In this document: positions 1 through 64,000 of the stretch, piece by piece | How positions within the stretch are numbered: position 1 is the stretch's first letter | Layout of the letters: each line of letters begins with the position of its first letter | IMG/VR virus record: IMGVR_UViG_3300037567_000704 | Span: 1-64,000 of that record | Length of the DNA stretch: 64,000 nucleotides | Source: a virus | Reading direction: 5' to 3' (one strand) | Program-made: the position numbers and the translations under genes | The notes under the pieces: model-generated | The model's database searches: none | What the model was told of the DNA's origin: nothing | Seen by the model: the letters and a program-made list of their open reading frames with translations, nothing else

Positions 1-2
1 CT

Positions 3-896
3 CCGTTCAGATGGCATGAAGAGCCAAATCTGGCATTGACTCCTAGACGCTATTTCCCATTTCACCCTCATGATGACGTTCAGAGGGTTGTTGATTACAA
101 TGGAGGGTTGTATCAGAGGATTCTATCTAGCGGGGCCACTAAGATGCTCTATGTCTTACCAGAACCAGATGGAAGTAGATTGGTTTGGCGAGATAGGTCT
201 GGGGGAATCACCTCTGGTGGTATAGCGCCAAACGACGAATGGCTTCCTAAAGGGCCGATAATCCTAGAAACGGCATCGAAGGATGGAGTCATACACGTGT
301 ATGATGTCATTATGCCGCGATATCCAGATTACACTCTAGAAGAGCGATTGACTGTATTTTCCGAGCATATTGCTGATTTCCCAGATGCCCCTTTGATAGT
401 CCACCAGCCGTCAACGATAGACAAAATGTCAGAACTTATCTCCACATTGGAATCTGATGCTCTTCTCAGATTTCCCAGCACGGCAGCCTTCGACCCATTC
501 AAATCAGGCGGCTTTGTGTTGATGACTTCACAAGCAAAGGCAATACTGCGACTACATTCAATCAGAAAAGTCACTGGTGACAGAACCGAAATTAAGGTAT
601 CTTGCTTGGATGGGTTTGATGACTTCATTCCTGTGGTAATGGCTGAAGTCACTGGTGACACTCAAAACCACTTACACCAGACGGTGTCGAGAATGACATC
701 TTTAACACCTGATGAACAATGGCAGGAAATAGAGTCTGAAATCGTTATCCCTCTCTCCATGATAGTTCCCTCTATGACACTCCCCTTCGCAATTGGGGAT
801 ATCATTCAAGATGCGTATGTATTGGAAGTGCGAGAGGACTTGGGTATCAGCGATATCACCCAATATGTGGATTTACTGCACAGAAGTGATGATTGA
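3..896 (+). CDS. ATP-dependent DNA ligase-like protein with degenerate motifs (5'-truncated by window edge)
   Basis: Frame is open from nt 3 (PFRWHEEPNLA...), so the true start lies upstream. Ligase-like motif order: LPEPDGSRL (motif I KxDG, Lys replaced by Pro), HVYDVI (IIIa), YTLEERL, then an OB-like C-terminus. Confidence 0.5.
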   Translation, partial: PFRWHEEPNLALTPRRYFPFHPHDDVQRVVDYNGGLYQRILSSGATKMLYVLPEPDGSRLVWRDRSGGITSGGIAPNDEWLPKGPIILETASKDGVIHVYDVIMPRYPDYTLEERLTVFSEHIADFPDAPLIVHQPSTIDKMSELISTLESDALLRFPSTAAFDPFKSGGFVLMTSQAKAILRLHSIRKVTGDRTEIKVSCLDGFDDFIPVVMAEVTGDTQNHLHQTVSRMTSLTPDEQWQEIESEIVIPLSMIVPSMTLPFAIGDIIQDAYVLEVREDLGISDITQYVDLLHRSDD

Positions 897-1297
897 TGGA
901 TATTTTTTCTTTAGGAATTGGGTTTTTGTGCTCAGACCTTAAGTTTCATGTTTCTGTGCAAAAAAGCACTACTGCGGCTTGTGGGTATCGAATAAATCGT
1001 TTCATTAGATGGCGTTCTCTTATAAAGCAACAACAAAAATCCCCAAATAACATGTTTTCTGTTTTAGATGATGTTTTGGGAAAGTTCGATTTACCCTTAC
1101 AGCAGAAGTATCATGACGGTGGGAATGTGATGAAGTTCATGGATTTCATAGAAGACATAGGCCTCGATAAATACCTATCCGACCATGATGGCTATCTATT
1201 GATGAAATGGATATTGGATAACCCACCTCCGAACAACTTTGAAGAATTCGTAGAGTGGGCAAAGGAGTTTGAGGCAAGTGCATATAAAGGCACATAA
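893..1297 (+). CDS. Hypothetical protein, possibly a degenerate single-motif LAGLIDADG fold
   Basis: N-terminus LGIGFLCSDLKFHVSVQKSTTAACGYRINRFIRW resembles the LAGLIDADG helix plus beta-hairpin; start overlaps the upstream stop. Confidence 0.4.
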   Translation: MMDIFSLGIGFLCSDLKFHVSVQKSTTAACGYRINRFIRWRSLIKQQQKSPNNMFSVLDDVLGKFDLPLQQKYHDGGNVMKFMDFIEDIGLDKYLSDHDGYLLMKWILDNPPPNNFEEFVEWAKEFEASAYKGT

Positions 1298-1308
1298 CAA
1301 GTAGTATG
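1283..1308 (+). promoter_or_regulatory. Putative archaeal TATA box for a leaderless rfc transcript
   Basis: TATAAA at 1283-1288, 23-26 nt before tandem ATGs at 1306/1309; no SD motif visible. Confidence 0.3.
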
Positions 1309-2307
1309 ATGTTCAGGGCTTGGAATGCTGTTGGGAGACCCTCAGAAATACACGAAATCGTGGGTCAGAAGAATTTCACCGATGATGCTAAGGAGTGGAT
1401 TGAGAACGCCTCTTATCCAGAAGCCTTGCTCTTCGTAGGCCCATCGGGAATTGGAAAGACCTCAGCAGCACGAGTCATTGGGATGAAGATGCTTGGTAAA
1501 CACGGTTACGACACCGATTTCTATGAATGCAATGCAAGTGACGATAGAGGGATTGATTTTGTCAGAGTATTCCTCAAACAAGCAGCGACAACAGCACCTT
1601 ATCAGGGTGATAGGAAAGTCATCCTTCTTGATGAAGCAGACGGATTGACTCCTGCGGCTCAAGATGCAGTGAGACAGATAATAGAGAACAACACTGGGAA
1701 TTGTCTCTTCATCTTCACTGCTAATGAGGGAAGTAAAATCCGACCTGCCATAAAGAGTCGATGTGTAGTCTATCAATTCAAACCGATTAACCCCGATGAA
1801 GGTAGTAAACACCTATTCAATGTGTGTGAAAAGGTAGGAGTGCCAAACAGCATATGTGTAAGTTGGAGCAAAGACTTCCCAAGACTCATTCGTTCAATGA
1901 ACGGTGACCTTCGTGCGTGCGTAAACATGTTAGAAGCCCTATCGCCGTATGAAGACTCACTCCACAAGAAGATTGGAGACATGGGTGATATTAGCAAAGC
2001 GGCCATAAGTGCCATGGCTAATGACTTCTTGAATATGAGAGTCCTATTCCACGACTCGATTGACCGAGGAAGAGACAAAGCGTTTGTCATGAGAAGTTTC
2101 TATCAGAACATCTCTACCTTCTTCAATTTCGATTCTGATGATTATACCACTTCTGATGATTATGATTTCTCTTCCGGCGATGAAAAGGTGTGGTCAATCA
2201 TGCGCGTTTATGGCGACATGATGAGAAACATTCATGAATGGCCGGACAGCGATTACGCATTCCTCGACTACTTCGTATCGAAGTTAGAAGGAGAGTTGAA
2301 ACAATGA
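1306..2307 (+). CDS. rfcS: Replication factor C small subunit (clamp loader AAA+ ATPase)
   Basis: Walker A GPSGIGKT, NASDDRGIDFVR box, Walker B LDEADGLT..AQ.A.R, SRC arginine finger, GDLRAC sensor 2. Confidence 0.93.
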   Translation: MMFRAWNAVGRPSEIHEIVGQKNFTDDAKEWIENASYPEALLFVGPSGIGKTSAARVIGMKMLGKHGYDTDFYECNASDDRGIDFVRVFLKQAATTAPYQGDRKVILLDEADGLTPAAQDAVRQIIENNTGNCLFIFTANEGSKIRPAIKSRCVVYQFKPINPDEGSKHLFNVCEKVGVPNSICVSWSKDFPRLIRSMNGDLRACVNMLEALSPYEDSLHKKIGDMGDISKAAISAMANDFLNMRVLFHDSIDRGRDKAFVMRSFYQNISTFFNFDSDDYTTSDDYDFSSGDEKVWSIMRVYGDMMRNIHEWPDSDYAFLDYFVSKLEGELKQ

Positions 2308-3617
2308 CAGAAGAATATGATTATGAAAAGAGCGATGAGAATGAAAGCCTACCGTCTGGTGTCCAAGAGCGTTTGGAAAAGCACGCAGAAAGAACCGGCG
2401 ACAAGATTGGTGAAGTGATTGCACACTTCTTGGGCTTCATTTTGAATGAACACAGTTGTGACAACTGGCGAGTTGAAGATGAAGACCTCTTGATTGACTG
2501 GGCTGAACAATGTTTCGTTCAATTAAGGAGAGGCACAGTAGGAGGGGGCTCTAACACAGTCACCTTCGTTGGCTGCTTCGTTGGTGTTGATGCAAACAAG
2601 AGAGACAGGAGAGCGGGCATGGTCAATAGGGCCACACGTGAGTTCATCATGGATGCTAAGGCAGCAGTAGATAGTGGTCGAGTAGGTATCTATGAGAAGA
2701 ACGATAGTTTCTGGAGCATCAAGGCTCAGAATGGTATGATTGAGACGAACGAACCTACCGAAGACACTCCCATTATGGGATTCAAAGTGGATAATAGATA
2801 TGTCTGTCTGATGGGTATGACTACAGGCAGACCGATGATGCCATCTCTGATGGGTAGGAATTACTATTTCGTAGGTAATGAGAAGAGCGAGTTCGACAAA
2901 GCCATTCAACTATGGCGAATAGATTCGCTAGGAGATGGTGTAGACCTTCAAGTGAAGATAGGAGTGCCCTGCAAAATTACAGTCAGACCTCCTAATCCAG
3001 AAGCAGCAGAAGGATGGAAGGATGTTCTTGGAACCAACAAGGGTTTCGAAAACAGCATCCAATACACAGACGATTTCGTAAGTGAGGAAGACAGGAAATT
3101 CCTTCATCCTCACAAGTTCTTAGCGACCGCAGATTTCCATGACCTGTATGTTTCCCTTGAGAGTCTAGGAGACGCATACAATGAGAGGCACAGGACATTC
3201 GAGATAAACGGAGAGGAAGGCAAGTCTGGTCCAGTAGTCATAACCAAGGGAACTGTTAGCAGACTCTCAACAGAAGGAAGAGAGAGTCCCTATGATGAGA
3301 CAGGAAGGAACTTCATGTTCAGTCTCTCTAATGTGGCTCTCCAAAGTATGTTCGGACAAGGAAGACGAGCAGAAGTCACCTGTTGGGTGAGTGGTGCTTG
3401 CTTCGACAACTCTAACCCGTTCATTTCAAGAAACGGAGACGAAGAGATAGAGTGGGCCGAGAAATCTACTATCCTTGTGATAGGGAGAGTAGCAATGAGT
3501 ATCGTTGATGGAGAGGAAGTCCCAAAGATAAATGTCTTCGGTGTCTATGCTGACCCAAGGAGAATCCGAAGGAGAACAAAGGGTGGAAACACAAACATTT
3601 CACAATTCATAAAATGA
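2304..3617 (+). CDS. Putative ssDNA-binding (RPA/OB-fold-like) replication protein
   Basis: Start reassigned to ATG 2304 (ATGA overlap with the rfc stop, GGAG upstream). Beta-rich 437-aa protein between clamp loader and recombinase-like ATPase; function inferred mainly from context. Confidence 0.4.
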   Translation: MTEEYDYEKSDENESLPSGVQERLEKHAERTGDKIGEVIAHFLGFILNEHSCDNWRVEDEDLLIDWAEQCFVQLRRGTVGGGSNTVTFVGCFVGVDANKRDRRAGMVNRATREFIMDAKAAVDSGRVGIYEKNDSFWSIKAQNGMIETNEPTEDTPIMGFKVDNRYVCLMGMTTGRPMMPSLMGRNYYFVGNEKSEFDKAIQLWRIDSLGDGVDLQVKIGVPCKITVRPPNPEAAEGWKDVLGTNKGFENSIQYTDDFVSEEDRKFLHPHKFLATADFHDLYVSLESLGDAYNERHRTFEINGEEGKSGPVVITKGTVSRLSTEGRESPYDETGRNFMFSLSNVALQSMFGQGRRAEVTCWVSGACFDNSNPFISRNGDEEIEWAEKSTILVIGRVAMSIVDGEEVPKINVFGVYADPRRIRRRTKGGNTNISQFIK

Positions 3618-3626
3618 GGTGATACA

Positions 3627-3890
3627 ATGGTAAGAAAAACAATAAGCGAAATGGAAAAAATAACATTGAAATTAGAGACGGAGAATATAGAGTTGAGGGG
3701 GAACTATGAAACTCTGTTGGAACAGGCACAACAACTACAGGGCTTGGCTACCAACAGACTGGTGTTCATTCGTCTCTTGGAAGGGTTTGCTAACGAAGTG
3801 AATCAGTCTCTTCAGAAACTGCAGAGAGATTTATTCGAACTGCAGAGAGGCGCAACGCCAGAAGAAGAGGAAGCGGTAGGTGGTGCTTGA
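3627..3890 (+). CDS. Small coiled-coil protein
   Basis: Heptad-like Leu/Gln/Glu pattern; GAGGTGA SD upstream. Confidence 0.65.
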   Translation: MVRKTISEMEKITLKLETENIELRGNYETLLEQAQQLQGLATNRLVFIRLLEGFANEVNQSLQKLQRDLFELQRGATPEEEEAVGGA

Positions 3891-4189
3891 TGGGTAAGAT
3901 AAAGCAGTTCTCTACAATCTTGACTTGCAAGTGTGTCGGAAGACCCGCCGCTGCGAACATAGAGGGTAGAATTAAATGTGAAAAAATAATTCAAATACCT
4001 GTTAATGAAGAGGGAGATGGGCCCATGGCTACTTCTTCTTTTCGTTTAATCCAAAAAGAAACTCAACCGTTCCTTGAAAAAGCAGGTTGGATGAAATTAA
4101 AGACGCTTGGATATTTTCAGCGTTTGTGTCCATCCTGTTCTAAGCATGTGCTAGCAAAGAGAGCACGCGATAAGGAGACGTGGGGTTAA
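3887..4189 (+). CDS. Hypothetical Cys-containing (Zn-binding) protein
   Basis: CKC...C...CPSC; overlaps both neighbours' stop/start codons. Confidence 0.55.
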   Translation: MMGKIKQFSTILTCKCVGRPAAANIEGRIKCEKIIQIPVNEEGDGPMATSSFRLIQKETQPFLEKAGWMKLKTLGYFQRLCPSCSKHVLAKRARDKETWG

Positions 4190-5205
4190 TGGCAGGTTTT
4201 GGTAAGGCCAAGGAATTGGAAGCAGGACTGAAGCCTAAGCCTAAGGCTAAGGCTAAGGCTAAGGCTAAGGCTAAGGCTAAGGCTAAGAAGAATGAGGAGG
4301 TTACTCATATAGATGTCTTCTCAGATTTGCGTGAGGAACTTAAGAGTCTGCATCAAACGAGACCGAAGACCCATCTGTTTGTTGGTGTAGCCGGTCATGA
4401 GAACAGTGGTAAGACTGCGATAATTCTCGATGCTTTCGTCAGAGATGAAGAGGCAACGAAGAATGAAGATACCTTTGATATCATAGATTTCGATGGTGGG
4501 GGCTCTGCTTCTGCTTCGGCATTCTACCCAGATAACGAGCGCATCAGATGCTGGGAACCTTGGGTCATGCAGAAGAACGACAGGACCGCATATGATTACC
4601 CAGAAACTCACAATCGTGTGATGAAGATACTCCAGTTCGCTCAACAGAGAGCGAGAGAACAGAACGAATCAGACTATGAAGGACCAAGATTGTGGGGCAT
4701 TCTCGTAACAGGCGTAGACCTATGGGACTCTGTCTGTGTGAACAACATGAGAATTGTAGACCTCAATCTCGCTAAGGACGGTATTGAAGCAGCAGACTGG
4801 AATAAGAAGGTAGGCCACCAATGGGATTGGGCTATCAGAAAGACAAGGTTCCATCAGATGACTGCGATTTGTCGTGGGCTTGTCAAGTTAGGAGTTCGTG
4901 TGTTCTGGGAAACACATTTGAGACTCACCAACTACTCATGGGGGAAGAACGAAGAGACCGCACAGTGGCGACCTGATTGGGAGAAGTCAAGCAACAACTA
5001 TGTCTTCCAGATTATTCTCTGTGAGAGGAAGGACTCCTATGATGAAGAATCTGGAGACATCGTGAAGAGCGAATTTACTGCAACATTCGATAAGTGTAAG
5101 ACCAATGCAACCTTGCAAGGACAGAAGAGAACCATCCTCGTAACCGAAGTTGGGAAGCCTCCTGTTTGGATAGGACTTCCAGAATTATCTGATGGAAGTC
5201 TATGA
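4189..5205 (+). CDS. RecA/RadA-superfamily P-loop ATPase (Sak4/AAA_24-like recombinase)
   Basis: Walker A GHENSGKT followed by IIDFDGG; start placed at ATG 4189 (TAATG overlap); basic N-terminal KA repeat. Confidence 0.7.
   Translation: MAGFGKAKELEAGLKPKPKAKAKAKAKAKAKAKKNEEVTHIDVFSDLREELKSLHQTRPKTHLFVGVAGHENSGKTAIILDAFVRDEEATKNEDTFDIIDFDGGGSASASAFYPDNERIRCWEPWVMQKNDRTAYDYPETHNRVMKILQFAQQRAREQNESDYEGPRLWGILVTGVDLWDSVCVNNMRIVDLNLAKDGIEAADWNKKVGHQWDWAIRKTRFHQMTAICRGLVKLGVRVFWETHLRLTNYSWGKNEETAQWRPDWEKSSNNYVFQIILCERKDSYDEESGDIVKSEFTATFDKCKTNATLQGQKRTILVTEVGKPPVWIGLPELSDGSL
4231..4287 (+). repeat. Coding hexamer microsatellite (AAGCCT)2(AAGGCT)7
   Basis: Perfect tandem hexamers encoding KPKP(KA)7K. 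Confidence 0.95.
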
Positions 5206-5955
5206 ATGACAGACTTCGTGGTGGGCCGAAACGAGGCAATAGCCTTCCTGTCCTCCTTCGGTGAACACACAGAAGATTTGTTGGTGAATGTGCACGACGG
5301 ACGACTTACTGGAACGGTGGGTTTCGACACCTTCTACTTCCGTAAACAAATAGTCATACCTCCTAACCAGATAAGCAAGGAAGGAGAGATTGGCCTCTCT
5401 GATTTGAAGAAGGTAATACAGTTCTGTAAGAAGAGCAAAGCCGATGGGGTCAGATTCTTTCAACAAGAACTAGGGAAGCAACTCACAATCAAATGTGGAG
5501 GTATGACTCTCAAAGTTCCTACCATGAAGGTGATGAACAGCCATGCTAAGGTTCCAGCAATCGAGAAGATAATTATGAAGACCGAAGAGAACATGTTCAC
5601 CTACTACAAAGAGACTCAACTAGAGGGACATGGTATCATAGATGTCTCTCAATTGAGAGCAGTATCTGGTTTCAAAAATTTCTTCACTTATCCTAATTTC
5701 CTCTTATCTCTACACCCAGAAGAAGGAGAGTTCTTCATTAAAGCAGGAAAGCGAGGCACTATGCAACTCACAATTGATACCGTATTGCTTGACGCAGAAG
5801 GACCTAACAAGAGGATAGAGAGCAAGTTCGGTAAGTGGTTGATGGAATGCTCTGGACTGTTAGATGAAGGAACGGCTTGGGTCCACATGGGTGAGAATAC
5901 CTTCCTTTTCCTAACGCAAGAGAATAACGTATTAGTGGTAAAGAATGAGGCTTAG
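5206..5955 (+). CDS. Putative sliding clamp (PCNA-like)
   Basis: 249 aa (PCNA size), alternating beta/alpha pattern, immediately upstream of PolB in an operon with RFC. No diagnostic motif seen. Confidence 0.55.
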   Translation: MTDFVVGRNEAIAFLSSFGEHTEDLLVNVHDGRLTGTVGFDTFYFRKQIVIPPNQISKEGEIGLSDLKKVIQFCKKSKADGVRFFQQELGKQLTIKCGGMTLKVPTMKVMNSHAKVPAIEKIIMKTEENMFTYYKETQLEGHGIIDVSQLRAVSGFKNFFTYPNFLLSLHPEEGEFFIKAGKRGTMQLTIDTVLLDAEGPNKRIESKFGKWLMECSGLLDEGTAWVHMGENTFLFLTQENNVLVVKNEA

Positions 5956-5957
5956 GT

Positions 5958-8336
5958 ATGATTGTAGATTGGTTTCATCCCGACTTCGATAAGAGTGAAC
6001 CACCCCACATATACGAGCGCACAAGAGGGGAGGATGGAATTCTCCATGAGAACCTCATACTACCAGAAGATGAAGGCTATGTTATGCCCTTCTGTTGGGT
6101 GAGGGAGGACATAAACCCAAGATTACAGTCAAGGGTATGTGCTGACTTCCCCCGAACCAACTTCCACTTCGATGAGCAAGCAGAAGGTATAGACGGAGTT
6201 CCTCTCATCAAGATGACAACAGTTTCACCAGATAACCTCTGGGAAATCAAAAACAGAATACCCACTTACGAAGCAGACATCAGTTACCAAGACCAATACA
6301 TCATCACAAGATACCCAGACGGAATACCAGAGTTCTTCCCAAGGATATGGTATTACGATTTAGAATGGGACGTTAAGGAAGGCTTCACCACAGTCATGGC
6401 TGTAGTTGATACCTATGAAGAACATCCTGTCGTCTTCGCATGGAGGGAAGGGCAGGAAGACACTATAGAATGGATAGACAGGTATGACGGCTATCTCCTG
6501 CACCTGTATGGTAGTGAAATGGAGATGCATGAAGGCTTCCTGCGATACCTAGACAAATGCAACCCTGACATCCTAGTCGCGCATGCAGGTAACTGGGCTG
6601 ACTTACCTCACTTGGTCAGAAGACTGGATAATCATCACAGACTGAGCCCATTACTCTACATGACTCCACTTAGAGAAGGAGGAAAAGACTTCTATGATGA
6701 TGTAGCACAACCCATACGAGGCAGACTTGTCTACGACAGTGCGGCTAGAGGGATGACTGGTAGTGGTTTCGAATCCATCTGGCAGAAGTCTGGCAAAGGA
6801 CAGATGTCCAGTAGAAAACTCAATTGGATTGCAAATGAATTAGAATTGGGAGAAAAACTGACCAATCGTATAAAGGGTATGACCGTCTTCAATGGGTGGG
6901 GAGAATACTTTGATGAGTTTGTAGATTACTGTCTCGTTGATGCCACACTACTGAGAGACATAGACCAGAAGTTGCATGCAATAGAATTCCAATTGGCAAT
7001 GCAGAAATTATGTGGTGTCTCTTTCCCAAGCACATGTAGAGTCACTCGATACTTTCGTGGTTTGATTGGTCGCCGCACATCATATAAAGCACCATCATCT
7101 AAGGCTATAATTCGAGAGGACCTCCAAGCCGCTTACATTCCAAAACCCAAAGCAGGAAGACATTCGAAAGTCGGACTCTTTGATTACGAATCACTCTACC
7201 CTAACATCATAATCAGTGACAACCTCTCTTGGGAGACCAAGCGCAGACATGCTGGGGATGGTATCAAGACCATAGGTAACGGGACACACTGGGACCAGAG
7301 TGAGCGTGGCCTTCTCCCATCCATAGTGCTTGAGATGCTAGCCTTGCGCGGGGAATACAAGACTCTCATGAAGAACGCAAAGAGCGAAGACGAGAGGCGT
7401 GGCTTCGACATGCTTCAAACGGCTACGAAGGTGGCGGTTAATGCAGTCTATGGAATGGTCGCTATGAAAAAGATAGGAGGAATGTGGTCTGACTTGGACA
7501 TAGGGAAGACCATTACTTATCGAGGGAGAGAGAGCATCAAGTTCCTCATGAGCGAGAGTGAGAAACTAGGATATACACCTCTCTATGGACACACTGATTC
7601 TGCATTCATACAGGTTCCATTCGATGAAGCACAGGCTTTGGCCGACCACCTCACTCAAGCAGCAAGAGAACAGTTAGACATGATTCATCTCAATGTCGAA
7701 CTCGAAACCTACTTTGACTACTGGACAAGCACTGAGACGAAGAACAGATATTTTGGTATCAAGACTTGGCCAAAGGAAGAGGCAGGTAAGATGAAGGTTA
7801 CAGGATTCGAACTCAAAGCAGCGAATGCTGCACCGATAAGCAAGATGGTGCAAGACGTAGCATTCAATCTCATAGGAACAGGGGCGACAGAAGAACAAGT
7901 CAATGCTGCTATCTATCCTATCATCAAAGCAGTGGAGAAAGGAGAGATATCCATCGAAGACCTAGCCCCATACGGGAGGGTCAAGAAGGCATTCTCTGAT
8001 TATCAAACGGTAGTGCCTATGGCTGCAAGAGCGGCGAAATACTACAACGATAACATGACCCCAGTAAATCCCTTCAGACAAGGAGACGGGGCTCAATGGG
8101 TGTATATCTCTAACACACCAGAGGACATGCCTAACGAGGTCGTGTTCCCTAAGAGAGCGAAGAATCTCAAAGCAAATGTGATAGCGTTCAGAGAGGCTTC
8201 GGAGATTCAAGAGTTTCCTATAGACTACGATGTAATCATCGTGAAGATGATACACAGAAAACTCGAATCAGTATACAACGCTATGGGATGGGAACTGAAG
8301 AATGCGTTAGCAGCGAGCAAGCCTGCTAGGTGGTAA
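5958..8336 (+). CDS. polB: Family B DNA polymerase with 3'-5' exonuclease domain
   Basis: ExoI YYDLEW, ExoIII YCLVD, motif A FDYESLYPNII, motif B KVAVNAVYG, motif C YGHTDS, KNRYFG, KVTGFE. Confidence 0.96.
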   Translation: MIVDWFHPDFDKSEPPHIYERTRGEDGILHENLILPEDEGYVMPFCWVREDINPRLQSRVCADFPRTNFHFDEQAEGIDGVPLIKMTTVSPDNLWEIKNRIPTYEADISYQDQYIITRYPDGIPEFFPRIWYYDLEWDVKEGFTTVMAVVDTYEEHPVVFAWREGQEDTIEWIDRYDGYLLHLYGSEMEMHEGFLRYLDKCNPDILVAHAGNWADLPHLVRRLDNHHRLSPLLYMTPLREGGKDFYDDVAQPIRGRLVYDSAARGMTGSGFESIWQKSGKGQMSSRKLNWIANELELGEKLTNRIKGMTVFNGWGEYFDEFVDYCLVDATLLRDIDQKLHAIEFQLAMQKLCGVSFPSTCRVTRYFRGLIGRRTSYKAPSSKAIIREDLQAAYIPKPKAGRHSKVGLFDYESLYPNIIISDNLSWETKRRHAGDGIKTIGNGTHWDQSERGLLPSIVLEMLALRGEYKTLMKNAKSEDERRGFDMLQTATKVAVNAVYGMVAMKKIGGMWSDLDIGKTITYRGRESIKFLMSESEKLGYTPLYGHTDSAFIQVPFDEAQALADHLTQAAREQLDMIHLNVELETYFDYWTSTETKNRYFGIKTWPKEEAGKMKVTGFELKAANAAPISKMVQDVAFNLIGTGATEEQVNAAIYPIIKAVEKGEISIEDLAPYGRVKKAFSDYQTVVPMAARAAKYYNDNMTPVNPFRQGDGAQWVYISNTPEDMPNEVVFPKRAKNLKANVIAFREASEIQEFPIDYDVIIVKMIHRKLESVYNAMGWELKNALAASKPARW

Positions 8337-8341
8337 TTGAA

Positions 8342-8533
8342 ATGAGTGAAGTGGAAGATGATGTATGCAAGAAGATACAAGCGAGAGCCGTAGTAGGATT
8401 AGAAAAGTATGGTGTGACGATGGAGCGAGAGGATTTCACTCAACTTGATTGGCTCACTTATCTACAAGAAGAACTTATGGATGCTGTTGTATACCTTCAA
8501 CGATTGATACAAGACGGAGAGGACGAGATATGA
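8342..8533 (+). CDS. Small MazG-like / all-alpha NTP pyrophosphohydrolase family protein
   Basis: G.EKYG....R.D....WL..LQEELMDAVVY pattern with an EExxD metal-binding helix. Confidence 0.6.
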   Translation: MSEVEDDVCKKIQARAVVGLEKYGVTMEREDFTQLDWLTYLQEELMDAVVYLQRLIQDGEDEI

Positions 8534-8721
8534 TGGATTACGATGCTATGACTAAAGACGAATTGATTACTGAAATAATGTTCTTGAAGGGGATTATACG
8601 AAAGGATAGGCTTCCAAGATTCAAACGGTGGTTGCAGTATGGTCATGTCACCAAGGAGAAACTCAAAGAGTACGGGGCAACCCAAGAACAAATTGACAAT
8701 TTTCCGAGGCCGATTAAATGA
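8530..8721 (+). CDS. Hypothetical protein
   Basis: ATGA overlaps at both ends; start reassigned to MMDYDAM after a GGAGG SD. Confidence 0.6.
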   Translation: MMDYDAMTKDELITEIMFLKGIIRKDRLPRFKRWLQYGHVTKEKLKEYGATQEQIDNFPRPIK

Positions 8722-9500
8722 AGATAGCAGAGTGCTTGATAGGAGACTGCTTAGAAGTCATGGAAGTCATTAAAGACGAGTCTATTGATTTGATTTGTTG
8801 TGACCTTCCTTACGGAACTACCAATATTTTTTGGGACACTCCCATCGACCTTGAAAGGCTTTGGGGACAATATGATAGAATAATCAAGCCAAAGGGAGTC
8901 ATCTGCTTATTCGGTTCTCAACCCTTTACGACTATTCTGATTTCAAGTAAAATAGATTGGTTCAAATACGAACTTATCTGGAATAAAAATAAGTGTGGTT
9001 CCCCCGGATTAGCCAAATACCGGCCAATGAAAACTCATGAAAATGTTCTTATTTTCGCCAAAAAATCAGGAGGAATCTACAACCCTCAGATGGTAAAGGG
9101 AGAGCCCTATCATAGAAAGTCGAAGAACCCCGAAGGCTATGTGGGGAAGACAAACGTCCATGGGTATGGGTTGAAACCAAGGAAAGAGTTCAGTAACCCC
9201 GGTATTAGATACCCAAAGAGCATACTGAATATTTCAAGGAACTTTTCGGCACAACAACAAGTTCATCCCACTCAAAAGCCGGTCCCACTTATGGAATGGT
9301 TGGTTCGCACATACTCCAATGAAGGAGATTTAGTTCTAGACAACTGTATGGGGTCTGGTTCAACAGGAATCGCTGCCGTTAATCTCAATAGAAATTTTAT
9401 TGGGATTGAGATAGAAAGTGAATACTTCGATATCGCGCAACGAAGGATAAAGGCAGCATTGCATGAAAAAAAAGGTGATTAAATGAAGATAGCAGAGTGC
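8712..9500 (+). repeat. Perfect 24-bp direct repeat GATTAAATGAAGATAGCAGAGTGC flanking the methyltransferase gene
   Basis: Identical copies at 8712-8735 and 9477-9500. Confidence 0.95.
8718..9482 (+). CDS. Beta-class N4-cytosine/N6-adenine DNA methyltransferase
   Basis: IDLICCDLPY (motif IV), HENVLIF, HPTQKP, VLDNCMGSGSTG (motif I), FIGIEI. Confidence 0.93.
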   Translation: MKIAECLIGDCLEVMEVIKDESIDLICCDLPYGTTNIFWDTPIDLERLWGQYDRIIKPKGVICLFGSQPFTTILISSKIDWFKYELIWNKNKCGSPGLAKYRPMKTHENVLIFAKKSGGIYNPQMVKGEPYHRKSKNPEGYVGKTNVHGYGLKPRKEFSNPGIRYPKSILNISRNFSAQQQVHPTQKPVPLMEWLVRTYSNEGDLVLDNCMGSGSTGIAAVNLNRNFIGIEIESEYFDIAQRRIKAALHEKKGD

Positions 9501-9611
9501 ATGTGTGGATGGAGAGGCCCAGAGCAGACCTTCAGACACAATGGTAAACCCTCATGTCCTTACTGTGGAAGAGAACTATTTGCAATGAAATGTGAGGGGT
9601 GTTCAGATTGA
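9483..9611 (+). CDS. 42-aa Zn-finger microprotein (not in ORF track)
   Basis: MKIAECMCGWRGPEQTFRHNGKPSCPYCGRELFAMKCEGCSD; AGGTGA SD; stop overlaps the next gene. Confidence 0.75.
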   Translation: MKIAECMCGWRGPEQTFRHNGKPSCPYCGRELFAMKCEGCSD

Positions 9612-10567
9612 GATTCAATCCTAACAATGAAGATAGAATGGAAAGGGATGACTATCCCTTTGAGGACTTGCTTGAATCATACGCTAAGAGCACATACGCA
9701 TGGACAAGTGCTGATGAGAACAAGATACTCAGAATCACGAAGAGCAGTCTCGGCACATTCAACTGGTGTCCCAAACAGTATTTCTTCCAGAACATCCTGA
9801 AATTAAAGACCGAAGAGAAGGACCACCACGTAAGAGGCAAAAACGTCCACGATGTTACCCAGTTCTTCTTCAATGAGATATTCGAGTCCATTGATGATAT
9901 CCTTGAGAAGATAGAGGAAGGAAATACAGACGCAGCGAGAGACAAAACACACCAAGTTATCTCTCGACCTCCTGAGCCATACGTTTTCGGAGAGCCAGAA
10001 CAAATACAGAGATGGGTGGATTGGCAATTCGATAGACTCGTTCTCACCAAAGGTGAGGGTTGGCATCCAGTAGGTAATGAGTCAGAGATACACGGCACGA
10101 GAGTTGTCGAGGTAGAGACAGATGATGGTGAGACCGTGAGTGTGCCAATTCACATGAAGGGTTTCATTGATAGGATATTCGAGGATGGAAACGGAGGCTT
10201 CGCACTAATGGAGTTGAAGACTGGTAAGTGGAAGAAGCGAAAGAACTCAGACATGAGAGCAGAGATGCAATTCTACAAACAAATGCTAGAACATAGTCCT
10301 CATGAAGAGTTCTTACCAATCACACACTGGGGATGGGAGTTCCCCGGCGGGGACATCAATGAGGGTGACGGCCCTCATTGGGATTACGAATCAGTTACAG
10401 CGAATAGATGGACTAAGAACACCCCTACGGTTGTAGAGCGAAGACTGAAGAAGTTGGTCAAGGCTCATTTAGATGAAGATTTTCCTGCGGAACGGACGGA
10501 TTGGAAATGTCCTTGGTGTGATTTTATTGACATCTGTCCCGCTTGGACATTACAGGAGTTAGGATAA
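9599..10567 (+). CDS. Cas4-like PD-(D/E)XK nuclease with Fe-S cluster cysteines
   Basis: N-terminal WCPKQY, GKNVH, GFIDRI...ELKTG, QFY, C-terminal CPWCDFIDIC. Start may be TTG 9608. Confidence 0.85.
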   Translation: MFRLRFNPNNEDRMERDDYPFEDLLESYAKSTYAWTSADENKILRITKSSLGTFNWCPKQYFFQNILKLKTEEKDHHVRGKNVHDVTQFFFNEIFESIDDILEKIEEGNTDAARDKTHQVISRPPEPYVFGEPEQIQRWVDWQFDRLVLTKGEGWHPVGNESEIHGTRVVEVETDDGETVSVPIHMKGFIDRIFEDGNGGFALMELKTGKWKKRKNSDMRAEMQFYKQMLEHSPHEEFLPITHWGWEFPGGDINEGDGPHWDYESVTANRWTKNTPTVVERRLKKLVKAHLDEDFPAERTDWKCPWCDFIDICPAWTLQELG

Positions 10568-10884
10568 TGAGAGAAAGAAGTGATTGTGAAAAAGTGATTG
10601 TAAGAATACTGGAAGCCATTCTGAATTATACAGTTCAGAATATGAAAGTGAAAGTGGTCATAGGTATGTGTGGTAACAACCCCTTTAGGGTTCAATATAC
10701 GAAGCAGATGACTCTTCACGACTACACGGATATAGGTATCAGTAGGAATGAAGATGAGATGTATAACCATCTGGATATAATTATCAACAAGGCAGTAATT
10801 ACAGACCCGGAGATTGGTAAGATAATATGCAATCTACTTGATGCTGTAGAAAGAAAGACAGAACAGTTTAGGCTGATGAAATGA
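10567..10884 (+). CDS. Hypothetical protein
   Basis: TAATG and ATGA overlaps with neighbours; start reassigned to 10567. Confidence 0.6.
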   Translation: MRERSDCEKVIVRILEAILNYTVQNMKVKVVIGMCGNNPFRVQYTKQMTLHDYTDIGISRNEDEMYNHLDIIINKAVITDPEIGKIICNLLDAVERKTEQFRLMK

Positions 10885-11987
10885 ACTTCATCACTCTTGA
10901 CTTTCCAAGAGAAGTCCTTGAGTTAGACACTGATGGGTTGAAAGGATTTCGTAGAGTCGTCAAGAACGCAAAGGAACTTGAATCATATTGGAGGGGTAAG
11001 AACGGTAGTGGTAATGTCTTCTTCACAGCCTATGGATATCGTAGTCTCACACCACCTAAGAACCACAGAGTGGATTACAACACCCCAATCATCAGACATT
11101 TCGTATGTGATTTTGATTGCAAGAACTTCAGACAAAGAGGAGTCGAAGTCCCTTTCGAAGAGATGCATCGACAAGTAAAAGCCCTTCATAATTACTTAAG
11201 AAGCAACAACAAAAAGCACTTCGTGTGGTTTAGTGGGGGTGGATTTCATTTCTGGGTCCCTCTTGAGAAAACATTCACACCCTCCACAGGATATGATGTA
11301 GCGAGAATCAAAGATGCGGGTAGAACCTTACTCTCAGATTGGCATCGTTCTCTCAATCTCTACTGTAATGACCCAACAGTAGCCTTTGACACTGCAGGTA
11401 TGATTCGCATCCCTAACTCATACAACAGCAAGAGAGGGTGTTGGTCCATTCCTCTCACGTCCGAAGAGATACTGGAATGTGATTATGAAGAGTTCATCGA
11501 ATTAGCGAGTAGGCCCCGCTCTGGTTTCATCACTCATTGTGAAGAAGAAGTCAAACTGAAAGTGAAGAAGACAAAGAAGTTCAAGAAGAAGAAATACATT
11601 GATATTGACCTACCAGAACTAAGTGCTAACGATATGTTAATTCTTCCCTGTCTCGCTCAAGCGGCTATGGGTGAAGGCAATCCCATTCACAAAGCCAGAG
11701 TCCATCTGGCATCTTATCTGGCGAGTAGATTACGTTGGTTCTTTCCGCCGGATTCAATCACCGATGATGAGAAATCTGAACACGTAGAACAGATAGTTGA
11801 TATCATATCAAAACAGAATTGGAGCGATTTCAATGAAGACATAACCACTCGACAAGTCATTAGCATAGTCTACGGAAGTGGTAGTAACAAAGGATATCTA
11901 CCCGCTACATGCAGAACGCTTATTCAAGATGGAATATGCACAGGTATATGTAGATACTACGATGGGACTGCTGAGGGATTATTCTGA
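10881..11987 (+). CDS. Archaeo-eukaryotic primase, PriS catalytic domain fused to PriL Fe-S domain
   Basis: DFD motif I, SGGGFH motif II, D...MIRIPNS motif III; C-terminal LPCL...CRTL...IC...C. Confidence 0.88.
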   Translation: MNFITLDFPREVLELDTDGLKGFRRVVKNAKELESYWRGKNGSGNVFFTAYGYRSLTPPKNHRVDYNTPIIRHFVCDFDCKNFRQRGVEVPFEEMHRQVKALHNYLRSNNKKHFVWFSGGGFHFWVPLEKTFTPSTGYDVARIKDAGRTLLSDWHRSLNLYCNDPTVAFDTAGMIRIPNSYNSKRGCWSIPLTSEEILECDYEEFIELASRPRSGFITHCEEEVKLKVKKTKKFKKKKYIDIDLPELSANDMLILPCLAQAAMGEGNPIHKARVHLASYLASRLRWFFPPDSITDDEKSEHVEQIVDIISKQNWSDFNEDITTRQVISIVYGSGSNKGYLPATCRTLIQDGICTGICRYYDGTAEGLF

Positions 11988-12118
11988 AATATTGTAGAGT
12001 GTGTGGTCAGGAACTAAATGGGTATAACACGAAAGGTGGGGCAACGAAAACACATAGATGCGGAAAATGCTATTTGAAATGGAAGAAAGAAGAGAGGGCG
12101 AAACATGGTGAAGCCTGA
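11984..12118 (+). CDS. 44-aa Zn-finger microprotein with non-canonical (CTG) start (not in ORF track)
   Basis: (L/M)KYCRVCGQELNGYNTKGGATKTHRCGKCYLKWKKEERAKHGEA; fills the primase-ERCC4 gap; CTGA overlap with the primase stop, GAGGG upstream. Confidence 0.6.
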   Translation: MKYCRVCGQELNGYNTKGGATKTHRCGKCYLKWKKEERAKHGEA

Positions 12119-12812
12119 ATTATTCATTGATTCTAATGAGAGAGGCCCTTTGTGTGACTCAATTCTCAGAAAGGCAGAGAAAGCAGGACTGAGAGTAGCC
12201 CGCAAGTCTCTCATGATAGGCGACTACCTACTCGGTGGTGCATGTGTGGAGGCCAAGAGTCTCAATGACCTCTTCCAATCAAGTCATAGTGGACACCTAT
12301 GGAGACAACTCGACAATATGGATGTAAATTATGAGAGATTCTTCCTAGTCATTCACGGAGCCATAGACAAATATGTTGTCATGGCCAAGCGCAATGGTAG
12401 GAGAGGCCTCACTTACACTAGAATACAGAATGAATTAACGGGAACCATAGCGAGGATAATGGCTGACTTCGATTGCCAAGTATTTTACACACCAAACATT
12501 AGTGAAGCGGCCCTCTTCATAACGAAGTTGCACGACAAACTACACAAGCCCGCATCAAGACACGGAGCGAGGACAATAAGGAAAGTGTCTTCCAATGATG
12601 TGAGAGCAGATATGCTTCTTACAATCCCCGGTATAGGGAAGGACTTAGCAGAGAGAATCCTTGAGGAATGCGGAAGCATCGAAGAGATGTGCTATCCAGA
12701 ATCACTCAAGAAAATCAAAGGTATGGGCCCTACGTTAAGGGCAAGATTACTCCAAGCACTCACCTCTGAAGAGGTAATGCATATTGAGAAGGTAGTGAAA
12801 AAACCTGTATAA
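12105..12812 (+). CDS. ERCC4/XPF (Hef-like) structure-specific nuclease with tandem HhH
   Basis: IDSNE, GDYLL...VEAKSLNDL..S, HhH motifs IPGIG and IKGMG. Confidence 0.9.
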   Translation: MVKPELFIDSNERGPLCDSILRKAEKAGLRVARKSLMIGDYLLGGACVEAKSLNDLFQSSHSGHLWRQLDNMDVNYERFFLVIHGAIDKYVVMAKRNGRRGLTYTRIQNELTGTIARIMADFDCQVFYTPNISEAALFITKLHDKLHKPASRHGARTIRKVSSNDVRADMLLTIPGIGKDLAERILEECGSIEEMCYPESLKKIKGMGPTLRARLLQALTSEEVMHIEKVVKKPV

Positions 12813-12813
12813 T

Positions 12814-12846
12814 GTCTTATGTCCTCTCTATACATAGGACATAGAC
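12814..12846. promoter_or_regulatory. Intergenic inverted repeat around a TATA-like loop upstream of the helicase
   Basis: TATGTCCT (12818-12825) / AGGACATA (12836-12843) perfect arms, extended by GTC/GAC with one bulge; loop CTCTATACAT. Confidence 0.45.
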
Positions 12847-12862
12847 TAAGAACCAACCCCGT

Positions 12863-14275
12863 ATGAGGTCAATTATGCGTCATTATACAGAGTATCAAGC
12901 CATAGAAAAATTCCCACTGTTCCGAGGATATCTGGAGCATTTCAGACAGACCTCTATGGAGAATGACATACCCGGAATGCTCTCCTTCTTCTTCCTACAA
13001 GGACAAGTCGCCGTGCCCTTCGTGCGTATACCTTGGGGCCCTACTCACCTTGACCCGCGTGTTCATGTCTTCTGGATTCAACCAAGCAGAACAGGGAAGT
13101 CAGTATCATGGGAGTTCATAGGGGACATTTGCAAACAAGCAGAGATTCCTACAGAGATGTATACCACTGGAACAGATGCTGCTCTCATTGGTGGATGGGA
13201 AGAGGAAATCATAGACGGAGAGACTCACAAGCATTTGAAAGAAGGACTGCTCGATGGAAGAAAGGCCCTTAATTTTGATGAAGGAAGTATCATCCTCAAT
13301 CCTAACAAACACAGTCAAGAGACTGTCTTGTATCTTCAATCCGCTTGCAACCCAGTAGGCAGCAATAACAACATACTCGTCAAGCACACCAAGGCTGGTA
13401 GGATAGAGACTGAATCTCTAGTCTCCATGTGGATAACCACTTTCCCTCCCAAGGGAGTCAAGGAGTATGTTCTAACCAAAGGGATATTCCAGAGGGTGCT
13501 TCTCTTTTGGCAAGATTGGGACATTGATAAGAGAATGGGAGTCAGTATGAAGAGAATGGAAATGGTATTCAAGAAGATACCCAAACAATCTCTGGACCGT
13601 AGCGAGATAGTAGACTATTTCAAAAATCTCACAAAGAGGGTGAGAGACAGAGTCTTGAACATAAGCGAAATCTCCTTCTCTGATTGGGACACTATGAACA
13701 GACTCGACCAAGAAGAAATCTTGCAAGCACACATGTATGAGATGTTTACCGCAGATGATACATTCTATCCCGCTTGTTACGATGCTATCGAGGATTACTA
13801 TTCATTACTGGATGGATTAGGTCCGGGTATAGGAGAAGTGGTTGCCTCTTTCATGCCTGCAGTAGAGAACTATACGGTGATTTTTGCTACACACATGGCA
13901 ATGTTAGATGAGACATGGGTAGTGACTGGAGAACATGTAGATATGTCCAAAGACATCATCTACGATTTAACTAAGAACCTCATCCTTTGGTTGGAAGACG
14001 AAGTAGAAGTAGGTTACAAGAAGACAGAGGTCTCTGAGTTCAAGAAGAGATTCGCAATAGCATATCAGAACACAGACTCTTTCGACTTTGAAGACACAAG
14101 AGGGGCAGGTTGGCATAGGAAGAGCGTGGTTATACAGACATACATGAAACTCAACTCTGTTACAAGAGGGACGGGTTGGAATCACTTTGGCAAGTATGCC
14201 AAGGACATGTTCGATACAGTCAAGGAACACAAAGTCGTTTACCTACGAATGAAAGAAGGCGTTAATGAGGCATAA
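12863..14275 (+). CDS. MCM-like AAA+ replicative helicase (compact, lacking the usual N-terminal domain)
   Basis: Walker A QPSRTGKS, TGTDAALIG (MCM S.AGL-like), Walker B LNFDEG, GIFQRVL arginine finger, HVDMS in the lid region. Confidence 0.7.
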   Translation: MRSIMRHYTEYQAIEKFPLFRGYLEHFRQTSMENDIPGMLSFFFLQGQVAVPFVRIPWGPTHLDPRVHVFWIQPSRTGKSVSWEFIGDICKQAEIPTEMYTTGTDAALIGGWEEEIIDGETHKHLKEGLLDGRKALNFDEGSIILNPNKHSQETVLYLQSACNPVGSNNNILVKHTKAGRIETESLVSMWITTFPPKGVKEYVLTKGIFQRVLLFWQDWDIDKRMGVSMKRMEMVFKKIPKQSLDRSEIVDYFKNLTKRVRDRVLNISEISFSDWDTMNRLDQEEILQAHMYEMFTADDTFYPACYDAIEDYYSLLDGLGPGIGEVVASFMPAVENYTVIFATHMAMLDETWVVTGEHVDMSKDIIYDLTKNLILWLEDEVEVGYKKTEVSEFKKRFAIAYQNTDSFDFEDTRGAGWHRKSVVIQTYMKLNSVTRGTGWNHFGKYAKDMFDTVKEHKVVYLRMKEGVNEA

Positions 14276-14277
14276 AT

Positions 14278-15780
14278 ATGAAGGAGAGCGAGAAGATAAG
14301 AGATAACGCACAAGCACTGAACATCAGAGCGGCCAAAGCCATAGTAGAAACGGTCAAATCCACTTTGGGTCCCTTGGGGATGGATAAAATGATGGTGGAC
14401 GGTGGAGGTAATGTCATTGTTACCAATGACGGAGCGACCATATTACGAGAACTGGATGTGGCACATCCCGGCGCTAAGATGATGGTCGAGATTGCCAAGA
14501 CACAAGAGGCTCTGTGCTATGATGGAACGACAACTACAGTGGTATTGGCTGGGCAACTACTATCCAACAGTGAGATGCTTTTCGAGAAAGGACTGCATCC
14601 TAATGTGATTTGTCGTGGCTATCACGAGGCATCACAGATGGCAGTGGATTATTTAATTAGAGAAATAGCAATGAAGGGTGGAGATAATGTCTTACATGAA
14701 GTAGCGAAGACTGCAATTACTGGGAAGACTGTAGAGACTGCGACTGATATCGTAAGCACACTCTGCGTTGATGCTGTGCTTGCAGCAGGAGATGCAGACA
14801 AAGTCAGAGTCATTAGTCTACCCGGAGGAAGCATAGAAGATTCTTACCTCTTCAAGGGAGCGATAGTTAGCAAAGACTTCGTCTTGGATTACGAAGTTGA
14901 TGAAGATACCAACGCTCTACTTCTCAATACAGGTCTGGAAGAAGAGAAGGGACAAGATAACGTGCAAGTTCAACTTGATGCCGCTTCATATAAAGAGTTC
15001 AACCAAGCAGGTAAGAAGGGACTTCTAGAACAAGCACAGCGAGTAGTAGATAAGATGGGAGGAAGGGGGATTTTGTTTGTAAGAGATGGAGTTCATGACC
15101 ATGTCTGTGCTTATCTGAAGAAGAATGGTATAGGAACAGTCAGAAGGCTACCAGAGAGCACACTACGAGCATTGAGCAACACCTTAGGTATAGCAGTCTC
15201 TCAATCTGTCGAGGACCTTGAAGCCTCTACTACCATACGAGTATCGAGACAAAAACACAATGATGTCTACTATCTATTCATTGTTAGTGAAGTGGACAGC
15301 AACCAATCAACACTGGTGTTGAGAGGCGCAACCCAATCAACCCTCGATGAGATGGAAAGAGGATTCGATGATGCTCTTGGTGTAGTCAGTCTAGTCAAAG
15401 ACAATCACAGTGTAGTGGCTGGAGGCGGTTCGAGTTTCGTAGCAATGGCCTCTTATTTGAGAAACCATGCTGCTACTGTAGGCGGTAGGGCGCAAATGGC
15501 AATAGAAGCATTCGCTGATGCTTTGGAGATAATCCCCGCTACCATAGCAGAGAACGCAGGGTTCGACCCATTAGACACAATCCTAGCCATTAGACATGAG
15601 ATACAGAATGGGTGTCTCCACTATGGCCCAGACGTATCAGAAGGGGGAGTCAAGAATATGGAAGTAGAAGGAATCCTAGAGCCTACTGAACTAATCAGAC
15701 AAGCAGTCTTGAGCGCTACAGAAGTCACTACCTCAATCCTCAGGATTGACGATATAGTCAGTAGGAGACAACTTGAGTAA
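14278..15780 (+). CDS. ths: Group II chaperonin (thermosome subunit)
   Basis: STLGPLGMDKM, VTNDGATIL, HPGAKM, DGTTT, GLHP, ER..DDAL, VAGGGS, IP..IAENAG.D, ILRIDD. Confidence 0.96.
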   Translation: MKESEKIRDNAQALNIRAAKAIVETVKSTLGPLGMDKMMVDGGGNVIVTNDGATILRELDVAHPGAKMMVEIAKTQEALCYDGTTTTVVLAGQLLSNSEMLFEKGLHPNVICRGYHEASQMAVDYLIREIAMKGGDNVLHEVAKTAITGKTVETATDIVSTLCVDAVLAAGDADKVRVISLPGGSIEDSYLFKGAIVSKDFVLDYEVDEDTNALLLNTGLEEEKGQDNVQVQLDAASYKEFNQAGKKGLLEQAQRVVDKMGGRGILFVRDGVHDHVCAYLKKNGIGTVRRLPESTLRALSNTLGIAVSQSVEDLEASTTIRVSRQKHNDVYYLFIVSEVDSNQSTLVLRGATQSTLDEMERGFDDALGVVSLVKDNHSVVAGGGSSFVAMASYLRNHAATVGGRAQMAIEAFADALEIIPATIAENAGFDPLDTILAIRHEIQNGCLHYGPDVSEGGVKNMEVEGILEPTELIRQAVLSATEVTTSILRIDDIVSRRQLE

Positions 15781-15950
15781 TGGGTCGAGTGAAAACCCCA
15801 AGTTGTCTTACATGCGACATCAAAATGACGAGAATCTATGTTCGGCCAACAGGTATCAAGACGTATTGTCCGGTTGGTTTCGTTTGTGTGTGCGGAGGAG
15901 CAGTTTATGAATGGCCTCCTGATGTGAGAAAATGGATGGAAGGACGGTAA
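15780..15950 (+). CDS. 56-aa Zn-finger microprotein (not in ORF track)
   Basis: MGRVKTPSCLTCDIKMTRIYVRPTGIKTYCPVGFVCVCGGAVYEWPPDVRKWMEGR; TAATG coupling to the chaperonin stop. Confidence 0.7.
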   Translation: MGRVKTPSCLTCDIKMTRIYVRPTGIKTYCPVGFVCVCGGAVYEWPPDVRKWMEGR

Positions 15951-15954
15951 TAGA

Positions 15955-16131
15955 ATGGGTCGCTTGATGGACAAACTGAATGTAGTGTGTAGAGGCTGTG
16001 GGCACAAACACATACCAAGACGCTTGAACGCTCGCTATCATGACGGTGAGAGGAAAAGAATCTATCTCTGGCAATGCAAGGAGTGCAGTCACTTCTGGCA
16101 GGATTCAGCATACAAGAAGCAGAAAGTGTAA
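15955..16131 (+). CDS. 58-aa TFS/TFIIS C-terminal-like Zn ribbon (not in ORF track)
   Basis: MGRLMDKLNVVCRGCGHKHIPRRLNARYHDGERKRIYLWQCKECSHFWQDSAYKKQKV; CxxCG-x24-CxxCxxxW. Confidence 0.7.
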   Translation: MGRLMDKLNVVCRGCGHKHIPRRLNARYHDGERKRIYLWQCKECSHFWQDSAYKKQKV

Positions 16132-16258
16132 TGAACCGTCGGTGTAGAAATTACACCGTTGTATAGATGGGTCTCTTCAATCTCGGCGGTTATCCATGGT
16201 TTAAGGGCATGGGGCCGTCTGCGTTTGTGATTTGTTATGAGCATGATGAGGAAGGAAA

Positions 16259-16480
16259 GTGACCCAGAGGAAGGAAGATTCGGATATTGATTGGGATTAC
16301 TGGGATGCTCAAATTGAAGGTTTCAAGGAGGCTTTCAAGAAACCCATTTGGAGAGACTATCTTCAGACACAGAAGAGTCTAATGGATGATGTTCATGATT
16401 TCTTCTGGAAAGAGAAAGAAGAAAACAATCAACAATCAATACCATCTGTGAAGCCATCTGTGGCCTTCAAGTCAAGGTAG
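16259..16480 (+). CDS. Hypothetical protein, last gene of the + arm
   Basis: GTG start after a purine-rich SD; protein-like composition; 3' end overlaps the convergent gene. Confidence 0.5.
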   Translation: MTQRKEDSDIDWDYWDAQIEGFKEAFKKPIWRDYLQTQKSLMDDVHDFFWKEKEENNQQSIPSVKPSVAFKSR

Positions 16481-16758
16481 GATTGCTTGATTAGATTATA
16501 CTGAGTCTTAGCCCCAGCGTCATCCAATTCAAACCTACCATTGAATCCACCAATCGGTGATGAACCGTCGGTATAGGCGTTCACAGAAGCGTAGATTTTA
16601 CCATTGTAATTGATGGGGTAACTTGTCGTCACGACTTCATTCCCATCACTATCTTCAGTTACTTCTCTTTCTTTGTTCACTCTTGCATCTCGGACGATGC
16701 AGTGCGCGTATTCACAAGTTATTCCATAATGCGTTTCATATTCTATTCTCAATGCCAT
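16429..16758 (-). CDS. Hypothetical fibre-associated/assembly protein, last gene of the virion arm
   Basis: GGGGTGA SD before ATG 16758 (MALRIEY...); position after the fibre/adhesin genes. Confidence 0.6.
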   Translation of the reverse strand: MALRIEYETHYGITCEYAHCIVRDARVNKEREVTEDSDGNEVVTTSYPINYNGKIYASVNAYTDGSSPIGGFNGRFELDDAGAKTQYNLIKQSYLDLKATDGFTDGIDC

Positions 16759-16759
16759 T

Positions 16760-17314
16760 TCAATCACCCCAAAACCCGATGTTATCAGTATATTGGGAGT
16801 ATCGCTCAGTCATAAGTGTTCTGTATTCGGAGTAAGTCATCGAGTTATCAACCAACCAAGAGTCACCCCATACAGTATCAAATGAACTCTCTTCAGGTGG
16901 TGTCCATGTTTCAAAATCTGCTACCACCACCGAGAAGGTATCATCCTTAGCACAATCTTCCCACACCAAGTCCACCACATCCTGAGCCACTTCTATGATG
17001 GTCACAGATGTGACTGCCTCATTGTCTATCAATGGCTGATGACACATACCTAGACCAAGCCCACCTATCAGGACATCTCCTGTTGCATTATTCCATAGCC
17101 ACTGATGTTCTACATATTCTGCATCAGAGTTCTGCATGATGGGCATGAGACAATTTTCTTTGAGTAGGACTGTCCACGAATCAAATGATTCATTCGCACA
17201 CTTAGACATACTGAGATACAGTTGCCAATCTTTCTCTGTGGTTTCATCTGTATAGATGGCGATTTCATAATCACCGGAAGTCCCTTCGGGGATATCAACT
17301 TCTATTCTTGTCAT
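16760..17314 (-). CDS. Class I SAM-dependent methyltransferase (spermidine-synthase-like fold)
   Basis: GDVLIGGLGLG motif I, VTIIE acidic motif II, VVADF, FDTVWGDSW. Confidence 0.8.
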   Translation of the reverse strand: MTRIEVDIPEGTSGDYEIAIYTDETTEKDWQLYLSMSKCANESFDSWTVLLKENCLMPIMQNSDAEYVEHQWLWNNATGDVLIGGLGLGMCHQPLIDNEAVTSVTIIEVAQDVVDLVWEDCAKDDTFSVVVADFETWTPPEESSFDTVWGDSWLVDNSMTYSEYRTLMTERYSQYTDNIGFWGD

Positions 17315-17315
17315 A

Positions 17316-17876
17316 TCAACTACCTATGAAATTGTAAGTCAGAACGCAATTGGTTGCGTCTGTATCGCCAGTGGAGTTGGTCGCTGTGGCCCTGAGAGTC
17401 ACTACTATTGAGTCTCCAGCCGATGGGTATGTCTGTCCACCTCGACCCCCTCCAAATGATATTTTGAGGATTTCACCTACACCACTAGATGTGCAATCTT
17501 GCGCGGTTGATGCCGTACCTTCAACAGTAGCAGTGCCACTGCTAAGACTTGAGGATGTTAGTGATAAATCCCAAAGAAAACTCGTCGCACCTGTCGCCCT
17601 GATATAACCTAAGAACTTATTGTTTGAGTTTGAAGAACAGCCGTCAAAAGCATCAAACTCGGCTACATTCATGCTATGTGTTATGGCATTACTGGAAAAT
17701 TGTATCGGGCCAACATTCATCGACCCGAAACCGCAAGAGGTAGCATCTACCACGGTGAATGACTCATCATAGTTTCCTGAAGAGCCGGTGGCAATTGAGA
17801 CATCCGTTGGTGCAGTTGCAGGAGCAGCCTGATTTCCTTGTTGAGCCACAACTCCGGCTGTGCCTATGAAACTCAT
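17316..17876 (-). CDS. Putative fibre-tip adhesin / receptor-binding protein
   Basis: Ser/Thr/Gly-rich beta protein starting MSFIGTAGVVAQ, ATGA-coupled to the long fibre gene. Confidence 0.5.
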   Translation of the reverse strand: MSFIGTAGVVAQQGNQAAPATAPTDVSIATGSSGNYDESFTVVDATSCGFGSMNVGPIQFSSNAITHSMNVAEFDAFDGCSSNSNNKFLGYIRATGATSFLWDLSLTSSSLSSGTATVEGTASTAQDCTSSGVGEILKISFGGGRGGQTYPSAGDSIVVTLRATATNSTGDTDATNCVLTYNFIGS

Positions 17877-20800
17877 GCGCCTACCTGCACCCAATTATCT
17901 GTTGAAACGCAGACATAACTTGTAGCATCATGGTCTGCTACTGCTGCATTAGCGGCCCAACCTGACACTATTGCTTCTCCACTACTGAATGCAACAGTAG
18001 CACTAGAGCCGGTGTTGTTGAAGATAGTAAAATGAGCCCCTGCTACTGTGTTTGCTGGAAGAGTTAGCGTTCCGGATGTCCAATATACATAGGAGCCGCT
18101 TTGAGCCTGTGTGAGAACCGTGTTACCTGCTACTGCTACAACATCTGCTAATTGGTTAAGCGACACATTGCCATTTGAGTCACCTGTAATCCACACAGGG
18201 GAGCCATCACCCGAAGAAATTGAGAGTTGGTCATTGGCTGTTGCGCTTGCCGCATCTGCTCCGCCAATCATAACATTGTTTGAACCGGAAGTGATATTGT
18301 CGCCAGCACCGAATCCAATACCGAGGTTGTAGGAACCCGTATTAACAGCAGCAAGTGAGTTATTACCAAGTGATGAATTGTATTCTCCTGTTGAAGTCAC
18401 TTTGAGTGCGTTGTAGCCAATGGCTGTGTTCTTGCCTCCCGTCACGGTTCCCGTTGCACCATAGAGTGCATTTCCTCCTATTGCTGTATTCTGATATTGG
18501 GTCGTAGCATAATACCCCGCTTGATAACCTATGAATGTGCTATATCCGGCAGTAGTAGTGGCTGAACCAGCCTCATGTCCAATGGCGACATTCTTATCCC
18601 CACTCGTCAAAACATCGAGTGAGTAGTTTCCAATTGCTATGTTCTTCTCGCCACCATTAACAGCACCACCGAGGGCATCGTAACCGATGGCGATGTTGTC
18701 GCTGTCCGTTGTAGCGGCATCGAGAGCAAGACTTCCGATTGCGATATTCCTTGTGCCTGATGTTATATTCAGGGCGGCATCATTACCTATTCCTATGTTA
18801 TCGCTGGCAGTTGAATCCTGTAATGCATAATTTCCGATGGCTACATTTCGCGCTCCACCAACACCATAAGTGAGTGCAAGATTACCAATGGCTACATTCT
18901 CATCGCCTGTGTTGTTGCCACCTGCTGATTTCCCCACGAACACATTGTCGTTGCTTGAACCTGTTGTCCCTCTCTTACCGGCATTCGTCCCTACGAATGT
19001 ATTGTTGCCTCCGGTATTGAATCTCCCTGCGTTATCTCCAACATGGACGTTACTACTACCTGTGGTCAATACATCCCCCGTTTCTCTACCTATCAGCACA
19101 TTGTTACTACCCGAAGTAAGTGAATCCGCAACATCATACCCTATTGCGATGTTGTAATCTCCACTTTCAATACTCTCTAATGCATCTTTTCCAAGACCGA
19201 TGTTTCCTGTCGCAGTTGATAGAGTGCCTGTTGTCGGTGCTGAACCATCGCTATCTGTCTGAAGTAAGAACCCATCAACCCAATTAGTAGCATCCATCAT
19301 CACATCCGTCAAACCACCAATGACAGAAGCACCACCAACAGCAGAACCCGCTACTGTTAGAGAACCGGGGATATTGACGACACCTGCGCTTGTTCCTGTA
19401 AGCCATGAAACCCCGCCATCTCCTGACGAGATGAGTAATTGACTATCGCCTGTCGCACTTGCAGCATCACCGCCACCGATAATCACATTGAAATCGCCGG
19501 TAGTGATATTGTCGCCGGATTGATACCCTACGGTGATATTCTTATGCGCCGCCCCACCGAGGTTATAGCCCGCCTTGTAGCCTAATCCGATGTTGTAATC
19601 GCCCGATAATGAACCATTCTGCATGGCCCATGAGCCTATTGCTACATTGTGGTCGCCAGTGTTATCTGCATTCATCATCGCCCCATAACCAATCGCTACT
19701 GAATAGACGTGATTACCAAAAGCACCAGCATTATAGCCGAAGAATGAGTTTCCATAACCTGATGATAATTGACTCCCTGCTCCGTGACCTACTATAGTGT
19801 TGTAAGCACCACCGGCTATGGCATCACCAGCATAGTTTCCAATGACTACACAGTTAATGGCACCATTAGCAGCGCCCATAGCATCGTAGCCGATGGCGAT
19901 GTTATCTGATTCGGTGTCTGCGGCATCATAGGCTGTCTTTCCAATAGCGATATTCCGAGTACCTGTGGTGATTGCATACCCCGAACCTGCACCTATGGCG
20001 ATATTGGCTTCTCCTGTTGAAACATTTTTCATGGTGTTAGTACCCATCGCTATATTGTCCCAACCTTGATTGCCCGCACCTGTTGCCGCAGCACCTTCCA
20101 TCGTACTATAACCAATGGCTATGCTACCATAACCATCCACTCCATACTTACCGGCGGCAAACCCAACAGCGACACCACCGGCAGCACCGGTTGTTACCCC
20201 CCCACCTGCTTGCTTGCCAATGAAAACTCCATTATTCATCCTAGAGTTTTGTCCTGCATCATATCCTATTGCTACAATACCAGTTTGAGTGTTTATTGCG
20301 CTACCGGCTCTTCCGCCGATTACAACACTATCCTCACCAGTGGTTATTGAATCTCCAGCAGTCCAACCTATTGCGACATTGTAGTTTCCTTCCGTCATCG
20401 CCTTACCCGCATCTTTTCCTATTGCGACATTGTAGGTTCCTTCAGTTAATGCCGCAAAAGCATCTTTACCCATTCCCACATTCCCTGTTGCTGATGATAG
20501 GGTCCCTGTTGGTGGCGCGGCTCCATCAGGTGATATGAGAATGCTGTCTGTAAAATTAGTGATGTTGCTGATTACATCTGTTAATCCATTGAGAGCAGAA
20601 GCACCGCCAACTGCTGAACCAGCGACGGTTAGAGAACCGGGGATATTGACTACACCTGCTTCTGTCCCTGTAATCCATGTAGTACCACCATCACCATCTG
20701 AAATTGATAATTGGCTATCTCCTGTTGCGCTTGATACATCAGCCGCGCCTATGACGACATTGTTTGAGCCCGTAGTGATGTTATTTGCAGCATCGTGTCC

Positions 20801-22324
20801 TATGCCGATATTGGCTGAACCTGTTGTAATTACGTCTAAAGAACCATATCCCATAGCAGTATTATTATCACCTGTGAAATTAGTGGTACCAAACATAGAA
20901 CCATAACCAAGCCCTGTATTCTTTTCACCACCTCTTGAATAATAACCCGCATACGCACCAAAGTAAGCATTGTAACCTGTTTCCTGTTCCAAATACATCG
21001 CTTGATTACCAACGGCTGTGTTTCTCCCACCGATGGTTTGAGACAGACCTGCCCCACTTCCAATAAGGACATTGTAAGAGCATCTTAATGTTCCACTACT
21101 CCAAGTGGACATGGTTTTACCTGCCTCGTGACCTATCACCACATTGTATGCACCATTTGTAAGTGCTGCACCTGCTTCATTACCGATGTAAACTGAGTTA
21201 GCAATGTCACTTGAACCTGTTATCAATGAACCTGCGGCGTTGTATCCTATTGCTATCAGATTATCAGCAGTTGTTACTGCATCTGCGGCATAGTTACCAA
21301 TCGCTATCGTTTTTTCTGCACCTGCAACAGCGCCACCGAGAGCAGAAATACCTATTGCGATGTTATCGTTTTCCGCATCGAATCCATCTGCGGCATTTTT
21401 CCCGATGGCGATATTCCTAGCCCCGCTTGTTAGCATTCCCAATGTGTAATTTCCTATACCAAGATTGTCTGCTCCGCTAACAGCACCATTTGTGTTAGTG
21501 CCATCACCATACATTGACTGATAACCGATACCCAAGTTGTCGCTGTGTGCTGTACCCATCCTGATTGCCTGATAACCTATCGCTATGTTTCTTGAGCCGG
21601 TAGTTTGCACCAGTAGTGTTTGTGTGCCTACGCCTATGTTGTAAGTCCCACTTGTTAGATTCTGTAATGCAGAAGCCCCCATTCCTATATTGGAAGAGCC
21701 CGTTACAGCCGAACTCAACGAACTATTTCCCACCGCTATGTTTGAACCACCATCTCCCGAATTGAATAATGCTCTATAACCAACTGCGACATTGTTTGCG
21801 CCGGTATTCGATTGTTGTGCTTGATAACCAATGGCTGTGTTGTAACCTCCGTCAGTCACAGCACTACCCGCCTCCATTCCGATGAATGTATTGGCATTAC
21901 TATCTACTATTGCATCACCCGCCTTGCTACCGATAACAGTGTTTTTAGTTCCCGAAGTCAATGCCGTGAATACATCCTTCCCCATTCCTATGTTATCACT
22001 TGCACTGCTAAGATTCCCATGTGGGGGAGCAGCCCCATCGGGGGATATGAGAATACTGTCTGTAAAATTAGTGATGTTGCTGATTACATCTGTTAATCCA
22101 TCAAGGTCAGAAGCACCACCAGCAGCATTAACAGCGCTCGCTGTGGTAATTTGAATATCCGTTCCGTTATCATCTGTGAAGTATAGCAGACCGTCTCCGG
22201 TATCTTTCACCCAAAGTTGGCTGTAACCTGCTGCATCGCTTTCTGCGTTCGCTTGCTCTTTCAACGATATTGTTCCGCTCGCAACGGTTAATCCTTTCTT
22301 TATTACAAAATTCTTTTCTGCCAT
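17873..22324 (-). CDS. Long tail fibre with Gly-rich N-x-A-I-G (YadA/Hep_Hag-like) beta-roll repeats, three tandem modules
   Basis: Dozens of roughly 14-aa N(I/T)AIG repeats; repeated linkers GVVNIPGSLTVAGSAVGGAS and LTDVISNITNFTDSILISPDGAAPP; GGTGA SD. Confidence 0.8.
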   Translation of the reverse strand: MAEKNFVIKKGLTVASGTISLKEQANAESDAAGYSQLWVKDTGDGLLYFTDDNGTDIQITTASAVNAAGGASDLDGLTDVISNITNFTDSILISPDGAAPPHGNLSSASDNIGMGKDVFTALTSGTKNTVIGSKAGDAIVDSNANTFIGMEAGSAVTDGGYNTAIGYQAQQSNTGANNVAVGYRALFNSGDGGSNIAVGNSSLSSAVTGSSNIGMGASALQNLTSGTYNIGVGTQTLLVQTTGSRNIAIGYQAIRMGTAHSDNLGIGYQSMYGDGTNTNGAVSGADNLGIGNYTLGMLTSGARNIAIGKNAADGFDAENDNIAIGISALGGAVAGAEKTIAIGNYAADAVTTADNLIAIGYNAAGSLITGSSDIANSVYIGNEAGAALTNGAYNVVIGHEAGKTMSTWSSGTLRCSYNVLIGSGAGLSQTIGGRNTAVGNQAMYLEQETGYNAYFGAYAGYYSRGGEKNTGLGYGSMFGTTNFTGDNNTAMGYGSLDVITTGSANIGIGHDAANNITTGSNNVVIGAADVSSATGDSQLSISDGDGGTTWITGTEAGVVNIPGSLTVAGSAVGGASALNGLTDVISNITNFTDSILISPDGAAPPTGTLSSATGNVGMGKDAFAALTEGTYNVAIGKDAGKAMTEGNYNVAIGWTAGDSITTGEDSVVIGGRAGSAINTQTGIVAIGYDAGQNSRMNNGVFIGKQAGGGVTTGAAGGVAVGFAAGKYGVDGYGSIAIGYSTMEGAAATGAGNQGWDNIAMGTNTMKNVSTGEANIAIGAGSGYAITTGTRNIAIGKTAYDAADTESDNIAIGYDAMGAANGAINCVVIGNYAGDAIAGGAYNTIVGHGAGSQLSSGYGNSFFGYNAGAFGNHVYSVAIGYGAMMNADNTGDHNVAIGSWAMQNGSLSGDYNIGLGYKAGYNLGGAAHKNITVGYQSGDNITTGDFNVIIGGGDAASATGDSQLLISSGDGGVSWLTGTSAGVVNIPGSLTVAGSAVGGASVIGGLTDVMMDATNWVDGFLLQTDSDGSAPTTGTLSTATGNIGLGKDALESIESGDYNIAIGYDVADSLTSGSNNVLIGRETGDVLTTGSSNVHVGDNAGRFNTGGNNTFVGTNAGKRGTTGSSNDNVFVGKSAGGNNTGDENVAIGNLALTYGVGGARNVAIGNYALQDSTASDNIGIGNDAALNITSGTRNIAIGSLALDAATTDSDNIAIGYDALGGAVNGGEKNIAIGNYSLDVLTSGDKNVAIGHEAGSATTTAGYSTFIGYQAGYYATTQYQNTAIGGNALYGATGTVTGGKNTAIGYNALKVTSTGEYNSSLGNNSLAAVNTGSYNLGIGFGAGDNITSGSNNVMIGGADAASATANDQLSISSGDGSPVWITGDSNGNVSLNQLADVVAVAGNTVLTQAQSGSYVYWTSGTLTLPANTVAGAHFTIFNNTGSSATVAFSSGEAIVSGWAANAAVADHDATSYVCVSTDNWVQVGA
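20532..22101. repeat. 58-bp near-perfect internal duplication in the long fibre gene
   Basis: 20532-20589 vs 22044-22101 differ at one position. Confidence 0.9.
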
Positions 22325-22349
22325 TCAATCACCATGATTTCACTATCCA

Positions 22350-24692
22350 TCATTGCTTCGCTAAGTGAGTTGCTACTACATCATATGTGAGTGCGGAAAT
22401 AGTGCCACCACTTATGTTTGTGAAAATTAGGTTGATGTTAGTGCCGTCCACAGTAGTGCTGAGATTACCCAATGCAGTATCTGAACTGATGTAAGCGTAT
22501 GTCGTCATGTCAATACTCGCGGCAGCGTTTTCAGCATTTGAGGCGTGTCCTCCCCATGTTACCAATACCTCGAACGCATCAACATCTGTGCCATCAGTGA
22601 CCTGTCCTACATATTTCACAGTTCGATATGTAGCCCAAGCGAATTGTGCGAGTTCTTGTGTTCCAGCATTGGCCACGCTACTTGCGGTTCCAGTAGAAGT
22701 ATCTAAGACAGCAATTGCATCTACACTCAGAGTGCCACCCTTCAATTCACCTGCTGCTGTGAGATTACGGAAAGATGCTATATCCTTGTTTGAGTCAACT
22801 ACCACTGCCCTGCTTGCTGTTACAGTCCCACCTGCTGTGGTGATGCCATCGAGGACACCCAACTCAGCAGTTACGAGAGTTGTTGAGTCAAGAGTGAGAG
22901 AGGTATCTCCGGTAATCGTGCCCGAAACCGCCAGACTGGTTCCAACAATAGCACCGCCAGTCAGAGTGCCAGATGTGGAAATGGTCCCTGAGCCTACATC
23001 TATTGAAGTGAAACCTGATGTAATCGAGCCAGCATTAAGAGCGCCTACTGTGACAAGAGAACTCGCTGTCGTGCCATACCAAGTGGTCGAGGTCAGTTTT
23101 GTGGTTCCACCGAAACTGAGATGGCCACTGGTGATATCCAAATCGTTCGAGAACGTCCAACCGTTACTGGTGTCGTATTGAAGACTGTGCAACGATGTTC
23201 CGGGAACATAGATACCTGAAGTATCAGCAGTGGCTTCAGTAGTATTTGCAGAGGAATGCTGCATGGTAGCGCCAGAGCCTACCGTGCCTGAAGTGCCGTG
23301 TGAATCCACTACAAATGTGTTAGTCGCCACACTGCTTACCGCATACACGCCGTCTGCAATACTGTTACCCATGTTTGAGACATAGACGTATTCACCGTTA
23401 CTGAAACCATGAGAGGTTGATGTAACGGTGACCACAGCGCTGGCTCTGGCATACGTGGCATCTTCCATTCCACCAGCGACACCAAGCACTATCGTCTTAT
23501 CCTCAGCAACTATTGCTGTGCTGTTAATTACTGTCTGGTCTCCGCTTATAGTGAGATTTCCTGTTATCGTCACATTGTCTTGGAAAGTGACTTCCGAAGT
23601 GCCATGACCGATTGTAATCGCAACGCCGCTATTCGCAGTTCCTATCGAGACGCTGGTTGCTGAGTCGAGAGTCAGTGCCCCGGATGCATCCAAGTCAAAT
23701 GTTGAGGCATCGAAATCAACAGCCACATCTGCATCGCCACCGATTGTGATAGAACCACCATCAAGCGTAAGTGCCCCTGCTGCGTCTAGGTCTATTGTCC
23801 CATCAGCAGTGATTGAGATGAGTCCATTGCCATCGCCAGAATTAGATGCGTTAATGGTCATCGTTTTGTTACTGGCATTGGCAGCAGTCATCGTGAGGTT
23901 GGTTGTGTCAGTTGAGTCCATTGTTAGGGTAGCCCCGTTCAAATCGAGATTACCTGCCGCATTGATACTCAACAATCCTGCGTTGTTTGTGGAGATATAC
24001 TCACCACCTCCTACATCATAGAAATGTAGTTTCGCACTCTGACCTATCAAACCAAGAGTTGTTGCAGAAGAATCCCAATGGAGATAATTACCAGAATTAG
24101 CACTGTAAGCCCTCAAATCTGCTACAGCGCCGCTATTGACCCCTCCTCGTCCAATCGCTAAACCTGTAGCCGCGCCGTAGGTTAAATCCAAATCACCCTC
24201 CATAGCAGTAGTCCCAGTCCATACACCAACTTGGTCTGCTGCTGGTGTCCCAGTAATTCCGACACTACCAGAGCCAGAAGTGGATGTGATGAGCAAGTCA
24301 GTCCTTCCAGACCCTGCATTTGTAGAGGACGCAAGAGTGATACCGCTACCCGCTAAGAAGCCGAAGCCATCATCTCTACCGGGGCCGTATTGTGTAGAGA
24401 ACACCAATGTCGCTCCGCCACTTGATGCGGTTTTGGGAAACCTGCTAACTTCTATTGATGGTACTCCTGAACTGTAACTCACCACATAGGTTTCTGGATG
24501 CAAATGAGCAGAAGTAACTAACATGCCTACCGCAATAGCAGCATTAGCAGAATCTAGCGTGACTGTAAAGTCAGATATGGAAGTAGTGCAATCAGCGATA
24601 GACAAAGCGACTCCGTCTGAGCCACCCCCAAGATGCAAGTGCTGTAAGTTTCCACCGATTTTTGTGCCATCAGAGTATGCAGGTGCTGCCAT
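22350..24692 (-). CDS. Tail fibre protein (780 aa)
   Basis: Gly/Thr/Ser-rich beta repeats (VTITGNLTISG); C-terminal YRTVKY...TTYAYI domain; GGAGGTGA SD. Confidence 0.7.
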   Translation of the reverse strand: MAAPAYSDGTKIGGNLQHLHLGGGSDGVALSIADCTTSISDFTVTLDSANAAIAVGMLVTSAHLHPETYVVSYSSGVPSIEVSRFPKTASSGGATLVFSTQYGPGRDDGFGFLAGSGITLASSTNAGSGRTDLLITSTSGSGSVGITGTPAADQVGVWTGTTAMEGDLDLTYGAATGLAIGRGGVNSGAVADLRAYSANSGNYLHWDSSATTLGLIGQSAKLHFYDVGGGEYISTNNAGLLSINAAGNLDLNGATLTMDSTDTTNLTMTAANASNKTMTINASNSGDGNGLISITADGTIDLDAAGALTLDGGSITIGGDADVAVDFDASTFDLDASGALTLDSATSVSIGTANSGVAITIGHGTSEVTFQDNVTITGNLTISGDQTVINSTAIVAEDKTIVLGVAGGMEDATYARASAVVTVTSTSHGFSNGEYVYVSNMGNSIADGVYAVSSVATNTFVVDSHGTSGTVGSGATMQHSSANTTEATADTSGIYVPGTSLHSLQYDTSNGWTFSNDLDITSGHLSFGGTTKLTSTTWYGTTASSLVTVGALNAGSITSGFTSIDVGSGTISTSGTLTGGAIVGTSLAVSGTITGDTSLTLDSTTLVTAELGVLDGITTAGGTVTASRAVVVDSNKDIASFRNLTAAGELKGGTLSVDAIAVLDTSTGTASSVANAGTQELAQFAWATYRTVKYVGQVTDGTDVDAFEVLVTWGGHASNAENAAASIDMTTYAYISSDTALGNLSTTVDGTNINLIFTNISGGTISALTYDVVATHLAKQ

Positions 24693-24707
24693 TCTTCATC
24701 ACCTCCA

Positions 24708-26543
24708 TCATGAATTGAGACACACAGGCATGCTTATGCCATTCATATTCACACCAAACGTCGCAGTTCTGTCAGTGCTGGATTTTTCTGCGTATATGCA
24801 GAACCCTATTGAAAGATATTTGTCACTCCCATCATTGTAGAGACCTGCACAGAACTCTCCGGGCGGGTAAGCATTCAGACTATTCGTGAATCTCGTGTTA
24901 TCTGTTCTAAACTCGACAGTGTTGCCATCGTAACAAGCGTATAATTTCTGAGACAACCATCGTGTCCTTACATTAGTTGATGTTATTTTCTCTTGGAAAC
25001 CACACTCAACCTCTACTGCGTGATACTTGTTGTTGGAACTGTTGTCCAGATTTATGTATGCAATAGTATGGACAGAACCTGCACCGATTGCTGCGGTCAC
25101 CGTATTGGTATCACTTGCTCTGAAGTTGCTGTTCTCCATGTTTATAGAAGTCAATTTAGTTCCAGAAAGCGCTATGACAGATATGTCTTGGTATATTCCT
25201 CCATCCTCTTTTGCTCTGATGGTAGCAGTGCTATGTAAATCTATACCTGTTCCTGCACTTGCTTGCTCAGTAGTGCTGTTGAATCCTCCACCGGACACTG
25301 TGCCTGTGGCATCCATTTTTCCTGTGACATCTATTCCTCCTGTCCCTACGACAACTTTCGTATTGGAGTTATACTTCAGGTTGATAACACCATCAGCATC
25401 AATGTTTAGGGGTGCTAGAAGACTTCCAGCAGCATCCACGGTTGCGATAGTTGATGCACCATGAGTAGTAGAAGTAATACTAAGTGTATCTCCTGTTGTT
25501 GGTGTCATCACAATCGAGTCATCCGTGATAACTGTAGAGCCAATAGTGAAATCAGTAGTCGCATCAATGGTCGTGCCAGAAATTGTCCCACCTACTAATG
25601 CCGTAGAAGTGATTGAGGTAGCAGCAGATACAGTTCCAAGATTGGCACATGTAACACCAGAAGCAGTCCAAGCACCATCTATGGTTCCTTGCCAAGTTCC
25701 AGCATTGATGTCAGCAGTTGTAACTGTGCCAAGGTCTGCGATAGTAGTGCCTGCGAAAGTCGTGTTCCTACCGAAGGTGAGGGTTTCAACATTAGTATTG
25801 AACACCATCCAGTCGTTTGTTCCATCTGTAATGCTTAGAGCGTCTGCCATAGCATCTCTGAGAGTAATCACTCCAGTGCCAGTATTAGCAGCACTGAAAT
25901 CCACATTGAGACCAGCGGCGGCAGCATCAACACTGATACTATCTGCATTGATGTCTCCAGCATTGGTGATGTTTCCCTCAGTCAAAGTCAGACTTGTGAG
26001 TGTTCCAGAAGTACCTGTTAGCGCGGCAAATGTGCCAGCACGAGCAGTATCAGCACCTATAATACCATCAATGTTAGTGCCAATTAAATCTGTAGCAGTA
26101 ATTGAGGTTGCAGCAGACACAGTGCCTAAATCAGCAATGATGGTCCCATTAAATGTGGAGCCTCGACCAAATGTTATCTGCTCACTACCGTTTGTAGTAA
26201 CCAGTTTGATGTATGAATGGTCACCAGTCTTGATATCCAAACCAGCAGCGACATTGTCTTTCACCTTCAAAATCGTTGAGTCAGCGGTTAGGTCAATCGT
26301 GTCTGCATCAATGATGAGGTCTCCAGAACCATTGGGTGATAATTTGAGATTTCCGTTGGTAGGTGAAGAAGATATTAATGAGATATTAGGTGACCCTGCT
26401 ACAATGCTCAACAGAGGACCATCGGTTACTCCTATCGTCCCTGAAGAGACCACTACGTTTCCAGTAGTCACAGCAACGCTTGTAGCCGATGCAGTTCCAT
26501 CAACTACAAGCCCTTTTCTTACACGAAAATCTTTCTCTGCCAT
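24708..26543 (-). CDS. Tail fibre protein (611 aa)
   Basis: Internal repeats IADLGTVSAATSIT; N-terminus MAEKDFRVRKGL shared with the 1483-aa fibre. Confidence 0.7.
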   Translation of the reverse strand: MAEKDFRVRKGLVVDGTASATSVAVTTGNVVVSSGTIGVTDGPLLSIVAGSPNISLISSSPTNGNLKLSPNGSGDLIIDADTIDLTADSTILKVKDNVAAGLDIKTGDHSYIKLVTTNGSEQITFGRGSTFNGTIIADLGTVSAATSITATDLIGTNIDGIIGADTARAGTFAALTGTSGTLTSLTLTEGNITNAGDINADSISVDAAAAGLNVDFSAANTGTGVITLRDAMADALSITDGTNDWMVFNTNVETLTFGRNTTFAGTTIADLGTVTTADINAGTWQGTIDGAWTASGVTCANLGTVSAATSITSTALVGGTISGTTIDATTDFTIGSTVITDDSIVMTPTTGDTLSITSTTHGASTIATVDAAGSLLAPLNIDADGVINLKYNSNTKVVVGTGGIDVTGKMDATGTVSGGGFNSTTEQASAGTGIDLHSTATIRAKEDGGIYQDISVIALSGTKLTSINMENSNFRASDTNTVTAAIGAGSVHTIAYINLDNSSNNKYHAVEVECGFQEKITSTNVRTRWLSQKLYACYDGNTVEFRTDNTRFTNSLNAYPPGEFCAGLYNDGSDKYLSIGFCIYAEKSSTDRTATFGVNMNGISMPVCLNS

Positions 26544-26554
26544 TATTCATTCCT

Positions 26555-29380
26555 CTATATTTTCAATCCTATCCATGCTATCTCTGTTGCGAAGGTTTTG
26601 TTACCCCCGCCAATCTGTAAATAGGAAATTGTAAGGTTCACATTACCACCGGATATGCTTGCACCATATGTGGCGACTGTGTCGCCATCGTTAATGGTTC
26701 CGTATGTTGTGATAGCAGTATTACCTGTTGAGCCATTTGTGCTATCATGGATAACTAGAACTTTAGTAGCCTCAAATGCGGAATCATCTGTTGCTTTACT
26801 TGATACTAGAACTTCGATGGACCGGAACTGTGCTGGAGTGCAAATACTCACTGTTGTAGTGTTGTTACTTGTCCCTCCTGCGACTGATTTATGTTCATAA
26901 CCAGAACCCCCAACTTGTAAAGAAACTAATGGTGTTGCTTGATTAATCCCGACCTTAGCAGGATTGGTGGTATCAGTGTCTACTACGAAGTCATCTGTGT
27001 TGATTACCACATCTGCAGAACCAGTTATCGTAGTAGCAGAAATACTACCACCAGACTGGTCTCCGCTTAGATTTCCGCTTAGATTGGCCACCATAGTTCC
27101 AACAGCACCACTCATGAGCCCACTGCTATCAGTCGCATCTGGTATGTAGGTCAATGATGGGACACTTGCACTGGTTGATTCATCCAAGACAAGAGCAGCA
27201 ATCTTAGCGGCACTACCAGTATGCCAGTGCATTTTGAGTCCCAAATCCTTAACAGCATCTGCTGAAGGAGCAGCGCCATCACTCAATCCTATTTCGATAA
27301 GAGGCTGGTCCACATTCAGAGTCTCAACAGATATTGAACTGGATGCACCATTGATAGTCAAGTCACCAGTAATAGTCACATCACCAGCAAAAGTGCTTAC
27401 TTGAGAAGAGTCAATTGTCAATGCTGTTGTAAGTGTTGAACCAGTATGCGTGCTTAGAATCAATTTGCCTTTGGTATCACTGGCCGCTCCATGATGACTT
27501 CCTTGGATAGATGCTAGAGAGGCATTTGTATGGTCTTCGAACAGTATGTTGCTCTCAGCACCGCCCTCAGTGTTTTCATCAATACTATTTTTGAGAGTAA
27601 TAGTCGGACCATCAGCGGTTATCTGCAATTGGGTTCCGGGAGTAGTGTCTCCGATGCCTAGTCTAGCCGCACCTCCTAGAATCAAATCGTCTTGGCTCTG
27701 GTCCCAGAGCATGTAGGCACTAGCAGTATCACCGAAGAACTTGACATCATACCCTGTGCCATCAACACCCACAGTGATTGTTCCATCTACGTCTAATATT
27801 GATTGGACATAGAGTGTGTCTACAGAGGCATCCCAATGGATGAACTTGGAAGCAGTATCTCCGAAAGCCTTGAAATCTACTCCGTAGTTATCTGCTCCTA
27901 GAATGAGTGAGCCGTTTGTCTGGTCATCATGGTCCCACTTCATACCTACATTGTTAGCAGTTGCCGAGTGTAGAAGCAAGTCAGCGCCATTACCTGAGGC
28001 TCCTACTTCGAGTGTTACACCATCGAACTTGAGAAGCGCTTCTGCTTCTAATTCTGTAACAGTATTACCTATGGTAACGAGTTCGTTCTCAGTGGCGTTA
28101 TTGACCGCTGTGACTGCTCCCGTAGACGATGCACTTGACGTGAACACCTTCCTCCAAGCAGACGCAGTCTTAACGAATATGGCATTCTCTTGTGCAGGAA
28201 CTGAATGATTCAGTCCAGTGCTATCGAATGCTATAGCATGTCCTCCAGAGTTATTCTCGTTTCTCACCATGACTAGATGCCCTATGGGAAAATCAGTGCT
28301 GCTGTTGTCTGGGTTGAGAAGAGTGCTGCCTTGTTGCGGTTGTAAGACAAATATGTTAGGACCATCGAAAGTGAAGTAATTGGTAGTAGTGGAGAGAGAA
28401 TCATCTACATGCACCTTTTCTGGCCCGAAGCGCATGGTCTTACGGCTCCCTCCCTCTTTATACGACAGAAATAGGACATCATCTCCGATTGCTCCTAATC
28501 TGGTTCCACCTGCAGTTATCTTGTCTGTGGAGTGCGACATCCATATTGCTCCGAAGGGAGAGGCATTCAAATCTCCAGTCTGCCCTGCATGTAAGGATTG
28601 GAGGTCTGTGGCGCTATTGACTGAATTGGCTGATGTGTAACTACCGACTGCCCCTTTGGTGACAGGGGAGAGATACATCGGTGTGGGTCTCAGAAAAATC
28701 CTCTTGTCGTTGATTTCAGTTATGGTAATCTCAAGGTCATTGTCACTATGTGCAGAGCCATTGTGAATCGCTCTTATGGTGGCGATGACCACTGTCTGTT
28801 TGACAGAATTAGCGCTTGGACTCTTGAGATAGACACTTGGAGAGGATGGGTATGTTCCTGCAGCAACTGGTATCACATCGCTTTGTTCCCAATATATGTG
28901 TTCGACATCGCTATCCGTCTCGCTTGACAGATAGACGGTGAAGAGGCATTCCTCATCAGAATCCACTGTAGCGACATTTCCCACCTTGCTCTCATTATCA
29001 GTGGTGGTTCCCGGCTTATTGTCTGTAAGATTTATCGTGAAGGTGTTAGGATTAGCGCCGTTGTAGCCATTAGCAAACGCATAGAGAGCGCCGTCCAATA
29101 CGACATATCCTCCCTTGATTGAAATCTGGTGTGCGCTTGCTCCCTTGGAAACAGCGCCAGATAAATTGTCTGGGTTTAGTCTGTTACCGCCACCTATGGC
29201 TGTGTCATCAAGCAATAGGATTCCGTTATCGTGAACTCCTTCCAGCATATTGGTCAATGAGGCTGACAGTATCTGGTCTCCGTCTTTTAGACCGTCTACT
29301 CCCCTTCCTTGATTAGCACTGTAAGCAGTGTTGTAGTTAGCAGTGGTGTGTCCTGAGAGTATGTTACTTGCATCTGCCAT
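26555..29380 (-). CDS. Baseplate-proximal tail fibre protein (941 aa)
   Basis: First fibre after the hub/collar genes; fibre-like repeats (FGDTAS..WD.S, VTITGDLTING); C-terminal FRSIEV...TTYGTI domain. Confidence 0.7.
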   Translation of the reverse strand: MADASNILSGHTTANYNTAYSANQGRGVDGLKDGDQILSASLTNMLEGVHDNGILLLDDTAIGGGNRLNPDNLSGAVSKGASAHQISIKGGYVVLDGALYAFANGYNGANPNTFTINLTDNKPGTTTDNESKVGNVATVDSDEECLFTVYLSSETDSDVEHIYWEQSDVIPVAAGTYPSSPSVYLKSPSANSVKQTVVIATIRAIHNGSAHSDNDLEITITEINDKRIFLRPTPMYLSPVTKGAVGSYTSANSVNSATDLQSLHAGQTGDLNASPFGAIWMSHSTDKITAGGTRLGAIGDDVLFLSYKEGGSRKTMRFGPEKVHVDDSLSTTTNYFTFDGPNIFVLQPQQGSTLLNPDNSSTDFPIGHLVMVRNENNSGGHAIAFDSTGLNHSVPAQENAIFVKTASAWRKVFTSSASSTGAVTAVNNATENELVTIGNTVTELEAEALLKFDGVTLEVGASGNGADLLLHSATANNVGMKWDHDDQTNGSLILGADNYGVDFKAFGDTASKFIHWDASVDTLYVQSILDVDGTITVGVDGTGYDVKFFGDTASAYMLWDQSQDDLILGGAARLGIGDTTPGTQLQITADGPTITLKNSIDENTEGGAESNILFEDHTNASLASIQGSHHGAASDTKGKLILSTHTGSTLTTALTIDSSQVSTFAGDVTITGDLTINGASSSISVETLNVDQPLIEIGLSDGAAPSADAVKDLGLKMHWHTGSAAKIAALVLDESTSASVPSLTYIPDATDSSGLMSGAVGTMVANLSGNLSGDQSGGSISATTITGSADVVINTDDFVVDTDTTNPAKVGINQATPLVSLQVGGSGYEHKSVAGGTSNNTTTVSICTPAQFRSIEVLVSSKATDDSAFEATKVLVIHDSTNGSTGNTAITTYGTINDGDTVATYGASISGGNVNLTISYLQIGGGNKTFATEIAWIGLKI

Positions 29381-29381
29381 T

Positions 29382-29726
29382 TCATCTCACCTCGATTAGG
29401 ATTTGAATCTTCATCTCATTCCCACTGTTCTTAGTCACTGGCGCTATCACATGTCGAGACATTGGTGTGAAACTGTCGCTTCCCTTGAATTGCACGTATA
29501 CCTCTTTCAACGTCTCTGAGAATGAATGCTCTGTCCCAAGCGTTCCTTCGACCAATAATGTGGAATCATCTATCACAGTCACAGTTGGGGTGATTGTAAT
29601 AGCCGGACGACCAGCAGCACCATCGCTGGATGTTGAAGGAGTCCCATCGAATCCCAACGTCATCTCATTGATGTTAGATGCTATGGTGTCCAACACCAAT
29701 CTTCTCATGTGGTCACTTGCTGGCAT
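29382..29726 (-). CDS. Putative baseplate/tail-collar fibre-attachment protein
   Basis: 114 aa with LKEV...SRH.I.PV.K pattern resembling DUF3751-type collar proteins; position between hub and fibres. Confidence 0.45.
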   Translation of the reverse strand: MPASDHMRRLVLDTIASNINEMTLGFDGTPSTSSDGAAGRPAITITPTVTVIDDSTLLVEGTLGTEHSFSETLKEVYVQFKGSDSFTPMSRHVIAPVTKNSGNEMKIQILIEVR

Positions 29727-31159
29727 CAGTCTTCACCCTTGAAAGTCAATGTATGCAATTTGTTCACTCCTATCACATTGTTGAGGCTTCGCCCGATGGT
29801 TGCACTACCCGCAGCGGGGCCGATGAGGAACTTCGTATTTTCTACTTCTACCGCTCTTACAGAGATGATAGGAATGATGTTTATCTGAATGAAGGAGAAT
29901 AATGAGAGATTTTCCTCTGTGGTTTGGGAAATCTTATCTGGGTTATGAGGTGCTGAAGAGGCAATCATTCCCTCACTTACCCCATGCAACACTCCCTCTA
30001 TACCTTTCTGCACAGTTAAGAAATTGAAGTCTGACATTCTGGTAGTAAGGGTGTGTCTTGATTCGGTGATTAGTCTTTTCACCCCTTTATACAGAGCCAC
30101 TTTACCCGGTCTCATGTCCCAAGTATCTGGATGACCACTGCTCCTCAATGAACCTCTGTGTATAGCGTTGGATTTCAGAATCTGTCTTGCTACTCTCTTA
30201 GCATCTGCTTTGCTCTTCACAGTCGCATCGAAAATATTCGTGACGTTCTCTTGTATATCCAAATCAAATCTTCCTTGTTGTCTCTCGGAATCACTTACAG
30301 TTACGCTTGCTACTTCATTCAAGGATATGGAATTTCCCACAACTGTTATCTTGTTCTCGGTGTTGTCTATCGGATTGGTCTCCTCGTTACCAGTTCTCCC
30401 GAACTCTGAGATTTCTCTACTTGCTTCTGTGAAAACTAACGGTGTGTATAACAGATTAGCGAACCTGTCGAAGTATACGATATTAGAATCGTGTCTCGAT
30501 GTGAACTTCAATGCGGATATCAACGTCACCCCGTAAAAATCCTGAGCGAGGAACTTAGTCGTATGCTTTCTTCTTCCTTCATTGGTATTGCTTGGGCTTC
30601 TCAAACTACCGAGAGACACGGATGTCAGAGTCCCAACCATATCAGTTCCCAATTTCATAGCGAGGTCACTCGTTCTGAAACCCACATCTATAGGGTCACC
30701 TAGATGGACAGCGTCTCCCTTGAGCCCTATGTCATTCAAAGACCTCCCCTTCATGTTTCTGAGATTCATTTTCACTCCATCTGTGGAAGCCTCTATAGAA
30801 CTGAATGTGAGCCTCTTGGTGATATCAGCATCGTTGTAGAGTAGTATTGGCTTCTTAGATGTAGGAGAAAGTGCAGAGTTTTGGTAAAAGGGTGCAATCT
30901 TGCTTGTGTAACCGTGCCCCCTCTTGTGAGTCAATTGAACGAAACCGTCTCCTTCTACCAATTCATAAGCATTTTCACTGAAGACATTGTAAGTGGCGTT
31001 ATTCCTATTTTCTATGGTGACTTTCTGCTTGTTAGAAGTCTGACTTGAAACAAGACCATGATGCACTGCGTTGTCTACAAAAACTGGTTGTCTCGCTTCA
31101 GTCATGATTTCAACTACATCGAAATCAAACTTTCCAGCGCTCGCCATCAATTTAGTCAT
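29726..31159 (-). CDS. Putative baseplate hub (Tal/gp27-like) protein
   Basis: VYFDRFANLLY segment and AKRVARQIL helix typical of hub proteins; position downstream of Dit-like and giant genes. Confidence 0.5.
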   Translation of the reverse strand: MTKLMASAGKFDFDVVEIMTEARQPVFVDNAVHHGLVSSQTSNKQKVTIENRNNATYNVFSENAYELVEGDGFVQLTHKRGHGYTSKIAPFYQNSALSPTSKKPILLYNDADITKRLTFSSIEASTDGVKMNLRNMKGRSLNDIGLKGDAVHLGDPIDVGFRTSDLAMKLGTDMVGTLTSVSLGSLRSPSNTNEGRRKHTTKFLAQDFYGVTLISALKFTSRHDSNIVYFDRFANLLYTPLVFTEASREISEFGRTGNEETNPIDNTENKITVVGNSISLNEVASVTVSDSERQQGRFDLDIQENVTNIFDATVKSKADAKRVARQILKSNAIHRGSLRSSGHPDTWDMRPGKVALYKGVKRLITESRHTLTTRMSDFNFLTVQKGIEGVLHGVSEGMIASSAPHNPDKISQTTEENLSLFSFIQINIIPIISVRAVEVENTKFLIGPAAGSATIGRSLNNVIGVNKLHTLTFKGED

Positions 31160-34100
31160 GCGGCATCACCACTATGGTCGCTAACATTGAACGTCACATC
31201 ACCTTTGTGCCCCTTCGGATGTAACGCTTGACTAAATCTAGGCTTGACAGAAAAGTCCATTCTTTTGATTTCACTCTCGTTTTCTGCTATTTGTCTTCTT
31301 CGAGGTGCATCTGAACGATAGTGTTGTAGTGTGTTTTCACTCATCACCAAACGTGTTACTGGACTCGTAATAGTCGTCTTGTCAAACTTGTCTACTCCCA
31401 CTACTTCTGTTCCCAGAATCTTAGGTCCTTGACTGGTAGGGGTGATGGTGGAAGAACCTGAAGCCATGTAGAAGACTGGGACATATGGAGCATTAGTGTT
31501 TGGAGCCGCCGAACTTGGAAAATTATTGGAGGCGACTCTCGGAGTAGTCACTTCGTAGGTGTATATACCGTATTTTCCTCCTGCAGATGCTCTGAAATAA
31601 TCAGTAGGGGTGTTAGTTCCTTTATTGACTGTGTTGTTGTATTGGGGAGTTCCTGAAATAGTAGCGGGTAGGGTTCTGAACATCTCTACATGATTCTTAT
31701 CTAGTAATCTCACAGGTCTGAGTAGCCATTTGATGCTCTTATCACTCTGATTATTTTTGATTGTTGTTCTATTGAAATCAACATTTTGATATGGGTTAGT
31801 GGTTTTCACTGCTCCCGAAAGCCCGTCATAACCCCAACCTGTATCATCGAAAGGATTCCCATAGTTCCTAGTTTCCAAAATATAGTTACCTCCCAAAGGG
31901 CTCATGTTGCTCGTATGACTGAATCTAAGAGCAGAGCGAGGTTGCACACCGAAGGCCAAACTGGTCAAGTCGAGATGCGCTAGAGTCTGTGACCCTCCTA
32001 GTAAGCACCCATGCAAGATGGTTCTCTGTCCTACATTGCGGTCAGTATGCAGGCTGTGGGCCTCTGTATTGATTGCGATATGGTCCTTCTCCACACTTTC
32101 CACATTATGTCCGTCTATGCCTATTCTTGGACTGTTTCGGCTTACTGCGTCCTTGTGGGGACTTGTCCCGATTATCTCCTCAACCCTATCGCTCACCACA
32201 GCATCTGGTTTCAGTAACCCATGTTCGGAGATTTCGAGCCTCGCACTGATTCCTCTTGGTATTTCATCGGCCTGTAACACATCGTTACGGGGGCGTAACA
32301 GCCCTGTTACGGCTGGTGGCTCTGCCGTGTTACTGCTCAAAACTAACCCTGTAGTGTGTATTGGTTCAGAAAGTTCCGTCAGAATATCTTCATTGAATTG
32401 AATTGGATATCTGACTCCTCTACCGTTGCCCATGTCTCCTATCCTCATGGAATGAGTCGGCGCAAAAACATCCACCATAGTGTTGGTATCAGTGTTATTT
32501 ACAGCGTTTGACCTACCGCATAGCAATGGTGGTTCGTTGTCCAGATTTCCAGAAGAGTCAATGACTGGGGCGCTGATGCCGGTGAGAACCTCGTAGATTG
32601 GTTTACCATAATTCCAGATTCTAGCGTGAGGAGTTCTATTGTTGGCTCTATCGTATTCGTAGACATCACCACAGTCCCATGCTGGTCTGATGCCAAATCC
32701 ACGTACTGGAGCACGCCTTACGTCCTCTCCACGCTCATTGCCCCACCAATCCACCAAATAATACTGCGCGGCCTCAGCGAGGCTGTAAATGCCCTTTCCT
32801 GCGACCTCCCCCCACCAGTCCTTATTCATGTTAGAATTAGAGAGTAGAGTTCTGATAGGCGTTCCGAACGGTCTGGTCATTCTTCTGCCTTCGCTATACT
32901 TCACTTGCCATTCTGGTTTGTCGCAACCTAACATGCCTGCGAAATTAGTCTGTCTCTCCATTACACCGACATAGGTAGTAGTGTAAGAAACGTTAGACTG
33001 CGAGCCAGTATCTCCACCAGCATAAGCCCATGTCATGGCCTCATGTTGAACGAGTGGGCCAGATGCGTAATCAACAGTGAAATTATTATCAGAAGAAGCA
33101 TCGTCCTCCAGTTTTCCTCTACCTGTGAGAATACCCCAAGTCGGTTTGTTACAGGCTTGACGCACAGCGATACGCCACCCATACGGATATTTTCTGTTAT
33201 CACCACTATAACCTGAGCCCATAGCCGTGAAAGTGATTCCAGAAGAGCCCTGAGCATAGTTTTCATCCAACCCGTCTTCATCATTCCAGAAGTAGAAATC
33301 GTTGGAAGCATACTTTCTGGGTATATTCCATGATATGCTTGCTTGTGTGTATAGGTCAAGCCTACTTGTGAGAGGCCCACCACGACTACCACATGGCCAG
33401 AACTTGCTGAACATTATTTTCTGACTATCGAAATTAGTTCCACCCTGTGCTTCGTACCCAGAAAATGCATGAATTTCAGCACCAGTGGATGCAACACCAT
33501 CTTTATCTTCTGGATTAGGACTCTTCATTCGGAAATCAAATGGACCTAAACTCATTGCATATACTGAATCCTGATAATGTATGGTCTCAAAATGTTCAGG
33601 CATGCAATTATACGGTTTCTTATCTACTGCTCTATCAGATGTTAGATTACCCCAAGTACGAGAACTGTCGGAATAGAAAGTATGTGGCCTACCTAGATTG
33701 TAATGCCAGAGACATAAGTATGCATCTGGAATATGTAATGCAGTTGTATCTCTAGTCCCCTTCTCCACTTGTGGAAGAATCATGGTGAAAATGCTATTAT
33801 TCGTATCAGTCATCACTTTCCCTGCTGATAGGTTGTTGTATGGATGTGTCAGTCTGAGCGTTGTTTCGACCGAAGCGGCGAGTAATGCTGTTAGTTTAGT
33901 CCAGAAAGAGCCAGAGACTGTAGTTGATGTAAACTTCTTAGGTTCATTGATAGTTCCTATTTGCAATCCATACCTTCTGGTGTATGGTAGAGTCTGTATG
34001 TTACCATCTGCGTCGGTAAATTCTAACAATTGACCATATTGTGGGGTTTCTGGAAATGCACTTGCATCATCTACTGTGATTTCTCTAGTCCCACTACTTT

Positions 34101-37100
34101 CTGCATGTATAGTTTTGACTATACACTTAGGGTTTATCGAGGTATTCTGCAATACATGTGAGTATATCGCAGGGTATTTCGAAGGATATCCAGCAATTGT
34201 TAATTGCACTCCTATACTTCCGAAGGTACTTCTCTTCATCATGTAGTAGTTATCCAGACGATGGTGTGTTAAATGCTTGAAATTATTAGATGAACCATCA
34301 TCTGGGGCTATTTTGTGAACTATGCTCCACCAAGGAATATTGAGAGTGTAGCCCGGTGTGGAATTACTGAACAGTTTTGGATGATAAGGAAGTGTTCTTC
34401 TGGTGAAAGCAGGTGATTCAGTGCCTTCTACCCCAAACGGGTTGTAGAGTAACAAAGGAGGTATGTTGGTGAACTGTTCACCGTGGTCAGGATTGATATC
34501 CAGCATAACCTCATTGATGAAAATCTCACAACCTCTTACATCTGCTTGAGTTGTTTGAGCCAATAAAAGGGCAACTGCGCCTGTGCCGCTTATTCCAGAA
34601 GTCGCTGGTTTGCGTCCTATGACTGTATTCACCTGTTGTCCTGTTAGAGTATAACTGCCACCATCAACGTGATATCCGATTAATTGGTTGGAAAAAGTAT
34701 TCGGCTGTATGACGATTTGATACGCTCCTACTCTTGCTGGGTCTGGGAAAAAATCGTCCAATGTATAATTTCCAGAGGCTTCCAAAACTACGGTATGGCC
34801 TCCTTGTTGGTTGATTTTTCCAGCAACACCAGTAGATGCTAAAACCCCGTAACCATCGTTTTTCAGTTTACTTTCGAACATCAAAGTGAATGCTCCACCA
34901 TGAATATCGCTTGGACCACTAGGCGCAGCATTCAACGAACCGAATGCAATTTCTGCATCTTGTAGATGAAAATAATTAGATACTCCTGACGCTATATCAC
35001 TTTTTTCTGTGGTCGCTGTCGTATTTTCTTTGAGTAGATTCCTATCTACAGAGCCTCGCAGTGATGCATTTTCTGCAAGATGACTACGATACAGTCCTTG
35101 GTATACAGGGTGAGCCCAATGACCCGGAAGCATGGGCATGGTCGGTGTGACGAAATGATGCCCCATTCTCGGTAGAGGCATTGGTGTAATCACCGCTTTG
35201 TTGTAGATGTTGTAAGCGAGAGTCTCTGTATTGATGGTCCCGTAGGTCCCTGTCGAATACTGGGTTTTTGCCATGTCTGGGGAATTTCCACTCACTTCAG
35301 CGTGGTCTCGTAAACGACGTGCTGCGAAGAAGCGATTGCTTCCTGCGGGGATGTAATAGGAAGGAACCACTTTCAGATTCGTAATAGTTTGAGCAGCCAT
35401 GAAGTCTGTAAAATCAACGTCACCCACAACACCAGTGAATGTTTGTCCACTTATTCCGGTATACGAAGCCACTACACTTTCTTCAGTAGATGAATTGTAG
35501 ATTCTGATAAAACGCCTACCAGTCGTTGTATGAGCCATTTCCTTGCTACCGAAATCAGCAGCAAAAATATCCGTATTAGTGGTCGGCATTAAAACTGCAG
35601 CATTGACTGTCAAAGTTGTCCCACTGAAAATACTCGCAGTTAAAATTCTTGTCTCTACACCATTTTCGTGTGAAAAAACTGTCGGATAACGGTGAGTGTG
35701 ACTGTGCCCCATTTTCGTAACGTGGAAGTAGAGAGTCCTGTCATGCTGTTCGTAACTGGTTCTCAATGGAGCGTTGTCTGTGGTCTCTTTCCAACCAGCA
35801 GTAGTGCTGTCCTTGGTCAATGGGTCTATGTGTTCCCAGTTGTGGTCTTCGTATGTCGGTCCCTTTCTCGGACCAGAGACGCTGTTGTCGAACAAATTAC
35901 CCAGATAATCCTCATTCAAATCAGCATGCATCATTCCTCCTGAACCCATAGTTTCGTTCTGATAACCTTGCAGTCTATCGAATCCTGACCTCACGATGAT
36001 GTTTCCGGGTATGCTGTTCGGGTCTGGTAGTTGTATTTTCAGATTGGGGGCTATACCACTGTTTGCAAGAGACGGGGACATTCCTTTGGCCTCTCTGTCA
36101 GTTACTTTGCTGAAACCTCGAATGATGGTCCCCAGTGGGCTACCGCCCTCGATTATGTGCTCTTGCCCGGAATCATCCTTGACGGTGATTTCCTCGAACT
36201 GCATTTCCTCGTTCGGAATATTCAACACGTTTCCTATCAACAGGGGATTTTTGCTCGCTAACTGAGGATGGGCTATTTCCTGTGCTTGTAGAATTGGTAG
36301 CATAGCACTGTTTGTAGTCTCGAAAGAAAATCTCACATTCCCGAAAATCTTCTCTCCAGTAGTATACGCTACGCCGTTTTTCACCCTCGTCATCCAAGGG
36401 ACAGCGCCAAGCCCTCGTGCGTTAATTGCAGGAAGACTGAGATTTCCGCCATCCATTCTCTTCCATACTATTTGTTCTACCGTGAAGTTTTTCGCAGGCG
36501 CTCTATCATAGAGGGCGTATGCATTCACATCTCCTGCCCAAAAATCATTGACTCTCAAAGTAGAACCGTTATCATATTCTGTCGTATAATCCACATCTTC
36601 ATAGAAATCATCTGCAACATTGCGCGTCACTCCTGAGTCTTCCAAGAAGAAAGAGCCTATGGAGTGGTCAATATCGAAGAGCATATCTCCTGTTTTGTGC
36701 AATCCGGGTATGGCGTTTTCCACTGTGGTGTTGGTGGCGGCAGCCCCATGCAGGAAGTATTCGGCATTGAATGGCGCAGCATCTGCTCCATGCGTAGCGG
36801 AAAACGTGATTGAGGGAACAGTAGGAGTCTTATGCACCAGCGCTTCTACATTAGGCCCAGCATTCGCAGGTGCGATGAAACGGTCTTGACCGTGGAACCT
36901 CTCGTCCCAACGTGTCGTGCCAGCATAATGTATGGGATTTGAAACACTGTTAGCAGCCGCCCCTTTGACTTGTAACCAGTCTCCTAGAGCAGTTATGCCA
37001 TCTCTGTCATATTTTGCTATGAGAGCGCTCTCGCACTCGTAACTCACGACGAGGAATGCTCGACCCAACACCCCTTGTGGATGAGTCATGAAATCCGGTA

Positions 37101-40100
37101 GTGTGGTATCAACGTAAATCGGGGGTTTTGAGTGGAGTGTGTCTGGCCCATCATTATCAGATGTTTTTCTCGCTCTGGTGTAACCTGTATCATGGGCCAA
37201 TGTGAATCCTGTAGTATTGGCGTAAGGGACATTCAGGAATCCCATGAGATTAACGCCAAGATTGTCTATTGGTGGTAGACTCTCAGGACTTCTGGGCATA
37301 GGAGCCACCACTGGTAGATTACCAAATGCAGTCATAGCAGAACTGGCACTGCCATAAGGAGAGAATCCTAACATCGGATGCCAAGCGCCTAGACCCCCAG
37401 CATACCCTTCTGTGCCCACTTTGAGGCTGTTCAAGTAGGAATAGCGCTCTCCGGCCCATCCTGCTGCTCCTATCGGTCTGGTGCGGTCTATGGCATCAAC
37501 GATTCCAGAGAAGTGAGTCTGGCACATATGGTCGCGTGTTGCCGCTACTTCGTTGTTGTAACGATGAACTCCTGCTTTCGACCAGACATGTAACACATCA
37601 CTAGCGCTTATGGCTGGGAAGTCACTGATAGTTCCATCAGTATCATACCAAGTGGTTCTGTCTTCAAACTTCATCTGCCCGCTTATCCTGTTAGGAGCAA
37701 TGTAGAACCTCACTTTGAGAGTAGAGTCGTTATTCACCTCTCTCGCATAGTAAGGAGCAAAGCCGCCAGCAGCAGTCCTCAGCCAGCCGCATGCCGGTAT
37801 CTGTTCCAAACGGTCTCTATTGACTGTATTGTTAGCAGTATAGCCGCTCATTTCCACAGTGATGTGATTGTTGCTTGGCGTTGTATTTGAATTGGTGATA
37901 TTGGTGCATTCGACTTCTACCCAACCATATCGGTCCTGTCGCATGGAATTACCCATAGACGGCATGTGTGTCCCTCCCATCGCTTTGAGCGCCCCTGCTC
38001 CGGGATAGGTGTTGATTGCCATACCCATCACTGTGGCGAGTTCCTCTCCATTCTGGCATCTAGTCGCATCAACGATGATGTATTCCATATCCACATCAGC
38101 GCCTACCAAATCTCCTTCGGCTGCTGCATAACCCAATACCTTCGTGGTTATTGGACCAGCGACTCTGTATGCGCTTGAGTGCAACTGTGTTGCTGCTCCC
38201 CATTTTTGCAGGATTGTATTGCTCTTGGGATGAGGCGGGTTGAATGTGATTTGGTTGTCCATCCAGTGTCCTCCGGGATGGTAGCCTCCATCCATGTGGA
38301 AGACCATATCAGCAGCCATTGCCACACCATGCCCTATCACTGAGCAGTGCCTCATTGGATGGGCCCTGTCTAGTTCGTCGTTTATTCCGGATGTGGCTGT
38401 GTCTGCGTTGAAATGAGTCCCATACATCCTTCCTGACTCTGGTCCTTGTTTGAGTATAGCCACATTGGGCTTTCCTTGTGGTGGCTCCCAGTTGATAGTG
38501 GAACGCCAGTGGAATCTGCCTCTCGCCAATTGATATGTCGAGGACTCAGGCATGTAGAAGCCATCGTAGTTCTGTATGTGATTCGGTAGTTTAACCGTCC
38601 CAGACACTGGGACTTTGGACCAAGTGTTACCTATCGTCACCACTGCTCCGGGATGAGGCTGCTCTGTGTTAGCACCACTCATGTTAGCGCTATCTGCTAT
38701 CTCTTGGGTGAACGGGAATGCCTGTCCGGGACCGAAGACGATGTATGTGGTCTTGTTCTCCACATTGCTCGTGCCACTGCTGTTCTTGTGGTCCTCGTAA
38801 CGCGCTGTGGGATGAGCGAATCTCAGTATGAGTGGGCTTGGTTTCTGAACTCTCACTCTGAGCGATGTCGTGGAGTGATTGTATGGGGAGGTATTACCGC
38901 TGTTGGGATGCCCGGTGTTTATCGTAGTCCCTGTCTTTGAGAGGTCCGGGGATAGGATGCTATCTTTGTTGAAGAACGGCGGTAGTATGCTGCCACGATG
39001 CTGATTGCAGAATGCAGCGCCGGGGAAGAAAGCGAACATCGCATTGCAGTCCAACAAAGCGAAACTGGTGGATATCTCGTTGGCATTCTGTATTCCTGAG
39101 GTCCCTGTGGGTCCGTTCGCATAAGGATGGGTATAGAATGTGGAGTAGTCATTCATAGTCCCGTCGTTTATATCGAGGGTCACACCGCTGAATCCACCAC
39201 CGAAGAATAGTGGAACGCTGTGGTCCACACTGCCCTTCCCTCCTTTGAAATGAACTATGGGTTCTGAGAAAACACTACCGAGAGAACGAAGCCCGTCGAA
39301 CTCCATTGTTCTCTTGATGTCTCCGAAATGTGAGAATGCAAGTGTGTCGTCTATATCAGCAGTAGGCCAATCCTCGGACCTGCCTTCCTCATACCATACC
39401 AATGTAGTCTTGTTAGTCACAAAAGAAGCAGTGCCGGGATTCAAACCCTCGACTACGATGAATTGCTTATCAGCCATGTAGATTGTCTTCTTCTCACCGA
39501 AGGATGGAACTCTGTCTGTGTTTCCCTCCTCCCCTGCCGGTATCAGGAAGTTCCACATCTCATGAGCCAAAGGGAACTGTTTGGTCGTTCCATCCCAATT
39601 ATCACTATTTCCAGCAGAGTTGTCGTAAACAACAATCGGGTTGTTTATCATCGGTAGGATGTGGTCACCACTGTGTCTGGTGAAACTCTCTCCTTTGAGG
39701 TTCCTTCTCCATTCATTGGTGTCCACCGGGTTGTTGAAGGAGTCCACGAGTAGTGGTGTTGCTGTATTGGTGTTCGGTCCTCTGCCTCTTGTTATGATTT
39801 GTAAGACTGTGTCGGGTATGTAACCACAAGCCATTCTCTTCTGATTTTTGATATCGGTATTTGAAAGGGCTCTAGATGTCCCGAAAGCCCAACCAGAACC
39901 AGTATTATCAGTCTTCTCAACCTCTCCTAACTCTATGTGTGCTGCTTGTATTCCCATGTCCCGATGAAACGAGGCATAGAAGAAGTCAGAAAGGGGTTTG
40001 ACTGGTTTCGTTGTGTCATAACTTCTGATTATAATTGCGTCTGCAGCAACTCCCCATTCTCCAAACGTCCTACCATCTGTCGCATACATCTCTCTGCAAT

Positions 40101-43100
40101 CGAATGCTAAACCCTTTGGATTGTTGATATCTGAATCATCAGCGTTGATTGCTGCGGTTGAGATTACTGCAAGCAACTCGTCAGTGACTATAGTGGTCCA
40201 GTTCAATAATGGTGAAATCAAATATGAATTAACAAATGTGTCTCCATTCTGTGAACTCTTTATCCCGAAGAAAGTATGTGGTCCACTTTTGTTGTTCTGT
40301 GTTCTATGAGTATAGGAGAAGGTCATGCCCCCCTTTCCATCTTGAGAATCCGTGATTTGGATGACTCCATTCTTCAGAGGAAAGCCGAGATAACCGAGTA
40401 TGTCATGATGTGCACAAGTGTCTCCGTTTTGAAACGGTCTCTCTAAACTCACAGTAAGACTTGTAGCATTAGCGCTCTTGCTTATAGTGCAATTCACCGC
40501 TATGCTAGGCGCACTAACCCCTCTCCACCTGTTGCCACAATAGGCTTGGTCTGTAATAGAAACAGCAGAGCCAGACCCTCCAGAAATGTCCAATCTACCA
40601 GAAGCGTCTCCACTACCATACATGTGTTTGCCCATAGTGAATCCACCAAGACCCACGTCTCTGTCGTCAATGAAAACACACACTTCGTTGGATATTGTGT
40701 CTGGCAGGGTGGTGTTCTCGTTTGCGAAGCCCTCACCCATAGTCCTGTAGATAAATCTCAGACCGTGTTTTCCTCCTCTGTGGTCCTCGAACTGCAGTCC
40801 ATACAAAGAGGAGTTTCCCACTACATCCGACTTCAAGTCAGAGGAATTGGTATGACTGGTATAAGAGACATCAGTGAGACTGCCGTATCTGCCTCTGAAC
40901 TTTTGAGAGCCCTTCTTGCCGAATCCCCACACACCTGCGTCTGGAGCCCAACCGGGAATGCCAGATGCTACAAGTCCACCGAAGTTCACTCTCCCTATCG
41001 CTCGCTTACCTACTCTCAGACCCTCTACCAATACTGATGATGAGCCCTCAGTCTCGAAAGACTCGGTATTGACTGTATTGAACTGTTTACCACTACCCAA
41101 ATGGTGAGATGTTCCCCTCAACACAGAGGCATCTGCATCTGTTACATTATCATCGAAGGTCACGAAGTCGGTATTGCTCACTACATCTTCACCAGAGTCC
41201 TCTGGGGTGACGTATTGTGTGAGTGTGGTGACAGGAGCGAAAGGTCTACCATGCTTGTTGAGAGGCATGGGAGCGGGATGCATGTTCTCTCCCTCCTTCT
41301 CCTCAGGCAATGCCCAGAAGTTCCTCCAACGTCCTCCATGTCCAATGAGGAACTCAGGCTGATAGACTGATTGTCCCTTGCTGTTATCCAGCCAAACGCA
41401 GAAGTTCCTACCACTCGCTCCCGGCACAGTGCTATGTATCACCACAGTGAATCCGATATTTCCGTTCTTGTCTTGCACCTCTCTGCCTATGTGTGCTCTG
41501 ACATAGCCCATGTGAGTCCCTCGGTCACGAGTGGAGAACGCCTTGTCACTGTCCCACCAAGCAGTCGGGTCATGAGCACTGCCTGTAGTGTCCTTGTCCA
41601 CTACTATCTGTCCCTTAGGCGCTCCTGCTTGGTTGATTTGACGAACAATCTCCAATGCAGCAGACTTTACAGATACCACTCCGTCCTTCTGAGCCACAGA
41701 GCCACAGTCTACCGTTAATCTCCTCACGAAGTCCATGTCCGTCCACTGTTTGAGGTGCTGCAAACGAGATTCCGAATGTGATGTAAGGTCGAGTGCATTT
41801 GCTCTTTTTCCTTTAAGGCAAAGGAAAGCAGGTATGACGCGAGTTCCGTCTGGGGTATCGAAGAACGTGGATGGGTCTCTGAGAGTATGAGAAATGCTAG
41901 TATCTGTCCTCAACTTGACTAGAGAGGTAGTAAAACTATCTGATACAGAGCGTTTCGTTCTTGAGAAACTGTGGTCTGGATTCGCTATGAGTGGATTGAC
42001 TGTATTGTCGTTGGTTCTGAGTAAGACGCTGTCTCCTTCTGAGAAGGTCTGGTAAGCACCGTATATCGAATACCCATCATGGACGTGATGCCCATGAGCC
42101 TTTCCATATATGCCCGGAGACAAAGAGCCACTTGCATAGTTGAACATGCTGTTCGGCAGAGTCCCGCTATTGAGTGAAGTAAGTAATCGAGTGGATAGGC
42201 TGTTCGCTATATCATGAGCATAGGCACTCTCGATGAACTTGGATTGCTGAACACTGCGTATGTATGGGTTCTCGCTTGGGAAGCCGTTAGCAACGTCTAT
42301 CTGAGTAGTAAGCCAAGAAGGTCCTCCGCCATTTAGTGTAGCGGCGTATTCCATCGTATCTGAGATTACATTGCTTGTACCAATCACCATCTTCTTAGGC
42401 CATCCAATCTTGACAGCATCAGCGCTAGTCTGAACCTGCATATGCAGGTCTTGGAATGCCACGAACTCCCTGTCATGGGCGACATCATAGAGAAGAACAC
42501 GAGCATGTCCATCCTCTGAGAGATAGGGGTCCACATAAGCGACCTTGGGCGCTTGACTCGCTGTCAGACCGAGAACCTTGTAATTCTCCTCTACAGTCTT
42601 GTTCACATGCTGGGCGTAATTCTGTGCAGTTTCAAGACAGGTGTCTCCAATTAGGAAGTTTTCAAGCGGTATGCTCTCTCTCGGTCTTGTGGCTAATGCT
42701 CCCTTACCACCGTTGAACCCCGTCCACACTAATGCCTCATTGAGAACCCCTCTGCTCTTAGAGAAGAGTCCCTCTATGGAATGTGGGTTGTTCATACTCA
42801 TGTTGGCCCATATCGTATCGCCACTACGCAGTCCACCCGGAGCATATGGATAATTCCAAGTTTTGTTCAGGATTGCCTCATCATCATCTACCTGCGGCAT
42901 TTCAATACGAAGAGGCTTGCTACTGGTATCGTTTTGGCAACTCCCAGTCAGAGTCACTGTGTAAGTTCCGTCATCATAGTCCTCTATATGAGACACTGTT
43001 CCGATATGTAGAATCTTACTCGCAGTTTCTTCTGAGTATATCGAATCCCCCTCTCTGAGGTTCAGACCCGATATTGTGTTCGAACCGGCCAATCTACCAT

Positions 43101-46100
43101 TCCCATTGGTAATAGTGCAGGTTGAGACGAGAGTTGATGCTGAGATAGTCCAAGCATCATCTCCTGCTGGTTTGAAAGTCTTGGCGATAATCTCATTGTT
43201 AGCAGCCTTGGTTGTATTGCTTGGAGGAGCACCACTTACGTTTCCGAATATGCTCCTCGTCTTCTTAGTGAGCGTTATCTCATTACCGGGCAGATTGGTA
43301 ACCCAAGAAGGCTTACTGTTACCAGTATCATAAAACACGAACATTAGAGTGTTGGCAGATACAACCTCATTAGAGGTGTTCTTGCTGATTCTTCCATAGT
43401 AATGCATGCTGCTCGGAGACAGAGAAGCACTTGCATCTGCTTGATAGAGATACTCTCCAGAACTGAAGGTATATGTATTCATATCATCATAATCTAAATC
43501 TGGGAACAGAGCCATATCCTCATCACTCATAGTTACAATTAATTCATGAATGAACTTAGAACTAGCGCCATCCAATACTGACCACTCTACGTTAGTCACT
43601 ACGCCTGTGGCTCTACCACTCATCACTTTAGGCGCGTGAGGATTGCTTTCCGGTCCAGCCTTGAACTCCACCGCGCTGACATACTGTCTGATACCGTAAT
43701 CCACATTGCCTCCCTGTGTCTTCGCGCTTGCACTGTCATGGTAGTATTCACCTCTGTTCTCGAAATCAGAGGACGGGGTTATGCTGTCAGAGCCTATGGG
43801 TATGAGTCCCTCTGATAGAGAAGGGCCACCCGGTGAAACGGCTGCTCCCACTACAGCGCTTTCTACAAAACCGCTTGAGAAACCCCAATTGCTATCATTG
43901 GGTATTTTGAGATACCGTGTGCCCACCAATGGTATGTCTTCGTAATATGCCCATTCCCCATTAGCGAGGAACACCTTACGGTAGTTTCTCACGTTACTGC
44001 CGACGTTCTGGTATGATGCATCGCTCAGACTTACACTGTGGAACAACTCGCTATTGTCTGGGTGAAGGTGATAGAATGAGGCAACTAACTCGAACTTGTC
44101 AATACGGGTTATGGGCGTGAACTTCTTCTCCGCCTTGTTCATCGTGAAGGAAGACCTCGCCTCTCTATCTGCAGGCTCTACTCCCTTGTGTCTCCTACCT
44201 ACAGGGCTGGGGTTGTATGTGTGTGCAGTCTGAGTAGCATCAACATGAATCTTGAAGGAGTTGTCTGGTCCGGGTAGAATACCCTTCTCAGGCTCATCGA
44301 AGAATTGGTTAGCAAAGAATGGAATCTCCACTATCGCTCTCGTACTCGCGTATTGTGTTCCCAACTGGTAATCATGAGAGACATCGTTCATAGTCTGGAA
44401 CATCCTGTCATTGACAGTGGTCCCATCCTCAGCAAGCGATGACTCATCGAAGAACTCGTCATTGAAGAACGACGTTGAGATATACATGTCGCTACCATTA
44501 GAGACTGCGCCTAATGCTGTCTCTGTTGCCTCCAACCATTGAAAGAAATTTTGGAACTCGGTTCCGTTCGCTAACAAGAACTTACCATCGCCAAAAGCGC
44601 TAGCAGCAGTGAATACGAACTCGTCTCCGTCCTTGGAATCGTAAAGAGCATTAGAACCGTCCTCCAAGTAGACTCTGCCCTTCATCGGGAATCCGTAAGT
44701 CCCCCAAGACGCAAGGTCGTCTGCTTCGTTGTTGAGTGGTTTGACGTAGATTTTACCACCATTAGTCGTAGTTGTGATTCGGTAACCAAGTGTAGCACAG
44801 TTCCTCCTCGTGGAGAAGGGCAAGCGTGCTAACGGACTGGGGTCAAACGTCGGTTTGGTGTCCATAGCCCCTTGTCCGGGACCACCGAGAGTAACCGTGA
44901 CGACAGGCGCATTGGGTTCTATCTCCTTGACTATGTGAGAGTCCGGGCTGCCTTTACCTCTCACGCTCACGTTCCTGTTGGCTGTGGATTCTGACAGACC
45001 CACGCAATGGACAGAGGTGAAGTTCTCACCTTCCTTGTCTGACTCTTTGACAGAACGGACTCTGGCTCTCGACATGAGATACATGAGTGATACAAAGTTC
45101 GCCTCCTCACCATCACTAACGGAAGAACGTATCTTTGCGAGTTGATTCACTCTTCTTCTGTCAGAAGGCTGTATGAACAAACGCATTCCTTCCTTGTTAC
45201 CACTGATGGAACCATTGTCAATAATATCGAACATCTCGTGAATATGTGTATTGGAAGAGGTGACCCCCTTGTCGAATTCACCGTTGGAAGGAGAATCGAG
45301 GACCACGCTAGGCTCCCTTCTGTGAAACTCCCCCTTGTCCGTCAAAGTCTGATTTTTGTCTCCATGGAATGTATCAATCACTATACGATGAAATACCGAA
45401 TCATGACTTGTGCTCGGTGAATGGGAAGCGGTTATGATTTGTGGAGTAGTATTGGGATTTATGTTTGCAAGAACCCCTACATACAATTCCTCCCCATTGA
45501 TTAGGGCAACTGCTCGATTCTCGTCCAATGTGATATCATTTCCTATTGATGCTATTATACCCACGAAAACCAGACTGGAGGTGTAGATAGTATCATCCAC
45601 TGCGATATTGACGTTACCAGTTGTATTACCTGTTGTGGTTATCGTATTGCCGCCACCAGCATTCTGATTACCGCTAACAGTAATACCTGTAGGAGTCAGT
45701 GGTTTGTAGTTGATAGGAGTGAGACTCTCATCCAACTCGTCATCAGACTCATAGCCTTCACTCGTATCTCCAACAAGAGAATGTGATTGTATCAGATTAC
45801 CGACTAATTGCTGACCTTCGAATCTCGCTTCTATGTAACCTCCGGGAGCATAAAGGGTAGCAGTGATAGAAGCGCTGGTCACTGCAGTTTTTATCAATTC
45901 GTATATGGTAGTGGTTCCTGTGACCACTGTGGTCCCTGCAGGAACGGTCTTTTCCACCATCAACAGGGGTTGGATAGTGCCACTCATGCTTGCGCCAGTC
46001 AAATCAATAGCGTTGTAGTAAATTTTGACGAATGGGGCTAAGTCGTAAGTAGAAAGTGCTGGAACATGTAATATGGCTACCCGACTCTCCTCACTTGGTC

Positions 46101-47952
46101 GTAAGTGATGCCTTCTGGTCTCAGCATTGATATTATCCAGATTGTCTGGAACTGGGCCTTTGAGCATGAAAGCCTTGTAATCGAAATTAACTCCACCTAT
46201 CGCCAAGAGTTCCTTGTTCTCCTTGGTGAGACCGTTGTTGAAGAGCGCCTCACATCTAGAGGAATTGACGACTTTATTGATTTCGAAAACATCTTGTTCT
46301 CTGAAGATGTCTACACGACTGTTCACTGATATCTGTTCGCCTGCTCCCGTTCTTCCTACATCGTATATGATATCAATCAAATCAGCAGACCCGTCTATTC
46401 TCTGGTCAATTATTTCCTCGTTCGCTCTTGGTAACATTCTCAGGAACTCGTGCCCATCAACGTGATTGAGTATGTGTCTGCCACTATGTCCTATCTGAAA
46501 AGAAGTATCAACCGTAGCAGGCCAGACAACAGCGAAGGGATTATCACTGTCATCAGTGGTATTAGCCATGTTGCTTGAATAAACGAAACCGTGTTGAGCG
46601 AATGGGCTCTCGTCAATGACCATCTGACCCGTCCTGTCAATTATCTGTGTGGAGAAATGAGGGTCTTGGTATGGCTTTCCTGTAGCATTGTCGATGAGCA
46701 AGTCAGCGCCTATTACTACGAAGTGATTGTCCAATCCTGTTGTTCTGGTGTGTAAGGCGCTACGAAGCCCATTGCTGGAATTGGGAAAATCAAGATGGAT
46801 GCTGGAAACTAGCATGTTTCCAGTGGTTGTGTTTATGTTATGGAGTCTGACCCTCTCTGGTGGTTTACCGTTCGGTTTGTGAGTGTCCAAGTCTATGCCC
46901 CCAGCATTGATGAGAAGATTGTATGGAGTGTGGGAAATGCTGTGCATCACCGGAGTGCCAGTTGATTGTTGGTAATCCACCACCTTGTAGTCCCCACCCG
47001 AATACTTGTGAGTCCCAGTGCTGTCCTTGGAAAAGACATAGTTACCTGATACCGTTGATAGTCCGGTCAGTTTCTTGGCCAGAGTAATAGCATCAGTTGT
47101 GGTTATTGTGATTTGAGATATGGTAACAGTAGCGCCATCCATAGTGGTGCTGTTGTTGGCAATGGCAGAGAACTTGTAGGTCCCTGAGATAGGAGCGATT
47201 GGCTCCTCGAACCTGTAAAGCAATAACGTATTCTCGTTCCTGAGTGGTGCAGACCTGTCAATAGCCTCCTCTGAAAAATCGCTACTGATATGAAGGGCCT
47301 CCATCACACCTCTGAACTTGCCTCCTTTACCTCCTACATACAGATGTGAATCGTAATTCGCTATGGTTACATTCCTGTTCAACAAGGATTTTTGAACCAT
47401 TAACACCCCATTGATGTAGAGGTCTATCGAGTTCGACCTTACAGTAGCCACAATGTGAATCAACGGCCTGTGGTCTATGTTCAAAGATGTTGCATCATCA
47501 GAAGAACCATCATACCTGTTGTAGGAATCATGGATTCCTCTGAACTCTGCTGGAGGGTATACCGTTCCCTCGTAGCCTCTGCTGGTCACTGACTTTGCTG
47601 TAGAGAGAGTCTCGACTACAGTGCCGCTGTCAGAATTGAGATAGACTTCGAATACAGCAGGTCCGGGAGTATCAACATCTCCGATTTTCAATCTGAACTG
47701 CCCTTCCTTCTCTACTACAACGCCACCACAGTCAGGAACCACCCAAGCCTCGATGCACAACTGATTGTTGAGAGCACCAGACAAATTGCCGTGACTGCCT
47801 GCTTGGTTGTCTTCTCCTAGTATGTTACCTACGCTCTTGGTCCCCTGTGTGGTTGCCTTGCCTAGTCTGCTCATTGCCCCTTGTGGGACGATTATACTGT
47901 CAGTCACCCCATCGAACATGAAAGCGTGATTGGAACGACTCATTACTGGCAT
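31156..47952 (-). CDS. Giant (5598 aa) virion tail-tip/baseplate protein with N-terminal LamG/ConA-like domain
   Basis: Uninterrupted 16.8-kb ORF with GGTGA SD; LamG signature FDGVTD...IEAW...HIVAT...LYING...LYVGG...FRG.ME...LYRFEE; repeated small beta-barrel modules. Confidence 0.8.
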   Translation of the reverse strand: MPVMSRSNHAFMFDGVTDSIIVPQGAMSRLGKATTQGTKSVGNILGEDNQAGSHGNLSGALNNQLCIEAWVVPDCGGVVVEKEGQFRLKIGDVDTPGPAVFEVYLNSDSGTVVETLSTAKSVTSRGYEGTVYPPAEFRGIHDSYNRYDGSSDDATSLNIDHRPLIHIVATVRSNSIDLYINGVLMVQKSLLNRNVTIANYDSHLYVGGKGGKFRGVMEALHISSDFSEEAIDRSAPLRNENTLLLYRFEEPIAPISGTYKFSAIANNSTTMDGATVTISQITITTTDAITLAKKLTGLSTVSGNYVFSKDSTGTHKYSGGDYKVVDYQQSTGTPVMHSISHTPYNLLINAGGIDLDTHKPNGKPPERVRLHNINTTTGNMLVSSIHLDFPNSSNGLRSALHTRTTGLDNHFVVIGADLLIDNATGKPYQDPHFSTQIIDRTGQMVIDESPFAQHGFVYSSNMANTTDDSDNPFAVVWPATVDTSFQIGHSGRHILNHVDGHEFLRMLPRANEEIIDQRIDGSADLIDIIYDVGRTGAGEQISVNSRVDIFREQDVFEINKVVNSSRCEALFNNGLTKENKELLAIGGVNFDYKAFMLKGPVPDNLDNINAETRRHHLRPSEESRVAILHVPALSTYDLAPFVKIYYNAIDLTGASMSGTIQPLLMVEKTVPAGTTVVTGTTTIYELIKTAVTSASITATLYAPGGYIEARFEGQQLVGNLIQSHSLVGDTSEGYESDDELDESLTPINYKPLTPTGITVSGNQNAGGGNTITTTGNTTGNVNIAVDDTIYTSSLVFVGIIASIGNDITLDENRAVALINGEELYVGVLANINPNTTPQIITASHSPSTSHDSVFHRIVIDTFHGDKNQTLTDKGEFHRREPSVVLDSPSNGEFDKGVTSSNTHIHEMFDIIDNGSISGNKEGMRLFIQPSDRRRVNQLAKIRSSVSDGEEANFVSLMYLMSRARVRSVKESDKEGENFTSVHCVGLSESTANRNVSVRGKGSPDSHIVKEIEPNAPVVTVTLGGPGQGAMDTKPTFDPSPLARLPFSTRRNCATLGYRITTTTNGGKIYVKPLNNEADDLASWGTYGFPMKGRVYLEDGSNALYDSKDGDEFVFTAASAFGDGKFLLANGTEFQNFFQWLEATETALGAVSNGSDMYISTSFFNDEFFDESSLAEDGTTVNDRMFQTMNDVSHDYQLGTQYASTRAIVEIPFFANQFFDEPEKGILPGPDNSFKIHVDATQTAHTYNPSPVGRRHKGVEPADREARSSFTMNKAEKKFTPITRIDKFELVASFYHLHPDNSELFHSVSLSDASYQNVGSNVRNYRKVFLANGEWAYYEDIPLVGTRYLKIPNDSNWGFSSGFVESAVVGAAVSPGGPSLSEGLIPIGSDSITPSSDFENRGEYYHDSASAKTQGGNVDYGIRQYVSAVEFKAGPESNPHAPKVMSGRATGVVTNVEWSVLDGASSKFIHELIVTMSDEDMALFPDLDYDDMNTYTFSSGEYLYQADASASLSPSSMHYYGRISKNTSNEVVSANTLMFVFYDTGNSKPSWVTNLPGNEITLTKKTRSIFGNVSGAPPSNTTKAANNEIIAKTFKPAGDDAWTISASTLVSTCTITNGNGRLAGSNTISGLNLREGDSIYSEETASKILHIGTVSHIEDYDDGTYTVTLTGSCQNDTSSKPLRIEMPQVDDDEAILNKTWNYPYAPGGLRSGDTIWANMSMNNPHSIEGLFSKSRGVLNEALVWTGFNGGKGALATRPRESIPLENFLIGDTCLETAQNYAQHVNKTVEENYKVLGLTASQAPKVAYVDPYLSEDGHARVLLYDVAHDREFVAFQDLHMQVQTSADAVKIGWPKKMVIGTSNVISDTMEYAATLNGGGPSWLTTQIDVANGFPSENPYIRSVQQSKFIESAYAHDIANSLSTRLLTSLNSGTLPNSMFNYASGSLSPGIYGKAHGHHVHDGYSIYGAYQTFSEGDSVLLRTNDNTVNPLIANPDHSFSRTKRSVSDSFTTSLVKLRTDTSISHTLRDPSTFFDTPDGTRVIPAFLCLKGKRANALDLTSHSESRLQHLKQWTDMDFVRRLTVDCGSVAQKDGVVSVKSAALEIVRQINQAGAPKGQIVVDKDTTGSAHDPTAWWDSDKAFSTRDRGTHMGYVRAHIGREVQDKNGNIGFTVVIHSTVPGASGRNFCVWLDNSKGQSVYQPEFLIGHGGRWRNFWALPEEKEGENMHPAPMPLNKHGRPFAPVTTLTQYVTPEDSGEDVVSNTDFVTFDDNVTDADASVLRGTSHHLGSGKQFNTVNTESFETEGSSSVLVEGLRVGKRAIGRVNFGGLVASGIPGWAPDAGVWGFGKKGSQKFRGRYGSLTDVSYTSHTNSSDLKSDVVGNSSLYGLQFEDHRGGKHGLRFIYRTMGEGFANENTTLPDTISNEVCVFIDDRDVGLGGFTMGKHMYGSGDASGRLDISGGSGSAVSITDQAYCGNRWRGVSAPSIAVNCTISKSANATSLTVSLERPFQNGDTCAHHDILGYLGFPLKNGVIQITDSQDGKGGMTFSYTHRTQNNKSGPHTFFGIKSSQNGDTFVNSYLISPLLNWTTIVTDELLAVISTAAINADDSDINNPKGLAFDCREMYATDGRTFGEWGVAADAIIIRSYDTTKPVKPLSDFFYASFHRDMGIQAAHIELGEVEKTDNTGSGWAFGTSRALSNTDIKNQKRMACGYIPDTVLQIITRGRGPNTNTATPLLVDSFNNPVDTNEWRRNLKGESFTRHSGDHILPMINNPIVVYDNSAGNSDNWDGTTKQFPLAHEMWNFLIPAGEEGNTDRVPSFGEKKTIYMADKQFIVVEGLNPGTASFVTNKTTLVWYEEGRSEDWPTADIDDTLAFSHFGDIKRTMEFDGLRSLGSVFSEPIVHFKGGKGSVDHSVPLFFGGGFSGVTLDINDGTMNDYSTFYTHPYANGPTGTSGIQNANEISTSFALLDCNAMFAFFPGAAFCNQHRGSILPPFFNKDSILSPDLSKTGTTINTGHPNSGNTSPYNHSTTSLRVRVQKPSPLILRFAHPTARYEDHKNSSGTSNVENKTTYIVFGPGQAFPFTQEIADSANMSGANTEQPHPGAVVTIGNTWSKVPVSGTVKLPNHIQNYDGFYMPESSTYQLARGRFHWRSTINWEPPQGKPNVAILKQGPESGRMYGTHFNADTATSGINDELDRAHPMRHCSVIGHGVAMAADMVFHMDGGYHPGGHWMDNQITFNPPHPKSNTILQKWGAATQLHSSAYRVAGPITTKVLGYAAAEGDLVGADVDMEYIIVDATRCQNGEELATVMGMAINTYPGAGALKAMGGTHMPSMGNSMRQDRYGWVEVECTNITNSNTTPSNNHITVEMSGYTANNTVNRDRLEQIPACGWLRTAAGGFAPYYAREVNNDSTLKVRFYIAPNRISGQMKFEDRTTWYDTDGTISDFPAISASDVLHVWSKAGVHRYNNEVAATRDHMCQTHFSGIVDAIDRTRPIGAAGWAGERYSYLNSLKVGTEGYAGGLGAWHPMLGFSPYGSASSAMTAFGNLPVVAPMPRSPESLPPIDNLGVNLMGFLNVPYANTTGFTLAHDTGYTRARKTSDNDGPDTLHSKPPIYVDTTLPDFMTHPQGVLGRAFLVVSYECESALIAKYDRDGITALGDWLQVKGAAANSVSNPIHYAGTTRWDERFHGQDRFIAPANAGPNVEALVHKTPTVPSITFSATHGADAAPFNAEYFLHGAAATNTTVENAIPGLHKTGDMLFDIDHSIGSFFLEDSGVTRNVADDFYEDVDYTTEYDNGSTLRVNDFWAGDVNAYALYDRAPAKNFTVEQIVWKRMDGGNLSLPAINARGLGAVPWMTRVKNGVAYTTGEKIFGNVRFSFETTNSAMLPILQAQEIAHPQLASKNPLLIGNVLNIPNEEMQFEEITVKDDSGQEHIIEGGSPLGTIIRGFSKVTDREAKGMSPSLANSGIAPNLKIQLPDPNSIPGNIIVRSGFDRLQGYQNETMGSGGMMHADLNEDYLGNLFDNSVSGPRKGPTYEDHNWEHIDPLTKDSTTAGWKETTDNAPLRTSYEQHDRTLYFHVTKMGHSHTHRYPTVFSHENGVETRILTASIFSGTTLTVNAAVLMPTTNTDIFAADFGSKEMAHTTTGRRFIRIYNSSTEESVVASYTGISGQTFTGVVGDVDFTDFMAAQTITNLKVVPSYYIPAGSNRFFAARRLRDHAEVSGNSPDMAKTQYSTGTYGTINTETLAYNIYNKAVITPMPLPRMGHHFVTPTMPMLPGHWAHPVYQGLYRSHLAENASLRGSVDRNLLKENTTATTEKSDIASGVSNYFHLQDAEIAFGSLNAAPSGPSDIHGGAFTLMFESKLKNDGYGVLASTGVAGKINQQGGHTVVLEASGNYTLDDFFPDPARVGAYQIVIQPNTFSNQLIGYHVDGGSYTLTGQQVNTVIGRKPATSGISGTGAVALLLAQTTQADVRGCEIFINEVMLDINPDHGEQFTNIPPLLLYNPFGVEGTESPAFTRRTLPYHPKLFSNSTPGYTLNIPWWSIVHKIAPDDGSSNNFKHLTHHRLDNYYMMKRSTFGSIGVQLTIAGYPSKYPAIYSHVLQNTSINPKCIVKTIHAESSGTREITVDDASAFPETPQYGQLLEFTDADGNIQTLPYTRRYGLQIGTINEPKKFTSTTVSGSFWTKLTALLAASVETTLRLTHPYNNLSAGKVMTDTNNSIFTMILPQVEKGTRDTTALHIPDAYLCLWHYNLGRPHTFYSDSSRTWGNLTSDRAVDKKPYNCMPEHFETIHYQDSVYAMSLGPFDFRMKSPNPEDKDGVASTGAEIHAFSGYEAQGGTNFDSQKIMFSKFWPCGSRGGPLTSRLDLYTQASISWNIPRKYASNDFYFWNDEDGLDENYAQGSSGITFTAMGSGYSGDNRKYPYGWRIAVRQACNKPTWGILTGRGKLEDDASSDNNFTVDYASGPLVQHEAMTWAYAGGDTGSQSNVSYTTTYVGVMERQTNFAGMLGCDKPEWQVKYSEGRRMTRPFGTPIRTLLSNSNMNKDWWGEVAGKGIYSLAEAAQYYLVDWWGNERGEDVRRAPVRGFGIRPAWDCGDVYEYDRANNRTPHARIWNYGKPIYEVLTGISAPVIDSSGNLDNEPPLLCGRSNAVNNTDTNTMVDVFAPTHSMRIGDMGNGRGVRYPIQFNEDILTELSEPIHTTGLVLSSNTAEPPAVTGLLRPRNDVLQADEIPRGISARLEISEHGLLKPDAVVSDRVEEIIGTSPHKDAVSRNSPRIGIDGHNVESVEKDHIAINTEAHSLHTDRNVGQRTILHGCLLGGSQTLAHLDLTSLAFGVQPRSALRFSHTSNMSPLGGNYILETRNYGNPFDDTGWGYDGLSGAVKTTNPYQNVDFNRTTIKNNQSDKSIKWLLRPVRLLDKNHVEMFRTLPATISGTPQYNNTVNKGTNTPTDYFRASAGGKYGIYTYEVTTPRVASNNFPSSAAPNTNAPYVPVFYMASGSSTITPTSQGPKILGTEVVGVDKFDKTTITSPVTRLVMSENTLQHYRSDAPRRRQIAENESEIKRMDFSVKPRFSQALHPKGHKGDVTFNVSDHSGDAA

Positions 47953-47961
47953 TGCTTCACC

Positions 47962-49221
47962 TCAGATTGACCTATCTACTGGGATGAAGTTCATCACGAA
48001 ACCATAGACGTTCTCACCGGCTTCGTATGTGATATCCAGTTTCTGAACTACCCCCTTAATCCCTGCTCTGTTACCGTCTTTGGTCAGGTCTGCGCTCGCT
48101 ACGAGAGTGTTCCCTGCACTAGACTTATCCGTAGGACTTTTACCCCAACCAGTAGGCATGATGAAGTTACGAGCGACATAGGTCTTGCCGTCTGACTGTA
48201 TGGTGGAATTGTATGGAATCTGTATACCTATGATGTAATCGCTACCCATTCCTGTGCCTTCTAACATCATACCAACTCCAGTAGCCGCTATTCCTCCAGT
48301 CATTCCTATGCCTACTACTCCTACACCAGTGCTCGCAAGTGCAACAGTGGCTACTCCACCAGTAAGAGCCATGAGGCCACCAGTAACAATCTTACCAGCG
48401 CCAGTCCTCTTCATATTGTTCATAAGACCATACAAATCCATGGCCTTGTCGCCAGCGGATTTCTTTACCACGGTTCTCCCTCCCACGAAATCAGAAGTGT
48501 ATGGGGCGCTGAAACCAGCGCCCAAATACTTCCAATCCGGGGTCACGTTGTTACCTGCTTTCCCAGCAACGTCTTGTGATATCTTCACAGCGCCCGCAAC
48601 TTGCTTTATCGTTGAATCAATAGCAGTAGCGGTGAATACAGCGGCCAACGTCGGTTCATTATTAATCAGACTGATGAAGCCATCGCGCAAGACTGTCGCA
48701 GTTATACTACTACTATCTGGATTGATACCCATCACATACGACCCATTCGTCGTATTGGTGACTGTCCCGCTTGTCAGTTTTTTGAAGGATATCGTAAACT
48801 TAGTCCCATTTGAGGCTGCGAGACGAAGGATAGTGAGACTGTATGTATCACCACTACTATCGTAAGTATTCTGAGTATTGAATAGATTTGCGAGATTATT
48901 TCTCGTTATATTTGTAGGACCATCTATGAATGAAATAGTCGCATTAGCCCAGCCGACAGGATAAACAGACGTGAAATCAACTATGCTAGAAGCAAGACTG
49001 TCTGTTCCCACTATCTCCTTATCATCAGTGAAGACTCCATGGACGATTACAATGGCCTTCTGCATGTTCATATCCAAACCGAACCTCTGTCCACCAGAGA
49101 ACGGGACTGCCATGCCGCCAGCCTTCCTGCTGGTAGTGAGAGTTATGCTTGTGGCATCCAATTCGATTAGACCGCCATTTTCTTGAACCAGACGAATCGG
49201 AACACCATTAGCCGCCACCAT
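47962..49221 (-). CDS. Putative distal tail (Dit-like) protein with insertions
   Basis: Directly after the tape measure; tube-like N- and C-termini (IKGVVQKLDITYEAGENVYGFVMNF). Confidence 0.5.
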   Translation of the reverse strand: MVAANGVPIRLVQENGGLIELDATSITLTTSRKAGGMAVPFSGGQRFGLDMNMQKAIVIVHGVFTDDKEIVGTDSLASSIVDFTSVYPVGWANATISFIDGPTNITRNNLANLFNTQNTYDSSGDTYSLTILRLAASNGTKFTISFKKLTSGTVTNTTNGSYVMGINPDSSSITATVLRDGFISLINNEPTLAAVFTATAIDSTIKQVAGAVKISQDVAGKAGNNVTPDWKYLGAGFSAPYTSDFVGGRTVVKKSAGDKAMDLYGLMNNMKRTGAGKIVTGGLMALTGGVATVALASTGVGVVGIGMTGGIAATGVGMMLEGTGMGSDYIIGIQIPYNSTIQSDGKTYVARNFIMPTGWGKSPTDKSSAGNTLVASADLTKDGNRAGIKGVVQKLDITYEAGENVYGFVMNFIPVDRSI

Positions 49222-50030
49222 TATGCATACCTACCCTGTGTCGTTGTTCCTCCCATTCCTCTAGCCATTTCCTCTTGAATGAGTTGTCCCATCTCTCTTG
49301 CTACTGACCTCTTATCAGTTCGGTCAGTCATTCCGCTAATCTCTATGTTCATAGTCATGTTCTGAGTGATTCCGCCTTGAATAGCAGTGCCCACAGTGGT
49401 AGTGGATTGAGTGTTCGTTCCTCCACCTCCACCGTATATTTTATCAATCGCTTTTCCTATCACATTACTGATTGCATTCTTAATTTTCTTTATGATGGCC
49501 CAGACATATTCGAAAGGCACTTTTATCTTGTCGATAACACCCGTCATAACATCTTTCAGAGTGTCCTTAAGACTCAGCAGTTTGTCTTTAATCCCACCCA
49601 TTTTGGCTTTCAGATTTTTGAGAGCCTTACCAATAGCCTCCTTGATAGCAAACGGTATTCCGAGTATGAAGTCCTTTACCCCACTAAGTTTCTCGATTAT
49701 TCCATCTTTGAGATTTCCTAACTTCTCAGGAATGGAGCCTATGGCTCCAGATATCTTCTCGACCAACCCCATGAAAAGGTCTTTGAATATTCCCAAAATC
49801 GTCTTTGCTCTTTCAATCCAAGGCTCAAGAATGGGTGCTATATGTTCTTCCCATAGAGACTTTATTTTATCGAATGTCTCTTTAGCGGCACCACTGAACT
49901 TGCTCCAGATTTTACCTAAGAACTCACCAACTTTACTTATTCCGCTTTGAATGCCCTCCATAGCACCACTGATGATTTGAGTAGAAGAGTTCACTGCAGA
50001 GAGACTGGTTAACAGCCCTGACAATGCCAT
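49221..50030 (-). CDS. Very short tape measure protein (269 aa)
   Basis: Amphipathic helical repeats with periodic W/F/I and Lys; C-terminal NMTMNIEISG..D...AR..GQ.I; canonical position after the chaperone pair. Confidence 0.7.
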   Translation of the reverse strand: MALSGLLTSLSAVNSSTQIISGAMEGIQSGISKVGEFLGKIWSKFSGAAKETFDKIKSLWEEHIAPILEPWIERAKTILGIFKDLFMGLVEKISGAIGSIPEKLGNLKDGIIEKLSGVKDFILGIPFAIKEAIGKALKNLKAKMGGIKDKLLSLKDTLKDVMTGVIDKIKVPFEYVWAIIKKIKNAISNVIGKAIDKIYGGGGGTNTQSTTTVGTAIQGGITQNMTMNIEISGMTDRTDKRSVAREMGQLIQEEMARGMGGTTTQGRYA

Positions 50031-50311
50031 CAGAAGTCCTCCTGTTCTAAGAACGAGTAATCGAAAGTGATAATCTCATTACTATCAGTGCTCTCAGCGA
50101 ATTTCTGACGAGCGACTTCCTTCTCTTGCTCTTCCTCTACAGCCAATGCCCAAACGAGCGATTGCGTGAAAATCTCCTCACTCATCTGATACACTTCCGT
50201 CAATGAAACACCGTAGTGTTTCGCTACCATATAGGCAAACAGTTCTAGTTGCAGCGAGATGTCTTCAGGGGATTCTATTGTTTTCCTCTGAAGAAACTGC
50301 TGCACCTTCAA
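50030..50311 (-). CDS. Tail assembly chaperone, downstream (gpT-like) frame
   Basis: In the -1 frame relative to the upstream chaperone; that frame is open back across the G7 run; YG.S..EV..M pattern. Confidence 0.65.
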   Translation of the reverse strand: MKVQQFLQRKTIESPEDISLQLELFAYMVAKHYGVSLTEVYQMSEEIFTQSLVWALAVEEEQEKEVARQKFAESTDSNEIITFDYSFLEQEDF

Positions 50312-50676
50312 CTGTTCGCTTTGGTAAACCCCCCCGACATGGCCTCTGCTAATTCATCAGGTTTAGGGAGGAGATTGGCCAACTGCTCCCCCACGTAAGC
50401 ATTGAGTTGGGTTATTTCTTCTGCAGTCAATTCCGGCTCGGTCCCCACTACCCAGTTTGTGAAGGCATACTTCCAGTATGCTTCGAGGTCAAGCGTTACA
50501 CCCTCTCCTCCTACTACAAACATTGTCTGCGCGGCTTTCTGGACATCGAGATACGAAATCTCTCTTATCCACACCAATAGCATGCTGTCCGGGTTATCCG
50601 GGTCGGCACGTATCTCATACTGGTGGTCATTCTTCTTCGTCAATATTTTGTTCTTTTCCACTACTGTCATTTTCAT
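50308..50676 (-). CDS. Tail assembly chaperone (gpG-like)
   Basis: About 120 aa, acidic, between tail tube and tape measure; ends just after a slippery run. Confidence 0.65.
   Translation of the reverse strand: MKMTVVEKNKILTKKNDHQYEIRADPDNPDSMLLVWIREISYLDVQKAAQTMFVVGGEGVTLDLEAYWKYAFTNWVVGTEPELTAEEITQLNAYVGEQLANLLPKPDELAEAMSGGFTKANS
50326..50335 (-). other. Predicted -1 programmed ribosomal frameshift site G GGG GGG TTT
   Basis: Seven G (50329-50335) in phase TCG GGG GGG TTT; a -1 slip joins the two chaperone ORFs. Confidence 0.7.
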
Positions 50677-51268
50677 TCACTTCCTCGGTTGCAGCCGTAT
50701 CTACGGGGGCATCCAATGATTCCTCGGCAGCCTCTTCCAAGGGGGCCTCGGTCTCATTTTCTGTCGGTTGTGCTTCTGTGATTCCATCATCGTCTCGTCG
50801 TAATCTGAGAACGACCTCTGCTTTGGTTCCACGTATCGTAAGACCTCGTTGTCTGCATACATCTTGCAGTTCACGTATGGTATACGAATTGTAATCATTA
50901 AGGATGAATGGAGAGTCCACCAATTCTTCAGGTTCAGGCTCAGGTTCAGGCTCAGGTTCAGGCTCAGGTTCAGGCTCAGGTTCAGGTTCAGGCTCAGGCT
51001 CAGGTTCTGTTAGAACAATACCCTCATCATCAGAAGAATCAGTCCAATGAACTCCAGTCACGTCTATTGCCGCTTGAACCCATGTTGGCTCTTCTTCTTC
51101 CTCATAATGTAACAGAGTCTCAGCGAAAGCATCAATCTCATGTCTTGAGCCCAGTTGGAGCATTTCCTCATCCATCTCTATACCAATCCTATCAACTAAC
51201 CACATGACATAATCTGCTCTGCTGTTCCTGTTGTAGAATCGCGCTCTCATTCTTCCTCCCGGCAACAT
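50627..51268 (-). CDS. Acidic protein with (PE)13 linker and SAP domain
   Basis: YNSYTIRELQDVCRQRGLTIRGTKAEVVLRL matches the SAP consensus. Confidence 0.8.
   Translation of the reverse strand: MLPGGRMRARFYNRNSRADYVMWLVDRIGIEMDEEMLQLGSRHEIDAFAETLLHYEEEEEPTWVQAAIDVTGVHWTDSSDDEGIVLTEPEPEPEPEPEPEPEPEPEPEPEPEPEELVDSPFILNDYNSYTIRELQDVCRQRGLTIRGTKAEVVLRLRRDDDGITEAQPTENETEAPLEEAAEESLDAPVDTAATEEVNENDSSGKEQNIDEEE
50927..51004 (-). repeat. Coding hexamer repeat (CCTGAR)13
   Basis: 13 tandem YTCAGG units on the + strand, encoding (PE)13. Confidence 0.95.
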
Positions 51269-51277
51269 AGTCTAACC

Positions 51278-53521
51278 TCATGAATGGAATAGTGTATCTG
51301 TGGCAATAACTCTCATTGACTTAGGAGCAATCTTGAGCATACTTCGAATCGGCCCTTTGTCCTCCGGTATTGGCAAAGGAGCCTCTGTGATGAAGTAATC
51401 ATCTATGATTATGTCAAGTGACTCCTTGGTCCCAGTGCCACCCTGTTTGGTGAAAGAGAGACGAATCATATCTGAATCAGTAGTATCTGTAGTAGTATCA
51501 TCAAAGTTGTCCACTGCTCTCCTCATATTGTGATAGAAAACGGGGTCATCCACTATTATCTCCAAATCTAAGTCATAGGTGGTCTTACCTTCAACAGCAA
51601 TGGTAGGATTACGAGCGCCAGCAAAGGGAACTTGGTCGGTAACGGCACTATCCACGTTGGACCCTGTGATTGTGTAGAACTGCTGAACACCTGTAGTGCC
51701 TTTCAAAGTGAAACTAGTTACTTGCCCCAACGTCACGCCCTTGACGGTTATGATTCCGTTGTAAAACATGAAGGGCTTCTGAGTCCTCTTGGCAATTCCT
51801 GACTTCTTCCTGTTGGCTTCAGTGTTAGCAGTGTCCTCGAAGAGCCTATGCGGGTCGTATCTGTCTCCCTTGTTACTCGTTTCCAATCTGCCTGTATCCG
51901 TGTAACAGAGAGCCGCATCGAAATTCACAGTCATTCTTAGAGCAGCATCAGTATCTGCCTTGAGAGAGAAGTCCTTGACCTTGCACCCACGATACAGCCT
52001 TGTGAGTTGCTTAGTATCAGCAGCACCTCCAGAGACATCTTCAGTAATATCAGTTCCAGTATCAGCAGTATCGTTTCTTCTGATACTGACTTCCATAGCG
52101 AAAGATGGGACTGTGGACCTTGAAAAGATGAGCCTCTGCACCGGATTTTGTAAAGTAGCATAAGAAGAACTGCCGGAAGTAGTAATGAGATGGGGGCTAC
52201 CTTTGGTGTTATCACCATTGAACTGGGTGAAGAAGATTGCAGAAGCGCTGACATGACTAAAACAGAATGGGTCGTCTATCCATATCGAGGAGTCTTTGAT
52301 AGCCGCTATCCTCCGTATCTCAGTCTTGTTGGCTCTACTGACTATGCTATCAGCGCCATTGACGGGCCATACACCGTCACTTGCAGTTTCTCTATGGACG
52401 TTTATGTCAGTAAGATTGTCATTACTAGCCCCAGCACCCTCTGGAATCCAGACGTAATCCCCCACACCCGGAACCACATTACCAGTCAGTTCAGCAGCAG
52501 GAGTTCCGGTGTATTTGAAGAAGGAGTCGCCGGGGTTGATTGTAGTTGTAGTCTTCACCACAGTAGCGGCATTGCACAAAGCGGCGGAACTATAGTAAAG
52601 AGCATCATTATTAGAAAGAGCCGTTTTTATCCCAGCACTGCAAGTAATGGTGCTACCGGCACCACTATCGCTCGCAGCAGTGATATGACCTACATACTGA
52701 CCGTATTGATTGAAAATAGCATCTCCGGGGTCTAATCCCACAGGAACAGCAGTGATTGCTATTGCGCCTGTATATCCAACAGCCTGCGCCCCATTGCTAT
52801 CCACAGCCGCAACAGCAGTCACTATCGGCATCTTGACTACCTCATGACCAAGAGTGTAGTAGAACCAACGAGCGTTGTGTATGTTGGCTTCGAAAGAGCC
52901 ACCTGTGTTGATGAACCTACCCGGAACTTGGATTGCAACATCACGACCAAGACCCACTACATGAAATCTCTTCAAGTCCACTGTGGTCTCCGGTAATGCG
53001 ACTGTGCCTACCACTCCCACGAATTGGTCAGTCAGAACCGATTCTGCTGCAGCATTAGCATTAGTAGCATGTTCCATGTTGATGTCCATCGTGGGGGTCT
53101 TGTAAGGCAGAATATGTAATTTACCTACATCATTGGTAGCAGTAGTCACATTGGCAGTAGCACTGTGAGCAGTCCTCAATGCTGGTGTGAGGGTGAGTTC
53201 AGTGGCTGATTGTGCCACTATCGTGAAAGTCCTACCACTTTTTGAGTAGTTGTCGTCTGAACTGAAAGCAGCACCGAGGTCAGAGAAGACCACCTTACTG
53301 CCTACCAGCATCCCTTTTGGAAACATTATCTGCTCACTTGCATTGACGGGCAAACCGTCTTCCCCATCTGCGAAAATAATGACGCTGGTATCTGCAATCG
53401 AGTCTTTGGTATGAGCGACAATACGCAGATTATTCGAACCCATACCGTTTTCTAACACTATCCCAGACTCGTGTCCGAAACTGATTTCGGACAAATCACC
53501 CTTGTAGACTGTGGACGGCAT
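51278..53521 (-). CDS. Major tail (tube) protein with inserted accessory domains (747 aa)
   Basis: Follows the tail terminator and precedes the chaperones; tube-like segments (YRGCKVKDFSLKA, PFMFYNG.I, GKTTYDLDLEI) interrupted by beta-rich inserts. Confidence 0.65.
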   Translation of the reverse strand: MPSTVYKGDLSEISFGHESGIVLENGMGSNNLRIVAHTKDSIADTSVIIFADGEDGLPVNASEQIMFPKGMLVGSKVVFSDLGAAFSSDDNYSKSGRTFTIVAQSATELTLTPALRTAHSATANVTTATNDVGKLHILPYKTPTMDINMEHATNANAAAESVLTDQFVGVVGTVALPETTVDLKRFHVVGLGRDVAIQVPGRFINTGGSFEANIHNARWFYYTLGHEVVKMPIVTAVAAVDSNGAQAVGYTGAIAITAVPVGLDPGDAIFNQYGQYVGHITAASDSGAGSTITCSAGIKTALSNNDALYYSSAALCNAATVVKTTTTINPGDSFFKYTGTPAAELTGNVVPGVGDYVWIPEGAGASNDNLTDINVHRETASDGVWPVNGADSIVSRANKTEIRRIAAIKDSSIWIDDPFCFSHVSASAIFFTQFNGDNTKGSPHLITTSGSSSYATLQNPVQRLIFSRSTVPSFAMEVSIRRNDTADTGTDITEDVSGGAADTKQLTRLYRGCKVKDFSLKADTDAALRMTVNFDAALCYTDTGRLETSNKGDRYDPHRLFEDTANTEANRKKSGIAKRTQKPFMFYNGIITVKGVTLGQVTSFTLKGTTGVQQFYTITGSNVDSAVTDQVPFAGARNPTIAVEGKTTYDLDLEIIVDDPVFYHNMRRAVDNFDDTTTDTTDSDMIRLSFTKQGGTGTKESLDIIIDDYFITEAPLPIPEDKGPIRSMLKIAPKSMRVIATDTLFHS

Positions 53522-53535
53522 GACTCTCTCTCACC

Positions 53536-53985
53536 TCATGGGATAAGTTCTGCAAAGATAACTACTTCGATTTGGAAGGTCGTTCTGAACAACATTTTGG
53601 ACCTATCTGACAAATCTGTACGTGTTTTGAATACAAGCCTGTCAAAATTAGTGCCATCTCCCTTTCTCTTGATGTGAATACATCTACGAACCTCGTTCTC
53701 CATGTTCTGCATGTGCTTACGACTCCTCATGGTCCGAGCATCAAGAGTGATATTAATGCGCGTCGTAACAAAATCATAGAGCATTTCAGGAGTCTCTTCG
53801 TTGTGCGCTGTCTCAAAGACCAAAACGTAATCTCGATTTTTCATATCCAACCTCTTCCCGCGCTCTGGACTGATTTCAGCGATATCTATGATTACAGGCT
53901 TGTAGTTATTGGTATTACCTCGATTCCAATTCGTGTCTAAGACATCAATCAATACGTCTAACCCTTCGAGCCAAGTAGCAGTCAT
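53536..53985 (-). CDS. Putative tail terminator/completion protein
   Basis: 149 aa immediately upstream of the tube gene; helix-strand pattern typical of gpU-like proteins. Confidence 0.55.
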   Translation of the reverse strand: MTATWLEGLDVLIDVLDTNWNRGNTNNYKPVIIDIAEISPERGKRLDMKNRDYVLVFETAHNEETPEMLYDFVTTRINITLDARTMRSRKHMQNMENEVRRCIHIKRKGDGTNFDRLVFKTRTDLSDRSKMLFRTTFQIEVVIFAELIP

Positions 53986-54320
53986 ACCTTCACCTTCCTG
54001 ATAATCTTCATACCCACGTATTCGAAACCTAACTCATTCATCATGGAATTACCTTCTGTGAGCATCCTCTCCTCAACTATCTTCAAGACGCCTTTTCCCT
54101 TCTCGAAGTCTATCGGTTGCTGGGTATTCTCATCAATCATGACTCCGTCTTTCTGGATTATTCCCGCTTCTTCAAACTCTTCCCGCTCTTTAACTGCTCT
54201 AAGTGAGACAGGTTCCTGTGAAAAGAAAGCCCTCAATTCCTTCTGTGCGTTATCGTCCTTTTTGAATCCCTTATTGATTTCAAATAAGGTCTCTACAGCG
54301 AAATCATCCTTCTTAGCCAA
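53982..54320 (-). CDS. Hypothetical neck-region protein
   Basis: Start reassigned to TTG 54320 after a GGAGGTGG SD; stop overlaps the next start. Confidence 0.5.
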   Translation of the reverse strand: MAKKDDFAVETLFEINKGFKKDDNAQKELRAFFSQEPVSLRAVKEREEFEEAGIIQKDGVMIDENTQQPIDFEKGKGVLKIVEERMLTEGNSMMNELGFEYVGMKIIRKVKV

Positions 54321-55986
54321 AGGAGACCACCTCCAAGTAACGCGGCAGAGTCCTTTCCACATCTGCTTTGTAGAGTTGGATTTTGGAAGACAAGTCCACA
54401 TTCTGAGTTCCTTCTGGTATCAGAACGCTACGGTCATCACTCATCAGTAAATCAACCGCCACCATCTTGGTGCACATATCCTCTATACCTTTCTCAAGAT
54501 AACGCTCTCCATAAATGTAAGCCACCTTGATTGCATTCCACTCGAAGAACGGGTATGAGTTGTTGAAGTAAATGATACCCATCTCGTTGTCAATCCACCA
54601 ATCTCGCAGTCTACCTCTATCACCAGAAGCACTACCGCCCTGCAAATCAACTGACAAAAGGTATTGAGTGATTTCTACACCTGTGGTGTTCAAAGTAGTT
54701 AAAGGAGTTCCGCTGAGATTAACACACCCAGTGAAAGTTCCCCACGCTGTAACGGCTCCTGTATCAGGATGGAGCGTCGTTGCCGTCTTTCCAGTGTAAG
54801 AAACTACCTCGTTACCTACCTGTAATAGACCCTTTTCAACGAAACCAGCAGTCTTAGATGCAGTGGTAGTGGCTCCATTATCATCGAAAGTGTAACCAAG
54901 AGTCACTGTAGTTGAACTCACCGATGCGCTATATGCAGTCGCTGAGGTAGTTTCACTCACCGTTATGTTGGTAGCATCACTTACTGCGATAGTGCAAGTC
55001 TCCCCGGCAGAAGTAGAACGCATACTAGTTATCTTGACCACACCGCTACCATAATCAGAATTAGCGGTGGCGAGGAACTCGTTATGAACAGCAACAGCAG
55101 AAGTGCTACCTTCTAAAGTGAATGTAGTAGTAGAATCACTTTGGTCTGAAAGGAAATTGACGACAGTCTTACCGACTCTGTCTTCTTTATTGATTAGGTC
55201 AGCGAAATTCTGGGCTGTAGTAATTTTGTCGAAGTCTGACCTCCATTGGTTTGTTCCCGTCCCGATTTGTAATTTGGCAAAGAATCCGTTACCAGAAGAT
55301 AGGAATACGCTATCAGAAGCGAGTTTGGTATAGTCTGTTATTATGACTCTACATTCTGCAGCACCTATCTCTCTGTAATCGTCTCCTTGCCAGAGTTCCA
55401 ATCTAAGAATCTGTTGAACGTTTCTGTATAGAAGAGGAGTGGTTCCCACATAATCAGTGTAGTATCGGCGGCGATAAGGTTTGTATGTATCGAAATTGAT
55501 GTATTCTGCATTAACTAGATTGGGTCTCCAAGAGTTATGAGTTATGTTGTCTATCTTGTCCTGCATCCTCTTGATTATTTTCTCCACCTTGTCTTTGGTC
55601 ATACCACGAGTCCTACCATTAGTGAAGGAAGCCGTGTTCTGGACATATGCATTGTCAGCGAATTGGTAGTTAGCATGAGTGATTGAGACAGCGAAGTTCA
55701 ATTGGACACCGGGTGAGTTGGTTGTCACCGAGGTAATTGTTCTCTCTGTCCCCATGGGGTCTGCATCAGAATAGAGAAGAATGATATCATCTTTACTGAA
55801 TCCTATGTTCCTATAGTCCGTCCCGGTGACGTATACTGCGTTCGCTGTGCTGTCTTGAGCGACAAGAACAGCATCCTGCGGTCCTATATCGAGTAGGTCA
55901 GCGACATTCTGCGCTGTGGTGTAGACAATGGCATCTGGGTCAAGAGGCCTTGTCTCTGCTTCACCCGGACTGAATACTTGTGGCAT
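54313..55986 (-). CDS. Putative head-tail adaptor/connector with inserted domains (557 aa)
   Basis: N-terminal YTTAQNVADLL and C-terminal IKVAYIYG....P-like..I..MC..MVA pattern of gp6/gp15-like adaptors. Confidence 0.55.
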   Translation of the reverse strand: MPQVFSPGEAETRPLDPDAIVYTTAQNVADLLDIGPQDAVLVAQDSTANAVYVTGTDYRNIGFSKDDIILLYSDADPMGTERTITSVTTNSPGVQLNFAVSITHANYQFADNAYVQNTASFTNGRTRGMTKDKVEKIIKRMQDKIDNITHNSWRPNLVNAEYINFDTYKPYRRRYYTDYVGTTPLLYRNVQQILRLELWQGDDYREIGAAECRVIITDYTKLASDSVFLSSGNGFFAKLQIGTGTNQWRSDFDKITTAQNFADLINKEDRVGKTVVNFLSDQSDSTTTFTLEGSTSAVAVHNEFLATANSDYGSGVVKITSMRSTSAGETCTIAVSDATNITVSETTSATAYSASVSSTTVTLGYTFDDNGATTTASKTAGFVEKGLLQVGNEVVSYTGKTATTLHPDTGAVTAWGTFTGCVNLSGTPLTTLNTTGVEITQYLLSVDLQGGSASGDRGRLRDWWIDNEMGIIYFNNSYPFFEWNAIKVAYIYGERYLEKGIEDMCTKMVAVDLLMSDDRSVLIPEGTQNVDLSSKIQLYKADVERTLPRYLEVVSFG

Positions 55987-56285
55987 TAGAGCCTCGCCCC
56001 CTCATCACGATGGCCGAGGTTGTATTCCATAGGCCTTTTGCAACTCCCACAATCTTTCTTCCACATGAAATGAAGAAGACCACAGTGCTTACAACGAGTG
56101 CCAGAGCCAATATTGAGAACGTCGCCTATATCCTTGTTTCTCTGTCGCTGCTCAGAAATTACGCCCTCCAAGGGCTTCAAATCGTTGTATACCTCGCTTG
56201 TCCCTAAGGACTCAGCCAGTCTAACATTCTCTTTTTGAGCACGAGAGATGTCGTCAAAATCGAGAGTTTTTAACTCGAAACCCAC
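55986..56285 (-). CDS. Zn-ribbon protein
   Basis: CKHC...CGSC; TAATG coupling to the adaptor gene. Confidence 0.65.
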   Translation of the reverse strand: MGFELKTLDFDDISRAQKENVRLAESLGTSEVYNDLKPLEGVISEQRQRNKDIGDVLNIGSGTRCKHCGLLHFMWKKDCGSCKRPMEYNLGHRDEGARL

Positions 56286-56300
56286 ACATCTCCCTCACTC

Positions 56301-56501
56301 TCATGCACTACCTGTGCCATATGTAGTTGTTACAAAAATCCAAACATTACCAAGAATAGTATGCGGGTCAGCAGACACTATTGTGGCATTACCGGCAGCA
56401 GTAACTACGGCAGCCGCTATTGTCGTAACACTGCTCGCGCCTTCTATGAAATCCTTAGGCGGGTAAGGCCCTAGTATTGTGCACGATGTTGTTGCTGCCA
56501 T
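56301..56501 (-). CDS. Small hypothetical virion-module protein
   Basis: ATG with GGCGGT SD-like motif; fits operon tiling. Confidence 0.55.
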   Translation of the reverse strand: MAATTSCTILGPYPPKDFIEGASSVTTIAAAVVTAAGNATIVSADPHTILGNVWIFVTTTYGTGSA

Positions 56502-56515
56502 TTAGATTACCGCCT

Positions 56516-56794
56516 TCAAGAACGGTTACCTATCGCCATGAACTGGTAGTCGCCGCCAGACCCGCTAGTTATCGTAGCGAGATAGACCAACGTTCCGTCA
56601 ATGGATGAGGCGGGTGCTGCCAAAGCGGTCGCCCCTACTCCGTTGATGAGGAAAGTATCTACGCTCGCTAGAAGGTCAGCAAAATCAATGTGACCGCTAG
56701 TTGCTCCTGAGTTAGTTAGTGTTCCAGTCACCACAGCCTTGTTTCCAAATACTGTCGGTCTTGCGTCAAATGCTAATGTTGCTAGTAATGCCAT
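56516..56794 (-). CDS. Small hypothetical virion-module protein (possible decoration protein)
   Basis: Beta-rich 92 aa; GAGTGA SD. Confidence 0.6.
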   Translation of the reverse strand: MALLATLAFDARPTVFGNKAVVTGTLTNSGATSGHIDFADLLASVDTFLINGVGATALAAPASSIDGTLVYLATITSGSGGDYQFMAIGNRS

Positions 56795-56800
56795 TTCTAA

Positions 56801-57238
56801 TCACTCTTCTGTTTTTTCTGCCTCTTCCTTGGCTGGTTCTTCGACTATTTCCTCGATTACTTCTTCGACTATTTCCTCGACTACTTCTACTTCAGGTTCG
56901 ACTACTTCTACTATCGGCTCAGGGGCGGGGGGATTTAGATGTTGCTCCACTATACCAAGTAGCGCACTCTTTGTTTTGTAACCCAGACCCAGAGATACAC
57001 CCTGTTCGTCTAACCACGTTATGATATCAGGTCTTCGCCATCCAGAATCTGGAAGGCCATCCCCATCATCGTGAGTAGGAGCCTCATCTCCTTCGATTTC
57101 GAAATTCTCACCCATGTGGAAACGATTATCATCCATCCACTTTTGAGATACATCTACCCATTGGGCCCTTGGAAAGACAACGTCCTTCCCAGCACTTCTG
57201 GTCTCGTAATGAGGACCCAAAAACCTAACCTGCGGCAA
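56801..57238 (-). CDS. Acidic protein with HeH/LEM-like motif
   Basis: WRRPDIITWLDEQGVSLGLGYKTKSALL followed by an EE(I/V)V acidic repeat tail; TTG start with GAGGTG SD. Confidence 0.6.
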   Translation of the reverse strand: MPQVRFLGPHYETRSAGKDVVFPRAQWVDVSQKWMDDNRFHMGENFEIEGDEAPTHDDGDGLPDSGWRRPDIITWLDEQGVSLGLGYKTKSALLGIVEQHLNPPAPEPIVEVVEPEVEVVEEIVEEVIEEIVEEPAKEEAEKTEE

Positions 57239-57247
57239 TTATACACC

Positions 57248-57670
57248 TCAAGAGACTATTGCCATGAAAAGAGTTCTGTTGTCCAATGTGCCCTCTGCGA
57301 GCATTGTGGCCGTTGCACTTCCGCCGGTAGTGAGGTTAGTCGTGCAAGTCAGAGACTTACCCGCTACACCCGAACCGCCGATTATCAGTCCGTGAATGGT
57401 ATCTGCATCTCCACCAACTGTGAAGACGTTAGCGTTCTGCACTAGAGTGAGAACACCCATCACGAGTTTCAACCCTCGTCCTGCTGTATTTATCGTATCG
57501 TCGTTTGTTGCTTGGAATCCAGTTATAGCGCCGGGGTAAGCATCTGCTACTCCTGCCGCACCGTCTAACCAGCGCGTGCTACCTTCTAACGCTCCTGCAT
57601 ACATATCTATTTCAAAATCTACGGCCATTACGCCGCCACTTCCTGTCGTTAAACTAAATGTTACTGCCAT
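57248..57670 (-). CDS. Putative capsid decoration/minor head protein
   Basis: 140-aa Gly/Ala/Thr-rich beta protein directly after MCP; GAGGTGA SD. Confidence 0.5.
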   Translation of the reverse strand: MAVTFSLTTGSGGVMAVDFEIDMYAGALEGSTRWLDGAAGVADAYPGAITGFQATNDDTINTAGRGLKLVMGVLTLVQNANVFTVGGDADTIHGLIIGGSGVAGKSLTCTTNLTTGGSATATMLAEGTLDNRTLFMAIVS

Positions 57671-57705
57671 TTTTTTTCACCTCTATCTCCTATAATTCTC
57701 CATCA

Positions 57706-58848
57706 TCACTTGATGTCTCGAATACTTCCTTGTCCTCCGAAGAAAGTGGTCCAGACCTCTCCCATTGTTCGGTAGAGTCCTTCCTGACCCAGTCTGTTGA
57801 TGGCGAATGGGTCTCCAGTCTCGATGCCCGACTCGAAATATTGTGTCGGTATCGCTGTGCTGAAGTATAAGTAATCTGTGTCTAGGTAATACATCCTGCT
57901 GATTCCATCAGAGTTGTAAACGTCCTTGGATGGAATGATTGGAACACCGTTGTAAGTAGCCACGATGAACCCGGCCTCCATACCCGGAACACCCTTCACA
58001 CCGTTGTAAGTGGGGGTGACCCTCTTCTCTTCCATGAACCTCTGCTGGCTCTGCAATAGTTGCTGCAGACGCATTAGAGTATCGTAGCCGGTCAGAATGA
58101 CCTTCGGATTTCCACCACGAACCCAGACTTTCTGGAACAAATCATCCAGTTGGTCAAGACTCAGTGTGCGATTAGTTCCGCTTGTTGCAGCATTGCACTC
58201 AGAGTAGGACCAACCGTTGCCGCCCCCATTTCTGTTGATACTGTAGATATCTTCTCTGGTAGCCGTATAATGGGTTCCAGCAGTCATTGCGGTGGAATCA
58301 CCACAAGTAATCCTGTCGAGAGATTCCAAGTTATTACCTGCTACAGTGTCTATGTCGCCAGTGAGCATCAAGTTCACCATCTCAGCGTGATGCTTGCCCA
58401 TCTCTTCCTTGAGAACTTGTCGAATGTCTCCGAGGCCGTCGTCCTTGTCAGCGAGGAAAATCGCCACTTCGCTCATGTCGAATGAATGGGCGATAGTCTT
58501 GGGCTTTGCAGCAACGTGCTGGAAAGTCGGCTTGACCGTCTCAGGCAGAGTTGCATTCTCAGCAACACCGCCATGAACGGAGCCAGAGTTAGGCTTGTCT
58601 GTGATGACTCGCCATCCAGACCTGTCCCAAGGTTTCTTGGGCAGTATGCTGAAGGCATTGAATTCTTGATTCATCTGACTCCATACTTTGCGTCCGTAAA
58701 TTGCTTGATAAGTCCCACCAGTAGATGAGAGCATTGGGCTGTCAGCCTTCAGTAATTCACTACCACTGTAGGTGTAACCCATTGCGTTCCCTGCGCCATA
58801 ATAATAACGCTCCATGTCTGTTACTGTTCGAATATAGTTTCTTGCCAT
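57706..58848 (-). CDS. Major capsid protein (HK97 fold)
   Basis: 380 aa after the prohead protease; E-loop GGVAENATLPET..PTF.....PK, spine helix, YNGVPIIPS. Confidence 0.85.
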   Translation of the reverse strand: MARNYIRTVTDMERYYYGAGNAMGYTYSGSELLKADSPMLSSTGGTYQAIYGRKVWSQMNQEFNAFSILPKKPWDRSGWRVITDKPNSGSVHGGVAENATLPETVKPTFQHVAAKPKTIAHSFDMSEVAIFLADKDDGLGDIRQVLKEEMGKHHAEMVNLMLTGDIDTVAGNNLESLDRITCGDSTAMTAGTHYTATREDIYSINRNGGGNGWSYSECNAATSGTNRTLSLDQLDDLFQKVWVRGGNPKVILTGYDTLMRLQQLLQSQQRFMEEKRVTPTYNGVKGVPGMEAGFIVATYNGVPIIPSKDVYNSDGISRMYYLDTDYLYFSTAIPTQYFESGIETGDPFAINRLGQEGLYRTMGEVWTTFFGGQGSIRDIK

Positions 58849-58866
58849 TCTTCATCACTCCTTTAT

Positions 58867-60279
58867 TCAGTCGCTCCTAAATGCTCTATTCGCTAAATTG
58901 TGAACCTCAGTCCACGACATTTCAGCAAGGTCTTCTGTTGAGGGGACCTCGAACACTGGGAGGGATTCGTTACTCTTCTGGATATTCTCGCCAATTTCGG
59001 CGGGAGTTCCGATATTCTCAATGCGCTCAGTTAGTGCAGCGATACTCTTCTGGATTTGGGCAAGTGGGCCACGAGCATCGAAGGCCTGTGCCTCGGCCTT
59101 AGTTACCTCATTAGTCCTCTCGTGCGCGTATCGTGATGAGAAATTATTTTCCAAGGCACCCTTGAACTCTTGCTCAAGAGCAGCAGCCTTGTAGATTTCA
59201 TATGCAGCCTCAACATCGCTCTCAGATACTCGGTCTGGAGTTAGGAAGTTACCCTTCTTGACTCCTCCGCCTTTACCAGAAAGGCCTGAAGCGGATAGAG
59301 CATTGGTAGAAGGCTTGCCGCTCTCGGTCGCTCGACCCTTAACTTGACCAGTCCTCTGTGGCAGACTCTGCTCCAATTCCTCAGGGGTGGAACCAGCGTT
59401 AGCCTTGGAGACATTATCGAAGTGTGAGCGTGCGGCTATTGTGTCCACGCCTGCACTCTTCAGACTTGTCTCCATCCAATCGAGATACTCAGAAGATATG
59501 ACATCGGAGTATTCCGATTTCTTCTCAAACGGATTCTTTTCATCCTTATCCTTCTTGTCATCGCCATTGTCATCGTCGCTGCCTTTGTCATCGTCGTCGC
59601 CATTGCCGTTTTTCTTATCGTCCTTACCGTCTAACCAAGGAAGTCCTTTCTCCATAGAATCGAGCCTTCCTTCTAAACGACCAAGAACGTCAGTCATTTG
59701 CGTCATAACATTGTTGTCTTCTTCTGTCATTTTATTCACCTTGTCTTCTTTCAATATTCTAAATGTTGCTTCTGGATTGATTCCTTTTTCACAGATTGTT
59801 ACTTCGTGTAGTTCAAGTTTGCTGATTTCTTGGTAATCGCCGTGCACTGGGTCTGATTTTCTGACTCGTTTGAATGCCTGCCCTCCGATACTGAAACCCC
59901 TTAATGCTCCTTTTCGGATTTCGGCAGCGACTTCCTTTGCTTTTTCAATGTCGTTTCTGAGTTCTACTACTACAAACATCCCGACATCATCAACTTCGCT
60001 TTTCCACAACCTCCCTTCACTATCTGTATAATTTGGAATCACTTCACCGACTTGTATGTTAGAATGCGCTAATTGCACGTTTCTGTATTTCGGGTCCCCC
60101 ATGTATTTTTGGAATGCATCTTTGAGCGCTTCTTTGGTTATTTTATCCCCTTGCTTGTCTACTACTTCCACGCTCGCGTAGCCTGCAACGATGAGGTCTC
60201 CACCCTTGATGAGAGTGATTTTATGTTCTGAACTGACTCGAAGAGGGGATAACACACTGGCTCTGAGTGTGGCCGCCAT
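58867..60279 (-). CDS. HK97-family prohead protease fused to scaffold region
   Basis: IVAGYASVEVVDKQGD, catalytic H (LAHSN), GFSIGG, LHEVTIC...NPEATF; charged, coiled C-terminal half. Confidence 0.9.
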   Translation of the reverse strand: MAATLRASVLSPLRVSSEHKITLIKGGDLIVAGYASVEVVDKQGDKITKEALKDAFQKYMGDPKYRNVQLAHSNIQVGEVIPNYTDSEGRLWKSEVDDVGMFVVVELRNDIEKAKEVAAEIRKGALRGFSIGGQAFKRVRKSDPVHGDYQEISKLELHEVTICEKGINPEATFRILKEDKVNKMTEEDNNVMTQMTDVLGRLEGRLDSMEKGLPWLDGKDDKKNGNGDDDDKGSDDDNGDDKKDKDEKNPFEKKSEYSDVISSEYLDWMETSLKSAGVDTIAARSHFDNVSKANAGSTPEELEQSLPQRTGQVKGRATESGKPSTNALSASGLSGKGGGVKKGNFLTPDRVSESDVEAAYEIYKAAALEQEFKGALENNFSSRYAHERTNEVTKAEAQAFDARGPLAQIQKSIAALTERIENIGTPAEIGENIQKSNESLPVFEVPSTEDLAEMSWTEVHNLANRAFRSD

Positions 60280-60308
60280 ACTACTTTAATGAAGCGACAC
60301 CAAAAATA

Positions 60309-63300
60309 TTACGTTTTAGGGTCATCTTTCTCGTCAGAATCGCTATACTGCAAGCCTTTCCTCTTTCTACGCTGCCGCTTTATATGCGGATATTCCTTTT
60401 CGGAATCCTCAGTTGGCCGAGCAATCATATCCCAATCTGGCATACTCTCTTCCCCCTCCAAATGAGTAGGACCTCTAGGACTCTCTGTCAGAGACCCGAC
60501 ATCTATCCCTAGACCCTTTGCTCCACCTGTGAATCCGAATTGATTCTTCTCCAATAAATCCAATGCCCTCTCTATGAGCGTAAGCCCCTCTTCCATCTTG
60601 GGTTTGAGCAACAAGTCCTCATCATCCAACTCTTCAGAGTCTTCTTCTATGTCCTCTTGTGAATCTTCTGATGGAATGGGGTCATCTACTCTCTCAATCT
60701 TACCCTTTAGAAGCATACTCACTACTTGCCCCCAAAATGGTTTCAAACTCTCACTCAGCATTATACTGTAGTTCCCTCCTCCCATATCACTGAGAATGGT
60801 ATCAGGAGAATGGACCCAGAAACCGCCATGAGACTTCTCCAATGTGTAAGACACTTCGTCTTGGTATGGTATGAATACTACCACTTTATCATCAACCACT
60901 TTGACATCGTGTGGGAAATGAAGGTGCTTGAGTGACTTCGAAAGCATCCCAAGAGTTTCCATACTGACGCTGGATTCTCCTTCTCCTTCTCCTATCAATT
61001 TCATAGGAGTAAGACTGTAAACATCTCTACCATCTATCTCTTGATGCTTTATCCCACTAACTTTCACCTCTACGATGTCTCCCTCTTCGAATGGCTTTGG
61101 GCTTGAGACTGTCCCTACGTCCAGATAGATATCATTTTCAAATTCTACCGTTTTGTCTTCTATCCCATCATCATCAATCAATGGTCCTGCTCCAAGTCTG
61201 TAAGTGAACGGCTTCTTTCCTCTCTTATCCAATATTTTGAGATTGATTGACTTGTTAGGTCTGAGAAGCACCCATTTGGGATGTCTTCTCTCACCTTTCA
61301 TGTAAGTGCTCTTCCCATCTCTCAATAGCAGAGTCTTGTGCTCGTCTAAGAAATTATTGACCAAATCCTCCAATCCCTCTTCATCCGTGAGTTTAGTATC
61401 ATGTGGTCCGGGTATGGTGACTTGCTCATAACTATCGAACTGTCCTCTTAGAATTTTCAATCTCTCTTGCACACTCATGTCAGTCACATCGGTATCATCG
61501 TAGAAGGTGATGTCTATGACGTGTAATTCCTTTTTATCGAGAATCCCATCCAGAGTGCAATCCTTCTCTCCGAGGTTCTTGACCCCATTTTTAGCCCAAT
61601 CCGGTATACTTCTCCGCCCTCCGCCTTCATCATACCCGTTTATCTCGTCTCCCTTCTTGGTAACCACTATCCTTTCTCCATCATACCACTTAGAGACCAC
61701 CCAAGTGCCGGTGAATCCACGAAGCCTCTGGAGGTCCTTGAACGAGAATATTCTGTGCATGGGTCTGATAGGCGGGACCCAAGAAGGGGAGTCGCCCTTC
61801 ATCAAGAGGGAGTCTGGGTTCAAGAGGTAAGCAGCGTAATCACTCGGTTCGCTCCAAGTTCCGGATTCTTTGACCTCAGCAGGAATCATACTTCCTACTA
61901 ATGGGTCTTCATACGGAGTGAACTGATTGGCTCCTCTCTCCCAAGTCATTGCCTCATCCTGCATTTGAACGGTATTGGCCACATCAAGGTCCCATAGACT
62001 CGATATAGCATCCATAGGAGCCGGACTAAATGCCTCTTCTTGAGTGTGAGGTCCTAGAACTGGTTTCCCAGTGCCAAAATCCATACTGTGTGTAGGGACC
62101 CCTCTTCTATAATTAGAATATTCCAACAGTCCGGTTTTGTCGAATAAATCCATTATCGGCGTTCCTGTGGTCCCCATCGGGTGTATTTCCCTTCCGGGTC
62201 CGTCTCTAATCGTCTCAGTTGTGATATCCTTAGGCAAAGAAGACAAATCCACATTGGGGTCTTGGATGAAGACGTTCTTCATCTGATGCTCGATATTCCT
62301 TCCTGAGACTCTGAAGTTTCTGTTGCTGTGTCTACCTTGAATATGGATATCGCCATCTCCATCTTTTACGAGCATCGAATGTTTTCCTTTATCGTCAATT
62401 GTAGGAGCCGACATAGGAGTTATTCCCAAAGTAGCAAGACCCTCTTTCCCGAATTGTCTTCTTACATTGGTTTGGAAACCTAGTATAGCCTTTCTCATAT
62501 CTTTCATTGGCTTCTGCCAACCTTTCACTGGCGACCCACCGTGAAACAATACTTCTCCGTCTCCGTCTTTTACATTTCTTTCGAATCCATACGTGTTGAA
62601 GAATTCCTCATCGCTTAAATGATTAAGATTAGGCGCTCTTCGAAGTTTTTGAACATGGTCTAGCACGTTTTCTACATCTTGATATTTATCGAAGAAGTTA
62701 TCACCCTTTTCGGTGGATAATTGTGGATTACTCCGTATCAAATGCTCCATTGACATAACTGTCCTATGGTCATCGTCATTCTTCAATCCACTTTGTATGG
62801 AAGTGAGCATGTTAGTAGCATGGGCTCGATGTGCTCCGTCTTGTGGATATTTCAAATAATCCATCAAGTCTTCAAAATCAGTCTCTCTAGTAACACGAAA
62901 GCCGTGTTCATCCATATGATTGTGGAAGTTACCGAATCCTGTCTGGTGCAAAGGAAGTTTATCTTCGTCAATACCGTAACCACTCACTGTTATGCCAAGG
63001 TCTCTAATGTATTCAGCAGGGAGATGCTTCAACGCTCTATTGGCTAGTTGGAATATTTTGTCTATGTCAATATTCAGATTGGGGTTGGAAGAAGTGAAAG
63101 TATCTTCTGGATACATCGGGGCCAAATGACCAACCACCGTGAGTATAGCGTTGTAATGAGATTCAATCATATTCTGCAGGTCATCGTATAATCTTCCTTC
63201 ATGGCCCTTTCCAAGTTTCTTCTCTTGGATAGTTTTACCACCCCCCTTTTCTCTTGCAAGAGGCCCCCCAAGTTTCGTCTCTTTGACAGTCTCTCGCAAA

Positions 63301-63998
63301 GCCTTCGAATCTAACAGAAATGATTCAGCAGCGCTCCCCTCTGTTACATCCAAACCCTCCGGTCTGGCCCCGAAGGTAGCCTGACGTGTGGCTAAACTTG
63401 CTGGAGTCATTCGCATTATGGAAGACGGTCTTCCCCTTTCTCCTCTACCCATCATGCTATTGATAGTATGCGACATCAGAGACTGGTCTCGCGCTATCAT
63501 GTCTGGTGTCCTGTTCTCTTTCTGCCGCGCGCCCAGTGGTTGCTGCTGTGTAAGTTCTAATGGGACTTCCACCGTTCTGCCGAACTCAGCGGTGATACCG
63601 GCACCAGCAATATCTATGGGCTTCTTGATATTCCAATTGATACCTTTCCCATGAGGGGTCTTGACGTTGTGTTGACGTGATGAGTAACGAGGGTGAGTAA
63701 TATCAAACTCTTTGTCATATTTTGCTTTAATCTGAGACATGCTCAATCCTGAGATAGCGTTTACCACTCCGGGAAACAAAGAGGACAAACCGGCAAGAAT
63801 CTGATTCTTGGGATTGCTCGCATCCTGATTCTCCGGGTTTTTGGAGTTATTGAAGCGAGAGAGCACAGCATGTGGGGTGTTGAATAAATCATGTCGAGCA
63901 GCGATATAGGGGCCCCAGAGCCCTATGTTATTCTCATTGACAGTGATTCTACTCCCATCAGTGGACCCGATGTAACTGTTACCATCCCCATCGCTACT
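60309..63998 (-). CDS. Large head-module protein with C-terminal ATP-dependent DNA ligase-like domain (5'-truncated by window edge)
   Basis: Frame stays open to the window end. Ligase motifs in order: SKWYDGER, TLDGI, LHVIDI, QERLKIL, LLLRDGKSTY, PKWVLLRP, then OB fold (YRLGAG...VGTV...IVEVK). Confidence 0.75.
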   Translation of the reverse strand, partial: SSDGDGNSYIGSTDGSRITVNENNIGLWGPYIAARHDLFNTPHAVLSRFNNSKNPENQDASNPKNQILAGLSSLFPGVVNAISGLSMSQIKAKYDKEFDITHPRYSSRQHNVKTPHGKGINWNIKKPIDIAGAGITAEFGRTVEVPLELTQQQPLGARQKENRTPDMIARDQSLMSHTINSMMGRGERGRPSSIMRMTPASLATRQATFGARPEGLDVTEGSAAESFLLDSKALRETVKETKLGGPLAREKGGGKTIQEKKLGKGHEGRLYDDLQNMIESHYNAILTVVGHLAPMYPEDTFTSSNPNLNIDIDKIFQLANRALKHLPAEYIRDLGITVSGYGIDEDKLPLHQTGFGNFHNHMDEHGFRVTRETDFEDLMDYLKYPQDGAHRAHATNMLTSIQSGLKNDDDHRTVMSMEHLIRSNPQLSTEKGDNFFDKYQDVENVLDHVQKLRRAPNLNHLSDEEFFNTYGFERNVKDGDGEVLFHGGSPVKGWQKPMKDMRKAILGFQTNVRRQFGKEGLATLGITPMSAPTIDDKGKHSMLVKDGDGDIHIQGRHSNRNFRVSGRNIEHQMKNVFIQDPNVDLSSLPKDITTETIRDGPGREIHPMGTTGTPIMDLFDKTGLLEYSNYRRGVPTHSMDFGTGKPVLGPHTQEEAFSPAPMDAISSLWDLDVANTVQMQDEAMTWERGANQFTPYEDPLVGSMIPAEVKESGTWSEPSDYAAYLLNPDSLLMKGDSPSWVPPIRPMHRIFSFKDLQRLRGFTGTWVVSKWYDGERIVVTKKGDEINGYDEGGGRRSIPDWAKNGVKNLGEKDCTLDGILDKKELHVIDITFYDDTDVTDMSVQERLKILRGQFDSYEQVTIPGPHDTKLTDEEGLEDLVNNFLDEHKTLLLRDGKSTYMKGERRHPKWVLLRPNKSINLKILDKRGKKPFTYRLGAGPLIDDDGIEDKTVEFENDIYLDVGTVSSPKPFEEGDIVEVKVSGIKHQEIDGRDVYSLTPMKLIGEGEGESSVSMETLGMLSKSLKHLHFPHDVKVVDDKVVVFIPYQDEVSYTLEKSHGGFWVHSPDTILSDMGGGNYSIMLSESLKPFWGQVVSMLLKGKIERVDDPIPSEDSQEDIEEDSEELDDEDLLLKPKMEEGLTLIERALDLLEKNQFGFTGGAKGLGIDVGSLTESPRGPTHLEGEESMPDWDMIARPTEDSEKEYPHIKRQRRKRKGLQYSDSDEKDDPKT

Positions 63999-64000
63999 GT

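Follow-up and report, generated by a model that had tools for sequence, protein, structure and literature searches.

How did a DNA methyltransferase (MTase) gene come to lie between two small viral genes, bounded by a perfect 24-bp direct repeat that supplies both its first and its last codons, and what might it do there? The locus belongs to the viral record IMGVR_UViG_3300037567_000704, which spans 86,731 bp (86.7 kb); the window analyzed here is the first 64,000 nucleotides of that record. A first-pass annotation of the window had read the gene as a recently acquired, precisely excisable cassette. The insertion has a clear anatomy and polarity, and the MTase is absent from the relatives of the virus. 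We consider that it probably arose as a one-off illegitimate insertion with target duplication, leaving an orphan MTase with a predicted anti-restriction function in a magrovirus-like virus.

The viral genome and the PolB-nuclease island

Judging by its gene content, the virus is a marine, magrovirus-like archaeal tailed virus, magroviruses being viruses of Marine Group II archaea (Poseidoniales). All capsid-protein matches among isolate records (11/11) were to archaeal tailed viruses, with 31-32% identity to Haloarcula viruses. The gene set of the window, including PolB, clamp loader, Cpn60_TCP1, and ERCC4, agrees with that given in the available text of the magrovirus description (PMC5434244), in which a head-tail module related to haloarchaeal viruses accompanies archaeal-type replication genes (PolB, clamp loader, chaperonin, and others). 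The whole record contains no GATC (0 versus ~494 expected) and 163 GTNNAC sites versus 278 expected.

The MTase gene is located in an island between PolB and a PD-(D/E)XK nuclease (Table 1). PolB shares 50-81% amino acid identity with its counterparts in the relatives that cover it, and the nuclease is present in 22 related viral contigs at 48-83% amino acid identity. The PolB-to-nuclease gap ranges from 447 to 1743 bp among related loci, and the small-gene content differs. Within the island, p67, the TGA stop of which overlaps the p63 ATG, gave tblastn matches at 10 of the 22 related loci and matches PHROG families without known function. No Pfam or PHROG family was matched by p63, a profile search placed its family in only three protein clusters, and its relatives in viral contigs were limited to three weak partial matches, which were set aside. 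The Zn-finger ORF gave only weak Pfam hints, below cut-offs, and has homologs at the same position in L001, L002, and L003 (tblastn, ORFs) and in L107.

Exchange within the island extends beyond the MTase. Bases 8527-8722, which contain p63, are identical to the relative L107 at 194 of 196 positions, while the flanking genes are only ~38% identical at the amino acid level. Sequence comparison indicates that p63 is itself a recently exchanged module with breakpoints at its own start and stop, the right one falling inside the 24-mer. In another relative, L017, a 54-aa ORF is flanked by a perfect 32-bp repeat, which terminates in an ATGA junction. The island is made up of small, variable, fast-exchanging genes chained by stop/start codon overlaps.

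Table 1. Features of the PolB-nuclease island and metagenome contigs bridging the repeat junctions (window positions).
Feature	Position	Strand	Remarks
PolB (family B DNA polymerase)	5958..8336	+	PF00136, 1.3e-34; conserved left anchor of the variable island
p67, small ORF, no assigned function	8330..8533	+	Found in part of the family
p63, 63-aa ORF, no assigned function	8530..8721	+	Stop overlaps MTase ATG as ATGA
Repeat copy 1	8712..8735	+	End of p63 (PIK, stop) plus ATG and codons 2-6 used by the MTase
Chimeric DNA methyltransferase ORF, 254 aa	8718..9482	+	MKIAEC leader (Zn-finger), foreign core, repeat-derived last codon and stop
Foreign MTase core, 741 bp	8736..9476	+	Without its own start or stop codon
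Repeat copy 2	9477..9500	+	GAT TAA (MTase last codon, stop) plus native Zn-finger ATG and codons 2-6
Zn-finger (Cys-rich) ORF, 42 aa	9483..9611	+	Intact; 3' end overlaps nuclease gene start
PD-(D/E)XK (Cas4-like) nuclease	9599..10567	+	PF12705, 5.1e-21; conserved right anchor of the island
Left-junction bridging contigs	8663-8953; 8693-8887; 8577-8859		X12 record 4; X16 record 12; X17 record 21
Right-junction bridging contigs	9098-10400; 9338-9860; 8858-9514		X12 record 6; X16 record 13; X13 record 8

The 24-bp duplication and the inserted gene

The 24-mer GATTAAATGAAGATAGCAGAGTGC occurs on the plus strand in two exact copies, as the first-pass annotation had claimed, with a spacing of 765 bp (255 codons); when one mismatch is allowed the match reaches 26 of 27 bases (repeat family D12). 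No third copy was detected in the 64-kb window at up to 3 mismatches, and no further copy on either strand of the whole record at up to 6. Exact searches of other viral contigs returned 0 matches, and none of 100 dinucleotide shuffles gave a 24-mer match. Logan contigs from four runs (three studies) bridge both junctions at 100% match. An assembly artefact is ruled out by these independent metagenome contigs, which span both junctions.

The 24-mer is a composite of 6 p63-specific bases from the end of that gene, an ATG, and 15 bases specific to the Zn-finger gene. Its p63 part also occurs in L107 (GATTAAATGAA), and its Zn-finger part matches the start of the L001 Zn-finger homolog, which begins MKIAQCVCGW; over the first 24 coding bases of the Zn-finger gene the window and L001 differ at 5. 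On this comparison MKIA(E/Q)C is native to the Zn-finger gene. MKIAEC as a native MTase start is ruled out, given that MTase homologs start differently and that the L001 Zn-finger homolog starts MKIAQC. Because the 24-mer is a p63/Zn-finger composite, the duplication must have arisen where these two genes already abutted.

Direct reading of the sequence bears out two further claims, that the 24-mer holds a stop codon, an ATG, and the codons for MKIAEC, so that the MTase and the 42-aa Zn-finger ORF open identically, and that dropping 765 bp leaves an ATGA overlap between p63 and the Zn-finger gene. The uninterrupted junction thus predicted exists in nature, in one relative: L107 has p63-ATGA-Zn-finger without interruption. 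The MTase was found at 0 of 22 related PolB-nuclease loci and, anywhere, in 0 of 21 related records, by a method that recovers it in the window's own record (positive control). These counts uphold the claim that the gene was inserted into a pre-existing overlapping junction.

The assignment of the inserted ORF to PF01555 (N6_N4_Mtase) is unambiguous (123.5 bits versus a cut-off of 26.7, 1.6e-35), the match spanning residues 23-241 and, of the 221 positions in the profile, 1-220. In this family of enzymes the catalytic motif IV has the consensus (D/N/S)PP(Y/F/W), near the N-terminus, and the beta-class order places the AdoMet-binding motif I (FxGxG-like) C-terminal to motif IV. The ORF follows this order, with motif IV as DLPY (residues 29-32) and motif I as DNCMGSGSTG at 208-217 (CMGSGSTG 210-217), in which G212 and G214 are invariant in 12 of 12 aligned sequences. 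The DLPY variant is conserved, since it is common to the closest homologs P0002-P0006 and to P0122, while P0008 has DLPF. From the sequence, the MTase motifs appear intact.

Homologs align from query residue 8-9 to about 244-248; their N-termini are unrelated and their C-termini longer. A run of eight adenines (A8) immediately before repeat copy 2 encodes KK, as in the homolog P0002, which ends KKGED. A poly-A tail left by retro-capture is ruled out by this agreement.

Several known routes of gene insertion were tried and rejected. No transposase families were found in the flanking ORFs, and a scan of 39 ORFs, limited outside the island to those of at least 100 aa, revealed no integrase. The neighbors of the MTase are PolB, two small ORFs, the Zn-finger gene, and the PD-(D/E)XK nuclease, none of them a recombinase. 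The ends of the 765-bp unit carry no terminal inverted repeats, and no palindrome or stem-loop was present at or in the 24-mer. Promoter-like sites numbered 3 versus 3.9 expected (from a sigma-70 scan, which may not suit an archaeal virus) and terminator-like sites 1 versus 1.3 expected, with none of either at the repeats. An insertion sequence, transposon, or MITE is ruled out, the insert being a bare ORF core without transposase or inverted repeats and the duplication being 24 bp, as is an integron gene cassette, there being no attC-like palindrome and no integrase found. A PeSL cassette is likewise ruled out by the two copies only, the lack of promoter/terminator excess, and the lack of a stem-loop.

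A restriction partner was sought as well. The closest match to the restriction endonuclease (REase) of Prochlorococcus phage Syn33 in the 86.7-kb record had E = 2.3 (tblastn), and no homolog was found. The nearby PD-(D/E)XK nuclease is present in all 22 relatives without the MTase, and a type II R-M system is ruled out, as the MTase adjoins p63 and the Zn-finger gene with no REase homolog. The first-pass annotation was therefore accurate in reporting no transposase, integrase, or cognate restriction enzyme: none was found near the MTase, and the REase homolog is absent from the record.

The precisely excisable cassette of that annotation would be lost and regained through the 24-bp repeats, giving methylating and non-methylating subpopulations. 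Perfect direct repeats of 24 bp at a distance of 765 bp lend themselves to deletion by slippage or single-strand annealing, and such a loss would bring back a functional ATGA junction, as in L107. However, no joint across the unit was found in contigs from four runs, in which every junction-spanning contig has the filled form, although contigs cannot reveal rare variants and so limit this result for both the empty site and excision. Runs containing 0.59-0.78 of the sampled words were rejected as empty-site candidates, having turned out to cover the filled form patchily and at low depth. No circle form of the 765-bp unit was found, and the genome holds only one such repeat pair. Furthermore, excision would be one-way because no re-insertion mechanism is present (no recombinase, no inverted repeats). 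We consider such on/off switching very improbable.

Origin and age of the methyltransferase core

The sequence of the MTase core shows it to be of foreign origin. Its nearest isolate homologs are from cyanophage, with 72-73% amino acid identity over 96-97% of the length, and the best homolog outside the gene's own 90% cluster is 79% identical at the amino acid level. No route is evident between the archaeal virus that received the core and the cyanobacterial viruses in which its nearest isolate homologs occur. Within the same 90% cluster, P0122 represents a second lineage with the MTase (88% identity). DNA for P0122 or for the 79% clade was absent from viral_contigs and genome_contigs, where the best match was 73% (Ca. 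Actinomarina single-cell assembly).

Illegitimate insertion, the reading that we prefer, would have begun with the entry of a promoterless piece of a foreign MTase gene, codons 7 to 252 of a beta-class amino-methyltransferase, into the p63/Zn-finger overlap. The cyanomyovirus counterpart of this enzyme is the M half of an R-M pair. The likely routes are either a staggered break that underwent repair or replication that switched templates twice, and the junction would have been duplicated because the points of entry and exit in the recipient were 24 bases apart. The left copy would then have provided the core with a p63-coupled ATG and a leader of six Zn-finger residues, and the right copy would have provided a stop codon for the MTase while rebuilding an intact Zn-finger gene directly downstream. 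The joining mechanism is one that we infer, because no donor is close enough (best 79% amino acid identity) for microhomology to be recognized at either joint.

The composition of the gene bears on its age. The earlier claim that the MTase is A/T-richer than its flanks holds for overall composition, since none of the other ORFs among the 42 of 150 aa or more has a GC content as low as its 40.8% (mean 45.9%, sd 2.3), but not for coding habits, as its GC3 (13th of 42) and codon-usage fit (20th of 42) are unremarkable. The gene contains 0 GATC and 0 GTAC, like its own genome, and all 62 distinct homolog genes (62/62) carry 1-10 GATC. The claim of recent acquisition is similarly divided. The perfect repeats agree with it, but the gene is genome-adapted (0 GATC/GTAC, typical codons), its nearest relative outside the cluster is at 79%, and P0122 is at 88%. 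The arrival of the MTase in GATC-free viruses is not recent; the duplication itself looks young.

P0122 is relevant to whether the insertion happened only once. It starts MVDCDDMAKEELIDEIRLL, of which 12 of 19 positions match the p63 N-terminus, and this 19-residue p63-like leader joins the core at the same boundary as in the window, just before (I/T)GDCLE. One interpretation is an old insertion that predates the split between the window and P0122, with copy 1 later overwritten through p63 allele replacement from an empty-site relative or through gene conversion. P0122 would then preserve the p63-MTase adjacency in a second lineage, the exchange of p63 between distant relatives with a right breakpoint within the 24-mer offers a means of overwriting, and the MTase gene is well adapted to its own genome. 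This history requires an extra event, however, and no close relative was found to combine an empty site with an identical Zn-finger start, the 24-mer being absent from other viral contigs; we regard it as rather improbable. The preferred reading has a difficulty of its own here: perfect 24/24 repeats are hard to square with an insertion that predates the 12% amino acid divergence of the two MTases, in a stretch where the window and L001 differ at 5 of the first 24 coding bases. Either the two arrangements were gained separately or the repeats were re-homogenized.

The fusion of the P0122 leader at the same boundary could instead reflect repeated capture rather than a one-off event, with a start-less MTase cassette relocating within the virus family and each time duplicating the first codons of the downstream gene: 6 codons from the Zn-finger gene in the window and, in the lineage of P0122, 19 from a p63-like gene. 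The coincident position at which leader meets core is consistent with this, as are perfect window repeats despite a 12% difference between the MTases, which fit separate, younger insertions, and the two other junction-bounded events of the island, the p63 module exchange and the L017 32-bp repeat. However, a search with residues 1-40 of P0122 against shorter proteins gave a single match, an MTase fragment, so that no stand-alone p63-like protein with the P0122 N-terminus was found, although such a word-based search could miss one; none of the three p63 clusters lies on P0122's 265,630-bp contig. The same fusion would result if a deletion joined p63 codon 19 in frame to MTase codon 7, both codons being TTG in the window, and the NEKR-stop with which P0122 ends can be obtained from the window sequence by an A-run two bases shorter. 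The MTase is also missing from all 21 relatives. Relocation of this kind is possible but unlikely. An extension of it would make the core a minimal mobile gene that hops between overlapping-gene junctions in archaeal viruses, duplicating the downstream start each time, with the island duplications and the p63 exchange as products of a single junction-directed recombination process of the viral replication machinery; we hold this extension to be improbable. A one-off illegitimate insertion is retained as the preferred explanation.

Predicted role and comparison with known systems

After such an insertion, the orphan MTase would be expressed in a replication-gene operon without a restriction partner, presumably by translational coupling. 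As the whole record contains 0 GATC, the enzyme would find no Dam substrate sites in its own genome, and a role there as a GATC Dam methylase is ruled out. Most likely its target in the viral genome is a short motif other than GATC, methylation of which would protect the genome against a host restriction system.

The locus is a rare case in which the footprint of a gene capture, in a virus of uncultured archaea, can still be read base by base: the target junction, the 24 duplicated bases, the start and stop that the gene borrowed, and the abandoned donor part, a restriction-gene overlap. A methylase type common in cyanophage now resides, fully adapted, in an archaeal virus, and GATC is missing altogether from the family of that virus. 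Together with the 196-bp, 99%-identical module, the insertion marks the PolB-nuclease island as a place to study exchange at stop/start overlaps. If P0122 turns out to be a start capture in its own right, independent of that in the window, the finding would amount to a new way for genes to move.

The closest known arrangement is the R-M pair of Prochlorococcus phage Syn33, Syn33_057 ('restriction endonuclease') and Syn33_058 ('dam'), found likewise in S-RIM12 phages. The cyanomyovirus and window MTases both belong to PF01555, are similar in length, and share cores 72-73% identical at the amino acid level. The Syn33 MTase gene shares its first 23 bases with the upstream REase gene, and the window core begins about two codons past this overlap. 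Unlike the cyanomyovirus pair, the window has the M half only, its REase-overlapping first codons having been replaced by the recipient leader; it also has DLPY rather than DPPY as motif IV, an archaeal virus as its carrier, and 0 GATC in the gene. In the available accounts of orphan MTases of phages and archaeal tailed viruses, which serve self-protection, an MTase without a nuclease partner is combined with restriction-site avoidance, as in the window.

The insertion may also be compared with known modes of gene gain. Phage mosaicism reportedly arises by illegitimate or homeologous recombination at gene boundaries, as is said of the Hendrix/Hatfull model and of the work of Martinsohn et al. 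2008. The window resembles it in having new joints exactly at gene borders, with the p63 module breaking at start and stop, and differs in that the footprint is kept as a 24-bp target duplication donating start, leader, and stop to the incoming ORF. Target-site duplications are made by transposons, those of transposases being typically shorter than 24 bp, and in retrotransposition-mediated capture by poxviruses the captured gene is flanked by a direct target duplication. A direct target duplication flanks the MTase as well, but without a transposase, inverted repeats, or a poly-A tail.

Among archaeal viruses, the available text on haloarchaeal tailed viruses (Liu et al. 2021, PMC8651126) describes carriers of Dam-type MTases as GATC-rich and non-carriers as without GATC; unlike the viruses of that account, the window combines the presence of an MTase with 0 GATC. 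Methyltransferases are unmentioned in the main text of three magrovirus papers, PMC5434244 among them. In T4-type phages, the available text of Arbiol et al. 2010 (PMC2839356) describes PeSL-mediated modular shuffling and mini-circles. As in the PeSL regions so described, small non-essential genes of a hyperplastic region are gained and lost between short repeats, and direct repeats could release a circle; PeSLs, however, are multi-copy cassettes of promoter and stem-loop, whereas the window repeat is a single duplicated coding junction in two copies.

The 24-bp duplication and its setting

In the first-pass annotation a perfect 24-bp duplication was proposed to flank a methyltransferase (MTase) gene, and this was borne out: the 24-mer GATTAAATGAAGATAGCAGAGTGC is present in two exact copies at a spacing of 765 bp (255 codons). 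Allowing up to three mismatches, the window contains no further copy, and allowing up to six, neither strand of the whole 86,731-bp record does; no match was obtained in any of 100 shuffled sequences. Outside the internally repetitive 1483-aa structural gene, no other direct repeat in the window has exact copies 16 bp or longer lying within 4 kb of each other. Both junctions were covered without differences by Logan contigs (4 runs, 3 studies), indicating that the repeat structure is real. Each copy carries an ATG and five codons, and consequently the MTase and the downstream 42-aa Zn-finger protein both begin MKIAEC, as had been noted. The 24-mer combines p63-specific sequence (p63 being the 63-aa ORF upstream) with sequence specific to the Zn-finger gene. 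Because it stands on either side of the foreign MTase core, that core must have entered a p63/Zn-finger junction that already existed. In the closest relative, L001, a different ORF, of 43 aa, stands ahead of the Zn-finger ORF, and the latter starts MKIAQCVCGW; MKIA(E/Q)C is therefore the Zn-finger gene's own start.

The stretch was present, whole or in part, in 20 runs from 17 studies. The filled form was observed in every junction-reaching contig (4 runs), and no contig of these runs joined across the 765-bp unit. Since contigs drop rare variants, this result is compatible with low-frequency loss of the unit.

Features of the viral record (coordinates as in the window)
Feature	Position	Strand	Remarks
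Family B polymerase (PolB)	5958-8336		PF00136
p67	8330-8533		small ORF
p63	8530-8721		63 aa
Repeat copy 1	8712-8735		p63 end (...PIK, TGA) plus ATG and five codons of ORF 8718-9482
MTase ORF	8718-9482		PF01555
Repeat copy 2	9477-9500		GAT TAA (last codon and stop of 8718-9482), then directly ATG and five codons of ORF 9483-9611
Zn-finger gene	9483-9611		42 aa
PD-(D/E)XK nuclease	9599-10567		PF12705; Cas4-like
Second, unrelated methyltransferase-like ORF	16760-17314	-	phrog_15480 at 1.7e-14; no Pfam match at E <= 0.001
Virion or tail-spike-like protein	17873-22324	-	1483 aa; many diverged internal repeats; exact copies of 46 bp and 23 bp; families D2-D11
Single ORF of the structural module	31156-47952	-	5598 aa
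Short in-frame tandem repeats inside ORFs	4229-4291, 50915-51025		12-base spacing; CTAAGG-type / CTCAGGTTCAGG-type (family D1)
Clamp loader, HK97-type major head protein, prohead protease, tail proteins			encoded in record
Cpn60/TCP-1 chaperonin and ERCC4-HhH nuclease			encoded in record

A variable island in a magrovirus-like genome

The virus contig is linear, with an estimated completeness of 80%. Its capsid protein matched 11 records of an isolate-phage collection, all of them archaeal tailed viruses, with Haloarcula viruses at the top (31-32% identity). Magroviruses are described in PMC5434244 as having a capsid protein ~33% identical to haloarchaeal viruses only, together with PolB, clamp loader, and chaperonin. 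Gene content and capsid match fit this description, suggesting a magrovirus-like virus with a correspondingly putative host assignment. The main texts of three magrovirus papers make no mention of a methyltransferase or methylase, although supplementary gene tables may list such genes.

The order PolB, nuclease, conserved 368-aa protein was retained in 22 contigs of related viruses, whose nucleases share 48-83% aa identity with that of the window. The gap between PolB and nuclease in these relatives ranged from 447 to 1743 bp and differed in gene content, including Zn-ribbon proteins, a small membrane-like protein, and p67-like proteins; the window's gap of 1263 bp shrinks to 498 bp once the 765-bp unit is taken out. 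By tblastn, neither the MTase nor p63 was found at any of the 22 related loci, the Zn-finger gene was found at three, and p67 at ten. The MTase was also absent from all 21 full related records searched, four of which are at least 90% complete; L015 was omitted, as its entire 4-kb contig already lay inside the locus search, and the MTase was recovered from the window's own record as positive control. The island of relative L017 holds a second junction duplication: a perfect 32-bp direct repeat (1833-1864 and 1994-2025), ending in an ATGA junction, lies on both sides of a 54-aa ORF. This ORF duplicates, in diverged form, the C-terminal part of the gene before it.

p63 was found on one metagenome contig, L107 (1224 bp), where its end shares ATGA with the start of a Zn-finger homolog of 34 aa (MKTVQCFCGWQG...CDGCSE), followed by another Zn protein and then the nuclease. 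The uninterrupted p63-ATGA-Zn-finger junction previously postulated as the empty site is thus an arrangement present in a distant relative. Neighboring genes of L107 and the window are only ~38% identical at the amino acid level (Zn-finger protein 16/42, nuclease N-terminus 42/108), whereas window positions 8527-8722 and L107 positions 338-533 are identical at 194 of 196 nucleotides. The identity block begins at GATATGATGG, the stop of the previous gene overlapping the p63 ATG, and, running through GATTAAATGAA, takes in the first 11 bases of the 24-mer. Identity bounded by stop/start junctions, next to such distant neighbors, indicates that p63 is a single-gene module exchanged recently, with one breakpoint at its start and another at its stop.

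Origin and age of the methyltransferase

The MTase ORF encodes a full-length PF01555 enzyme, and its relatives with solved structures include DpnA, CcrM, RsrI, and MboIIA. The best isolate matches were T4-like cyanophages (S-RIM12, Syn33, and S-MbCM100; 72-73% aa identity over 96-97% of the length), 44 isolate records fell within the 60-80% identity band, and the best match outside its own cluster among 5.8 billion clustered proteins was 79% (P0002-P0005). The catalytic motif, DLPY, is common to the closest homologs and is therefore a clade trait rather than damage. Homology in the window MTase extends from residue 7-9 to near 245-248; in the homologs the N-terminus reads, for example, MMDLKNYNLQLGDCLE, and the C-terminus is 10-20 residues longer. 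In Syn33, dam (Syn33_058) comes after a gene annotated as a restriction endonuclease, which the first 23 bases of dam overlap, and the homology start accordingly places the beginning of the core about two codons past the end of that gene. The captured core has no start of its own, and it takes its stop from repeat copy 2. The Syn33 restriction endonuclease has no homolog in the record (best E = 2.3), in agreement with the earlier statement that a cognate restriction enzyme is lacking.

Signals for the age of the insertion conflict. The repeats are identical at 24 of 24 positions although the MTase leader is little constrained (homolog N-termini vary freely), and 5 of the first 24 coding bases of the Zn-finger gene differ between the window and L001; both are signs of youth. 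Signs of greater age come from composition, as the MTase ranks 13th of 42 in GC3 and 20th of 42 in codon fit, both typical of the genome. Not one GATC occurs in the 86,731-bp genome (~494 expected) or in any of the 13 loci of relatives that were counted, and the genome has 22 GTAC (~207 expected). GTAC is absent from the relatives L006, L012, and L022 and common in other relatives (26-59 per 11 kb), making GATC avoidance family-wide and GTAC avoidance lineage-specific. The MTase itself contains neither motif, while GATC occurs in 62 of 62 distinct homolog genes (1-10 each, mean 5.2; drawn from 80 loci, with alignments of at least 650 bases kept and duplicates removed). Furthermore, a second lineage, represented by protein P0122, has the enzyme at 88% identity. 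Regardless of when this junction formed, the gene has therefore been resident in viruses lacking GATC for some length of time; the proposal of recent acquisition retains the perfect repeats in its favor but is at odds with a gene this well adapted.

P0122 (264 aa, from a 265,630-bp ENA contig) begins MVDCDDMAKEELIDEIRLL, then TGDCLEVMK. Its first 19 residues are identical to the p63 N-terminus MMDYDAMTKDELITEIMFL at 12 positions, with a similar match to P0128. This p63-like leader and the core meet at the position used in the window, and the protein ends NEKR-stop. A window-like ancestor may have lost, in frame, the stretch between p63 codon 19 and MTase codon 7, which would account for this structure: each of these codons reads TTG in the window, NEKR-stop arises from the window's ...GAAAAAAAAGGTGATTAA with an A-run two bases shorter, and a stand-alone p63-like protein with the P0122 N-terminus was not found, which weakly favors deletion. 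Perfect repeats against 12% divergence weakly favor one of two other histories: the start of a downstream gene was captured a second time, independently, or copy 1 was reset later, in the course of an exchange of the p63 allele. Should the P0122 contig carry a second start capture, the significance of the finding would rise sharply.

Mechanism, function, and known systems

On the recipient, the two new joints are separated by 24 bases: one connects codon 6 of the Zn-finger gene to MTase codon 7, the other MTase GGT to GATTAA of the p63 end. Fill-in repair of a staggered break may have ligated a foreign fragment into the site, or replication may have switched template twice, re-entering the recipient 24 bases upstream of its exit. 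Selection explains the frame of the left joint, as enzyme production required it. GAGG sits 8 bases ahead of the MTase ATG, and the insert end makes GGTGAT 3 bases ahead of the Zn-finger ATG; we take these, read from the sequence, to resemble ribosome-binding sites, such that both genes keep a ribosome-binding-like context.

In haloarchaeal tailed viruses, Dam MTase presence and GATC presence go together (PMC8651126). A genome with no GATC implies that the MTase is not serving as a GATC Dam. Most likely, the orphan enzyme adds protection at another motif in a virus already avoiding GATC and GTAC.

Nothing points to an element-encoded process. Neither a transposase nor an integrase was found among the scanned ORFs, as first annotated, and there are no inverted repeats, which sets the insertion apart from transposons and integron cassettes. 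The repeat occurs in two copies only in the record, with no promoter/terminator pattern, which separates it from PeSL cassettes (PMC2839356).

Orphan viral MTases are well known, and the enzyme itself adds one more member to a known family. The insertion is best classed as illegitimate-recombination mosaicism, with a footprint that is unusually legible and that also gives the incoming ORF its start, leader, and stop.
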